Source: an uncultured Desulfobacterales bacterium | GTDB taxonomy: Bacteria > Desulfobacterota > Desulfobacteria > Desulfobacterales > CAZRLQ01 | Direction of reading: 5' to 3' | DNA length: 28,267 nt | Assembly: GCA_964600725.1 (NCBI GenBank) | Contig: CAZRLQ010000001.1 | Span: forward strand, 1 to 28,267 | In this document: piece after piece, positions 1 through 28,267 of the stretch | Layout: every line of letters begins with the position of its first letter | Position numbering within the stretch: the stretch's first letter is position 1 | Notes under the pieces: generated by a model | Told to the model about the DNA's origin: nothing | Seen by the model: the letters and a program-made list of their open reading frames with translations, nothing else | The model's database searches: none | Program-made: the position numbers and the translations under genes

Positions 1-160
1 ATGAAAACCCGATGTCGTTTGGTCGCTACTGGGAGTTTTGACTTTGCAAGCCCGGTTCTACTGAGGAATTCCGCCATTATATTTCGCAAAAACCGGACCC
101 TGCGGGAGCGCTGCTTTTAGGTTGTAAAAAATTTCTCATTTTAGGACAGCCTCATGGGCT

Positions 161-2254
161 TCACCTAGCGCGCTGCCGATCCGCGTCAGATACCGGCTGC
201 AGCACTAAAGCGGTACGTGTGGGGAGATAGAGGCTTAAGAAATGTAAATGTCTGCTGCTTTTATCCTGGGAATCGCTGGCGAGTGCTTCATGATATTGAT
301 CGGAAATCAGCCTTCCGTGTCCCCCATACTCTTTTGCATCACTGTTAAAAATCATCCGATATTTTCCTGACGGCACTTCAAACCGATAGTCCGGATAAGA
401 AGATGTGGGATGGAAATTGAATACAAACAGAAGCCCTGCCCGTTTAAATGCGATAATCTTATCCTTGTGGTGTTCATACATTAGATGTAATTTGCGATGT
501 GTTAAAAGCTGAAAATCCATAACCAGATCGATCATACTGCGGTCAAATTGCGCAAGAAAATGAAATTTCAGATCCGGATCATCAACCAGATGCCACTGAC
601 GGCGTGCATAATGATACGACCAGTTATTCCCCTCTCTGGGAAAATCGATCCAGTCCGGATGTCCGAATTCATTACCCATAAAGTTCAGGTAACCGCTATC
701 CGCTGTTGTAAGTGTAATAAACCGGATCATCTTGTGCAGAGCCATTGCTCTGTCAATGATGATATTATCATCAGTGCACTTCATATGGCCGTAAATTGCT
801 GCACCGGCAAGACGGAAAAATAAAGACTGATCTCCGACAAGGGCTTGATCGTGCGATTCAGCATAACTGATGCTCTTTTCCTCTGTTCTCCTGTTGGTCA
901 GTTCAAACCACAAGTTTCCCATGGGCCAGCTTTCGTCGGTCATTTCCTTAATTAAACGGATCCAGTAATCGGAAATTCCCATTGCAAACCGGTAATCAAA
1001 ACCGACTCCACCCCTGGAGAGGGGAACGGCCAGACCCGGCATGCCGCTTATATCCTCTGCAATGGTAACGGCATCAGGCCGCAACTCGTGGATAACCTTA
1101 TTTGCAAGAGCCAGATATGTAATCGCATCTTCATCCACATCGCCTCCAAAATAATCGTCATACGAAGTAAAAGCCTTTTCAAGACCATGGTGATGATAAA
1201 GCATGCTGGTGACCCCGTCAAAACGGAACCCGTCAATATGGTATGCATCAAGCCAGAAACGGCAGTTTGAAAGAAGAAAATGAAGAACCTGGTATTTGCC
1301 GTAATCAAAACAGCGTGAGTCCCAGGCTGTATGAAAACCCCGCTCTCCTTCATGGAAATATTGGTGCAGTGTGCCGTCGAAACGGCTTAAACCTTCCACT
1401 TCATTTCTTACTGCATGGGAATGAACAATATCCATAATGACCATAAGCCCGGCTCCATGGGCAGTGTCTATAAGCTCTTTCAGTTCCTCAGGTGTTCCGA
1501 AGCGGGATGATGCGGCAAAAAAATTAGATACATGATAGCCAAAGGATCCATAGTAAGGATGCTCTGGAATCGCCATCAGTTGAAGCGCATTGTAACCGGC
1601 TGCAGCAATCCTGGGGATTATATTTTCGGTAAATTCACGATAAGAGCCGACTCTTCCCTCTTTCTGCGCCATACCTACGTGGACTTCATATATGAAGAGG
1701 GGGCCTGATGGACGGATAAAAGCATCATGTCGCCATTGATAGGGAATCAAAGGCCGCCAGATTTGGGCATTAAATATCAGACTTACAGGATCTTGAACCA
1801 CACGCCTTGCATATGCCGGTATACGGTCACCCTTTCCGCCCGGCCAATGGATGCTGAGTCGGTACAGATCTTTATGCTTTAAGCTCTCGGCAGGCAGACG
1901 GATCTCCCATATTCCTTCATTATTTATACGGCTTAAGGCAAATTCTTCTCTTTCCAGCCAACCGGTTAAATCTCCCACCAGATAAATTGCCGCAGCATTC
2001 GGAGCCCATTCTCGAAAAATCCATTGATTATCATGGAAATGCAAACCAAAATACTCATGGCCTGAGGCAAATTCAGTCAAACTCATTCTCCCTTGAGTCA
2101 GTCTGCTTTCCATTTCCCGGATGCGAGATTTCCTGCTTTTCAGCGCTTTTTCATAAGGGCGCAAAAAAAGATCGCATTCCAGAAGATATTGAACCGGATC
2201 AACGGAACTGTTTTGGGAGGATATGTCAAAATATGTTGACGGCCTGTCACTCAT
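161..2254 (-). CDS. glgB: 1,4-alpha-glucan branching enzyme, GH13_8 (eukaryote/Bacteroidetes-type) subfamily
   Basis: 697-aa ORF. Motifs FREWAPNA, FFAASSRFGTPEELK, GFRFDGVTSMLY (nucleophile region), AEDISG, YAESHDQALVGD and EFGHPDWIDFPREGNNWSY are typical of GH13_8. The start is 2 nt after the glgA stop. Confidence 0.95.
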   Translation of the reverse strand: MSDRPSTYFDISSQNSSVDPVQYLLECDLFLRPYEKALKSRKSRIREMESRLTQGRMSLTEFASGHEYFGLHFHDNQWIFREWAPNAAAIYLVGDLTGWLEREEFALSRINNEGIWEIRLPAESLKHKDLYRLSIHWPGGKGDRIPAYARRVVQDPVSLIFNAQIWRPLIPYQWRHDAFIRPSGPLFIYEVHVGMAQKEGRVGSYREFTENIIPRIAAAGYNALQLMAIPEHPYYGSFGYHVSNFFAASSRFGTPEELKELIDTAHGAGLMVIMDIVHSHAVRNEVEGLSRFDGTLHQYFHEGERGFHTAWDSRCFDYGKYQVLHFLLSNCRFWLDAYHIDGFRFDGVTSMLYHHHGLEKAFTSYDDYFGGDVDEDAITYLALANKVIHELRPDAVTIAEDISGMPGLAVPLSRGGVGFDYRFAMGISDYWIRLIKEMTDESWPMGNLWFELTNRRTEEKSISYAESHDQALVGDQSLFFRLAGAAIYGHMKCTDDNIIIDRAMALHKMIRFITLTTADSGYLNFMGNEFGHPDWIDFPREGNNWSYHYARRQWHLVDDPDLKFHFLAQFDRSMIDLVMDFQLLTHRKLHLMYEHHKDKIIAFKRAGLLFVFNFHPTSSYPDYRFEVPSGKYRMIFNSDAKEYGGHGRLISDQYHEALASDSQDKSSRHLHFLSLYLPTRTALVLQPVSDADRQRAR

Positions 2255-2256
2255 AA

Positions 2257-3768
2257 TCAGGTAATAAGGGGTCGCCGCAGCATCTTTTCGTAAAGATCGA
2301 TATACTTTCGTGCTGTGACAAAATGATTAAAGGTTGCAAGGCTCTGGTTCATGACCCGCTCGATTTGACGGTTCTTTAATTCTGCAGGAAGATTATAAAA
2401 ATTTATAGACTGGTCAATAGCCCAAAACAGACCCTGGGAATCAAAGGTTTCAAATAGAAAACCGTTTCCAGAGTCATTTTCGATATCCATATTAACAATC
2501 GTATCATGAATTCCCCCGGTATCATGGGCCACGGGAAGCGACCCATAAATGCAGCCTACCATCTGTGGAAGACCGCATGGTTCAAAGAGGGAAGGCATCA
2601 ATACAAAATCGGATGCAGCATAGGCCTGACGCGCCAGATTCTCATCAAAATCACAGATGGCTACCCTGTCGCTTAGTTGGTGAAAATTTACTATTCTTTT
2701 AAAATGTTCCTGGAATTCACCATTAGCAACAAAGACCACCTCCAGATTCTGCTTCCAGTACTTTGATACAGCCAGATAGAGAATTTCCGCCAACAGACGG
2801 GATCCCTTTTGAATCGTATCCAGTCTGGAAGGCCAGAAAAAGAGCGGAGCAAGGCTGTCCTGAATCAGTCCAAGCCTCTTCTGAAGAGATTTTTTGTTTT
2901 CCAGCTTGCCCCGGACATGGCTTTCCGAATTGTACCTGCAAGCCAGGGCGATATCTGTGGCTGGATTAAAAGAAGGCTCAGGTGCATTTAAAATTCCCGC
3001 AATACATCCGGCATTCCATTTATTGATTATTTCCTGTCTCAAGGGCCGCTGCACAAAATCGTGACGTCCCTGGACAACTTCCATAAGAAAAGTCGGGCTC
3101 ACCGTATTGACAAAATGGGCGGCAAAAACTCCGCTTGCCAGAAGATCTACCGGATTATACTCACGGGCACTTTCATACTCATAAGCTGCATTTTCATAAT
3201 AGAGATGATGCCAGAAATATGCAGCATCTATGCCTCTGTCTTCGATATGGGAAAGAAGAACCTTCATGGTATGAATGTTATGGATCGTAAAAAGACATGG
3301 AATCCCCATTTCTCTCGACATGGCCGGAATAAGACCTGTCATCCAGTCATTGCAATGGATAAGATCCGGTCTGACAGCAGGAATAATATTGTTAATCACC
3401 TCTCTTTGAAAAGCAATGGCAATATTTATATTTTCCCAGCTATAATTTGAGTAAACATGATCCAGATAAAAGAAAGCCCTGTCTTCAGCAAGATGTATTC
3501 TGTCATCCGGCATCTTGCTCCAGATAGTCCTTCGTTCCTTTTCTAAAACGCGCGGCAGCCTGGTATTAAATATACCCCGATAGTCTGGAATAGCCACATG
3601 AACATCTGCGCCTTCTTTGAAAAGAGAGCTTATCAAAGAGGCCGATACATCGGCAAGTCCACCAGCCTTGGCGCTCAGGTAGTTGGCAATGTTTCCCATA
3701 CCGTTGGGAAGATAAGTAACTTCCGGTGTTACAATAAGAACACGGGGGTTCGTTGATGGTTTTGTCAT
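2257..3768 (-). CDS. glgA: Glycogen synthase, GT5 family
   Basis: 503-aa ORF with KAGGLADV (KxGGL), IHCNDWMTG, RLDTIQKG and MPSLFEPCGLPQM motifs. Confidence 0.93.
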   Translation of the reverse strand: MTKPSTNPRVLIVTPEVTYLPNGMGNIANYLSAKAGGLADVSASLISSLFKEGADVHVAIPDYRGIFNTRLPRVLEKERRTIWSKMPDDRIHLAEDRAFFYLDHVYSNYSWENINIAIAFQREVINNIIPAVRPDLIHCNDWMTGLIPAMSREMGIPCLFTIHNIHTMKVLLSHIEDRGIDAAYFWHHLYYENAAYEYESAREYNPVDLLASGVFAAHFVNTVSPTFLMEVVQGRHDFVQRPLRQEIINKWNAGCIAGILNAPEPSFNPATDIALACRYNSESHVRGKLENKKSLQKRLGLIQDSLAPLFFWPSRLDTIQKGSRLLAEILYLAVSKYWKQNLEVVFVANGEFQEHFKRIVNFHQLSDRVAICDFDENLARQAYAASDFVLMPSLFEPCGLPQMVGCIYGSLPVAHDTGGIHDTIVNMDIENDSGNGFLFETFDSQGLFWAIDQSINFYNLPAELKNRQIERVMNQSLATFNHFVTARKYIDLYEKMLRRPLIT

Positions 3769-3803
3769 GGTATGTTTTTATATGAATCATGGTATGTTTT
3801 TAT
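3765..3803. repeat. 17-bp direct repeat (period 22) duplicating the glgA start context
   Basis: tcatggtatgtttttat occurs exactly at 3765-3781 and 3787-3803. Confidence 0.9.
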
Positions 3804-3805
3804 TT

Positions 3806-3873
3806 CTCGTTCCCGAGCTCCAGCGCGGGAATGCATACCATATGGGTTCCCATGCAAAAAGCATGGGAACCAG
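3806..3873. repeat. Inverted doublet of REP-like palindromes (GTTCCC...GGGAA type)
   Basis: Unit 1 (3806-3834) is ctcgttcccgagctccagcgcgggaatgc. Unit 2 (3844-3873) contains the perfect 11-bp stem ggttcccatgc-aaaaa-gcatgggaacc. The two units are inverted, diverged copies of each other. Confidence 0.75.
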
Positions 3874-4006
3874 GCGAAAAGCGCTGCCTCATTTTTATGC
3901 TTTGTAGTGCCCATCATGGCATGGTGGTTCGTGCGACGTCCTTCATTTATCGGTTTACACTTTGGAAGTCAGACCGAAAGCAAAACTGAAAGTTTTCAAA
4001 CGAACC

Positions 4007-6568
4007 CTAAGCCCATGTGATAAGTCCGGGAGTATTTTTTATCCATTCGTCACCCTTGGGTGTCACTCTGGCGGTTAAACCGTAACGGCCAGAACCGCGG
4101 CAGGTCAGTGAGCAGCCATAAAGATATTTGCCATCTCCTCGATCTTCCTTTACATTCATCGTTATTAGATTGCTGCTATCCATGGTTTCCGTGAATTTCA
4201 GATGGCCGTGGTAAAGTTCTACATCCACATCATCCGGCAGTAAATCTCCTAAATGAACAAGTGACGTAACGGCAAAGCTTTCCCCCACACGAAACGGACC
4301 GGTCTTATCCCTTGCCGGAGTCTCTATCCGAATATTGTTCCAGAGAGAGCGAAGCCGCTTGTGCTGCAAACTCAGACTCTTTGCTCTTTCGGCATTATTT
4401 TCAAGCAGGATCTTTGACTGTTTTGCCGCTGGAAGATAAAACTGTTTTACATATTCACTGGTCATCTCATGACTGCAAAAATTCAGCATTACCGTTTTCA
4501 TTGATTCCTTCATCATTTTCAGCCACTGATCCGGTAAACCGCCATTTTTTCTATCATAAAAGCAAGGTATTACTTCATTTTCCAAAATATTATACAGAGC
4601 CTGACTATCAGCAGCATCCTGAAGTCCTGGGTCAGCAAACTCATCCCCCTTTCCGATCTGCCATCCGTTTTTTCCGGAATACGCCTCATACCACCATCCA
4701 TCAGGGATGCTTACATTCAGCACGCCATTTACAGCCGCTTTCATACCGGAAGTTCCACACGCCTCAAAGGGTCGTCTCGGGGTATTGAGCCACACATCGA
4801 CTCCCCTTACAAGAGACTGAGCAAGATGTATTTCATAATCTTCAAGAAAAATAATCCGGTGGCGCGCCTGTGGCTTGCGGACAAAGGTAATCAGCCGCTT
4901 AATCAGCTCCTTTCCTTCATTATCTTTGGGATGAGCCTTTCCGGCAAATATAAACTGGACAGGATATTTTTGAGAAGAGATGATTGATTCCAGACGATCC
5001 TGATCCATCAGCAAAAGATAAGCCCGCTTGTACGCGGTAAAGCGGCGGGCAAAACCGATAGTCAATACATCCTGGTCCAGTACGGATTCAGCTTCCTCCA
5101 TCATTGTTTTAGGCGCATTACGACGGCTGTACTGGCTCATCATCACCCTTCGACAGACATTTACAAGACGGGAACGGCTCATCTCATGGGCACGCCAAAG
5201 CTCTTCGTCGTAAATATCGTCAATCCTTTTGATCGAATCCGGGTTCCATGGATGAAGATTCCACTCGGGACCGAGATAACGCTCAAAAAGCATTGAAATC
5301 TCGTCAGAAACCCAGGTGGGAATATGTATCCCGTTGGTAATATGGGAAATAGGAATCTCTTCTTCCGGACGATCAGGCCAAATGCTAGACCACATCCGCC
5401 TTGCCACTTTTCCGTGCAGTTTACTGACCCCGTTGCAGTGCTGAGCCATTCTCAGTCCAAAAACAAACATGGAAAACTTTCCACCCCTGTCCGAACCAGC
5501 CGGTTGTCCCCACGACAAAATCTCATCTTCCTTGGCACCGACCTTCTTCTCCAGCCTTCTTAAAAACGGCCGGATAAGATCAGCCGGATATTCATCATGA
5601 CCAGCGGCTACAGGTGTATGAGTTGTAAAAACAGTCGTTCGCGGAGCAATCTCCAAGGCTGTTTCAAGATCAACATTATAATCCGAAATGGTCTGAACAA
5701 GCTTTTCCAATGCGGCAAAGGCAGCATGACCTTCATTTATATGGCATACCGAAGGTGTAATCTCCAGAGCGGCAAGAGCACGCATTCCGCCAATCCCCAA
5801 AAGCAGTTCCTGTGAAAGACGTATTTTGGGATCACCCGCATACAGTCTGGAAGTAATCTCCCTGACTTCAGGCGGATTCTCCCGCAGATTTGTATCCAGC
5901 AGGTAAAGAGAAGTACGGCCGACCATAATTTTCAAAACATTAGCATGAATTTCACCATCTATTCCTTCAACAGAAACAGAGACATCCCTTCCCGAGGAAT
6001 CCTTAGCTCTTTCCACAGGAAGGTTGTAAAGATCAATCTCCGGATTCTCCTCCTGCTGCCATCCATCAGAGTCAAGAAACTGGTGAAAATAGCCTTTCCA
6101 GTAGAAAAGCCCGACTCCGGTCAAAGGAATCGCCAGGTCGGAAGCGGCTTTTAGATGATCACCGGCTAATATGCCAAGCCCTCCGGCAAACAGAGGAAGG
6201 CACTCATGGACCCCGAACTCCATGGAGAAATAGGCAACACCGCCCTGTTGTCCATATAGAGGATAAGACTGTTCAGCCGGTGTACAGACAAGCTCTATAA
6301 AACGTTCTTTAATCCGCTCTTGATCAGACAAAAACCCGTTGTCTCTTGCCAGCGCTTCAAGACGGCTTTGAGGAATTCTTGCCAAAAAAACAATGGGATT
6401 TCGTCCGCAATCATCCCAAATTCTGGGATCAATGCGGCGGAAAAGTTCCGTAGCATCAACCTGCCAGCTCCACCAGAGATTTCTGGATAAAACTTCAAGA
6501 AAGGAGAGAGGCTCCGGAATATTCGGAAATACCTGAAATATCTGCAATCGATTCATTTTCTCGGCCAT
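4007..6568 (-). CDS. glgP: Alpha-glucan (glycogen) phosphorylase, GT35
   Basis: 853-aa ORF with LSRNLWWSW, YFSMEFG, AGGLGILAGD, NEGHAAF, GFARRFTAYKR and the PLP-lysine motif EACGTSGMK. The start could alternatively be Met5. Confidence 0.96.
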   Translation of the reverse strand: MAEKMNRLQIFQVFPNIPEPLSFLEVLSRNLWWSWQVDATELFRRIDPRIWDDCGRNPIVFLARIPQSRLEALARDNGFLSDQERIKERFIELVCTPAEQSYPLYGQQGGVAYFSMEFGVHECLPLFAGGLGILAGDHLKAASDLAIPLTGVGLFYWKGYFHQFLDSDGWQQEENPEIDLYNLPVERAKDSSGRDVSVSVEGIDGEIHANVLKIMVGRTSLYLLDTNLRENPPEVREITSRLYAGDPKIRLSQELLLGIGGMRALAALEITPSVCHINEGHAAFAALEKLVQTISDYNVDLETALEIAPRTTVFTTHTPVAAGHDEYPADLIRPFLRRLEKKVGAKEDEILSWGQPAGSDRGGKFSMFVFGLRMAQHCNGVSKLHGKVARRMWSSIWPDRPEEEIPISHITNGIHIPTWVSDEISMLFERYLGPEWNLHPWNPDSIKRIDDIYDEELWRAHEMSRSRLVNVCRRVMMSQYSRRNAPKTMMEEAESVLDQDVLTIGFARRFTAYKRAYLLLMDQDRLESIISSQKYPVQFIFAGKAHPKDNEGKELIKRLITFVRKPQARHRIIFLEDYEIHLAQSLVRGVDVWLNTPRRPFEACGTSGMKAAVNGVLNVSIPDGWWYEAYSGKNGWQIGKGDEFADPGLQDAADSQALYNILENEVIPCFYDRKNGGLPDQWLKMMKESMKTVMLNFCSHEMTSEYVKQFYLPAAKQSKILLENNAERAKSLSLQHKRLRSLWNNIRIETPARDKTGPFRVGESFAVTSLVHLGDLLPDDVDVELYHGHLKFTETMDSSNLITMNVKEDRGDGKYLYGCSLTCRGSGRYGLTARVTPKGDEWIKNTPGLITWA

Positions 6569-6579
6569 CCTTCAATGGT

Positions 6580-6888
6580 TCAAACAATCACAACTGAATT
6601 TTCACAACTGCCGTAAATGCTGGGCAGATATTTATCGGCATCCCAGTCATTTTCCCAGAATGTTTCATCTATGAAATAACGAAACTGATATTCCCTGTTT
6701 GCTTCAAGATCGATTGTAACTGTAAATGTTCCATCCTTTAGTTCTTTCATGGGAGTTGCACAGGTATCCCAGTTGTTGAATTCACCAGCAATATGAACTT
6801 TTCTGGCGGATTCAGCCGCCGCCTTTGGAAGTCTGAAAGTAACCTTGCAAACAGGTCTGGTCTTAAGATATCTTTTTTTAATACTCAT
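6580..6888 (-). CDS. Stand-alone CBM48 / AMPK-beta-like glycogen-binding (isoamylase early set) protein
   Basis: 102 aa counted from the ATG at 6888, which has GAGGA upstream (the ORF track extends to a GTG at 6930). KVTF...VHIAGEFNNWD...PM...GTFTVTIDL...YQFRYFID..WEND matches the CBM48/E-set pattern. Confidence 0.85.
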   Translation of the reverse strand: MSIKKRYLKTRPVCKVTFRLPKAAAESARKVHIAGEFNNWDTCATPMKELKDGTFTVTIDLEANREYQFRYFIDETFWENDWDADKYLPSIYGSCENSVVIV

Positions 6889-7047
6889 AATATCCTCGAC
6901 TCTTTTTAGAAACCCTGAATCCGTGAGCACCGCCCTGCAGCTCCGAATGCAAAAAAGAACCTGCCGGCTTAAAGCCGCCTATGACCGGCCAGTCTCCGGA
7001 TAGACGGAGTGCGGAACACATGGCCTGTCTTTTTTGTAAACATTCAC

Positions 7048-7187
7048 GAGTTGCATTTATGAGAATTTTCGTTCGAGATCAAGGCATGCGAAAAAAAATA
7101 ACCGGAGGCATATAGTTGATATTCATAAGGATTATTTTTTTCGCATAACACAGAGGTCGGGCGAAAAGGCCATAAATCAACAGACTC
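7048..7187. mobile_element. 140-bp long-hairpin MITE-like repeat
   Basis: Nested inverted arms: atttatg/cataaat, ttttcg/cgaaaa, atgcgaaaaaaaataa/ttatttttttcgcat, with GAG...CTC ends. The flanks attcac/atttac may be a degenerate 6-bp TSD. The core is homologous to 27748-27892 in the opposite orientation. Confidence 0.7.
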
Positions 7188-7215
7188 ATTTACGCCATAC
7201 GGGGTTGTTCTTAAA

Positions 7216-7328
7216 GATGAACGTCAACATCGAATGTGAATGTCGCTTCGCTCTTTCTTTTTTAATTAAATCGAAACGCCGAAGGCGTACCATATTCAAC
7301 GTTGGATGTTCAATGTTGAGCGTTCGTT
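7216..7328. repeat. Inverted heptamer-array palindromic element
   Basis: The right arm ttcaacg-ttggatg-ttcaatg-ttgagcg-ttcg (period 7) is complementary to the left arm gaacgtcaacatcgaatgtgaat. There is an internal hairpin acgcc-gaa-ggcgt at 7276-7288. Confidence 0.65.
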
Positions 7329-7446
7329 TTTTTAGAGAAAAAATCCACGGCAGAGCCATCTATCTCTGACCTTGCCCAGATGGCCATGTTTTCAATACTG
7401 AATAAACAAACAAAGGGCTATCCAATTTGTAATTCGTAATTCCTGT

Positions 7447-10400
7447 TCAGATAGAAAAGACCTGCTTCCATACCCTCAGCAGTTCGCTTATCCCCCAGGC
7501 TTGTGCATCACATCCCCGCTGAATGTGTGGAAAATCTCCATCCAGTATTTCAGGAATCTGACCGGCGCACCCCTGAGATAAAAGCCGCCGGCTGCTCCCA
7601 AGCCATGACAAAGCTGTATCTTTTCCTCCCTCTCCATAAACCTTGACCCATGCCTCGCAAAAGGCTGGAAAAAGCCATGTCCATGCAGTACCATTGTGAT
7701 AGGCTGGTTTACGCTCTGTATCCTCATCCCCTTTATATCTTCCCTGATAAGGCCGGTTCGGATCGACAAGAATCTTATCATGATAAGCGATTTCAAGGGG
7801 ACGGCGAACAGGTCTGTCGGCCAGACTCCGAATGGCTCCAGGCACCAGCAATTCTTCACAGGCAGTAACAATATTCCGGCAGACTGCTGTGTCGCGGACA
7901 GCTCCCATAGTAACGGCAAAGAGCTGGTTCGGTCTTAAGGCATCATCCTGCTCAGCCTGCCCGGCAGGCACCCCTGAAGAAGCAGAGAGACAGTCGGCCA
8001 GATAACCCTCTTTTCTTAAAATAAAGAGATCTAAAATAGAGGCTTGAACCTGCTTGTAGATCTCTTTCCAGCCCCCCTCTTTTCCAAGCGGGTCTATCCT
8101 GTTCAAAAGAGCTAATGCAGCAAACCAGAGGGCCTGAATTTCGATCGGGTAGCCTTCCCTGGGCGTACATGCAGGATAATTGGTGTCCATCCAGGTAAAA
8201 TGAGCCGGGCTGAAAATCAGACCTGACTGAGGATCCATCCTTATGCCGTTGGGCGTTCCCTCAATCATGAATTTGCCGATAGAAAAAATAATTTCACGTA
8301 TGCTGCGGGTACCACATTTTGAATCTAAAAAATTTTCATTTCCAGCAGCCTGAATCAAATCAGAGCAGGCTGTACAAAACCAGAGAGGAGCATCGGAAGT
8401 ATCCCTGTTTGCGGCATCTTTGCCGCAGATCATATTAGGTATTGTTCCATTTTTTTCAAATCTCCCAAACTGCTGTAAAATTTCCATGGAGTCTTTTATT
8501 TTTCCCGCAGCAACCAATCCACGGACAAAAATCAATGAATCACGCCCCCAGTCAAGAAACCATGGATATCCTGCGATTACGCTCTTTAATTCGCCTCGTT
8601 TTACAATAAACCGATCGAGCGCCCTGCATAGGGCTTCATCCATTTTCAACCCGGATCCGCCGTCAATTGCAAAAGGCCTGGTTTCCTGTGGTAAAGCCGC
8701 TGGCGATAAAGATGCCTGATCTTTCAAGCCTGAGATAGAGGCCAAAACCTCTTCGGATTCTCCCCCTTTCAGCATAGAATAAAAATAACCGGGACTAAAC
8801 AGGTCAGAATCCGGATCAAGACCACGATCCGACTCCACAGGTCTATATACCATATAGTGCCATTCCGGTTCCAGTACAAAATCCCCCTTATCAATCTTAA
8901 TATGAAGTTCGCGATCCTGGTGAGGCGTAAAGGAGAAACCTTTTCTATCCATTGCTATCAACGATGGAAAAATATTTTCCGCCCCAAGATATGCTTTGGT
9001 GGTCTGGTGAAAATTTCGATCTTCAATGTCGGGCCGAAGGATAAGCTTTACATCTTTTGAATCATCTAACTTTTTTGTTTTCTCTTTGGCCGGATGCCGG
9101 AAAAAAAGTATCTTTACGGCGTTTTCTCCATCTAACATCTGAACTTTTACGGTAAGGACAATATGTTCTCCCTGGCCGACAGGGATATGAAATCGCCAGG
9201 ATGACGCAAGATTGTAATCAAAGCTGAACTTATTCAAACAATCAAAAGATATTTCCTGCGAATATCCTTGAAACACAACCCAGCCCCGGCACCTGGCAAA
9301 CATGATCCAGCGGTCTTCCGGATATGTTTGGCTGAGGTTTGCGGCAAGGAGCGCATCGTAACGGCTCTTGAGTTCCCCCCAGAAACTTTGGGCGCGAAGC
9401 ATTCCCCCGCGGCCGTTTGTATCCAGAATAACAAGTGGATTTTGCATCAAATCCGTCCGGCTGAAAATCCTTTTTACCTTGACATCTTTTGCATTGGACA
9501 AAAAAAGAAGAGGTGCCTCAATATGTCTGCCTTTTTCCGAAGTATAGACCGTCAGTTTCAAACTGCAAGAACGATCCATTGCAGATGGCGGCAAGGGTGA
9601 AAAAAGAGTAAAAAATTTTCCATCTGCCTTAAGCAGGCTTCTTTCACAAGCGATGACCTGTCTCTTTTTCTCAATCCTGGCATGAAATGGATTGTCGCAG
9701 CAAACAAACAGGAAATGTCCGGGCGGCACCATTGTCTCCCGCTTCTCATCACGGGGCCATCTCCATGTAACGGCTCTGGACTCCATGCTGAAGTGATTAA
9801 GGCTGCGGCAATAATCGACCGGATCTTCCGATAAAAGCTTCGCAGCTTGATCCAGGTCAAATTGTCCCAGATCACAAACTCCTCTGTAAAAGCAGAGCAC
9901 TTCCATGGCCTTGGCGCGCAAACGCTTTCTTTCCGCATACTCGGGCAAGCCGAATCTTTTATTTTCAGCATAACTGAAAAGTTTCAGATCGTCTCTATCA
10001 GTGGAAATACAAAGAACCTGGCCGGGAGACAACAAAAGGCTGTTTTGTCCCTTAAATTTATCAACCGTGATCTTTGCATTGGAAAGAAGGTCTATAAAAA
10101 GATGCCCGTCTATTAAATGCGGATCCCATGACCCAAGGGTCTGATTGAAATCATCAAGATTTACCAGGATCAAAAGTTTTTTGCCGGAAGGAAGATGGTG
10201 ACGCAGCAGAGCAATGTAATTACCCTGATTCGTCTGTATCATTTTCAGATCTGTTTCATCATAAAAAACAGGATGAAACTTTAGTATGCTGTTCAGCCGG
10301 CGGATGAAAGACACCTGATTGCACGCAGCTCCCCAGTTAAGTGATGGGGAGTCATGGACATCTATTTTTTCTGTGGCAAACCATTCTACTCCATTGGCAA

Positions 10401-11742
10401 AACCAAATGCCCCGCTTTGAGAAGATAAAGCGCAAAGAGCGGTTCGCATACCTGCATAAAGATTGGAACGAGAAGCCAGCCGGTTATTGTCGTGGGTTTC
10501 TGCAAAATGAACCATAAGCCCGATACTTTTAGAAAAATGATCGGTACCTGGAAGGTACTTTTCAATTTGACGACGGTCATAATTTTGAAACAATTCAGAA
10601 TATGCCCAGTTAAAACCGGCTCTGTTCAAGAGATCCCTGGTTACAGAAAGTTTTCCTCCGAGTCCTTCAAGAAAAAAGATGGTATCAGGGTACTTTTCCC
10701 TAACCTCGGCAATAATATATCTCCATGCAGGAACAGGAACCATATATCCCGCATCACATCGGAATCCGTCTACACCGCGGCGGCACCATGTCTGAAAAAC
10801 ACCTGCAATATATACCCACAAATCCTTACATGAATAATCAAGACTCGTCAGATCTTCCCAGCGAACTCCCCATGCGCCTGGAACCTCAATACGTCCGTCC
10901 GGATTTCTTATCAGCCATTCAGGATGGGTTTCATGGAGCCTGGCGCCCCAGCCGGTATGATTGACGGCAATATCTATGATTACTTTTGCACCCCGCGCAT
11001 GAATAGCATCTACCAATTCTATAAACTGTTCAAGCGGCGTCGCTTTTGGGTCAAATTCCGCCTGGGCAGGATCGACAGCGGTAAAACTGAGGGCGGCGAA
11101 GGGACTTCCAAAACGTCCCATTCGGGCAAAAGTGGTCGGTGTGGGATTAACGGGAAGCAGTTGAATAATGGTGCAGCCTAATTCTCCAATAATAAAATCA
11201 AGCTCTTTAATGAGATCACGAAAAGTTCCGGAAGGCGGGATTACCGCATAATCCTCTTGATCTAATTCTTTTATCCAGGACTTTTTCATCAGAGCGTATT
11301 TCTCACCGCTTTTGTTCGGACCAAACTGCCGCACAAAGGCATTGTAAATAATATTTGCACAACAGCTCTCGGCCGGTTCCACGTTAATAACGATATTTGG
11401 ACCTTCTGGCCATTTCGGCTTGTCCTCTCCTTTTTTTAAAAAGAAAGCCTTGGCTTCAAAATGGCCGACTTCACAAAGAGGAAGGATAACTTTAAAATTA
11501 AAATCATCAGCCGGCTCCATTGGAATGTCAAACCAGTCCAGCCCAAGAGGCGGTTCATTGTAAAGAACATTTTTTATTATTTCTGCGCGGGAAATTTTGG
11601 CCCGTCCGATATTGGTGCGAAGCCAGGCACTTCCCTTCTCCTTATAGGAAAGCGATAGAATAAACGTTTCGCTGTCACCCACAAATCTAAGAATATATGT
11701 TCCGGGAGGAGGATCCTGCTTAAGCCGGCCTGAAGTATCCAT
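7447..11742 (-). CDS. Putative bifunctional glycogen debranching enzyme: GH13 domain + GDE_N + GH133 amylo-alpha-1,6-glucosidase
   Basis: 1431-aa ORF. GH13 regions I-IV are DIAVNH, GFRCDAG, FLEGL and ETHDN. The GDE_N-like stretch is DTNGRGG...SRYDALL. GH133 motifs are AGYPWFLDWGRD, DAPLWF, TWMD, PREGYPIEIQALW, LRPNQ, YHNGTAWTW, IPEILDG and CDAQAW. Confidence 0.88.
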   Translation of the reverse strand: MDTSGRLKQDPPPGTYILRFVGDSETFILSLSYKEKGSAWLRTNIGRAKISRAEIIKNVLYNEPPLGLDWFDIPMEPADDFNFKVILPLCEVGHFEAKAFFLKKGEDKPKWPEGPNIVINVEPAESCCANIIYNAFVRQFGPNKSGEKYALMKKSWIKELDQEDYAVIPPSGTFRDLIKELDFIIGELGCTIIQLLPVNPTPTTFARMGRFGSPFAALSFTAVDPAQAEFDPKATPLEQFIELVDAIHARGAKVIIDIAVNHTGWGARLHETHPEWLIRNPDGRIEVPGAWGVRWEDLTSLDYSCKDLWVYIAGVFQTWCRRGVDGFRCDAGYMVPVPAWRYIIAEVREKYPDTIFFLEGLGGKLSVTRDLLNRAGFNWAYSELFQNYDRRQIEKYLPGTDHFSKSIGLMVHFAETHDNNRLASRSNLYAGMRTALCALSSQSGAFGFANGVEWFATEKIDVHDSPSLNWGAACNQVSFIRRLNSILKFHPVFYDETDLKMIQTNQGNYIALLRHHLPSGKKLLILVNLDDFNQTLGSWDPHLIDGHLFIDLLSNAKITVDKFKGQNSLLLSPGQVLCISTDRDDLKLFSYAENKRFGLPEYAERKRLRAKAMEVLCFYRGVCDLGQFDLDQAAKLLSEDPVDYCRSLNHFSMESRAVTWRWPRDEKRETMVPPGHFLFVCCDNPFHARIEKKRQVIACERSLLKADGKFFTLFSPLPPSAMDRSCSLKLTVYTSEKGRHIEAPLLFLSNAKDVKVKRIFSRTDLMQNPLVILDTNGRGGMLRAQSFWGELKSRYDALLAANLSQTYPEDRWIMFARCRGWVVFQGYSQEISFDCLNKFSFDYNLASSWRFHIPVGQGEHIVLTVKVQMLDGENAVKILFFRHPAKEKTKKLDDSKDVKLILRPDIEDRNFHQTTKAYLGAENIFPSLIAMDRKGFSFTPHQDRELHIKIDKGDFVLEPEWHYMVYRPVESDRGLDPDSDLFSPGYFYSMLKGGESEEVLASISGLKDQASLSPAALPQETRPFAIDGGSGLKMDEALCRALDRFIVKRGELKSVIAGYPWFLDWGRDSLIFVRGLVAAGKIKDSMEILQQFGRFEKNGTIPNMICGKDAANRDTSDAPLWFCTACSDLIQAAGNENFLDSKCGTRSIREIIFSIGKFMIEGTPNGIRMDPQSGLIFSPAHFTWMDTNYPACTPREGYPIEIQALWFAALALLNRIDPLGKEGGWKEIYKQVQASILDLFILRKEGYLADCLSASSGVPAGQAEQDDALRPNQLFAVTMGAVRDTAVCRNIVTACEELLVPGAIRSLADRPVRRPLEIAYHDKILVDPNRPYQGRYKGDEDTERKPAYHNGTAWTWLFPAFCEAWVKVYGEGGKDTALSWLGSSRRLLSQGCAGQIPEILDGDFPHIQRGCDAQAWGISELLRVWKQVFSI

Positions 11743-11822
11743 TGAGAATTTTCTTTAAAAAGCATAACTGCTTCATTTTGTTAAACATAGTTAAGGATGG
11801 TGTATTGGTTTATACCGAACCT

Positions 11823-12269
11823 TCAAGCAACGACCATGTCGGTATCTTCTCTTTTAACTCTTTTTGTCTTTAATTTCGGCATATTTTCATTCATTGTTTC
11901 AGAAGGAAACCGATCATATGCTTTAAGAGCCTGTTCGATCTTATGTTTTAGTTCCCTTATGTCGATATTTCTCACAATGCTATAATAACTGCCTGCATAT
12001 TGTGTGTCATATTTAAAGCTAAGAAAGTCTGTACACAAAATTACCGGGATACCACAGCAAGCATCTTCGACAATTTCAAAAAAATCAGGGCCCTGATTCT
12101 TTGACAACCCAATATCCATCACGATAATATCCGGTCTGTATTTTACTATCAACTCCTTGATAGTAAAACAATCGTCGCTTGCAACAACCTTGTATCCCTC
12201 ACCGGTGAACTCGTCTATATAAAGATTTCTGATAGATCTCTTTTCATACAGTACAAGGATCTTTTTCAT
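11823..12269 (-). CDS. Single-domain response regulator, atypical receiver
   Basis: 148 aa counted from the ATG at 12269, which has AGGGGG upstream (the ORF track starts at 12332). Receiver pattern: KKILVL...EGYKV...PDIIVMD52...PVILCT80. Confidence 0.8.
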   Translation of the reverse strand: MKKILVLYEKRSIRNLYIDEFTGEGYKVVASDDCFTIKELIVKYRPDIIVMDIGLSKNQGPDFFEIVEDACCGIPVILCTDFLSFKYDTQYAGSYYSIVRNIDIRELKHKIEQALKAYDRFPSETMNENMPKLKTKRVKREDTDMVVA

Positions 12270-12480
12270 ATCAGCCCCCTTTTGCCCAATTTCTGCGACA
12301 GGCTCAAAATACACAAAGTATATTCCTGCCACATTATCAATAATAAAATTTTATTCAATGATATTCAGAATATGTTTTAATTGTAAATAAGGGAGGCAAT
12401 CTATTTTAATGAGCAATTCTCCCTGAAAACGGGATTTTTCCCCATACAGCAAAAGCCGGGCTTAGGATGATTTCAAAATT

Positions 12481-12858
12481 CTAATAATGCTCATTTGTTC
12501 TGGTGATCCCGATGAGAACCCCTTTTTTATTAAACTTGGCGGTTTTGATTACACGTCTATAACTATCTCTTCCATAATAAAACGGAATAAAAGCTTTCCC
12601 TGTGATATGACTCCGGTTAAAGGTTAAGATTTCTTCTCCTTTTTCATTAATTGATACCCCGTTTGGCTTTCCCCATTTTGCAATAACTTCTTCTTTTTTT
12701 GTTTTTCCCATTACAAATTCAGATTCAGGCAATACCCTTTCACTTTCACTCAGAGTATTTTGCTTTGTTTGATCCTTTTTAGGTTGAGCGGTATGACAAC
12801 CCGCAACAATAAATGAAAAAAAAATCAATAAAAACGAAAGACACTTAAAAATCCTCAT
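12481..12858 (-). CDS. Small lipoprotein, possible SmpA/OmlA (BamE)-like domain
   Basis: Signal peptide with lipobox IVAG-C. GKTKKEEVIAKWGKP resembles the BamE G(M)T..EV...LG.P pattern. AAGGAG lies upstream. Confidence 0.7.
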   Translation of the reverse strand: MRIFKCLSFLLIFFSFIVAGCHTAQPKKDQTKQNTLSESERVLPESEFVMGKTKKEEVIAKWGKPNGVSINEKGEEILTFNRSHITGKAFIPFYYGRDSYRRVIKTAKFNKKGVLIGITRTNEHY

Positions 12859-12912
12859 AATTTTTCTCCTTTGTCTAAAAAAAGGGATTTGTTCAAAAAG
12901 TTCGGATAACTT

Positions 12913-15909
12913 TCAAGAATCTTTTCTGCAGGGATATTTCCATGCATCTTTCAGCTCCTGAACAGGAACAGAAAAAATGGTTCTGTTTTCAGTTCCGATA
13001 ATAACCAGATCAGAATTTTCCGTAACAGTTCCAATGCATTTGCAGGCATTCTCTTTAAAAATATTTTCAAATTTATCTCTGTTTTTTGGGTCGATTGTGA
13101 CGATAAAGCGCCCGGCTGATTCTGAAAATAGAATATGGTCATTGCGGTCCGTACCTTCCCCTGGAACCAGACCAAGATCGACTTTCATCCCAAGGCCGCC
13201 GCCCATGGCAACCATTGCAAGGTGGACTCCCAGGCCTCCGCGATAAATGCCGTGAGCTGAAGCTACAATCTCCTGTTCAATGGCCAGGCAGAGAGCTTTA
13301 TATAAGGATTTAAACCTGTCAGGAAATACCTTTGGAACATTAAGACCGACATATCCAAAATGTTCGTAATATTCAGATCCGCCTAACTCATTTCTGGTGG
13401 TGCCGAGGATATAAACCAGATCACCCTGTATTTTGCTGTCCATCGTAACCGCTTTTTTTATATCTTTTACGACAGATATAGTGGAAAACTGAATGGTGCA
13501 GGGAGCTGAAACCTTATGGGTTTCGCCGTATTGTCCTGAAAGATGACCATCAACATACATGCTGTCCTTTCCGGAAAGAAGCGGTATTTCATACGCCATA
13601 CAGATATCCTTTAATGCCAGACATGAACGTACAAGCTGTGCTGCCTTATATTTACCGTCTGGATTATCTCTTCTGTCATATTGAATATTCGGCCAGCAGA
13701 AATTGTCTATACCCCCTATATGGTAAAGATCAGCTCCAACGGCAATAACTCTGCGAACAGCCTCATCAATGGTACAACCGGTCATATGGTAGGTATCTAT
13801 TTCCGAATAAGCGGGCAGCAGTGACTGGGCAAAGGCAAGCCCCCTTTCCGACCCAAGTACGGGCATTATCACTGCAGCATCGCTGTTAACGTCATGTTCT
13901 GCGCCCAGAAGGGGTTTAATTACGCTTGTGCCCTGAACTTCATGGTCAAACTGCCTGGTTATCCATTCTTTGGAGCATATGTTTGGCCGTGATAAGAGAT
14001 CTTTTAATAAGCCTTCATAATCAATCGGCTCTTTTAATACCGGTTCAAACAACCCCCGCTTATCCGGAGGCATCCATAAGGCGTCAAATTCCCACTGGGG
14101 GAAACCGGAAGTCAGAAAATCCATATCAATATAAGCACAGCTTCTGCCGTTGTATTTTATGTGAAGCCTGCCCGAATCCGTATATCTGCCGATAATTGTG
14201 CTTTCAACAGCGTGCCTGTTTGATAGCTCAAGAAAACGGTCTATATTTTCAGGCTTGACAGCCACCGTCATGCGTTCCTGTGATTCGGAAATCCATATCT
14301 CCCACTGGTCAAGACCGGTATATTTTAAAGGAACCTTTTCAAGATCGATTTCACATCCATTGGAAAAGCGTGCGGATTCACCGATCGATGATGAAAGTCC
14401 TCCACCTCCGTTATCTGTAATAAATGCTATCAGTCCTTCATCACGTGCTTCCAGGAGAAAATCATGCATCTTTTTCTGTGTGTATGGATCACCTATTTGA
14501 ACATGGCCAGCCGGTGTGTACTCGGAAAAAATCTCTGACGAGGCTGTCACACCATGAATTCCGTCTTTGCCGACCCTGCCGCCGCACATGACAGCCAGAT
14601 CTCCAGGAGATGTTGTTTTTTTCTCTGCTGGTTTTCCACCTACATCAGAAGGCATCATTCCGACAGCCGTAACAAAAACCAGACATTTGCCCATGTAATC
14701 ATGATGAAAAAGAACCTGGCCGAATGTTGTGGGAATTCCACTCTTGTTGCCCCCGTCTCTTATTCCTTCAATTAAACCGTCCAGAAGACGCCTCGGATGA
14801 AGATGCGGCTTAAGATTTCCGGAATAATCCCGCATTCCTACACAAAACCCATAACCTCCCATCACAAGTTTCGATCCTTTTCCAGTACCCATTGGATCAC
14901 GATAGACCCCGACAATGCCGGTAATAGCACCGCCGTAAGCTTCGATATTGGATGGCGAATTATGTGTTTCACCAGTAATGACATAATAATGATCCTGATC
15001 AAAACGCCCAACACCTGCATTATCCCACAGTACCGAAACAACCCACGTCTTTTTCTCTTTTAAAGCCAATGTAGGCGTCTCAATGCAGGTTTTAAAAAGA
15101 TTGTCCAAAACCGTCTTCTGACCCGATGAGGGATCAGAGTAACGAAACAACCCGCGGAAAGTATTATGATTACAATGATCGCTTCTGGCCTGGGAAATAT
15201 ATTCAAGTTCAATATCGGTCGGATCTGAAAGACCAAAAGAAGCGCGGGCCGACTTTACTTCTTTATTTACGAAATAAGCCCTGATAATAGGGATATCGTT
15301 TGGATTAAGGGCCAGGTTACGTTCGATACTGATCTTTTGAAGAGATTCATCACTATCCACAGGGATTCTGATTGCAGCCGGCTTATGATTGAGTTTAACT
15401 TTTGGAATTATAAAACCGATTCCTGCATCACTATTCCACTTGTCCCTTGAAAAAATTTTCCACTGCTGGATTATACTGTTTGCTAAAAGTTCACCGGCAA
15501 TTTTATCCATATTTTCATATGTAAGGCCGGCGCCTGTTATACAGAAACGTTTAGATGTATAGACCGCCTCATCCCTGGCGAGCTTTATGCCCAGAACATC
15601 TTCAATTGCTTCAGCAGCCGTACTGCCTGGATTATCTCTTACACCGGGCCTGAAACCGACCCATATGATCCAGTCAAAATCTACGGAAAGAGGTTTAAAA
15701 GAAGAGACCTGTGTTACAGGATTTGTAAATATTTCGGTTTGAATAGTTTTAAGCTGATTGGCAGACAGATCCGCATCAATGGTTACGACGTCTATAATGC
15801 GAACCTGTTTAAGTCTCAAGCCAAAATAATTATTGCTTTTTTGACGAATTCCTTCACCTCTGGCATCAGGAAGAGATGGTTTTAACATTATTTCAAGCCG
15901 AGAAGGCAT
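12913..15909 (-). CDS. purL: Phosphoribosylformylglycinamidine synthase: PurL with fused N-terminal PurS-like repeats and no glutaminase domain
   Basis: 998 aa with SDHCNHNTF, ETHNSPS, GGRVGKDGIHG, DNGGGGLSS, SESQERM, QFDHEVQG and GKDSM motifs. The N-terminus has LKPSLPDARG and FRPGVRDNPG. Confidence 0.9.
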   Translation of the reverse strand: MPSRLEIMLKPSLPDARGEGIRQKSNNYFGLRLKQVRIIDVVTIDADLSANQLKTIQTEIFTNPVTQVSSFKPLSVDFDWIIWVGFRPGVRDNPGSTAAEAIEDVLGIKLARDEAVYTSKRFCITGAGLTYENMDKIAGELLANSIIQQWKIFSRDKWNSDAGIGFIIPKVKLNHKPAAIRIPVDSDESLQKISIERNLALNPNDIPIIRAYFVNKEVKSARASFGLSDPTDIELEYISQARSDHCNHNTFRGLFRYSDPSSGQKTVLDNLFKTCIETPTLALKEKKTWVVSVLWDNAGVGRFDQDHYYVITGETHNSPSNIEAYGGAITGIVGVYRDPMGTGKGSKLVMGGYGFCVGMRDYSGNLKPHLHPRRLLDGLIEGIRDGGNKSGIPTTFGQVLFHHDYMGKCLVFVTAVGMMPSDVGGKPAEKKTTSPGDLAVMCGGRVGKDGIHGVTASSEIFSEYTPAGHVQIGDPYTQKKMHDFLLEARDEGLIAFITDNGGGGLSSSIGESARFSNGCEIDLEKVPLKYTGLDQWEIWISESQERMTVAVKPENIDRFLELSNRHAVESTIIGRYTDSGRLHIKYNGRSCAYIDMDFLTSGFPQWEFDALWMPPDKRGLFEPVLKEPIDYEGLLKDLLSRPNICSKEWITRQFDHEVQGTSVIKPLLGAEHDVNSDAAVIMPVLGSERGLAFAQSLLPAYSEIDTYHMTGCTIDEAVRRVIAVGADLYHIGGIDNFCWPNIQYDRRDNPDGKYKAAQLVRSCLALKDICMAYEIPLLSGKDSMYVDGHLSGQYGETHKVSAPCTIQFSTISVVKDIKKAVTMDSKIQGDLVYILGTTRNELGGSEYYEHFGYVGLNVPKVFPDRFKSLYKALCLAIEQEIVASAHGIYRGGLGVHLAMVAMGGGLGMKVDLGLVPGEGTDRNDHILFSESAGRFIVTIDPKNRDKFENIFKENACKCIGTVTENSDLVIIGTENRTIFSVPVQELKDAWKYPCRKDS

Positions 15910-15939
15910 AATAATTTATAATCCTTGCCTTGGAGCAGC

Positions 15940-16039
15940 GTAATTTCTCAAAAATTAGGATAATGATAGGAAAATCCCCCCAGTCCCCCTTTTTCAAAGG
16001 GGAAAGCACATAATGTGCCTGAACTTTTTGAGAAGTTGC
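15940..16039. mobile_element. 100-bp MITE, copy A (GTAA-type termini)
   Basis: TIRs gtaatttctcaaaaa / tttttgagaagttgc match at 13/15. Flanks ggagcagc / ggaacagc match at 7/8. A 25-bp core is identical to copy B. Confidence 0.85.
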
Positions 16040-16054
16040 GGAACAGCCGCGCAG

Positions 16055-16083
16055 ATCAAAAATTTTTGTATTTTTTGGGCATT
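16055..16083 (+). repeat. 29-bp repeat, inverted partner of 17241-17269
   Basis: atcaaaaatttttgtattttttgggcatt matches the reverse complement of 17241-17269 at 27/29. Confidence 0.9.
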
Positions 16084-16095
16084 TTATGGTTGGCG

Positions 16096-16117
16096 AAGTT
16101 ATTTCGTCCCCATTTCT
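16096..16117 (+). repeat. 22-bp repeat, direct partner of 17392-17413
   Basis: aagttatttcgtccccatttct vs aagttatttcgtccccgtttct, 21/22 identical. Confidence 0.9.
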
Positions 16118-17193
16118 TAGTTTGATTGATTGAAAAACAGACGGGTAATATCATTATAAAATACGACTATCATAAGCAATATCAGTAAAAATATTCCAGC
16201 CTGCTGGGCTATCTCACGCACCTTTGTATTAATAGGTCGTCTTGTCACGGCCTCTATGAAAAAGAAGAGTATATGACCGCCGTCTAAAACCGGTATGGGG
16301 AGAATATTTAAAATAGCGAGATTAATGCTGAGCAGAGCAATAAAAAACGCCAGATTGGCTGCCCCCTCTCTGGCCTGTTGCCCCGCAAGCTCTGCAATCA
16401 TAATCGGCCCGCCAAGTGTTTTCGTAGAAATAGTGCCCTGTATAATCTTTACAATACTTACAACAGTCAGTTTGGTGATGCTGTATGTCTGGATAATGCT
16501 TTCTGAAAATGCCTGAACCGGATTCAGCTCCTTTATGAAATAATCACCCGATGCCTTAATTCCTATAAGACTTCGTTTTTTATCCTCCCCGAAAATATCT
16601 TTTACTATTTGCATCCTTGGTTTAATTTTTATTTCAAGGAGAGACTCTCCACGAACCACAGAAAATGCAATATTTCTTTCTTTACTTGAGGAAATAATTT
16701 CAGACATCTCATTCCAGCTTACAATCTCAATGCCGTCAATTGCCGCAATAGTATCATCTTTTTTAAGCCCCGCGATTTGAGCCGGGCTTCCTTTTTCAAC
16801 CTCTCCAATAACCGGTTTCAATATAAAAACACCTGAAAACTGAAAAAAAAGATAAAATATAATCAGAGCAAGGATAAGGTTGAAAAAAGGACCGGCTGCA
16901 ACGATCAAAATTCGTTGAAATACATTCTTGTGTGTAAAAGAAATCGGTATATCCGCAGGATCGATTTCCGCATCCGGTTCTTCACCAACCATTTTGACAA
17001 ACCCGCCAAGTGGTACTGCTGAAATACAATAATCTGTAATTCCTATCTTTTTACCGAAAAGCCTGGGACCGAATCCAAGTGAGAATTTAAGGACCCCGAC
17101 ACCTAACATTCTGGCAGTCAGAAAATGCCCCAGTTCATGGAAAAAGATAAGTACGCCCAAAACAATAACAAATGCAAAAATATTAGTCGTCAT
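16117..17193 (-). CDS. rseP: RIP metalloprotease RseP (M50 family, one PDZ domain)
   Basis: 358 aa with HELGH, GGFVKM, AAGPFFN, PDZ (SPAQIAGLKKDD) and NILPIPVLDGG. Confidence 0.96.
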   Translation of the reverse strand: MTTNIFAFVIVLGVLIFFHELGHFLTARMLGVGVLKFSLGFGPRLFGKKIGITDYCISAVPLGGFVKMVGEEPDAEIDPADIPISFTHKNVFQRILIVAAGPFFNLILALIIFYLFFQFSGVFILKPVIGEVEKGSPAQIAGLKKDDTIAAIDGIEIVSWNEMSEIISSSKERNIAFSVVRGESLLEIKIKPRMQIVKDIFGEDKKRSLIGIKASGDYFIKELNPVQAFSESIIQTYSITKLTVVSIVKIIQGTISTKTLGGPIMIAELAGQQAREGAANLAFFIALLSINLAILNILPIPVLDGGHILFFFIEAVTRRPINTKVREIAQQAGIFLLILLMIVVFYNDITRLFFNQSN

Positions 17194-17240
17194 AATAAAA
17201 CTTTGTTCGGCCTTTATGCTTAAGTTTCGCTATTTTTTTT

Positions 17241-17269
17241 AATGTCCAAAAAATACAAAAAATTTTGAT
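17241..17269 (-). repeat. 29-bp repeat, inverted partner of 16055-16083
   Basis: aatgtccaaaaaatacaaaaaattttgat; its reverse complement matches 16055-16083 at 27/29. Confidence 0.9.
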
Positions 17270-17273
17270 GCTC

Positions 17274-17343
17274 GTAGAGGCAACTCCCTGTGGCTGCCCA
17301 GCATTGTGCAATCAATCGGACAGGCACAAGGGCCTGCCCCTGC
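17274..17343. repeat. GTAG-type REP inverted doublet (REPIN-like)
   Basis: gtagaggcaactccctgtggctgccc (17274-17299) and the reverse complement of 17318-17343 (gcaggggcaggcccttgtgcctgtcc) are diverged copies of one G(T/C)AG-led palindromic unit. Confidence 0.75.
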
Positions 17344-17391
17344 TATTTTGTGCCAATATACATCACAGCTTCAGGTGATGCATACTTGGTT

Positions 17392-17413
17392 AAGTTATTT
17401 CGTCCCCGTTTCT
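17392..17413 (+). repeat. 22-bp repeat, direct partner of 16096-16117
   Basis: 21/22 identity to 16096-16117. Confidence 0.9.
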
Positions 17414-17628
17414 GGGTATAGTCTAATGGAATTGAGCGCCAGCGAAATTCAAGTCACGGTTCATGCCGCGCTTATCCGGTCATGATCGGTACCGCTGCTA
17501 AAAACGTGGTACGTCAAGATCATCATTCTTAGTTCAAGCAGCACAGAACGCTATTTAGTCTATCCAGTCCGACGCATCTGCCTGAATTTTTTCCGATGGA
17601 TAACACAGCCGATTAAATAACCGGCATA

Positions 17629-18789
17629 CTATCCTGCTAAACCGATCAACCGGATGGCTGTCTTTCTTGCCCAGTTATCTATTTTCAGAATATCATACAA
17701 GTTTGGGTTTTCAACGACCAAATGCCTATCCATTATGTTTTTGATAACCTCCGGTATGCTGATAAATGAGATACGATTCTTTAAAAATGCACCGACAGCT
17801 ATTTCATTTGCGGCATTCAAAACCGCAGGAAGCGTTCCCCCGGCTTTACAGGCTCGCATTGCAAGGGCAAGACAGGGAAACCTTTCTAAATCTGGTTTTT
17901 CAAATGACAATGTCCCTATTTCTGTAAAGTCCGGCATCTGCTGCTTTAAAGGAAGACGTTCAGGATATGCCAACGAATATGCTATGGCTGCTTTCATATC
18001 GGGAATTCCAAGTTGCGCGATAACAGATCCATCTTTATAACGAACCATTGAATGAACCACGCTTTGTGGATGGATGACGACTTCTATCATATCCAGGGAA
18101 ACATCGAACAGATATTTTGCTTCTATTACCTCAAGTCCTTTGTTCATCATTGTTGCCGAATCTATACTTATTTTTCTGCCCATCTTCCATGTGGGATGAT
18201 TCAAAGCCTCTTCAGGTTTTATATCGGCAAATTCTTCCCTGGACTTTTGTCGAAAAGGACCACCGGATGCCGTAAGGAGTATTTTATCCAGGTCATCTTT
18301 GCGGTGGCCTGCAAGACATTGAAAAATCGCACTATGTTCACTGTCAATGGGAAGTATTTTTACTCCTTTTTCAGAGGCTTTTTGCATGACAATTTCACCG
18401 GCCATCACAAGTGTCTCCTTGTTCGCCAGGGCGATACTTTTGCCTGCCTCTATTGCAGCCAGCGTCGGCATCAAACCTGCAGCGCCGACCACAGCAACGA
18501 CCACCATATTTACCAAAGCATGTATGGCAGCAGTTCGATACCCCTTTTCTCCATACAGTATTTTTACATAATCCTTTCCGGAAATGATTTTTTTCAAGGC
18601 TAATGCTCGCCCTTCGTCAAAAACAACGGCAATTTCCGGATGAAACCGGTTAATCTGATTGGCCAACAGCTCAATATTGTCTGCTGCCGCAAGAATTTTA
18701 ACAGCAAACCTGTCAGGAAACATTTCTGCTATTTTAAGTACATTGCGACCGATGGACCCTGTTGACCCAAGTATGGAAAGATGTTTCAT
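17629..18789 (-). CDS. dxr: 1-deoxy-D-xylulose 5-phosphate reductoisomerase
   Basis: 386 aa with LGSTGSIG, LANKE, PIDSEH, LTASGGPF, KISIDSATMMNKGLE and NAANE. Confidence 0.97.
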   Translation of the reverse strand: MKHLSILGSTGSIGRNVLKIAEMFPDRFAVKILAAADNIELLANQINRFHPEIAVVFDEGRALALKKIISGKDYVKILYGEKGYRTAAIHALVNMVVVAVVGAAGLMPTLAAIEAGKSIALANKETLVMAGEIVMQKASEKGVKILPIDSEHSAIFQCLAGHRKDDLDKILLTASGGPFRQKSREEFADIKPEEALNHPTWKMGRKISIDSATMMNKGLEVIEAKYLFDVSLDMIEVVIHPQSVVHSMVRYKDGSVIAQLGIPDMKAAIAYSLAYPERLPLKQQMPDFTEIGTLSFEKPDLERFPCLALAMRACKAGGTLPAVLNAANEIAVGAFLKNRISFISIPEVIKNIMDRHLVVENPNLYDILKIDNWARKTAIRLIGLAG

Positions 18790-18832
18790 GCTAAGTTTGA
18801 TATGGCCTGATATTTCTTTACCCGTAAGATTT

Positions 18833-18920
18833 GTAACTTCTCAAAAAATTCGGGCAGCGATGGAAAAATCCCCCTTTTTCAAAGGGGAAAGCAGACAGAT
18901 ATCCGAACTTATTAAGTTAC
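18833..18920. mobile_element. 88-bp MITE, copy B (GTAAC...GTTAC) with a perfect 8-bp target-site duplication
   Basis: Ends are gtaactt / aagttac. taagattt is present at both 18825-18832 and 18921-18928. The core tccccctttttcaaaggggaaagca (18869-18893) is identical to 15984-16008. Confidence 0.9.
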
Positions 18921-18930
18921 TAAGATTTTA

Positions 18931-18963
18931 GCAAAAATTGGAGTTGCAGCCGTTTGACAACTC
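18931..18963 (-). terminator. Possible weak intrinsic terminator after cdsA
   Basis: Minus strand reads GAGTTG(T)CA-aacggc-TGCAACTC followed by caaTTTTT. Confidence 0.3.
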
Positions 18964-18980
18964 TGCGATCAAAAAAACAA

Positions 18981-19796
18981 TCACGGCCCGAGTATATATT
19001 CCTTGAAAAAATACGCCAAGGGTGCTGCAAAGAGCAGAGCATCTATACGATCCAGGATTCCGCCGTGCCCGGGCAATATTCCTCCAGAATCCTTTACCTT
19101 TGCTGTCCGTTTAAGTTCGGATTCAAACAGATCACCAGCCTGCCCTGCGACCCCTATTAAAACAAAAAAGAGCAGGCTCTCCAGCCAGGGAAGTGAAGGC
19201 AGAAAAAAAAACTTGAACAATGAGCCTGTCAAAAGATTTGCCGCTAAACCTCCAATAGACCCTTCAACGGTTTTTCCGGGGCTTACAGCCGGGCAGAGCT
19301 TATGACGTCCCAAAGAGATGCCTGTATAATATGCTCCAACATCACCTGCAAAAACAATACATAACAAGAAAAATATCCAGTCAACTCCGCTTTCGACATT
19401 CCTTATCATGACCAGACAGGAAAGAAAAAGAGGGATATATAAAATGCCTATTATCTGTTTTATTACGATTTCCAATACAAAAGGATCATGCTTGTACTGA
19501 AAAACAGAGATAAAAGCAGAAATAATAAAGTTAAATATTAAAATGCCTAAAACAACTTCATAATAATTGCTGTACACAGCCCAAACAATAAAGCTTCCGG
19601 TAAAAAACCCGAAAAAGGGTATGATTTTTAGTTTAACTGGCATTTTGTGATCAAACTGTATCCGGAAATATTCCCATAAAGCAATTATAGCGACGACACT
19701 GATAAATACGGCAAACAGGAAGGAACCCCCTTTGTATAGAAGCAAAACAAGAAAAGGAAGAGCGACAATAGATGTGATCCATCGTTTTAAATGCAT
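18981..19796 (-). CDS. cdsA: Phosphatidate cytidylyltransferase
   Basis: 271-aa membrane protein with DVGAYYTG, SPGKTVEG, GDLFESELKR..KVKDSG..LPGHGGILDRID. Confidence 0.96.
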   Translation of the reverse strand: MHLKRWITSIVALPFLVLLLYKGGSFLFAVFISVVAIIALWEYFRIQFDHKMPVKLKIIPFFGFFTGSFIVWAVYSNYYEVVLGILIFNFIISAFISVFQYKHDPFVLEIVIKQIIGILYIPLFLSCLVMIRNVESGVDWIFFLLCIVFAGDVGAYYTGISLGRHKLCPAVSPGKTVEGSIGGLAANLLTGSLFKFFFLPSLPWLESLLFFVLIGVAGQAGDLFESELKRTAKVKDSGGILPGHGGILDRIDALLFAAPLAYFFKEYILGP

Positions 19797-19826
19797 ATAA
19801 CCATATTTACAGGAGTCAAGATTTAA

Positions 19827-19855
19827 TAGACCGGCTAAGGTAAGGGTGGTATAAT
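19827..19855 (+). promoter_or_regulatory. Candidate sigma70 promoter, antisense to uppS
   Basis: TAGACC-17 bp-TATAAT with an extended -10 (TGn): ...ggTGgTATAAT. Confidence 0.4.
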
Positions 19856-19926
19856 GGGTAAAAAATGACGTGCAACTGAAAATCTTCCGGGATGGCCGTG
19901 TGAAAACAATTTATTAATTCGGGCCC

Positions 19927-20670
19927 CTAAACTTTACCGAATCGACGTTCCCTGTTTTGATACTCTTTTATAATACTGATAAATTCATCTTCGCCAAAAT
20001 CCGGCCATAGAGTATCCGTTATAAAAATTTCCGAATATGCTATCTGCCACAAAAGAAAATTGCTGATCCGCATCTCTCCGCTGGTTCGTATTAACAGATC
20101 CGGATCGGGCATCCCCCTGGTGTACAGATGTTCAGATACAAGCTCGGCTGTTATTGAATCATAATTTATTATTCCTTCTTTGGCTTTTATTGCAATATCT
20201 CGAACCATTTTAACAATTTCCGCCCGCCCCCCATAGCTTAATGCAAGGTTTAAGAGCATGCCATCATTACTTTTTGTCAGATCTTTTGTCTCTTTAACTG
20301 ATATTTTAACATCTTCCGGCAGTTTTTCTATCTGCCCAATGACATTGAAGCGGATATTTTTATTCATAAGTTCATAGATTTCTGATCTGAGAAATTTTTT
20401 AAGGAGAGCCATAAGGGCGGTGATTTCATGTTTAGGACGCTGCCAGTTCTCAGTAGAAAAAGCAAAAAGCGTAAGTATGGGAATTCCGATTTCACGGCAG
20501 TTTCGTACAACAGTGCGGACTGCTTCGGCTCCCTTTTCATGACCTTTAATACGGCTTAAAAAACGTTTTTTCGCCCACCTGCCATTTCCATCCATAATAA
20601 TGGCAATATGAACGGGGAGCAGCGAAGTATCGATATCTGTGCGCCTTATAGAAAAGTCACTAAAATTCAA
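19927..20670 (-). CDS. uppS: Undecaprenyl diphosphate synthase
   Basis: HIAIIMDGNGRWA, FSTENWQRP, LSYGGRAEI and PDLLIRTSGEMRISNFLLWQ. The TTG start overlaps the frr end, so the start is uncertain. Confidence 0.96.
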   Translation of the reverse strand: MNFSDFSIRRTDIDTSLLPVHIAIIMDGNGRWAKKRFLSRIKGHEKGAEAVRTVVRNCREIGIPILTLFAFSTENWQRPKHEITALMALLKKFLRSEIYELMNKNIRFNVIGQIEKLPEDVKISVKETKDLTKSNDGMLLNLALSYGGRAEIVKMVRDIAIKAKEGIINYDSITAELVSEHLYTRGMPDPDLLIRTSGEMRISNFLLWQIAYSEIFITDTLWPDFGEDEFISIIKEYQNRERRFGKV

Positions 20671-21217
20671 GGATTTCTTTCTCTTTTTCTTTATAGATTT
20701 TATCCATGGAATTTATATAATCATCGGTTATTTTCTGTATCCGGGCCTGAGCCTTGAAAAAATCATCTTCCGAAATATCACCATCTTTTTTTAAATTTTT
20801 TAACAGTTCGTTTGAGTCACGTCTGATATTTCGCACTGCAACTTTGTATTCTTCACATGTTTTGTTTACAATCTTAACCAGCTCTTTACGTCTTTCTTCC
20901 GTCAGAGGAGGGATGGAAATACGTATAACCTTACCGTCATTTGATGGAGTCAGACCGAGATCGGATTTTAATATTGCTTTTTCAATATCTTTTATTATTG
21001 AAACATCCCATGGCTGTATCATAATAAGCCGGCTCTCCGGAATTGAAATAGATGCCGTCTGATTAAGGGGTGTCAAGGTGCCGTAATAATCAATTTTTAT
21101 ACCATCTAAAAGATTCTGCGAAGCACGCCCCGTTCGGATCCTCTTTAATTCATAATTAAGAGCATTAACTGACTTGTCCATCCTTTCCCTGGTTTCCTGG
21201 TATGTCGATTCAATCAT
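20660..21217 (-). CDS. frr: Ribosome recycling factor
   Basis: 185 aa with IRTGRAS, YYGTLTPL, QPWD, LGLTPSNDG and PPLTEERRKELVK. Confidence 0.98.
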   Translation of the reverse strand: MIESTYQETRERMDKSVNALNYELKRIRTGRASQNLLDGIKIDYYGTLTPLNQTASISIPESRLIMIQPWDVSIIKDIEKAILKSDLGLTPSNDGKVIRISIPPLTEERRKELVKIVNKTCEEYKVAVRNIRRDSNELLKNLKKDGDISEDDFFKAQARIQKITDDYINSMDKIYKEKEKEILEF

Positions 21218-21236
21218 TGTATTTGCCTTTCAATTA

Positions 21237-21522
21237 CCTGAATTAAGCGCTTAACCTTTAGCGGCTAACTATTAGTGGTTCATCACGGATTAGTGTGGTA
21301 ATCCATAATGAACAGCTAATCGCTAATACCTGATGGCATAAGTTCAATTAGTGTATGTTTGATAAATAGAATCTCCGCAATAATCCGCTATGATCCCTAT
21401 TAGTTTAATGATTACAAGATGTTTTGCCATTACAAATTCTCACCCGTTGGGTGTTGTTTCTATTTAACGTAATATCTTGATTTTTCAAAGCTAAACGCTA
21501 ATGGCTGATCGCTTAATTCAGG
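21237..21522. mobile_element. 286-bp MITE-like insertion (CCTGAATTAAGCG termini, 5-bp TSD) in the pyrH stop codon
   Basis: Perfect 13-bp TIRs at 21237-21249 and 21510-21522, continuing about 14/21 inward. aatta is duplicated at 21232-21236 and 21523-21527. There is an internal three-segment hairpin at 21271-21320. Confidence 0.85.
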
Positions 21523-22237
21523 AATTACTTATCATAGTACCGGTTTCTTCCCCACAAACAACTTTTTTGATATTTTCTTTTGTCTTAAGATTAAAAACGA
21601 CAAGGGGAAGCCGATTATCCATCGCAAGTGAAATCGCAGTCATATCCATTACTTTTAGCTGTTTTTCAAGAACCTCCATATAAGTCACTTTTTTTATAAA
21701 TTCAGCATCGCGATTCAAAACCGGATCTGAATCGTAAAGACCGTTAACTTTAGTCGCTTTTAATATAACTTCGGCATGAATCTCCTGAGCCCTTAAAACT
21801 GCCGCAGTATCAGTTGTGAAATAGGGACTTCCCGTACCGGCGGCAAATATTACCAGCCGGCCTTTCTCAAGATGGCGGACAGCTTTTCGGATAATGCAAG
21901 GCTCTGCTATTTCATGCATCGCTATGGCTGTTTGCAGTCGCACCTGAATACCCTTTTTTTCCAGAACATCCTGAAGCGCAAGGCTGTTAATCACTGTGGC
22001 CAACATTCCCATCTGATCGGCAGAGGCTCTATCCATTCCGTAGGAACCGGCAGCAACTCCCCTGAATATGTTGCCGCCCCCGACGACAATAGCGATCTGA
22101 ATACCGAGATCAAATATAGAATAGACCTCATCTGCTACATACTGTAAAACATCAGGGCTTATTCCAAAACCCTGATCCCCCATAAGAGCTTCACCGCTTA
22201 ACTTTAACAGAATCCTTTTGAATCGGGGAGTTTCCAA
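21518..22237 (-). CDS. pyrH: Uridylate kinase
   Basis: 239 aa with [32 protein letters not shown] and [15 protein letters not shown] start with GGAGAGG upstream. Confidence 0.98.
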
Positions 22238-22241
22238 AACA

Positions 22242-22841
22242 TTAACCCTCTCCTATCTGAAATCGTGCAAACCGTTTTATAGTTATGCTTTCACCAATCT
22301 TTCCAATCATATCATTCAATAAATCAGAAATAGTCATACTGGTATCACGGACATACAACTGATTCATCAGACAGTTATCCTTAAAAAATTTATTCAGCTT
22401 TCCCTCGGCTATCTTATCAATCATCTGTTCGGGTTTTCCCATTTCCCGAGCTTGTTCACGATAAATATCCTTTTCCCTGTTAACAATCTCTTCCGGAATA
22501 TCTGAAGGATTAATTCCCAAAGGATTGACAGCAGCAATATGCATCGCAATATTTTTTGCAAATTTCTTGAAGTCATCTGTTTTTGCAACAAAATCGGTTT
22601 CGCAGCCCACTTCAACCAAAACACCGATCTTTCCGCCCATGTGGATATATGTCTCTACAATTCCTTCAGAACTAGTCTTCCCGGCTCTTTTTGCAGCAGT
22701 TGCCAGTCCTTTCTTTCTTAAAAAATCAACCGCCTTATCCATGTCGCCATTACATCTGGAAAGGGCTTCTTTACAATCCATTATTCCCCCTCCGGTCTTT
22801 CCACGGAGCTCTTTTACCATTTCTGCATTAATCTCTGCCAT
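22242..22841 (-). CDS. tsf: Elongation factor Ts (short ~200-aa form)
   Basis: 199 aa counted from the ATG at 22841, which has AGGAG upstream. [26 protein letters not shown] and RFARFQIGE motifs. Confidence 0.97.
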
Positions 22842-22882
22842 TTCAATTCTCCTGGTTTTCATTTTCAGAATCTTCAAACTTT

Positions 22883-23734
22883 TCAATCAAAACTGCGGGC
22901 TCCTCTCCTGATTAATTCCACGACAGGACCTTCCGAACCGTTTGCAATAATCTTCCTTTCGCCAGGTTTCAACTTTTCACTCTCCTCTGTCCCAACAAAA
23001 TCTTCTTCAGCTTCAGCTTCTTTATCCGCTTCCGCCTGACGTTTTTCAGCCAGCCGCCGTCTTCCTTCAATACAGGCATCGGCAATCCTGGACGTAATCA
23101 GACGTATTGCGCGTATGGCATCATCATTACCCGGAATAATATAATCAATATCATCGGGATCGCAATTCGTGTCTACAATAGCCACAATCGGTATATTAAG
23201 ACGTCTGCATTCCCTGACGGCTATTGCTTCATTTTTGGGATCAACGATAAAAACAGCTCCGGGAAGATCTTTCATGGTACGTATGCCGCCAAGTATATTG
23301 TCGAGTTTCATACGTTCCTTTCCAAGTTTCAGCCTTTCTTTTTTGATATAAAGATTAATCGACCCGTCATTTTCTATTGTGTTCAAATGGTTAAGTCGTT
23401 CTATACTCTGTCTTATCGTCTGAAAATTGGTCAGCATCCCGCCTAACCATCTGTTATGAACGTAAAACATTTCACTTCGGTTCGCCTCTTCATATATTGA
23501 GTCCCGAGCCTGTTTTTTTGTACCTACAAAAAGAATTGACTGCCCGTTCGATACGGTATCAAGAACAAAATCGTATACTGTTTTGAACATGCGAACGGTT
23601 TTTTGAAGATCAATAATATAAATACCGTTTCTTGCACCAAAAATATATGGTTTCATCTTTGGATTCCACCGTTTTGTTTGATGCCCAAAATGAACTCCCG
23701 CTTCAAGAAGTTCTCTCATTGTGATATAAGCCAT
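22883..23734 (-). CDS. rpsB: 30S ribosomal protein S2
   Basis: 283 aa counted from the ATG at 23734, with GGAGG 5 nt upstream. [27 protein letters not shown] and PGNDDAIRA motifs; acidic C-terminal tail. Confidence 0.98.
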
Positions 23735-23829
23735 TTTTTCCTCCCAATCGGTTTTTTCCACCGCCTCCTTCAACCCTGCTTCCAGCTTTCAATGAAAAGC
23801 ACCAGGAAACAGGTCAAAAGACGTGTGAG
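23735..23829 (-). ncRNA. rpsB 5' leader (S2-binding autoregulatory RNA)
   Basis: Minus strand CACACGTC-TTTTGACC-TGTTTCC-TGGTGC-[CTTT..AAAG]-CT-GGAAGCA-GGGTTGAAG-GAGGCG...AAACC folds into a long stem. It carries the ACAC, GGTGC and GGAGGC elements of known rpsB leaders. Confidence 0.7.
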
Positions 23830-23840
23830 ATAATATAATT

Positions 23841-23858
23841 CTGAATTAAGCGATCAGC
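23841..23858 (+). repeat. Solo terminus of the pyrH-frr element
   Basis: ctgaattaagcgatcagc is the exact reverse complement of 21504-21521 (18/18). Confidence 0.85.
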
Positions 23859-23967
23859 TGTCAGCCTCTTCCCTGATCTTGCAGAAAACTTCTCATTCTA
23901 AGACAGAATCCTTAGTATAAAAACCGTTTTTTGTATCAAATTAAATAGATGCCCGCAACTATTTTTT

Positions 23968-23999
23968 CCATAAATCAACAGACTCATAAATCCACGGCA
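23968..23999 (+). repeat. Composite repeat fragment matching 7170-7189 and 7341-7352
   Basis: ccataaatcaacagactcat (20/20 with 7170-7189) is immediately followed by aaatccacggca (12/12 with 7341-7352). Confidence 0.85.
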
Positions 24000-24043
24000 T
24001 ACTCCAGATCACCGCTAAAAGTAAAATCTCCTTCATCCCTTTT

Positions 24044-24952
24044 TCATTCGGCTTTTTTCATCTGAACAATCCGGTCAAGGCCACTGTAATCCTTTGTAAA
24101 AATTATCTGATAATAACGACCACAGCTTTGAATAATTTCACGGATATTTTCTTTCTGGTCATAACCGATTTCGAGCAGCAGGCTTCCATCTTTCTCAAGA
24201 TAATTATGTGCACAGTAAATAATATCTCTTATACAGCCAAGTCCGTCCCTACCCCCGTCCAATGCTATTTTAGGCTCATATCTATAAATTTCAGCCTGCA
24301 GTCCGCCTATGGTCTGAGTGGGAATATATGGGGGGTTTGATATGATCATATCAAAAGGATGAATATCTTTTTTTATAGGGGCAAACCAACTGCCGGAAAG
24401 AAAATAGATCGCCTTCTCAAGATTATGGCGTCTTGCATTTTTCTTAGCCAATTTTATCGCGTTTATTGAACAGTCGGATGCAAAAAAAAGATGCTTTGGC
24501 CGCTGTGATGCAAGGGCAAGAATAACAGCACCGGATCCTGTGCCTAATTCCAATATCCGCTTTGGAGCTGAAGAAAAATCAGGCAGAAGAGAAAGAGCCG
24601 CTTCTGCCAGATGTTCAGTTTCAGGACGAGGAATAAGAACATCCTTTGTGACTTTGAGTTCCATGGACCAGAATTCCTTTTTACCCACAATGTAAGCAAC
24701 AGGCTCCCTGCGAATCCTTCTTATTATTAATTTTTTAAAAAGATATAATTCTCTCTCGGAAAGAGGCTGATCGTATTGTAAATACAGATCTATCCGCTTC
24801 AGTTTCAAGGCATGTGCCAAAAGTATTTCAGCTGTAGCCCGTGGATTATCTATATTGTAAGATTTAAAATAAGAAGTTGTCCACGAAAGGATTTTAAAGA
24901 TGGTCCATTGGAATTTTTTAGCTGCCGGCTGCAACTTTGACTGATTCAGCAT
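24044..24952 (-). CDS. prmC: Release factor glutamine methyltransferase
   Basis: 302 aa counted from Met15 of the tracked ORF (overlaps the prfA end). [30 protein letters not shown] and ISNPPY motifs. Confidence 0.96.
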
Positions 24953-26006
24953 TCTGCAGTGCCTGACTCTGATAAAATGTTGCAAGCTCGTCAATTATTT
25001 CGTCAAGCTCTCCTTGCAATATACTATCCAATTTGTAAAGGGTAAGCCCTATCCTGTGATCGGTAACCCTCATTTGAGGGAAATTATATGTTCTGATTCT
25101 TTCACTCCTGTCGCCGCTCCCTATCTGATTCTTCCGTTCTTCCGACCTCTTTTCCGTCTGCTCTTTTTCCATTGCATCAAGCAAACGCGCGCGTAAAACC
25201 TTCATCGCCTTGTTCTTGTTTTTCAACTGGGATTTTTCATCCTGGCAGGTAACAACAAGACCTGTGGGAAGGTGAGTAATCCGTACCGCTGAATCGGTTG
25301 TATTTACAGATTGTCCCCCCGGACCGGTTGAACGATATACATCGACCTTAATTTCATTAGGATCGACATGAACTTCGACATCTTCCGCTTCAGGTAATAC
25401 GGCTACGGTGACAGCGGAGGTATGAATTCTACCCTGTGTTTCAGTAGTCGGAACACGCTGAACACGGTGCGTACCGCTTTCATACTTAAAACGGCTGTAA
25501 GCCGACTTTCCATAAAACATGGCAATCACTTCTTTTAAACCACCGACACCGGTTGGGTGATGGTTCATAATTTCCACTTTCCACTTCATTTTTTCAGCAT
25601 ATCTGCAGTACATCTTAAAAAGATCGCTGACAAAGAGAGCGGCCTCTTCACCTCCTGTACCCGCCCGTATTTCAATTATTATATTCTTATTATCATTAGG
25701 GTCTTTTGGTACAAGAAGCTTTCTGAGTTCATTTTCAATTTTATCCTTTTCAAGATTAAGTATATTGACTTCGCTGTCAGCCAGCTCCTTTATTTCAGGA
25801 TCATCATCTTTCAAAAGCTCATAGGTATCATCAAGTTCTTTATGAATTTTCTTATAATTTCTGAAAACCGCTACAATCTCGTTTATCTCGGAGTGCTCCC
25901 GCATATATTTCCCGTATATTTCACGGTCCCTAACAATCCTGGGATCGCTCAAAAGCTTTTCCAGCTCACAAAAACGTTCTTCCACTCCCTTTAACTTGTC
26001 AAACAT
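24918..26006 (-). CDS. prfA: Peptide chain release factor 1
   Basis: 362 aa with [10 protein letters not shown], the PxT anticodon-mimic motif (QRVPTTE), GPGGQSVN and [12 protein letters not shown]. Confidence 0.98.
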
Positions 26007-26021
26007 TGGTTAACTTTATCC

Positions 26022-26237
26022 TTATGAGTCTTTATTTTGAAACTTCTCATATTTTCTGCGGAAACGTTCGATTCGACCGGCAGTATCAATGAGCTTCTGT
26101 TTCCCTGTAAAAAAAGGATGACATTTTGAACAGATTTCAACACGGATATCCTGTTTTGTTGAACCGACTTCTTCAATATTACCACATGCACATTTAATCG
26201 TTGTTTGAAAATATTCTGGATGGATATCTTTCTTCAT
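26022..26237 (-). CDS. rpmE: 50S ribosomal protein L31, zinc-binding type
   Basis: [24 protein letters not shown] and [16 protein letters not shown] lies upstream. Confidence 0.98.
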
Positions 26238-26330
26238 TGTCTTATTTAAATCTCCTCTAACTATATTTTACGCTCTTTATTTTTCTGCTGTTAAAATTTC
26301 CGTATTCCCTGCCTGCACCGCAAAGTCTCA

Positions 26331-27578
26331 TTATGTATTCATGGAATCTAAAAATTGTTTATTATCTTTTGTGCCGCGCATTTTATCAAGTAAAAATCCA
26401 ATACTGTCAATTGAATTTAACTGAGATAAAAGCTTTCGTAAAATCCAGACACGGTTCAAAGTATCTGCCGACAAAAGAAGCTCCTCCTTGCGAGTACCTG
26501 ATTTATTAATATCTATTGCGGGAAAAAGACGTTTATCGGAAAGCTTTCGGTCTAAATGAATTTCCATATTGCCTGTGCCCTTGAATTCTTCAAATATTAC
26601 TTCGTCCATTCGGCTTCCGGTATCAATTAAAGCAGTTGCAATAATGGTAAGGCTTCCTCCCTCTTCTATATTCCTTGCTGCCCCGAAAAAACGTTTTGGC
26701 CGCTGAAGAGCATTTGAATCCACACCGCCCGAAAGAATTTTTCCACTTGGAGGAATAACGGAATTGTAAGCACGTGCAAGCCTGGTTATGCTATCCAAAA
26801 GAATAATGACATTTTTTTTATGTTCTACCAATCTTTTAGCTTTGTCAAGAACCATTTCAGCTACCTGAACATGTCTTTCAGCGGGTTCATCAAAGGTAGA
26901 ACTTATAACTTCAGCTTTGACAGAACGTTGCATGTCGGTAACCTCTTCCGGTCTCTCATCAATAAGAAGTACAAATAAAACAACATCTTTATGATTTGCA
27001 ACAATGCTGTTGGCAATAGACTGCAGAAGCATTGTTTTCCCGGTCCTCGGGGCTGAAACGATCAGACCTCTTTGACCAAAACCGATTGGTGTCATAAGGT
27101 CCATAATACGCATGGAATAATTTTCAGGATAGGATTCGAGTTCAATCTTGGTTTTGGGATAAAGCGGTGTCAAATTATCAAATAATATTTTGTCTCTCGA
27201 AGTTTCCGGATCTTCATAGTTAATAGCCTCAACTTTTAACAAGGCAAAATATCTTTCCGTTTCTTTTGGCTGCCGAATTTGTCCGGATATTGTATCCCCT
27301 GTTCTTAAATTAAACCGCCGTATCTGGGAAGGTGACACGTAAATATCATCCGGCCCAGGCAAATAGTTGTAATCAGGTGCTCTTAAGAAACCAAACCCGT
27401 CCGGCAATATTTCCAGTGTGCCTTCTCCGAATATCAGGCCGTTTTTCTCAATTTGCGCTTGAAGCAGTGCAAACATAAGCTCCTGCTTTCTCATTCCGGC
27501 AGCTCCTTCAATCCTGAAATTTTTGGCCATCTTGGTTAGTTCGTTTATCTTCTTATATTTAAGTTCAGCTATATTCAT
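26331..27578 (-). CDS. rho: Transcription termination factor Rho
   Basis: 415 aa counted from the ATG at 27578, with GGAGA 8 nt upstream. [24 protein letters not shown] (Walker A), [10 protein letters not shown] and EFKGTGNME motifs. Confidence 0.98.
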
Positions 27579-27624
27579 CAAAACTTTCTCCAGTTACTTG
27601 GGAACAAGGACGCAATAGATTCCA

Positions 27625-27654
27625 CATATAGCACACCTCATGAAACCATTGCAA
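27625..27654 (-). promoter_or_regulatory. Candidate sigma70 promoter for rho
   Basis: TTGCAA-18 bp-TATATG with a TGn extension, about 45 nt upstream of the ATG. Confidence 0.4.
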
Positions 27655-27747
27655 AACAGCCATTTTCCGCCCGATTTACGCACCTGCCTATGCGTTATTA
27701 CCTACACAAAACCGGTCCAGGCTCAAATTTTAAACGAAGCGTTACTT

Positions 27748-27892
27748 AGTGCCCATCCGTAAATGACTATTTTGCCCGATATCTGCGCTGCGCTGAAATT
27801 TTAATCCTCAAAATACGGGGGTTGTATTCCTTCGGTTAAAATTTTAGCGCGCCTTGATCGTCAGTAAATTAGCCTATTTATGGACGGACACT
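27748..27892. mobile_element. 145-bp long-hairpin MITE-like repeat (same core family as 7048-7187)
   Basis: TIRs agtgcccatccgtaaat / atttatggacggacact match at 14/17. Core blocks gcccga..tctg, taatcct, cct.cggtta and gccttgatc are shared with the reverse complement of 7048-7187. Confidence 0.75.
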
Positions 27893-27902
27893 GCTTAGCG
27901 CT

Positions 27903-27957
27903 ATCCTAAAAATACGGCAATGTATTTCTGCAGTTAAAACTTTATTCTGCATTGACC
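27903..27957 (+). repeat. Degenerate tandem half-copy of the hairpin-element core
   Basis: atcctaaaaatacggcaatgtatttctgcagttaaaactttattctgcattgacc aligns with 27804-27859 (atcctcaaaatacgggggttgtattccttcggttaaaattttagcgcgccttgatc). Confidence 0.7.
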
Positions 27958-28267
27958 TTTCAAAAAAATTTCTCGTTTCGGTCAACATTAATGAAAGCTT
28001 TTATAATTCTGGTTAGATTTGTTCGACCCGGAACCGTAAAACCAAAAAGATAGTCAAGCTGTTTCGAGGATTTTGTCTGTTTAAAGCAAAAACAGAAGGA
28101 TCAGTAAAAATGATATGGTCAGGAGTCAGCAATGGAAATTATTGCTTTTTCCCCAAGCCTTTTAAATCTTTCAGGGAGGGTTCCCTGCGTTGTAAAATAT
28201 ACTAAATATACAACCTAAATCCTGCAAGCGCCGGGTTTGCCGAAGACCTGCCCGCGGCAGGCAGGTG

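Follow-up and report, generated by a model that had tools for sequence, protein, structure and literature searches.

In eukaryotes the glycogen debranching enzyme (AGL/GDE/Gdb1; 5D06, human GDE) is one polypeptide of about 1400-1500 residues, with an N-terminal GH13 module of the GH13_25/hGDE_amylase type, hGDE_central, and a C-terminal GH133 (alpha/alpha)6 glucosidase, each enzyme module having its own intact acid/base residues. Zmasek and Godzik described the prokaryotic form only as short and unfused (PMC4236520). Such GDE_N-GDE_C proteins (TIGR01561 'gde_arch'; GH133) occur in bacteria and archaea, and the mutant in that of Sulfolobus acidocaldarius over-accumulates glycogen (cited in PMC11046441). 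In E. coli, the genes for synthase, branching enzyme and phosphorylase are gathered in the glgBXCAP operon. Bacteroidota have a GBE1-orthologous GH13_8 branching enzyme, for example B. thetaiotaomicron Q8A9P4, rather than one of E. coli-GlgB type, with no glgC beside the glycogen genes (PMC4236520; PMC10395257), and their synthase is GT3 (PMC11046441).

The cluster described here lies in a Desulfobacterales contig, within a window that comprises the whole analysed stretch of 28,267 nucleotides. It shares with E. coli the gathering of the three activities in one locus, but the window is devoid of glgC and glgX, the branching enzyme is GH13_8 and not GH13_9, the phosphorylase is of DUF3417 type and the debranching we propose is indirect. 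With Bacteroidota it has in common the bacterial GH13_8 branching enzyme of GBE1 type and the lack of an adjacent glgC, whereas its synthase is GT5 and its debrancher is a fused GH13-GH133 protein. This protein resembles the eukaryotic enzyme in length, in module order and in its separate intact acid/base residues; we also count as a likeness that its gene adjoins that of the GT35 phosphorylase, the presumed working partner. It differs in a GH13 module that falls outside the GH13_25/hGDE_amylase type, in having bacterial GDE_N in place of hGDE_central ahead of the glucosidase, and in a sequence similarity that extends over no more than about 110 residues, all in the glucosidase domain. In its C-terminal 660 residues it has the architecture of the GDE_N-GDE_C proteins, from which it departs by about 770 residues, including the GH13 module, fused in front; against TIGR01561 it scores 148 bits (cut-off 364).

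Gene content and layout of the cluster

An earlier note on this DNA reported six co-oriented glycogen genes. We found all six ORFs on the minus strand (Table 1), in the order REC, GH13-GH133 debrancher, CBM48, GT35 phosphorylase, GT5 synthase and GH13_8-like branching enzyme. The surroundings consist of housekeeping genes (purL, rseP, dxr, cdsA, uppS, frr, pyrH, tsf, rpsB), and the region is a chromosomal glycogen gene cluster typical of Desulfobacterales.

Table 1. Coordinates of the cluster features and of the debrancher domains in the window
Feature	Position	Strand	Remark
[quoted passage not shown]
GlgA, divergent GT5 glycogen/starch synthase, 503 aa	2257..3768	-	Pfam Glyco_transf_5, 115 bits
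GlgP, GT35 alpha-glucan phosphorylase, 853 aa	4007..6568	-	Pfam DUF3417 + Phosphorylase
Free-standing CBM48 protein, 102 aa	6580..6888	-	ORF reaches GTG at 6930
Debrancher/CBM48 spacer with hairpins	6889..7446	-	558 nt, sequence read directly
Fused debrancher, 1431 aa (N-terminal beta-sandwich, GH13, GDE_N, GDE_C (GH133))	7447..11742	-	Pfam Alpha-amylase, GDE_N 117 bits, GDE_C 218 bits
Debrancher residues 1-135, N-terminal all-beta domain	11338..11742	-	AlphaFold2 model
Debrancher residues about 150-600, GH13 (beta/alpha)8 module + C-domain	9943..11295	-	GH13 motifs
Debrancher residues 773-996, GDE_N	8755..9426	-	Pfam PF12439, 117 bits
Debrancher residues 1043-1423, GDE_C (GH133)	7474..8616	-	Pfam PF06202, 218-221 bits
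REC, single-domain receiver, 148 aa from ATG 12269	11823..12269	-	Pfam Response_reg

The genes are separated by 80 nt (REC-debrancher), 558 nt (debrancher-CBM48), 11-23 nt (CBM48-GlgP), 238 nt (GlgP-GlgA) and 2 nt (GlgA-GlgB). Given these sizes a single operon is possible, and the internal gaps of 558 and 238 nt leave co-transcription not established. The 558-nt spacer contains terminator-like hairpins on the minus strand (7359-7347 and 7288-7276) and a palindrome (7295-7326), and might hold a terminator and an internal promoter. It has no Rfam match, and the corresponding spacer is much shorter in most relatives.

Compared with solved structures, GlgB scores 698 bits with human GBE1, followed by plant branching enzymes at about 620 bits (rice BEI, 619 bits), versus 181 bits with E. 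coli GlgB, and falls under every NCBIfam GlgB equivalog cut-off. These scores support the earlier GH13_8 assignment and a branching enzyme of GBE1 type, scoring far nearer to the human protein than to that of E. coli. GlgA is below the cut-off of TIGR02095 (274 bits against 328), and among solved structures Arabidopsis SS4 comes nearest to it, with E. coli GlgA second. The equivalents of E. coli E9, K15, G17/G18, D137, H161, R300, K305 and E377 are invariant among 31 family members; the position of Y355 is occupied by Phe, and a 12-residue insert precedes KAGGLADV. For GlgP, in which an alternative ATG at 6556 would give 849 aa, the translation contains the PLP-lysine motif EACGTSGMKAAVNG and reaches 806 bits with TIGR02094 (cut-off 192); its domains place it as an ordinary prokaryotic DUF3417-type phosphorylase, not a eukaryote-like one.

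The true start of the CBM48 protein is likely the ATG at 6888, which gives 102 aa, the length also of the gene called in locus L001 and of the protein in relatives. It passes the Pfam cut-offs for both CBM_48 (31.5 bits) and AMPK1_CBM (30 bits). Among solved structures it comes closest to the glycogen-binding modules of the AMPK subunits beta-2 and beta-1, and the motifs GxFNNW and Y-x-F-x-(F/V)-D are common to these and to our protein.

The fused debrancher and its origin

The debrancher family comprises about 200 clusters at 50% identity, and the GH13-GH133 fusion is the rule in it, since nearly all complete members have 1380-1490 aa. In the AlphaFold2 model residues 10-130 are all strands with pLDDT >90, and the entire N-half superposes on GlgE, which likewise has an N-terminal beta domain. 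The GH13 centre is intact and invariant (D257/H262, R328, D330, E359, H417/D418), as alignments of 20 and 26 sequences show for DIAVNH (257-262), GFRCD (326-330), E359 in FFLEGLGG and H417-D418. The best solved relatives of this half are 3dhu and 4gkl (GH13_48), then GlgE. It has in common with the GH13_48 enzymes (T. neapolitana AmyB 4GKL, L. plantarum 3DHU) the HPEW motif and a Cys before the nucleophile, the latter a GH13_48/49 trait (PMC11239784), and with GlgE (GH13_3) the overall plan of N-domain, barrel and C-domain. Identity to either group is only 15-22%, and neither is fused to GH133.

The GH13 half is followed by GDE_N, the beta domain that stands N-terminally in bacterial and archaeal GH133 enzymes. 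In the GH133 half, D1186 (FTWMDT) and E1398 (PEILDG) are invariant and fall where D1241 and E1492 of cgGDE lie, a correspondence drawn from spacing relative to aligned segments and not from a residue-level alignment. A fold search with this half, whose model is of moderate confidence (pLDDT 69), retrieved (alpha/alpha)6 enzymes, among them cgGDE and the amylo-1,6-glucosidase 7vma of T. gammatolerans.

The family profile matches eukaryotic GDE only within the glucosidase part (positions 1040-1148, 43 bits with the C. glabrata and human enzymes). PF14701 gave no match in the debrancher even at E up to 10, and no GDE was among the 50 best Foldseek matches to the N-half, which comprised GlgE and bacterial amylases. 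A eukaryote-type debrancher was therefore rejected, as no similarity could be detected between its GH13 half and the glucanotransferase domain of eukaryotes, and its GH133 half is of the bacterial/archaeal GDE_N-GDE_C type. The fusion is convergent and arose independently in bacteria, because the GH13 half resembles GH13_48 amylases and GlgE and not the eukaryotic transferase domain. It was put together from a bacterial GH13 domain related to GH13_48/GlgE and a bacterial/archaeal GDE_N-GDE_C enzyme.

Conservation in relatives and missing genes

The debrancher search returned 343 full-length genomic relatives, of which 80 loci were fetched for synteny. The order debrancher-(CBM48)-GlgP-GlgA-GlgB is kept in genomes of sulfate-reducing Desulfobacterales and of Syntrophales; its sharing by many Desulfobacterales bears out the earlier view of a genuine module, and the earlier guess at the taxon proved correct. 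In 66 of 69 loci GlgP comes after the debrancher, and where flanks sufficed GlgP, GlgA and GlgB all lie downstream (48/54), GlgB being the final gene of the conserved cluster in these 48. The CBM48 insert is present in 18 of 71 loci, always between debrancher and GlgP. As it occurs in only about a quarter of the loci, we infer an optional, accessory role for this protein in binding glycogen.

That the window lacks glgC, glgX and malQ, as also noted before, holds in Pfam/NCBIfam scans (19 of the 45 ORFs of at least 80 aa, that is, all long minus-strand ORFs) and in tblastn searches for which the authentic E. coli proteins served as queries. E. coli-type GlgC, GlgX and MalQ were likewise missing from the 10 kb around the debrancher in the 80 related loci, and in 80 further UGPase-centred loci the only one of the three to turn up was a single GlgX. 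The absence of glgX is nevertheless no general rule, because one cluster-bearing MAG (L034 and L166) has a true GlgX elsewhere in its genome; going by this case, direct debranching can coexist with the cluster. In 19 relatives, though not in the window, a eukaryote-type UDP-glucose pyrophosphorylase is encoded immediately upstream of the debrancher, which constitutes a new lead.

Proposed indirect debranching and its alternatives

The best-supported mechanism that we infer is indirect debranching by the fused protein. The GT5 synthase would draw on a nucleotide-glucose to elongate alpha-1,4 chains, into which the GBE1-type enzyme would introduce alpha-1,6 branches, as the families and conserved catalytic residues of the two suggest. 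In degradation, GT35 phosphorylase would trim outer chains to limit-dextrin stubs, the GH13 module, a proposed glucanotransferase, would move the remaining oligosaccharide of the stub onto another chain end, and the GH133 module, a proposed amylo-alpha-1,6-glucosidase, would hydrolyse the single leftover alpha-1,6-glucose. The pairing of a phosphorylase with a GH13+GH133 fusion, in the absence of both glgX and malQ up to 10 kb away across 80 loci, fits this scheme. The eukaryotic degradation logic proposed previously agrees with this, but its enzymes are not of eukaryotic type; similarly, of the "eukaryote-like enzyme set" there remain this logic and the GBE1-type branching enzyme, the GH13 half of the debrancher being bacterial and the phosphorylase prokaryotic. 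"Eukaryote-like" is valid only at the level of logic. We regard the whole explanation, that is, GT5/GH13_8 synthesis, degradation by GT35 and an indirect debrancher, and an independently built fusion, as reasonably probable. It is weakened by the fact that the characterised enzymes nearest to the GH13 half, those of GH13_48, are maltose-forming hydrolases and not transferases (PMC11239784).

The GH13 half may be an exo-acting, maltose-forming or maltogenic amylase, and the fused protein would trim branches hydrolytically and take off the final alpha-1,6 glucose, yielding maltose and glucose instead of re-attached chains. In favour of this speak 3dhu and 4gkl as best solved sequence relatives, for both of which a maltogenic or maltose-forming action is described (PMC11239784), and with which the Cys and HPEW features are shared. 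However, identity to them is only about 21-22%, the relatives that come next, GlgE and the maltosyltransferase 1gju of T. maritima, belong to the transferases, the 80 neighbourhoods contain no maltose-handling gene (malQ, maltose phosphorylase), and the constant phosphorylase partner favours chain conservation. We consider hydrolysis rather unlikely.

The cluster could also be a self-contained six-gene system, with the receiver as a dedicated regulatory subunit and the CBM48 protein as a granule-targeting one. REC, whose ORF can reach a GTG at 12332, precedes the debrancher in the same orientation, is itself preceded by promoter-like sites (minus strand, 12387-12358 and 12409-12380), and may be co-transcribed with the debrancher. 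The constant CBM48 position agrees with such a system, and in a few relatives the REC slot is filled by another small signalling protein, namely a pseudo-receiver (L012/L013), a PilZ (L024) or a NarL-type regulator (L006/L079). REC matches Response_reg at 32.3 bits (cut-off 30.2), and "atypical" proved an apt description: in an alignment with E. coli CheY it has Y/E in place of D12/D13 and has lost K109, but keeps the acceptor D57 and T87. A dedicated regulator is contradicted by a single, distant homologue (35% identity) among 5.8 billion proteins and by tblastn, which gave no REC equivalent ahead of the debrancher in any of the 64 testable loci. REC is a near-orphan, lineage- or species-specific neighbour outside the conserved module. 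The suggested co-occurrence of six genes held for the four enzymes, which are conserved without receiver or CBM48, and not for these two, so that the six-gene reading is improbable.

Least probable of all, and very much so, is a GlgE-like maltosyltransferase building alpha-1,4 chains from maltose-1-phosphate, which would make the fused protein synthetic or remodelling and no debrancher: Foldseek ranks GlgE first for the whole N-half (TM 0.6, about 700 columns, N-terminal beta domain included) and several members carry the JGI annotation "starch synthase (maltosyl-transferring)", but the GlgE-specific active-site substitutions are absent (LQCSPDH, RVDNPH and NTPD in GlgE against canonical NH, RCDAG and THD in the family), no treS, pep2 or glgM-like gene appeared in the 80 neighbourhoods (ORF clustering with Pfam/NCBIfam on selected clusters, an unspecific search), the GT4 of 7 loci resembles mannosylglucosylglycerate synthase and not GlgM, the cluster already has a GT5 synthase, and the domain partnered with the GH13 half is a glucosidase.

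The locus is a real, conserved variant of an already known pathway, and if indirect debranching is true, GlgX and MalQ would be unnecessary in it.

The fused GH13-GH133 debrancher

Two designs of glycogen breakdown are taught. In the bacterial one, GlgX cuts whole branches off and MalQ recycles them, whereas in the animal and fungal one a single large bifunctional enzyme first shifts the branch and afterwards removes the final glucose. The human glycogen debranching enzyme (GDE) is the subject of a 2025 structural paper, which describes the bifunctional enzyme as not found or conserved in bacteria (PMC12219210), and a 2014 phylogenomic survey gives for prokaryotes only the short, unfused GDE_N-GDE_C (GH133) form, for which it states that no experimental evidence exists (PMC4236520). 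The 2024 Chemical Reviews survey, within its first 300,000 characters, treats GH133 in archaea and not the GH13-GH133 fusion, and never mentions Deltaproteobacteria (PMC11046441); the paper on the T. gammatolerans amylo-1,6-glucosidase gives no family assignment (PMC9142091). Our literature search found no paper describing the Desulfobacterales cluster of debrancher, phosphorylase (GlgP), synthase (GlgA) and branching enzyme (GlgB); the cluster represents a known pathway in a form that is new, widespread and uncharacterised.

The C-terminal 660 residues of the debrancher constitute a bacterial/archaeal GDE_N-GDE_C enzyme. Both Pfam domains score well over their cut-offs, GDE_C with 218 bits, and this half carries the GH133 amylo-alpha-1,6-glucosidase domain. 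The archaeal model TIGR01561 (gde_arch) gives 148 bits, well short of its cut-off (364), so the debrancher belongs to a related yet distinct GH133 subfamily. When compared with the eukaryotic GDE of C. glabrata and human, the family profile matches the glucosidase domain only. In the family alignment D1186 and E1398 are invariant and, by spacing from the aligned blocks, they coincide with D1241 and E1492, the catalytic residues of C. glabrata GDE (PMC12219210).

For the N-terminal 770 residues a good AlphaFold2 model was obtained (pLDDT 83), with a beta-sandwich, a (beta/alpha)8 barrel, a C-domain and a further helical/beta region. The nearest solved proteins by sequence are the GH13_48 enzymes 3DHU and 4GKL, followed by GlgE; by fold (Foldseek with the model), GlgE leads over the half as a whole, and the barrel taken alone fits GH13_48 best (TM 0.77). 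The four canonical GH13 motifs are invariant, including the nucleophile D330, the acid/base E359 and H417-D418. Both halves thus look catalytically competent. One polypeptide thus holds two intact catalytic centres, and its dual 4-alpha-glucanotransferase and amylo-1,6-glucosidase activity is predicted from the sequence.

Homology of the N-terminal half to the eukaryotic transferase domain beyond the level of the GH13 family was rejected. Pfam searches at E up to 10 gave no match to PF14701 (hGDE_amylase), hGDE_N or hGDE_central in the debrancher, neither the single sequence nor the family profile matched the glucanotransferase domain of 5D06 (a eukaryotic GDE structure) or of human GDE in the PDB, and eukaryotic GDE is absent from the Foldseek top 50. 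The bacterial GH13-GH133 fusion arose independently from that of eukaryotes, as a convergent bacterial construct. An exhaustive search placed its family in about 200 clusters at 50% identity, with members also in Verrucomicrobiota and Kiritimatiellia. Almost every complete member measures 1380-1490 aa, and this near-uniform length means that the fused state defines the family. In databases they are named [quoted passage not shown], "amylo-alpha-1,6-glucosidase" or "starch synthase (maltosyl-transferring)".

On balance we favour a storage-glycogen operon that is ordinary except for its unusual degradation arm. Phosphorylase would yield a limit dextrin, and the GH13 half of the debrancher would then transfer the residual oligosaccharide, leaving one alpha-1,6 glucose for the GH133 half to take off. 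The indirect debranching along eukaryotic lines put forward in the earlier note is plausible in this form, but the debrancher that would carry it out is not of eukaryotic type. The main rival explanation makes the GH13 half a hydrolase that forms maltose, the way its GH13_48 relatives act; we regard this as rather unlikely beside the transfer reaction.

The cluster and its neighbourhood

The six genes are as first described, all co-oriented on the minus strand, like the other long ORFs of the window (table). Upstream of them lie the housekeeping genes purL, rseP, dxr, cdsA, uppS, frr, pyrH, tsf, rpsB, prmC, prfA and rho; the locus is therefore chromosomal, and nothing indicates that it is mobile. 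Two ENA assemblies contain the same DNA, and the locus also occurs in DNA metagenomes from marine sediment and hydrothermal vent; DNA metagenomes alone contain it, none of the RNA runs doing so.

Features of the glycogen cluster in the window, and the UDP-glucose pyrophosphorylase (UGPase) gene in relatives (L-numbers designate fetched related loci)
Feature	Position	Strand	Remarks
Receiver	12269-11823	minus	148 aa
Fused debrancher	11742-7447	minus	1431 aa; Alpha-amylase, GDE_N and GDE_C domains
CBM48 protein	6888-6580	minus	small, 102 aa; alternative ORF start 6930
GT35 phosphorylase	6568-4007	minus	with DUF3417
GT5 synthase	3768-2257	minus	
Branching enzyme	2254-161	minus	CBM48, Alpha-amylase and Alpha-amylase_C domains
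UGPase gene	L025:8503-9906; L034:8576-9976; L031:559-1959; 16 further loci; also L084-L154		

An Rfam scan of the window gave nothing at the gathering threshold, and the scans for promoters and terminators did not clearly exceed what shuffled sequence would give. At 558 nt, the stretch that separates the debrancher from the CBM48 gene (6889-7446) is unusually long, against tens to about 375 nt in relatives (median about 90), and contains a palindrome (7295-7326) and weak terminator-like hairpins without an Rfam match. Between purL and the receiver gene lies a predicted lipoprotein of 125 aa (12481-12858), having a signal peptide with Cys and no family match above threshold. Exact intergenic repeat pairs of 25 nt (15984-16008 and 18869-18893) and 20 nt (7170-7189 and 23968-23987) were also found, together with a 29-nt inverted pair, 93% complementary, on either side of rseP (16055-16083 and 17241-17269). 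These short intergenic repeats may be small REP-like elements.

A scan for relatives, with one genome per species, found 343, and the neighbourhood counts rest on the best 80 of them (Desulfobacterales and Syntrophales MAGs, 53-64% identity). Among these best 80, GlgP follows the debrancher in 66 of the 69 loci with enough sequence, and GlgP, GlgA and GlgB are all downstream, with their order unchanged, in 48 of 54. Closed genomes too have the cluster (CP070694.1, CP070697.1, OY761459.1 and CP070746.1). The CBM48 gene stands between debrancher and GlgP in 18/71 loci, and upstream in two. These counts define a conserved module of four enzymes, with the CBM48 protein as a frequent option, so that the co-occurrence proposed for all six genes stands for the enzymes, in part for CBM48, and not for the receiver.

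The CBM48 protein scores 31.5 bits with Pfam CBM_48 (cut-off 22.4) and 30 bits with AMPK1_CBM (cut-off 26.8). Its best alignment is with the AMPK beta module for glycogen binding, sharing FNNW and YxF(F/Y)xD with AMPK beta-2, and it is, as judged from these domain matches, a CBM48/AMPK-beta-type module and a predicted glycogen binder.

The receiver passes its Pfam cut-off just barely. By CheY numbering it keeps the acceptor D57 and T87, D12/D13 are replaced by Y/E and K109 is not conserved; with this incomplete acidic pocket the protein, though of receiver fold, is probably no canonical phospho-acceptor. Among 5.8 billion proteins its homologues are itself and one distant match (35% identity), jackhmmer matches in relatives are generic response regulators, and no counterpart was found upstream of the debrancher in any of 64 testable related loci. 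It was thus rejected as a conserved regulator, and the cluster does not have "its own regulators" as a general feature. That the six genes form a system with dedicated regulators is disfavoured by these conservation data, and we give it little credence. In a few relatives the same slot is occupied by PilZ-domain proteins, NarL-type regulators, or a pseudo-receiver in which Asn replaces the acceptor Asp (small PilZ and pseudo-receiver genes at L024:9594-9992, L013:596-910 and L012:8008-8391). The PilZ and pseudo-receiver genes upstream of the debrancher hint at a second-messenger input to glycogen turnover.

Used as queries, the true GlgC, GlgX and MalQ of E. coli MG1655 matched nothing in the window, and nothing less than 10 kb from the debrancher in any of the 80 loci (some 1.5 Mb), apart from family-level matches of GlgX to GlgB. 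The canonical glgBXCAP arrangement, with glgC and glgX in the locus, is thus absent from this range. Over about 2.4 Mb of related loci the three queries gave one match, a Desulfobacter GlgX. A scan with the latter showed that one MAG, CAWAAN01, has both the fused-debrancher cluster (L034) and a GlgX elsewhere (L166). In this sense, the reported absence of glgC, glgX and malQ holds for the neighbourhood of the cluster, but that of glgX is not universal. True GlgX (TIGR02100, 840 bits) was seen in a few Desulfobacterota (L124:11836-13377; L164-L168); the closest relatives of this GlgX, at 69-72% identity, are from actinobacteria, suggesting an acquisition by horizontal transfer.

A GlgE-like synthetic role of the debrancher, hinted at by Foldseek and by JGI names, is highly improbable and was rejected at motif level, since the GlgE-specific LQCSPDH, RVDNPH and NTPD are replaced by canonical GH13 motifs in the residue-level alignment, and neither treS, pep2 nor glgM, for a supply of maltose-1-phosphate, turned up among the recurrent neighbourhood clusters scanned.

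Synthesis enzymes, phosphorylase and sugar-nucleotide supply

The assignment of the branching enzyme to the GH13_8 (GBE1) type was borne out: it aligns with human GBE1 at 698 bits, with plant enzymes at about 620 and with E. coli GlgB at 181, and falls under all NCBIfam GlgB equivalog cut-offs. These scores make GH13_8 a fair label, the membership being judged by architecture and scores rather than by the CAZy subfamily HMM. Bacterial GBE1 orthologues were already known, for instance in Bacteroides (PMC4236520). The phosphorylase does not fit the eukaryote-like enzyme set in which the earlier note had included it, as it is of the ordinary prokaryotic type (TIGR02094, 806 bits against a cut-off of 192); it contains the PLP-lysine motif GTSGMKAAVNG. 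Some clusters have two phosphorylase genes in a row, the second encoding a divergent GlgP paralogue with 42% identity (L079:17610-19748; L022).

As a GT5, the synthase is divergent: its 274 bits with TIGR02095 stay below the cut-off (328), and its best solved relative is Arabidopsis SS4. The catalytic residues of E. coli GlgA (K-x-G-G-L, R300/K305 and E377) are all conserved across 31 family members. The adenine-stacking position retains an aromatic residue (Phe), which is uninformative, so that the sugar-nucleotide donor is not readable from the primary structure. Compared with E. coli GlgA, this family's GT5 synthases have 12 additional residues, YLPNGMGNIANY, inserted right before KxGGL (GlgA residues ~18-32). 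In one Syntrophales MAG a 905-aa ORF fusing GH57 and GT5 synthase domains lies just upstream of the debrancher (L008:5107-7824).

According to textbooks, bacteria make glycogen from ADP-glucose. In the best 80 relatives the commonest gene upstream of the debrancher, as given by flanking-ORF clustering, encodes a 467-aa UDPGP-family protein (19/80); it lies directly upstream, with a gap of only 4 nt in some loci. This UGPase scores 414 bits with PF01704, its best solved relatives are trypanosomatid (Trypanosoma, Leishmania), plant, yeast and human UDP-glucose pyrophosphorylases, and none of the bacterial NCBIfam models match it. In a scan seeded with it, 11 more loci had the gene at a distance of 2-4 kb upstream from a debrancher, five MAGs bearing the cluster had it on a different contig, and in one Desulfobacter chromosome it was near a true GlgX. 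The gene is absent from the window and from the flanks of its closest relatives.

This association suggests that UDP-glucose feeds glycogen in the relatives bearing the gene. The suggestion is weakened by the lack of UGPase in the window, by the aromatic stacking residue of GlgA, and by a GT4 gene that stands between UGPase and debrancher in seven loci (L068:8648-9961 and six others). This GT4 was rejected as a GlgM-like maltose-1-phosphate synthase, the closest proteins being mannosylglucosylglycerate synthase (239 bits, below cut-off) and a sucrose-phosphate-synthase-like structure. With such a neighbour, UGPase may instead serve the synthesis of compatible solutes.

Implications for glycogen turnover

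The window and hundreds of relatives encode a bacterial protein that has the eukaryotic two-centre layout and is made from different parts; its gene is locked in a conserved putative operon with those for phosphorylase, GT5 synthase and the GBE1-type branching enzyme. Provided that its predicted activities are real, the protein would be a clean case of convergent evolution of enzyme architecture, and a compact bacterial model for the passage of substrate between two sites. The UGPase link in many relatives points to possible UDP-glucose-based glycogen synthesis in abundant marine sediment bacteria.

More tentatively, the Desulfobacterales might run a complete glycogen cycle of eukaryotic logic and bacterial assembly, in which a UDPGP-type UGPase would supply the GT5 synthase, working with the GBE1-type branching enzyme, and phosphorylase would act with the convergent fused transferase/glucosidase. 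More speculative still, parts of the eukaryotic pathway (UGPase, GH13_8 and GH133) could have come from a deltaproteobacterial-like donor. Should the eukaryotic-logic cycle be true, it would overturn both the ADP-glucose rule and the rule that there is no bifunctional debrancher in bacteria.

Follow-up and report, generated by a model that had tools for sequence, protein, structure and literature searches.

The window, a 28,267-nucleotide stretch of DNA from an uncultured Desulfobacterales bacterium, carries on its minus strand a single uninterrupted open reading frame (7447..11742; 1431 amino acids, ATG start) whose product bears two catalytic sites on one polypeptide, GH13 at the N-terminal and GH133 at the C-terminal side. 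The presence of this GH13 + GDE_N + GH133 fusion is confirmed, and it is far beyond chance in view of the Pfam E-values and the invariance of the motifs across its relatives. We favour, at a probability of roughly 0.55, a cytoplasmic glycogen-catabolic enzyme with two active sites, a bacterial assembly of two prokaryotic modules that is analogous to AGL/Gdb1 and of independent origin. GH13 and GH133 on one chain is the textbook arrangement of animals and fungi; here a sulfate-reducer-type bacterium encodes such a eukaryote-like two-site protein, seemingly of independent bacterial origin. No paper describing a bacterial GH13 + GDE_N + GH133 fusion was found in the literature searched, the searchable papers state that a GH13 + GH133 fusion does not occur in bacteria, and the databases know the protein by automatic names only.

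From N- to C-terminus the layout is beta-sandwich, GH13 catalytic domain, domain C, linker, GDE_N and GDE_C (GH133), all positions given being on the minus strand. The N-terminal beta-sandwich (aa 1-135; 11338..11742) has no Pfam match and was modelled with a pLDDT above 90. It is probably the counterpart of the GlgE N-terminal domain, since the foldseek alignments to GlgE cover almost the whole N-terminal half. Reading of the N-terminal sequence revealed no signal-peptide-like hydrophobic stretch. The GH13 catalytic domain, a (beta/alpha)8 barrel whose domain B is short, occupies aa 171-495 (10258..11232); aa 172-335 matched Pfam Alpha-amylase (PF00128), scoring 31.6 bits (cutoff 22), or 37 bits when only the domain was searched. 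The all-beta domain C (aa 497-580; 10003..10254) was delimited by foldseek and the secondary structure of the model. The following region (aa 583-770; 9433..9996), a helical linker (583-648) and a small beta domain (657-747), has no Pfam match and is conserved among the relatives, W660, D665 and R668 being invariant in alignment A1. Directly ahead of GDE_C lies the prokaryote-specific GDE_N beta-sandwich (PF12439; aa 773-996; 8755..9426; E=1.5e-33). The (alpha/alpha)6 barrel of GDE_C/GH133 (PF06202; aa 1043-1423; 7474..8616) matched with E=2.4e-64; its score of 218-221 bits compares with a cutoff of 21, and the match spans profile positions 4-367 of 367. The two AlphaFold models are of moderate quality (mean pLDDT 77 and 72), with poor active-site loops. 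The original prediction of an intact GH13 motif set, joined through a GDE_N-like domain to a complete GH133 domain, is borne out by these matches and by the ORF translation, in which every GH13 motif lies where it had been placed, TNGRGG reads as quoted and all GH133 motifs are present.

The GH13 site comprises region I DIAVNH (aa 257-262; 10957-10974) with D257 and H262, the domain-B cap D297, region II GFRCDAG (aa 326-332; 10747-10767) with R328, C329 and the nucleophile D330 (codon 10753-10755), region III FFLEG (FLEG, aa 357-360) with the acid/base E359 (codon 10666-10668), and region IV ETHDN (aa 415-419; 10486-10500) with H417 and D418 (codon 10489-10491). D330, E359 and D418 align with the catalytic residues of 4GKL. 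In an alignment of 53 cluster representatives and the fusion (54 sequences, overall identity down to 33%), D257, H262, D297, R328, D330, E359, T416, H417 and D418 are identical throughout (54/54), and C329, the cysteine preceding the nucleophile, is present in 48. H262 and D297 align with His103 and Asp135 of Thermotoga neapolitana AmyB, the named non-reducing-end binding site of that enzyme (PMC11239784). By its PF00128 score, aligned triad and GH13 fold matches, the fusion belongs to GH13.

Sequence comparison places the GH13 half nearest to the exo-acting maltogenic amylases (GH13_48), and fold comparison nearest to GlgE. Among PDB sequences the best match was 3DHU (E=1e-27 to 4e-34), with 4GKL at E=7e-18 to 4e-25 and GlgE far weaker at about 1e-13; in the comparison that gave the motif alignment, 3DHU scored E=4.5e-29 and 4GKL 1.4e-18. 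The top foldseek match of aa 1-770 was GlgE (about 720 columns, E=1e-25), and 4GKL was matched with a TM of 0.70-0.72. This half is not of the eukaryotic GH13_25 transferase type: no PDB sequence or fold match to the GDE transferase domain was obtained, whereas more than 60 other GH13 chains did match, and PF14701 (hDGE_amylase) gave only E=0.14. With the GH13_48 enzymes (T. neapolitana AmyB, 4GKL; L. plantarum, 3DHU), its best sequence matches, it shares a cysteine immediately ahead of the nucleophile (GFRCD) and a domain B that is short, both in the feature list of that subfamily (PMC11239784), as well as the His and Asp of the non-reducing-end binding site. Those amylases differ in having ~420-450 aa, domains A, B and C only and no attached GH133; their region IV reads NHD where the fusion has THD (T416-H-D in 54/54), and their region VII ends in GQ where the fusion has NGVEW, with V452 invariant. 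Because of NGVEW, T416-H-D and the five domains that the fusion has beyond the A+B+C architecture, the GH13 half was not filed as GH13_48; its sequence suggests a sister or divergent lineage. The nearest characterised relatives of this half are hydrolases and not transferases, which runs against the reading we favour. Both GH13_48 amylases and GlgE handle maltosyl units, unlike the maltotriosyl transfer of AGL.

In the C-terminal half, TNGRGG (aa 775-780; 9403-9420) belongs to GDE_N, and the GH133 motifs are WGRD (aa 1065-1068), TWMD (aa 1183-1186; D1186, codon 8185-8187), LRPNQ (aa 1269-1273), YHNG (aa 1348-1351), PEILDG (aa 1397-1402; E1398, codon 7549-7551) and QAW (aa 1414-1416). D1064, D1068, D1186 and E1398 are kept in 52-53 of the 54 sequences. 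The catalytic Asp and Glu of GH133 are D1241 and E1492 in cgGDE, and D1261 and E1502 in hsGDE (PMC12219210). In the alignment the motifs are colinear with cgGDE around D1241, and E1398 would, by motif order and invariance alone, be the equivalent of E1492. D1186 lies 7 residues ahead of TPREG (aligned to cgGDE T1257) and D1241 lies 16 ahead of T1257; equating the two therefore requires a difference in loop length to be assumed. Fold matches were 7VMA, cgGDE (7EIM/5D06) and hsGDE (8ZEQ). By plain phmmer the domain matched yeast and human GDE (E=4e-7), and 7VMA gave no match at E<=10. In architecture and fold the C-terminal 660 residues agree with the prokaryotic GDE_N-GDE_C proteins (TIGR01561 'gde_arch'; 7VMA; Sulfolobus GH133), which differ in being ~620-690 aa long and without a GH13 module; stand-alone proteobacterial and Bacteroidota members show 26-29% identity to this part. 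The archaeal-type TIGR01561 scored 148.4 bits, under its cutoff of 364.15; the eukaryotic-type TIGR01531, whose cutoff is 1399, aligned with no more than ~80 residues, all in the glucosidase domain, and reached 30 bits.

The fusion gene stands first in a conserved cluster, followed by genes for a small single-domain CBM48 protein (6580..6930; ~100-116 aa), an alpha-glucan phosphorylase (4007..6568; DUF3417 + Phosphorylase; TIGR02094, 806 bits) resembling the Thermococcales maltodextrin phosphorylase, a GlgA-type GT5 glycogen synthase (2257..3768; TIGR02095, 274 bits, under the cutoff of 328) and the branching enzyme GlgB (161..2254; CBM48 + GH13 + Alpha-amylase_C), all on the minus strand. Among 80 loci sampled for synteny (56 with at least 4 kb downstream), the fusion gene is followed immediately downstream by the phosphorylase gene in 65, GlgA is present in 52 and GlgB in 50; the small CBM48 protein, between the fusion and phosphorylase genes, recurs there in 20 or more related loci, and a UDP-glucose pyrophosphorylase gene occurs in 19. 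The assignment of the fusion to glycogen metabolism is supported by this conserved association with phosphorylase, GlgA and GlgB.

Relatives of full length are encoded by at least 343 species genomes, and every one of the 80 best is full length. Homologues that are full length and 59-69% identical number more than 120, and there are 202 clusters at E<=1e-30, of which the full-length ones measure ~1400 aa. The carriers are mostly Desulfobacterales or Syntrophales, with some Kiritimatiellia and Victivallaceae, and include Desulfoluna limicola and Desulfonema ishimotonii. Strong purifying selection on both catalytic sets is supported. An assembly chimera, which the original prediction had named as a possible refutation, has a negligible probability, as has a half that is pseudogenised or an inactive relic: the same ~1400-aa ORF recurs in those genomes, closed long-read chromosomes included (CP070694, CP070697 and OY761459), and its catalytic residues are near-invariant. 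Nothing favouring such an artefact was found apart from the altered or degenerate GH133 halves of 2 of the 53 representatives (P0177, and P0191 with D1186N), and the reading is effectively refuted.

In the favoured mechanism, the co-encoded phosphorylase would trim the outer chains, the GH13 site would then trim or move the remaining alpha-1,4 part of the branch stub, and the GH133 site would hydrolyse the alpha-1,6 bond that holds the remainder. Module 1 (aa 1-580), a GH13 of the maltosyl-unit clade (GH13_48, GlgE) with the full Asp-Glu-Asp triad, would act from non-reducing ends, removing or transferring maltosyl units from alpha-1,4 chains; its exo-maltosyl specificity is predicted from sequence. 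Module 2 (aa 773-1423) would be a prokaryotic-type GDE_N + GH133 alpha-1,6-glucosidase. The scheme presumes that the two sites cooperate, and it presumes how large a stub GH133 would take. From a four-residue phosphorylase-limit branch, a strictly maltosyl-acting GH13 would leave a stub that is maltosyl rather than glucosyl; a simple analogy with AGL therefore holds only if phosphorylase stops at another limit or GH133 takes longer stubs.

The likeness to eukaryotic AGL/Gdb1 (GH13_25 + GH133; 5D06, 8ZEQ) extends to a single chain of about 1430-1530 residues, an N-terminal GH13 and a C-terminal (alpha/alpha)6 GH133 with beta-sandwiches at the N-terminus and between, colinear glucosidase motifs (WGRD, WMD...TPR(D/E)G, YH(N/Q)G..W.W), a T-H-D in region IV and phosphorylase as a partner. 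Homology of the whole protein to AGL/Gdb1, as ancestor or by inter-domain transfer, could draw on the identical module order (N-terminal beta-sandwich, GH13, middle beta domain(s), GH133), on the reach of the GH133 domain to yeast GDE by phmmer and on the unusual T-H-D, common to cgGDE and the entire family (T416); cgGDE region IV, FMDCTHDN, truly resembles ETHDN. The shared THDN is an isolated motif and does not by itself indicate a subfamily relationship, and such homology is very improbable given the lack of specific GDE-transferase similarity in a half matched by so many other GH13 chains, and the PF14701 and TIGR01531 scores. On a profile of eukaryotic glucosidase-domain fragments, the only segment with eukaryotic sequence, stand-alone bacterial GDEs scored 53-65 bits and the fusion family a median of 32, being equally or less eukaryote-like; by sequence, the fusion GH133 appears no closer to eukaryotic GDE than are its stand-alone bacterial homologues. 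Each half is prokaryotic in type. The GH13 lineage is GH13_48/GlgE-like and not GH13_25, the GH133 carries the prokaryote-specific GDE_N, the domains hGDE_N, hDGE_amylase and hGDE_central were not detected, and the GH13 site is apparently capped at subsite -2 (maltosyl), as opposed to maltotriosyl transfer. The original interpretation is partly supported: the mirroring of AGL/Gdb1 holds for two sites on one chain and fails for the eukaryotic domains and for TIGR01531, and the bifunctional transferase/glucosidase that it named is a hypothesis. Candida glabrata GDE is a fold match for the GH133 half and not for the GH13 half. Convergence with AGL/Gdb1 and an independent bacterial origin are most likely, because the GH13 half is not GH13_25 and the GH133 half, which has GDE_N, stands no nearer to eukaryotic GDE than its stand-alone bacterial homologues do; the independent fusion preferred at the outset agrees with the TIGR01561 and TIGR01531 scores (148 vs 30 bits), PF14701 at E=0.14 and the missing GDE transferase match.

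A genuine GlgE (alpha-maltose-1-phosphate:glucan maltosyltransferase) as the GH13 half would make the fusion biosynthetic or remodelling. This reading is suggested by the names that JGI gives several members, 'starch synthase (maltosyl-transferring)' among them, and by GlgE (GH13_3; 3ZSS, 4U33, 5CIM), of the same maltosyl-unit clade, giving the best fold match over the whole length, with the N-terminal domain apparently included. We regard it as highly unlikely, for the fusion keeps the canonical histidines as in hydrolase-type GH13_48 (DIAVNH, FAETHDN) where GlgE has DFALQC and FFANTPD, the fusion sequence lies far nearer to 3DHU and 4GKL than to GlgE (1e-29 vs 2e-14), no feature suggests maltose-1-phosphate as donor, and the conserved cluster holds GlgA and, in 19 loci, UDP-glucose pyrophosphorylase, with no treS or maltokinase gene found. 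GlgE-type regions I and IV were ruled out by the alignment. Possible, if on balance doubtful, is a direct debrancher joined to an oligosaccharide processor: GH133 would cut off short branches in one piece, in the manner of GlgX or isoamylase, and GH13, closest to exo-maltogenic amylases acting on maltooligosaccharides and dextrins, would handle the released maltooligosaccharides, yielding maltose units by degradation or disproportionation or returning maltosyl to glycogen. Such an enzyme would replace MalQ/MalZ-type enzymes, with no obligatory order from transfer to glucose release. The fold match 7VMA from T. gammatolerans, active on maltodextrin and glycogen, is reported to release whole chains by direct debranching, with an optimum at DP 13-24 (PMC9142091). 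Function transfers poorly from 7VMA, however, because it has no detectable sequence similarity to the fusion GH133, which does match yeast and human GDE, and it is less obvious why selection would join an enzyme acting on soluble oligosaccharides to one that debranches a polymer, substrate channelling being one possibility.

The direct debranching reported for 7VMA, the sole biochemically described prokaryotic GDE_N-GDE_C enzyme, also counts against the cooperative two-site enzyme that we favour. By analogy, the fusion may share with the GH13_11 direct debranchers GlgX and TreX the removal of branches after phosphorylase and a gene in the glg cluster; these have one GH13 active site and an N-terminal CBM48, and lack GH133. 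TreX has been reported to be bifunctional.

The fusion gene (nucleotides 7447–11742, minus strand) is a single unbroken ORF specifying a protein of 1431 amino acids. It contains Alpha-amylase (GH13; aa 172–335), GDE_N (aa 773–996, E 1.5e-33) and GDE_C (GH133; aa 1043–1423, E 2.4e-64) Pfam domains. This confirms the original prediction that GH13 and GH133 are joined in one chain, and all of the motifs quoted there were found in the protein at their positions. AlphaFold models of the two halves had mean pLDDT values of 77 and 72 with confident cores; the underlying alignment was shallow (38 sequences, ~60% identity) and left several active-site loops at low confidence, so that the layout but not the subsites was taken from the models. 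Combined with the Pfam results, they give a beta-sandwich (aa 1–135), a GH13 barrel with a short domain B (aa 171–495), domain C (aa 497–580), a helical linker (aa 583–648), a small beta domain (aa 657–747), the GDE_N beta-sandwich (aa 773–996) and an (alpha/alpha)6 barrel (aa 1043–1423). Loose Pfam scans revealed no family in aa 1–170 or aa 561–775. Direct inspection of the N-terminus revealed no signal-peptide-like hydrophobic stretch, and the protein is therefore probably cytoplasmic.

Full-length homologs with the same Pfam architecture number more than 120 (59–69% identity). Using one genome per species, relatives were found to be encoded in at least 343 genomes; in all of the best 80 of these the gene is full length, and the closed chromosomes CP070694, CP070697 and OY761459 are among them, which excludes the possibility, raised in the original prediction, that the fusion is an assembly chimera. 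Nearly all of these 80 genomes belong to Desulfobacterales, Syntrophales, Desulfosarcinaceae or Desulfonema, with the addition of an Olavius symbiont. An exhaustive search with aa 1–770 returned 202 clusters (50% identity) at E<=1e-30, including full-length clusters of ~1400 aa with identities in the matched region down to ~38%; among the groups represented are Kiritimatiellia, Victivallaceae and, as a cultured species, Desulfoluna limicola (WP_236891459.1). An ortholog also occurs in Desulfonema ishimotonii. Representatives of 570–980 aa were considered as unfused versions, and most proved to be partial genes on short contigs. Two cluster representatives, P0122 (976 aa, 43-kb contig) and P0124 (970 aa, 146-kb contig), seem to be cut off after ~aa 970 in spite of their long contigs; members of this type may be split or frameshifted genes.

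Fifty-three full-length cluster representatives, 33–56% identical to the window protein, were aligned with it (n=54). Both catalytic sets had been described as intact, and this proved to hold across the family: the GH13 residues D257, H262, D297, R328, D330, E359, T416, H417 and D418 are the same in 54/54 sequences and the GH133 residues D1064, D1068, D1186 and E1398 are retained in 52–53 of the 54, a pattern indicating that both active sites are under selection. The exceptions, representatives P0177, with a degenerate C-terminal (GH133) half, and P0191 (D1186N), may be natural variants which have lost glucosidase activity. The catalytic residues of Thermotoga neapolitana AmyB (4GKL) correspond in the alignment to D330, E359 and D418, and H262 and D297 correspond to AmyB His103 and Asp135, which form the site binding the non-reducing chain end (PMC11239784). 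In the GH133 half, 'TPREGYPIEIQALW' aligns with 'TPRDGAAVEINGLL' of Candida glabrata GDE (yeast GDE; T1257), and 'YHNGTAWTW' with 'YHQGPEWVW'. With the yeast catalytic residues taken as given in PMC12219210, D1186 (TWMD) would correspond to D1241, provided that a nine-residue loop difference is allowed, and E1398 (PEILDG), judged by motif order and invariance, is the presumed counterpart of E1492.

By sequence, the GH13 half is closest to the Lactobacillus plantarum protein 3DHU (E 1e-27; 4e-34 with the family profile), followed by AmyB (E 7e-18; 4e-25 with the profile), both exo-acting maltogenic amylases of GH13_48, then by GlgE (~1e-13) and the T. maritima maltosyltransferase (5e-8). In fold comparisons with its AlphaFold model, the N-terminal half aligned with GlgE across ~720 columns (E 1e-25) and with AmyB at a TM of 0.70–0.72, and there is no eukaryotic GDE chain among the top 50 fold matches. 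Like GH13_48, the fusion protein has a Cys before the nucleophile (GFRCD), but it differs in region IV (THD as opposed to NHD), in region VII (NGVEW as opposed to ...GQ) and in architecture, and we treat its GH13 half as a putative sister lineage of GH13_48 and not as a member. An assignment to GlgE was rejected, as the canonical histidines of regions I and IV are kept where GlgE has DFALQC and FFANTPD. No PDB sequence or fold match to the eukaryotic GH13_25 transferase domain was found, PF14701 scoring just E 0.14. The region IV T-H-D (ETHDN, aa 415–419, nucleotides 10486–10500), present in all 54 family sequences, resembles yeast GDE (FMDCTHDN, D670) and differs from the N-H-D of GH13_48, which is nearest in sequence; this isolated similarity to yeast GDE could be convergence tied to transfer chemistry, or coincidence.

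The GH133 half is preceded by the prokaryote-specific GDE_N domain, scores 148 bits with TIGR01561 (archaeal-type) against 30 bits with TIGR01531 (eukaryotic), and shows 26–29% identity to stand-alone GDE_N-GDE_C proteins of Azospirillum, Burkholderia, Caballeronia, Persicobacter, Bacteroides, Prevotella and Vibrio. Comparison with eukaryotic GDEs was confined to one ~90-residue GH133 segment, using a profile of 52 eukaryotic fragments (exon-sized, 69–146 aa) collected with an 83-aa yeast fragment. Over this segment five of these stand-alone proteins scored 53–65 bits and the fusion family a median of 32 (maximum 60), and since the profile favors the stand-alone proteins, the GH133 domain of the fusion shows no special closeness to its eukaryotic counterpart. 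Considered jointly, the affinities of the two halves point away from eukaryotic GDE, and the best reading of the sequences is a fusion independent of, and convergent with, that of the eukaryotic indirect debranching enzyme (AGL/Gdb1). The independent origin favored in the original prediction thus holds, with GDE_N present and neither half specially close to eukaryotic GDE.

All genes around the fusion gene lie on the minus strand. Downstream are genes for a small single-domain CBM48 protein (6580–6930; ~100–116 aa, its start probably being the internal Met of MSIKKRYL), an alpha-glucan phosphorylase of the TIGR02094/Thermococcales type (4007–6568), GlgA (2257–3768) and GlgB (161–2254). Among 80 related loci, only 56 of which extend 4 kb or more downstream, the phosphorylase comes after the fusion gene in 65, GlgA in 52 and GlgB in 50. 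This conserved cluster makes a strong case for a role in intracellular glycogen metabolism, as had been proposed. The CBM48 ORF was detected at the equivalent position in at least 20 of the 80 loci, and its product could be a subunit that scaffolds the catabolic enzymes or targets them to glycogen. The GlgA homolog falls below the curated cutoff of TIGR02095, the ADP-glucose-type glycogen synthase (274 vs 328 bits), which makes its sugar-nucleotide donor uncertain. In 19 of the 64 loci with enough upstream DNA (L029:559–1962, L023, L031, L032, L059, L054, L060, L040 and 11 more), a UDPGP-family UTP-glucose-1-phosphate uridylyltransferase (PF01704, E 2e-127) of a type typical of eukaryotes is encoded upstream on the same strand, immediately adjoining the fusion gene in eight. 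It matched no NCBIfam model and the window has no copy; its presence suggests that part of the family is associated with UDP-glucose-based glycogen synthesis.

The analysis shows a single chain with two active sites, both conserved, encoded next to a phosphorylase gene in a glycogen cluster. The characterised members of the GH13 clade (AmyB, GlgE and T. maritima MTase) all work on maltosyl units, at the non-reducing end of the chain, and the capping Asp and His are kept, for which reason the GH13 site would probably remove or transfer maltosyl units, after which the GH133 site would hydrolyse the alpha-1,6 link of the leftover stub. The GH13 site may act by transfer, as in AGL, or by hydrolysis, as in AmyB. 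The original proposal of a bifunctional transferase/glucosidase is thus partly supported: the domain layout, the link to glycogen, the integrity of both sites and the independence of the fusion stand, whereas transfer by the GH13 site and a mechanism like that of AGL are hypothetical. The classic phosphorylase limit stub has four glucose residues, and removal of a maltosyl unit from it would leave a maltosyl and not a glucosyl residue. According to a 2024 review (PMC11046441), the T. litoralis phosphorylase requires a maltodextrin of four or more glucose residues, and the neighboring phosphorylase resembles the Thermococcales enzymes; by analogy, a similar limit might, speculatively, leave three residues, from which maltosyl removal would yield exactly one glucose.

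The main rival is that the GH133 half debranches directly and the GH13 half then processes the released oligosaccharides. The C-terminal half folds like beta-sandwich plus (alpha/alpha)6 enzymes, among them the archaeal amylo-alpha-1,6-glucosidase of T. gammatolerans (7VMA), a GDE_N-GDE_C enzyme, and the glucosidase domains of yeast and human GDE, and chain-releasing activity has been reported for the T. gammatolerans enzyme (PMC9142091). That enzyme is, however, too distant in sequence from the GH133 half for safe transfer of function: the GH133 domain (aa 1041–1431) matches 7VMA by fold (E 2e-10), yet phmmer found no similarity to it even at E<=10, although yeast and human GDE did match in sequence. 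GH133-like proteins of prokaryotes thus differ greatly among themselves, and the direct debranching reported for 7VMA may not be generalisable to others. In a more far-reaching reading, less likely than not (a probability of about 0.3), a large lineage of Desulfobacterota and PVC bacteria would have evolved its own glucose-releasing indirect debranching, using a single-chain enzyme that, unlike AGL, transfers maltosyl units. Such a pathway may be part of a glycogen gene set that is otherwise 'eukaryote-like', given that some loci add the eukaryote-type UDP-glucose pyrophosphorylase. A bolder version would have the fusion family or a relative donating the blueprint for eukaryotic GDE.

A 2025 human GDE structure paper (PMC12219210) states that conservation of the bifunctional enzyme does not extend to bacteria; Zmasek and Godzik (2014; PMC4236520) describe bacterial and archaeal homologs solely as GDE_N-GDE_C, and GH133 is not among the accessory domains of GH13_48 listed in the 2024 GH13_48/49 paper of Janecek (PMC11239784), in which GH133 fusions are not discussed. 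No description of a bacterial GH13 + GH133 fusion family was found in the literature searched, and databases hold the family under automatic names only. As the family is common among sulfate reducers and syntrophs of sediments and also occurs in PVC bacteria, the statement that the bifunctional enzyme does not occur in bacteria (PMC12219210, PMC4236520) is, taken literally, wrong. The fusion appears to be a bacterial debranching enzyme with two sites on a single chain, convergent with AGL and built from other GH13 and GH133 lineages, and it contradicts the published generalisation. Debranching type has served as a diagnostic rule in arguments on eukaryote and plastid origins, and a glucose-releasing indirect pathway, if true, would overturn the rule that indirect debranching is eukaryotic and direct debranching bacterial. 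Should the sites cooperate, the family would be a clear-cut example of a complex two-site enzyme arising by convergence, and a genetically tractable bacterial model (Desulfoluna, Desulfonema) for substrate passage between debranching-enzyme sites. Members are variously annotated as 'amylo-alpha-1,6-glucosidase', 'glycogen debranching enzyme N-terminal domain-containing protein' and 'alpha-amylase family glycosyl hydrolase'; the name 'starch synthase (maltosyl-transferring)', also in use, is probably wrong.

In some loci a GT4 glycosyltransferase gene lies between the UDPGP and fusion genes (L066:8648–9964, L069:8653–9945), and a GT4 gene also comes after the stand-alone GDE_N-GDE_C gene of Bacteroides finegoldii; GT4 genes within glycogen clusters have been flagged as unexplained (PMC11046441). 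Directly upstream of the fusion gene in the window is a gene for a stand-alone response-regulator receiver-domain protein of 169 aa with no output domain (11823–12332, minus strand), which adjoins the fusion gene in 0/80 related loci. A non-coding gap of 516 nt (6931–7446) separates the fusion stop codon from the CBM48 gene, the equivalent gap in many related loci being 20–100 nt; it holds no ORF of note, and neither it nor the rest of the window has an Rfam match. Weak terminator-like hairpins occur in it at 7276–7288 and 7347–7359 (minus strand). The remainder of the window consists of chromosomal housekeeping genes (purL, rseP, dxr, cdsA, uppS, frr, pyrH, tsf, rpsB, prmC, prfA and rho), and the G+C content of the glycogen cluster (nucleotides 1–11000; 0.44–0.48) is somewhat above that of the upstream housekeeping genes (12000–28267; 0.35–0.45).

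Follow-up and report, generated by a model that had tools for sequence, protein, structure and literature searches.

Canonical IS66 elements carry tnpA, tnpB and tnpC and are usually 2.4-2.7 kb long. Among the short MITEs of the Correia/NEMIS, ERIC, RUP and Nezha types, some members have terminator or promoter activity, and REPs are lineage-specific sequences tied to a RAYT gene. For the ISBst12 group, ISDge4 of Deinococcus geothermalis has been shown to transpose; it has one ORF, its end reads GTAACTGCTCAGCA and its 8-bp repeat is CCTCGATG (PMC12898284). When we searched the literature on IS66 and MITE, no paper was found that describes an IS66-derived MITE. Two candidates were set aside, MITEPsy2 being Tn3-related and the Cardinium MITE being unrelated. 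Here we analyse two short elements, copies A and B, in a 28,267-nt stretch of DNA (the window) from a marine Desulfobacterales-like bacterium, in which the neighbours of both are essential genes.

Copy A (15940-16039, plus strand; 100 bp) lies without coding capacity between the rseP stop at 16117 and the purS-purL start at 15909, and copy B (18833-18920, plus strand; 88 bp) lies between the cdsA stop at 18981 and the dxr start at 18789. Neither copy fully encloses an ORF of at least 80 aa, and both are of MITE size (non-coding and shorter than about 500 bp). Both copies have inverted GTAA...TTAC ends. In copy A, the left terminal inverted repeat (15940-15961, plus strand; GTAATTTCTCAAAAATTAGGAT) was aligned with insertion-sequence ends, and the right one (16018-16039, minus strand; reverse-complement GCAACTTCTCAAAAAGTTCAGG) fits the pattern of our metagenome scan. 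As read, the ends of this copy are GTAATTTCTCAAAAA on the left and, reverse-complemented, GCAACTTCTCAAAAA on the right, with 13 of 15 terminal positions matching between the inverted repeats. The left repeat of copy B (18833-18854, plus strand; GTAACTTCTCAAAAAATTCGGG) fits the same 22-nt degenerate pattern, while the right one (18902-18920, minus strand; reverse-complement GTAACTT---AATAAGTTCGG) is of the AATAA type and has a 3-nt deletion compared to the family, which splits the inverted repeats of this copy into 7 and 8 nt.

Copy A is flanked by ggagcagc (15932-15939) and ggaacagc (16040-16047), which are identical at 7/8 positions, and copy B by taagattt on both sides (18825-18832 and 18921-18928; 8/8). 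At 42% G+C, the chance of an 8/8 flank match is about 2e-5 and that of at least 7/8 about 5e-4. In addition, the end motif occurs three times in the window compared to 0.33 expected, a number that was reached by no shuffle. An identical 25-nt core, TCCCCCTTTTTCAAAGGGGAAAGCA, is present at 15984-16008 and 18869-18893 (two matches; none in 100 shuffles). Copy A contains two C-runs (tcccccc-ag-tccccc) and copy B one. The GTAA ends, both duplications, the identical core and the single tccccc unit of copy B are thus as read in the preliminary description of this DNA.

Metagenomes were scanned with a 22-nt degenerate end pattern derived from the window ends. The pattern was found in at least 120 contigs, with numerous short elements as well as elements of 1.7-1.8 kb, and behind the same 22-nt end lie many different, unrelated cargos. 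Among 48 complete elements, the flanks are perfect (8/8) in 15, match at 7/8 in seven and at 6/8 in three, whereas displaced controls reached a maximum of 5/8; none of the 48 complete pairs of ends has a duplication reaching 9 bp. The perfect duplications are 75% A+T, compared to 54% A+T in their loci. Two copies are present in the window, and 13 to 64 contigs match in each run that holds the window organism; dozens more copies of the same layout with other flanks were found in these runs. The MITE family is multi-copy, and members of the wider family generally have 8-bp duplications.

It had been proposed to look for IS66 elements with these ends, and the metagenomes did contain them. The full-length elements with 22-nt ends are 1685-1808 bp long and have one ORF of 524-533 aa; their other ORFs (86-97 aa) are antisense or overlapping, and tnpA/tnpB accessory ORFs are absent upstream of the transposase in these elements. 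Against Pfam PF03050 (DDE_Tnp_IS66) the parent ORF scored 67.5 and 61.7 bits (gathering score 23.1), the match being confined to the second half of the model. Against NCBIfam NF033517 (IS66) it gave E = 6e-36 and 124 bits, which is below the curated cut-off of 180. The motifs VDD, SDDAGQF and NNLSExDIR are invariant among six transposases, which fits a DDE triad. The parent ends begin with 5'-GTAA, and perfect 8-bp (8/8) duplications flank the full-length elements L082 and L059 as well as L161 and L162. Copies A and B share their ends with an insertion sequence of the IS66 family that has a single gene, which would make both of them ordinary miniature transposons. In having one ORF and no tnpA/tnpB, the parent follows the ISBst12 group, an assignment set by architecture.

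Relatives in cultured bacteria, with 47-51% identity, lie on plasmid pAt1 of Allochromatium tepidum and on a Caballeronia plasmid. These insertion sequences have GTAACTTCTCAATAA ends, which fall within the same GTAACTTCTCAA end type, and perfect 8-bp flanks (cgattttt/cgattttt and catcagct/catcagct). The Caballeronia relative is 2027 bp long, and in the NCBI annotation the cultured relatives are called 'transposase' only. The earlier proposal of non-autonomous, IS66-type elements moved in trans is supported by this PF03050-matching parent with the same 22-nt end, by the 8-bp duplications in the family and by the ends and 8-bp duplications of the cultured relatives.

Ends with CTCTT...CAAAAA motifs and 8-bp duplications are also features of the ISL3, IS1595 and IS256 families, and a mover from one of these families instead of IS66 could account for the duplications and for ends rich in CAAAAA. 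However, the only protein encoded by any full-length element found with these exact ends is one that matches PF03050, the first letters of the ends are GTAA and not GG, and no other transposase family was matched by the parent ORF. We consider such a mover extremely unlikely, and as parent family all three were rejected on the identity of the parent ORF.

The sequencing runs that hold the window organism also contain the parent element, at the level of the metagenome and not of the genome, and there is no transposase gene within the window. Beyond the ends of about 22 nt, the MITE has nothing in common with the parent element. Internal deletion is a classical route to a MITE, and copies A and B could have arisen in this way where they stand, by decay of full-length insertion sequences, and never have been mobile as short elements. 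Yet their interior is unrelated to the parent subterminal sequence, the same cargo and layout are present at two loci, and the same-layout copies with different flanks in the same runs also speak against decay at each site, which makes it most improbable.

Both copies interrupt a gene row on the minus strand, in the order uppS, cdsA, copy B, dxr, rseP, copy A and a purS-purL fusion. Upstream of copy B lies cdsA (18981-19796, minus strand; PF01148) and downstream dxr (17629-18789, minus strand); copy A has the rseP-like M50 protease gene (16117-17193, minus strand; PF02163) upstream and the purS-purL fusion (12913-15909, minus strand) downstream. Insertion before dxr and before purL had been noted before, and the gene row confirms it. 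In relatives with about 74% protein identity the gene order is kept, and the cdsA-dxr gap is -7 to 13 nt compared to 191 nt in the window.

No exact protein match to the window dxr was found, and strain contigs were reached via a dxr variant (P0001) with 99% identity. Copies A and B are fixed, with no change in any of the near-identical strains examined. An empty site B would read tttctttacccgTAAGATTTtagcaaaaatt and an empty site A ccttGGAGCAGCcgcgcagatc or ccttGGAACAGCcgcgcagatc; in four near-identical contigs and eight runs, no empty-site allele and no joint skipping either element was detected. The empty sites in relatives that had been predicted were thus not observed among these strains, although the tight cdsA-dxr gaps of the more distant relatives support them indirectly, and mobility therefore rests on the duplications and the copy number, not on presence/absence polymorphism. 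Both copies have damaged ends, copy A by end substitutions next to its 7/8 duplication and copy B by the 3-nt deletion in its right end, and they may no longer be mobile. A difference in age between the copies, suggested previously, finds no support here, as each is degenerate in a different way and both are fixed and unchanged.

The hairpin of copy B (18864-18893, minus strand) has its stem at 18871-18877 / 18881-18887 and is followed by ATTTTTCC on the minus strand. Read on this strand, a 9-pair stem with four G-C pairs precedes TTTTTCC (5 U), and this is the best terminator-like match on the sense strand of the 4-kb region. Copy A folds into a long hairpin (z = -4.3); here a second G-run lies between the hairpin and the T-run, so that no U-run directly adjoins. 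A U-tract on the plus strand is absent from copies A and B. Since the T-run is on the minus strand only, and clear only in copy B, the hairpin is not the bidirectional terminator that had been proposed. In both copies the hairpin is in sense orientation relative to the genes. The copy B hairpin thus appears terminator-like in the direction from cdsA to dxr, and this copy would put a terminator-like hairpin with a U-run between the two genes. An Rfam search of the whole window had no match that reached a gathering threshold, and 15800-19100 gave chance-level matches only (E > 1). An outward promoter from the end, with TTGAGA as -35 box, was rejected because neither copy has an acceptable -10 box at 16-18 nt.

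The strength of the copy B match and the shared orientation would also suit regulatory cassettes kept by the host. In these the hairpin and U-run would serve as an intrinsic terminator or an attenuator, and dxr would no longer be coupled to cdsA, nor purL to rseP. The transposon ends would then be the record of their arrival, so this explanation is compatible with a MITE origin. Moreover, no strain has a SNP in copy A or B, whereas of the 16 SNPs of L031, 11 fall in the nearby spacer 17281-17608. However, about 190 SNP-free nt are expected by chance at 0.5% divergence, the same orientation in two copies is a coin toss, and the hairpin of copy A has no directly adjoining U-run. The gene dxr is expected to be essential where an organism depends on the MEP pathway. 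A strong terminator before it should do harm because of this and because dxr is tightly coupled to cdsA in relatives, and no promoter-like site was found between the copy B hairpin and dxr. Regulatory cassettes of this kind are therefore unlikely.

The cargo module of copy A (15972-16006, plus strand; AAATCCCCCCAGTCCCCCTTTTTCAAAGGGGAAAG) has its hairpin stem at 15986-15992 / 15996-16002. This two-unit module is also present in genomes of many phyla, and a 36-nt module containing the core occurs there between ends of other types or without any ends. When a genome collection was scanned with the core 22-mer, it was found in 30 contigs from at least 28 species genomes of many phyla, compared to about 0.07 expected by chance. 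The 14 nt upstream of the 22-mer, which were not part of the search, are also conserved in 20 of the 30 contigs (AAATCCCCCTCNNT). The module has four or more other types of end around it, or none, it is often present as an inverted doublet, and the scan returned no copies with GTAACTTCTC ends. The orientation of the module relative to genes at the 30 genome loci was too noisy to be used, with spurious long ORFs in GC-rich DNA. No paper on the core sequence was found in the literature. The wide distribution argues against lineage specificity of the cargo module, and the core, which had been taken as a feature of this MITE family, is found across phyla in other frames.

This spread raises the question whether the hairpin module itself is the mobile or selected unit, either REP/REPIN-like or self-spreading, with the IS66-type ends as one of several frames. 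The number of genomes, the variety of frames and the depth in run X1, which was about 1800 at the core, 100-500 at the ends and 18.6 in the unique flanking DNA, are in line with such a unit. On the other hand, both modules of the window are inside complete elements with ends and duplications, the duplications abut the GTAA ends and not the module, and no enzyme is linked to it. As the same ends bear many unrelated cargos, it is the ends that define the transposing unit here, and we regard mobility of the module on its own as very unlikely in this case. Somewhat less unlikely, though still doubtful, is a broader proposal in which the ends of one IS66/ISBst12-like clade are a general carrier for a few GC-rich hairpin modules that are swapped between MITE families and phyla, the CCCCCTTTTTCAAAGGGG module among them. 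In this proposal the module, not the MITE, would be the lasting unit. If true, the module would last via its own spreading mechanism or by insulating transcription, which would make insertions tolerable.

Taking the ends, the duplications, the family and its parent together, copies A and B are very probably non-autonomous IS66-type MITEs with a hairpin cargo that were moved in trans. A DDE transposase would recognise the ends of about 22 nt, GTAACTTCTCAA(A/T)AAGTTCGGG, and the element would be inserted into an AT-rich 8-bp target that is duplicated on repair. The interior would be a cargo hairpin module, AAATCCCCC-N3-4-CCCCCTTTTTCAAAGGGG, that is not derived from the parent and also circulates in other frames and phyla. 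Each copy would have inserted between two genes of the conserved cdsA-dxr-rseP-purL row, and both are now fixed in the population. Mobilisation in trans within the window genome, like any effect on transcription, is what we infer from this arrangement.

These data link a checkable MITE family to a little-studied, single-ORF branch of the IS66 family and define its ends, its target length, its preference for AT-rich targets and a candidate transposase. The ends and the protein would allow the annotation of the insertion sequence and its MITEs in sediment Desulfobacterota and in other genomes. In addition, copy B, with a terminator-like hairpin in a row that is tightly coupled in relatives, provides a simple test case for insertion tolerance. 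The one unusual point of these elements is that their cargo module is spread over many phyla, a question of wider interest.

Compared to known systems, the parent elements share GTAA ends, the 8-bp duplication and the PF03050 DDE domain with canonical IS66 (tnpA-tnpB-tnpC); the 1.7-1.8 kb partners are, however, well shorter and lack tnpA and tnpB. With the ISBst12 group they share one DDE ORF without tnpA/tnpB in 1.7-2.0 kb, ends starting with GTAACT.CTCA and 8-bp duplications, and the 1685-1808 bp elements fall within the range of this group, whose members carry a single transposase ORF and measure about 1.35-1.9 kb. In contrast to members such as ISDge4, the transposase is longer (524-533 aa compared to 449 aa), and the window holds non-autonomous derivatives only. 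The likeness to REP/REPIN sequences concerns the cargo module alone, which is also a short, GC-rich intergenic hairpin and, like a REPIN, in other genomes often forms an inverted doublet with a distance of 20-30 nt. Unlike lineage-specific REPs, it is nearly identical across phyla, and in the window it is found inside MITEs only. With the Correia/NEMIS, ERIC/IRU, RUP and Nezha MITEs, copies A and B share that they are short, non-coding, multi-copy, intergenic and able to fold, and are bounded by inverted repeats and duplications. They differ from these in their ends and parent family, and from Correia/NEMIS-type MITEs in that one set of ends bears many interchangeable cargo modules.

The two short MITEs of the window, copy A (15940-16039) and copy B (18833-18920), lie in a conserved row of genes, and every gene near them is on the minus strand: uppS (19927-20670), cdsA (18981-19796), dxr (17629-18789), an M50/PDZ protease gene of the rseP type (16117-17193) and a purS-purL fusion (12913-15909). 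Copy B is located within the 191-nt gap between cdsA and dxr, and copy A within the 207-nt gap between rseP and purL. Both copies start with GTAA; copy B ends with TTAC and copy A with TTGC. The sequence GTAAYTTCTCAAAAA is common to three of the four ends and occurs three times in the window, compared to an expectation of 0.33. Copy B is flanked by an 8-nt direct repeat with 8/8 identical positions (taagattt/taagattt) and copy A by one with 7/8 (ggagcagc/ggaacagc). At the base composition of the window, the chance of an 8/8 match is ~2e-5 and that of a match of at least 7/8 is ~5e-4. A 25-nt core is identical in both copies, the remainder being only loosely similar, and there are two C-runs in copy A (tcccccc-ag-tccccc) and one in copy B. 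The ends, flank repeats, core and C-runs of the preliminary description were thus all recovered. The purL gene is a purS-purL fusion (998 aa) and is fused in relatives, too; the next genes in the window encode a 125-aa protein of unknown kind and a response regulator, whereas purQ occupies this place in relatives.

When metagenome contigs were searched with a pattern derived from the window ends, GYAAYTTCTCAAAAARTTCRGG, at least 120 stretches were found. Among the matches listed, one 22-nt end is followed by many different interiors: elements of 49 to ~400 bp with assorted GC-rich palindromes carry it, and in another group an ORF starts ~80 nt from the end. Pairing of left and right ends among these matches gave 48 complete elements, whose flanks were identical at 8/8 positions in 15, at 7/8 in seven and at 6/8 in three, whereas control 8-mers shifted 8 nt outward reached 5/8 at most. 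None of the perfect duplications extends to a ninth base, and their A+T content is 75%, compared to 54% in their loci. 8-bp duplications are thus regular in the wider family. Since many unrelated cargos are found behind the same IS66-type ends among the matches listed (L041-L160), including the palindromes GGATTCCCGC…GCGGGAATGAC and TCATTGCGAG…GAAGCAATCTC, the family is modular; subfamilies of 145, 222 and 285 bp also occur in these contigs.

Seven elements of 1685-1808 bp among the matches listed each contain a single ORF, 524-533 aa long, and no second convincing gene. Perfect 8-bp duplications flank two of the seven, L082 and L059. In Pfam, the ORF matches PF03050 (DDE_Tnp_IS66) with 67.5 and 61.7 bits (gathering score 23.1), covering only the second half of the model, and NCBIfam NF033517 (IS66 family transposase) with E = 6e-36 and 124 bits, under the curated 180. 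Six transposases, two of which belong to cultured bacteria, share 48-70% identity with that of L082. The motifs VDDTGARH, SDDAGQF and NNLSExDIR are invariant among them, which is consistent with a DDE triad. This parent element with its IS66 transposase and the 8-bp duplications bear out the reading of the window copies as non-autonomous. Copies A and B are IS66-type MITEs with 8-bp duplications, and there is nothing unexpected in their mechanism. Our literature search found no published IS66-derived MITE.

Four of the runs containing the window locus supplied contigs for alignment to the full-length element L054. The L054 element itself is present in three of the four; run X1 has 25 contigs matching at ≥99% identity, and in run X8 a single MITE-like contig is the only match. 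Some contigs are of the MITE-like form, with both L054 ends directly joined. The parent element thus co-occurs with the window organism at the level of runs, which are metagenomes or very incomplete assemblies. With copy A as reference, the same runs gave 13 to 64 matching contigs each, the loose ends of which read as further subfamily copies elsewhere (...GGGCAACGATGAGAAAATC-core-GGTGCCCGAACTTATTGAGAAGTTAC).

The core had been regarded as a feature of this MITE family, which did not hold. In a species-representative genome collection, its 22-mer CCCCCTTTTTCAAAGGGGAAAG was found in 30 contigs (L001-L030), against ~0.07 expected by chance. The hosts are highly diverse: Methylococcales, Burkholderiales and other Betaproteobacteria, Lysobacter and Luteimonas, Acinetobacter, Desulfobacteraceae, Smithella, Omnitrophota, Poribacteria, Glassbacteria and Clostridia. 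The 14 nt upstream, which the search pattern did not cover, have the sequence A(A)ATCCCCCT-N3-4 in 20 of these 30 contigs. What is shared is therefore a ~36-nt module, AAATCCCCCTCNNTCCCCCTTTTTCAAAGGGGAAAG, present in genomes of many phyla (e.g. L005, L007/L024). An inverted partner is often found 20-30 nt away (doublet), and the module is framed by inverted ends of other types (GTAAGTATTCAG, GTAACTATTCA, GTAATTATTCA, TGTCCGGTTAAG or CGTATCATTCTTAAATTTCA) or by none; some of the ends of these MITE-like frames likewise start with GTAA. In X1, sequencing depth was 18.6 in the unique flanks, compared to 100-500 at the ends and ~1800 in the core. No paper in the literature searched contained the core sequence. 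Both window copies of the module lie within complete elements, and because the duplications abut the GTAA ends and not the module, the MITE is the transposing unit here and the module is its cargo.

The core folds into a stem, CCCCTTT/AAAGGGG, with a 3-nt loop in both copies. On the minus strand, which is the sense strand of every gene nearby, TTCCCCTTTGAAAAAGGGGGA in copy B runs into TTTTTCC, the top terminator-like site in the 4-kb region; in copy A, hairpin and T-run are kept apart by a second G-run. The plus strand lacks a T-run in both copies; the sequence therefore does not support the bidirectional terminator that had been proposed. The stretch between hairpin and dxr contains no promoter-like site, and no Rfam family matches. 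The hairpin may affect transcription.

The closest named relatives of the window dxr belong to Desulfonema, Desulfococcaceae and other Desulfobacterales (70-75% identity), and the runs with the window locus are metagenomes from marine sediment and hydrothermal vent. Four contigs with a 99% identical dxr match the window at 99.5-99.7% over a 3.3-kb region and retain both copies with zero changes. The age difference suggested for the two copies is not supported. SNPs of the near-identical contigs are concentrated in the spacer 17281-17608; in one of them, L031, 11 of the 16 SNPs of the 3.3-kb region fall within the dxr-rseP spacer. Contigs of eight runs aligned to the region contain no joint skipping copy A or copy B, and therefore neither these runs nor the four near-identical contigs yielded the empty allele that had been sought in relatives. 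In relatives whose dxr is ~74% identical, the gene order is conserved and the gaps are tighter: -7 and 12-13 nt between cdsA and dxr (window 191 nt), -4, 94 and 196 nt between dxr and rseP (435 nt), and 48, 153 and 155 nt between rseP and purL (207 nt). The end motif is absent from all these relatives. Tighter gaps and missing motif would fit an insertion within the window's lineage, though no exact empty site is seen.

Other repeats were observed in the window. One family brackets rseP (16055-16117 and 17241-17413): the 29 nt at 16055-16083 have an inverted copy at 17241-17269 (93%), the 28 nt at 16090-16117 have a direct copy at 17386-17413 (89%), and metagenome contigs show depth bumps over both stretches. 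A palindromic, GC-rich module, …ctgtggctgccc…ggacaggcacaagggcctgcccctgc, is found in the dxr-rseP spacer (17270-17608). In the frr-pyrH gap, a ~286-bp element (21237-21522) bounded by inverted repeats CCTGAATTAAGCG..., with a third repeat arm at 23829-23865, is probably a second MITE family. Two related units ~98 nt apart (…aaaatacgg…tgtattYctKcRgttaaaa…) are found at 27800-27945, and a repeat-like, GC-rich motif, ccgaagacctgcccgcggcaggcaggtg, closes the window (28220-28267). Since related contigs are similarly long, assemblies probably break at repeats near this end.

A protein search detected relatives of the transposase in plasmid records (47-51% identity). The element of Allochromatium tepidum pAt1 (L161, 390-2130; 1741 bp) has ends GTAACTTCTCAATAAGT and flanks cgattttt/cgattttt, and that of a Caballeronia sp. 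SBC1 plasmid (L162, 119-2145; 2027 bp) has ends GTAACTTCTCAATAAC and flanks catcagct/catcagct. Both genes are annotated just as 'transposase', and a family-level name for their clade seems to be missing from NCBI annotation. When the four window ends were aligned with eight ends of insertion sequences, the consensus was GTAACTTCTCAAAAAGTTCGGGCA, in which 15 of the first 16 positions are invariant or nearly so. ISDge4, a published ISBst12-group element (IS66 family), combines the end GTAACTGCTCAGCA with an 8-bp repeat and a single ORF, and its transposition has been observed (PMC12898284). The ends, duplications, transposase matches and likeness to ISDge4 therefore place the parent of copies A and B in the IS66 family, and its single-ORF architecture is that of ISBst12-group elements. 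The parent has diverged so far that NCBI family naming misses it.

Follow-up and report, generated by a model that had tools for sequence, protein, structure and literature searches.

The closest described case to the repeats that we report here is Chunjie, an A+T-rich, non-coding MITE (non-autonomous transposable element) of 178 to 235 bp from Geobacter uraniireducens Rf4. Chunjie carries terminal inverted repeats (TIRs) and flanking direct repeats, has many partial copies without TIRs or direct repeats, and has some copies that overlap genes (Chen et al. 2008; PMC3184786, PMC10969869). Further likenesses to the present elements are a host genome of delta-proteobacterial grade, a position within an operon that is not destroyed, and a very stable RNA hairpin (PMC3184786, PMC10969869). 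The two are likened by description and not by sequence. Chunjie has 21-bp TIRs and 9-bp duplications, whereas the repeats below have TIRs of 13/34 bp with 5 duplicated bp (outer element) and of 22 bp with 8 duplicated bp (inner element). The present ends are, moreover, heptamer-periodic.

Two other groups of repeats invite comparison. Correia/NEMIS elements of Neisseria, RUP of S. pneumoniae, and ERIC are likewise shorter than 300 bp, with TIRs, a target duplication, an intergenic position, and co-transcribed stem-loops; they mostly duplicate TA, and their parents are known or suspected (IS630-Spn1 for RUP), whereas here 5 and 8 bp are duplicated and the elements are nested (PMC2229807). TAACTGA heptamer arrays, found in marine Beggiatoaceae (a Guaymas Basin filament), cyanobacteria, and Bacteroidetes, share with the present repeats a 7-nt periodicity, an intergenic position, stop codons, and an occasional overlap with the stop of the upstream gene (MacGregor 2015, PMC4679880). 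Those arrays consist of exact tandem units without TIRs or duplications, whereas here degenerate TTAGCNN units form the inverted arms of an element with TIRs and a target site duplication (PMC4679880).

Here we analyzed a window of 28,267 nt, by which we mean the whole stretch of contig CAZRLQ010000001.1 under study, from an uncultured Desulfobacterales bacterium. Metagenomes in which the locus occurs were sequenced from marine sediment and hydrothermal vents. Genes in the part of interest lie throughout on the minus strand, in the conserved cluster prfA-prmC / rpsB-tsf-pyrH-frr-uppS-cdsA-dxr-rseP. The open reading frame, a Pfam AA_kinase match, and homologues named UMP kinase identify pyrH (21518..22237, minus strand), which encodes 239 aa ending in GTMISNS; the closest named PyrH homologues, 79 to 83% identical, belong to uncultured Desulfobacterales/Desulfobacteraceae MAGs including Eth-SRB1. 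Downstream lies frr (20660..21217, minus strand), an open reading frame of 185 aa with a Pfam RRF match to ribosome recycling factor.

Between the two genes we found a composite insertion of 286 bp (21237..21522), made of an outer element, a nested inner element, and the 8-bp duplication of the inner one. The outer element begins with a 13-nt TIR, CCTGAATTAAGCG (21237..21249, plus strand), the arm of which goes on as 7-nt units to ∼21276, and it closes with the exact reverse complement of CCTGAATTAAGCG (21510..21522, minus strand), which presents TGA and TAA in two frames of the pyrH sense strand. The arms reach 34 nt at 79% complementarity. Directly touching both ends are two copies of the 5-bp direct repeat AATTA, one on the frr side (21232..21236) and one on the pyrH side (21523..21527). 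The latter reads TAATT on the sense strand, and the inferred ancestral TGA would have started with its last T. These TIRs and the AATTA duplication had been proposed in the initial annotation, and direct reading bears them out.

How often would such an arrangement arise by chance? In 58 of 200 Markov simulations of 28 kb (29%), a perfect inverted repeat of 13 bp was present within 600 nt, which makes the inverted repeat weak evidence by itself. Inverted repeats of 10 bp that adjoin a 5-bp direct repeat numbered only 0.05 per simulated window on average, and the chance expectation for a 13-bp inverted repeat with the duplication is roughly 5e-4.

The insertion sits exactly at the stop codon of pyrH. 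The 3' end of the gene today is ATG ATA AGT AAT TCC TGA, and direct reading places this TGA (21518..21520, minus strand) at positions 3 to 5 of the terminal repeat of the outer element. At the other end, the frr Shine-Dalgarno sequence GAAAGG (21226..21231, minus strand) is intact and lies 8 nt before the ATG and 5 nt past the element. When the element and one AATTA were deleted in silico, the junction became AGT AAT TGA AAGGCAAATACA ATG, such that pyrH would end in MISN and be followed by 12 nt and the frr ATG, as the initial annotation had read it; taking the repeat to be the 6-bp AATTAC instead yields an identical empty site. The restored PyrH would be 238 aa long, which is the length of 101 of the 120 homologues (with ends such as GTRISN and GTQISN), and TGA is the pyrH stop in three of the four relatives examined. 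The insertion would thus have added one Ser (Ser239) to PyrH and brought the spacer to 300 nt, against 12 nt in the predicted ancestral junction.

The sequence of the insertion is genuine and is no assembly artefact, because the same 371-nt stretch, with the 286 bp unchanged, is present in four independent ENA assemblies (L001-L004), and the left junction is crossed by Logan contigs of nine runs. Elsewhere, these assemblies differ from the window by 6 to 9 SNPs in 6.7 kb. Runs X2 and X4 contain a strain whose frr-side AATTA carries a T>C change at 21234, which indicates that the insertion is older than the divergence of the strains. The initial annotation had expected an empty allele in relatives. 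No such pyrH-frr allele (predicted junction ending in AGTAATTGAAAGGCAAATACAATG) was found in twelve metagenome runs, where no contig joined across the element, and a homologue search of a database of 5.8 billion proteins returned no PyrH variant ending in MISN, only variants ending in MISNS (P0001-P0005). The closest PyrH without the insertion is just 82 to 83% identical. The site was filled in every assembly and run examined, and the composite has by now gone to fixation in the population.

Distant relatives have short as well as long junctions. The pyrH-frr spacers are 14 nt in L053 and 29 nt in L049, with a Shine-Dalgarno sequence, ACAGGTGAAAG, that resembles the TGAAAGG of the window. In two other relatives, L051 and L052, the spacers are 192 and 225 nt and are occupied by other repeat types, which suggests that the junction tolerates insertions and that tight coupling is not conserved in the clade. 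The uncoupling of pyrH from frr that was initially proposed would therefore agree with the predicted lengthening of the spacer but would not be the loss of a conserved arrangement, as two relatives already have long spacers. We took a likeness of the element/flank junction to the frr leader of the relatives (CAGGT...GAAAG) to be a coincidence, since the element also ends in CAGG at unrelated loci.

Is the insertion a single 286-bp element? We mapped Logan contigs of twelve metagenome runs onto the locus. In run X1, summed depth was ∼17 in the flanks versus 500 to 7,400 inside the element, and depth inside the element was 30 to 400 times that of the flanks. Many contigs started to match at 21276/21277 or stopped matching at 21396 and then ran into unrelated AT-rich flanks; for this inner family, dozens of contigs per metagenome broke at 21276 and 21396, with diverse flanks. 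The break points delimit an inner element of 120 bp (21277..21396), the ends of which, GGTTCATCACGGATTAGTGTGG and, reverse-complemented, GGATCATAGCGGATTATTGCGG, match at 17 of 22 positions. An exact 8-bp direct repeat, CTATTAGT, adjoins both ends (21269..21276 on the left and 21397..21404 on the right), a duplication documented for one copy only. One end of the inner element carries a 15-bp hairpin (21278..21313, minus strand), in which two pairs are G-U on the sense strand of the operon.

A second copy of the outer element in run X1 revealed the site without the inner one. On a 794-nt contig with a depth of 19 (versus 17 for the pyrH locus), this copy, at another locus, matches 21236-21276 after a different flank that ends in CCATGTTTGTGATA and then passes straight into TTAATGATTACA (21405-21416). 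It contains a single CTATTAGT and no inner element. Thus, the initial annotation was right that a repeat of mobile type had been inserted at the junction of the pyrH stop and the frr Shine-Dalgarno sequence, but the "286-bp element" is made of two MITEs: one of 158 bp, which duplicated 5 bp, and inside it one of 120 bp, which duplicated 8 bp. Of the two insertions, the inner one must have come second. Neither element contains an open reading frame of at least 30 aa, and stops are present in all frames. Inner ends starting with GG, together with an 8-bp duplication, would fit several IS families. We also considered the inner part (GTTTTGCCATTACAAAT...) as a CRISPR repeat and rejected it: the depth profile follows no repeat unit, and there is no array.

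The arms of the outer element have a structure of their own. After CCTGAAT, one arm continues as TAAGCGA TCAGCCA TTAGCGT TTAGCTT and the other as TAAGCGC TTAACCT TTAGCGG CTAACTA, which are degenerate TTAGCNN units with a 7-nt period, 4 to 5 per arm. The lag-7 self-similarity of the arms was 0.47, a value reached by none of 5,000 shuffles; at this site, TRF reported no array of period 7. A TAG is contained in the heptamer TTAGCNN itself. Cyanobacterial STRR heptamers are another type of intergenic repeat with a 7-nt unit.

The repeat families to which the two elements belong occur in large numbers in metagenomes from vents and sediments. In Logan unitigs, which break inside the repeats, other copies show 30 nt of each flank, with left and right flanks unpaired. 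The outer terminus GCTGATCGCTTAATTCAGG recurs with different flanks in L016, in L045, in Logan contigs (flanks TTTCAT and CAG/CCGACAGGG), and in a solo end, and the terminus ending in GCTTAATTCAGG was likewise seen elsewhere beside different flanks. L016, from a Deltaproteobacteria MAG in GTDB, is 76 to 77% identical over about 125 to 135 nt of the right half and is flanked by CATAAT. L045, a JGI contig that has two further repeat families in common with the window, carries a 62-nt mini-element between divergent open reading frames, flanked by TATTTG. The solo truncated end (TCTGAATTAAGCGATCAGCTGTCAGC) is in the window itself (23840..23865, plus strand), 66 nt upstream of rpsB, and has 23 identical nt (23841-23863) in common with the L045 mini-element. 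Sub-families end in GCTCAACTTAGG or GCTCAAATAAG. At the depth of this genome, few other outer ends are as intact as those of the pyrH copy, and intact ones are low-copy. The 5-bp duplication of the outer family is documented for the pyrH copy only; L016 and L045 do have 5-nt direct repeats, which lie 3 to 4 nt off the CCTG motif and are suggestive only.

In L035, the outer terminus is internal to a larger tandem repeat, so the outer family is mosaic, and part of it may have spread by recombination instead of transposition. Could the whole spacer have formed in this manner? Under that explanation, recombination, slippage, or gene conversion would have assembled a mosaic of intergenic repeat modules without any transposition; the inverted ends would be two opposite copies of one heptamer module, and the direct repeats would be coincidental. 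In enterobacteria, BIME/REP sequences are such mosaics of short modules, placed in operon spacers and transcribed as hairpins; REPs are GC-rich palindromes of 20 to 40 nt, linked to RAYTs and without target duplications. The pyrH-frr region does not belong with REPs or REPINs, as it is AT-rich (∼40% GC over 21001-22000) and has exact 5- and 8-bp duplications. A mosaic origin would agree with the modular depth profile, in which internal break points fall at 21276, 21318, 21396, 21436, 21464, 21506, and 21513, with the 7-nt periodicity of the arms, with the L035 repeat and the other repeat types in the L051 and L052 spacers, and with the failure to find a transposase (see below). Against it, two separate exact direct repeats of 5 and 8 bp abut two inverted-repeat units, of which the outer alone has the low chance expectation given above; excision restores an in-frame stop and a protein of family-typical length; and the related X1 copy is empty for the inner unit and has one CTATTAGT. 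On balance we consider assembly without transposition unlikely. Of the features by which bacterial MITEs are recognized, we found TIRs, abutting duplications, a small and non-coding body, and multiple copies with unrelated flanks.

We then asked about the source of the transposition activity. IS1380 family elements have ends starting with CC and a 4- to 5-bp duplication, and duplications of 4 to 6 bp are also made by IS701, the IS1634 group, and Tn3-derived MITEs. The outer ends (CCTGAATT...) and the AATTA duplication match the description of the IS1380 family, though not of this family alone, and no IS end that matches them was found. The window contains no transposase, and neither a transposase nor a full-length element with matching ends was present in any retrieved locus. 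The initial annotation had called for a transposase with these ends; we scanned GTDB genomes and JGI metagenomes once each for the 18-mer end CTGAATTAAGCGATCAGC, a search that IS ends differing by one base would escape, and obtained no autonomous partner. The window's own species is absent from both collections at this site. Of the 43 loci returned by the 18-mer scans, only L016, L035, and L045 hold family members, and most of the others are chance matches, several falling in lepA, in which these bases code for ADRLIQ. Viral contigs (searched with three k-mers) and PLSDB plasmids gave no match. Autonomous parents would be expected to have CCTGAATTAAGCG-like or GGTTCATCACGGATTAG-like ends.

Two candidates for larger elements were rejected. 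A TIR match at 878-890 of L016, which would bound a 1.9-kb element, is a chance match with three mismatches, and the enclosed open reading frame encodes no transposase; by its sequence, this L016 frame resembles a putative RNA methyltransferase. An open reading frame of the window with flanking 29-nt inverted repeats (16117-17193), suspected to be an IS, encodes RseP.

The initial annotation had offered a functional reading of the terminus: the insertion would be a single IS1380-like MITE of 286 bp whose terminal stop codon is an adaptation for landing harmlessly in gene ends. The TIRs and the 5-bp duplication agree with this proposal. So does the placement of TGA and TAA in the first 10 nt of each end, such that upon entering from either side two frames stop within three codons (TGA at positions 3 to 5, TAA at 8 to 10); moreover, one flank of the second X1 copy, of which only 30 nt are known, is open in the frame that would end on the TAA of the TIR. 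The proposal does not agree with the composite nature of the insertion, or with a third frame that stays open for 5 or 20 codons, depending on the end. The family members that could be placed (L016, L045, and the solo end), a small sample, lie in 5' or intergenic regions and not at stop codons. Stops in all frames are usual in AT-rich MITEs, being present in RUP, the 155-bp Correia element, and CIR (PMC2229807), and the GTDB and JGI end scans returned no parent of IS1380 type. A stop codon built in for this purpose is thus unlikely. These data instead favor two nested MITEs, the outer of which happened to supply a stop.

Does the insertion act on the transcript? The sense-strand RNA is predicted to fold with −85.9 kcal/mol (z = −7.6), the TIRs forming the basal stem. 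The only terminator-like site, a hairpin (21441-21453) with a T-run (21441..21463, plus strand), lies antisense to the operon. No U-run follows it on the sense strand, where no intrinsic terminator or attenuator was found between pyrH and frr, and no sigma-70-like promoter inside the element. The orientation of the element therefore permits read-through. Rfam 15 gave no match in the window at the gathering score; with permissive settings, just a chance snoRNA match (E = 4.8) was returned.

Such a fold could in principle reflect a selected cis-acting RNA element, that is, an attenuator, a processing or stabilizing hairpin, or a stem that re-couples translation of frr to termination on pyrH. Consistent with selection are the stability of the sense fold, the two G-U pairs that the inner hairpin accommodates on the sense strand only, the orientation that avoids a terminator-like signal, the identity of the element in four assemblies, and the precedent of Correia elements, which are known RNase III targets (PMC10969869). 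Other observations speak against it. Structure follows trivially from inverted ends, no Rfam family is involved, and the same families occur at unrelated loci. From the flank SNPs (4 to 9 per 6.7 kb), fewer than 0.5 SNP would be predicted in 286 bp, so an identical element is no sign of constraint. At one of the two G-U positions, the element differs from the family consensus by a private change (at 21307, A>G is the majority). We regard a selected RNA function as very unlikely.

Taken together, our results make it likely that the pyrH-frr spacer holds two nested, non-autonomous transposable elements. In the sequence of events that we propose, an outer element of ∼158 bp would have inserted into TAATT/GA at the very end of pyrH, with 5 bp duplicated. 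The insertion would have split the ancestral TGA and, by luck of the frame, the TGA at positions 3 to 5 of the element would have closed the reading frame one codon later, while the frr ribosome-binding site would have stayed whole just past the other end. In a subsequent event, the left heptamer array of the outer element would have received a 120-bp element from another family of high copy number, which duplicated the 8 bp of CTATTAGT. Without protein coding of their own, both elements were presumably moved in trans by DDE-type transposases encoded outside the window. The composite is presumably part of the transcript of the rpsB-tsf-pyrH-frr-uppS-cdsA operon, in which it would form a long stem-loop, in an orientation that would leave the sense strand without a terminator, and it is most likely tolerated with a near-neutral effect.

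A more far-reaching possibility, drawn by analogy to the TAACTGA networks of co-occurring Beggiatoaceae, would make the heptamer arrays the working part of the outer family. Mosaic repeats with TTAGCNN-heptamer ends, whose depth in vent and seep metagenomes is hundreds of times that of the flanking genes, might then be a distinct, undescribed element class of Desulfobacterales, with multi-site arrays that bind a transposase or an RNA/DNA-binding regulator. Copies at operon junctions might have been exapted; for example, a stem at the pyrH stop might be melted by the terminating ribosome, which would keep frr coupled across 300 nt. We consider this speculative and unlikely.

Full-text literature searches returned no description of either family, and the TIR string matched unrelated primers only. 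We conclude that the locus holds two previously undescribed MITE families of uncultured marine Desulfobacterales, one nested in the other, and that repeat insertions of this kind are ordinary in bacteria and reveal no new mechanism. The annotation of the operon is corrected accordingly: the last residue and the stop codon of PyrH come from mobile DNA, and the 300-nt spacer consists of nested MITEs and is no regulatory region. For metagenomes of these communities, the two families are a cause of broken assemblies, with contigs that end inside the element. For the operon itself, the pyrH copy illustrates cleanly, in nature, how stops in the end of an element can buffer its insertion into a stop codon.

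Can the spacer between pyrH and frr carry repeats other than the MITE (a 158-bp outer element with a nested 120-bp inner element, window positions 21237-21522)? In two relatives with long pyrH-frr spacers, 225 nt in Desulfobacteraceae Eth-SRB1 (L052) and 192 nt in L051, the spacer was occupied by other repeats (positions 2214-2290 and 1503-1695, respectively). The Eth-SRB1 repeat is an 8-nt periodic array of GAGTAGTC-like units that begins directly at the pyrH TGA. The pyrH-frr junction seems to be a recurrent site where repeats land or are tolerated.

Outside this junction, the 19-mer at the MITE terminus, GCTGATCGCTTAATTCAGG, was found in L048 (4068-4088), where it codes for ADRLIQ, a conserved motif of LepA. 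This coding match probably explains more of the unrelated hits from the collection scans (several other loci among L006-L048). In two loci carrying the MITE terminus, L035 (1-700) and the Deltaproteobacteria MAG L016 (2480-2580), a widespread GTCATTCCGGCGGAGGCCGGAATCC-type repeat adjoins the heptamer-ended repeat, that is, the outer family; L035 also shows tandem repetition of a composite unit of ∼400 nt. A further family, AATCCTCAAAATACGGGGGTTGTATTCCTTCGGTTAAAATTT, lies upstream of rho in two or three copies in the window (27798-27848, 27900-27945, and 26277-26299). It is common to the window and the JGI contig L045 (818-867; 86%), which also has the MITE terminus.

The operon that holds the pyrH-frr MITE has another repeat family in its spacers. 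This interspersed repeat, with the hairpin CCCCTTTTTCAAAGGGG, was observed downstream of rseP (15950-16008) and downstream of cdsA (18844-18893), the copies being identical over 25 nt and similar over ∼60 nt. The dxr-rseP spacer is unusually long (435 nt), and rseP itself (16117-17193) lies between repeats of two kinds, one inverted (29 nt, 93%) and one direct (28 nt, 89%), located at 16055-16117 and 17241-17413. The region bracketed by these repeats is not an IS, because its ORF encodes an M50 protease.

The assemblies of this organism are broken up by repeats. The contig ends of the window and of the independent assemblies (L001-L005) all lie near the same places; the GC-rich repeat GCCGAAGACCTGCCCGCGGCAGGCAGGTG forms the last 40 nt of the window (28230-28267), and the Logan contig L005 terminates 39 nt inside the MITE.

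Short repeats are also common to distant parts of the window. The 20-mer CCATAAATCAACAGACTCAT has two identical copies in intergenic regions that are unrelated to each other, one ahead of the debranching-enzyme gene (1431 aa; 7170-7189) and the other within the prmC-rpsB spacer (23968-23987). The motif AAAAWTTCTCATTYTARGACAG occurs near the window start (122-153) and again at 23885-23910, adjoining the truncated solo end of the outer MITE family (23840-23865), and is 91% identical to L045 885-916. The 270-nt prmC-rpsB spacer contains a single sigma-70-like promoter match, CTGACA-18-AATTAT (23835-23864, minus strand; 1 versus 0.6 expected, not significant), and this match is made from the solo end. 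Part of the rpsB operon promoter may be derived from a MITE-family element.
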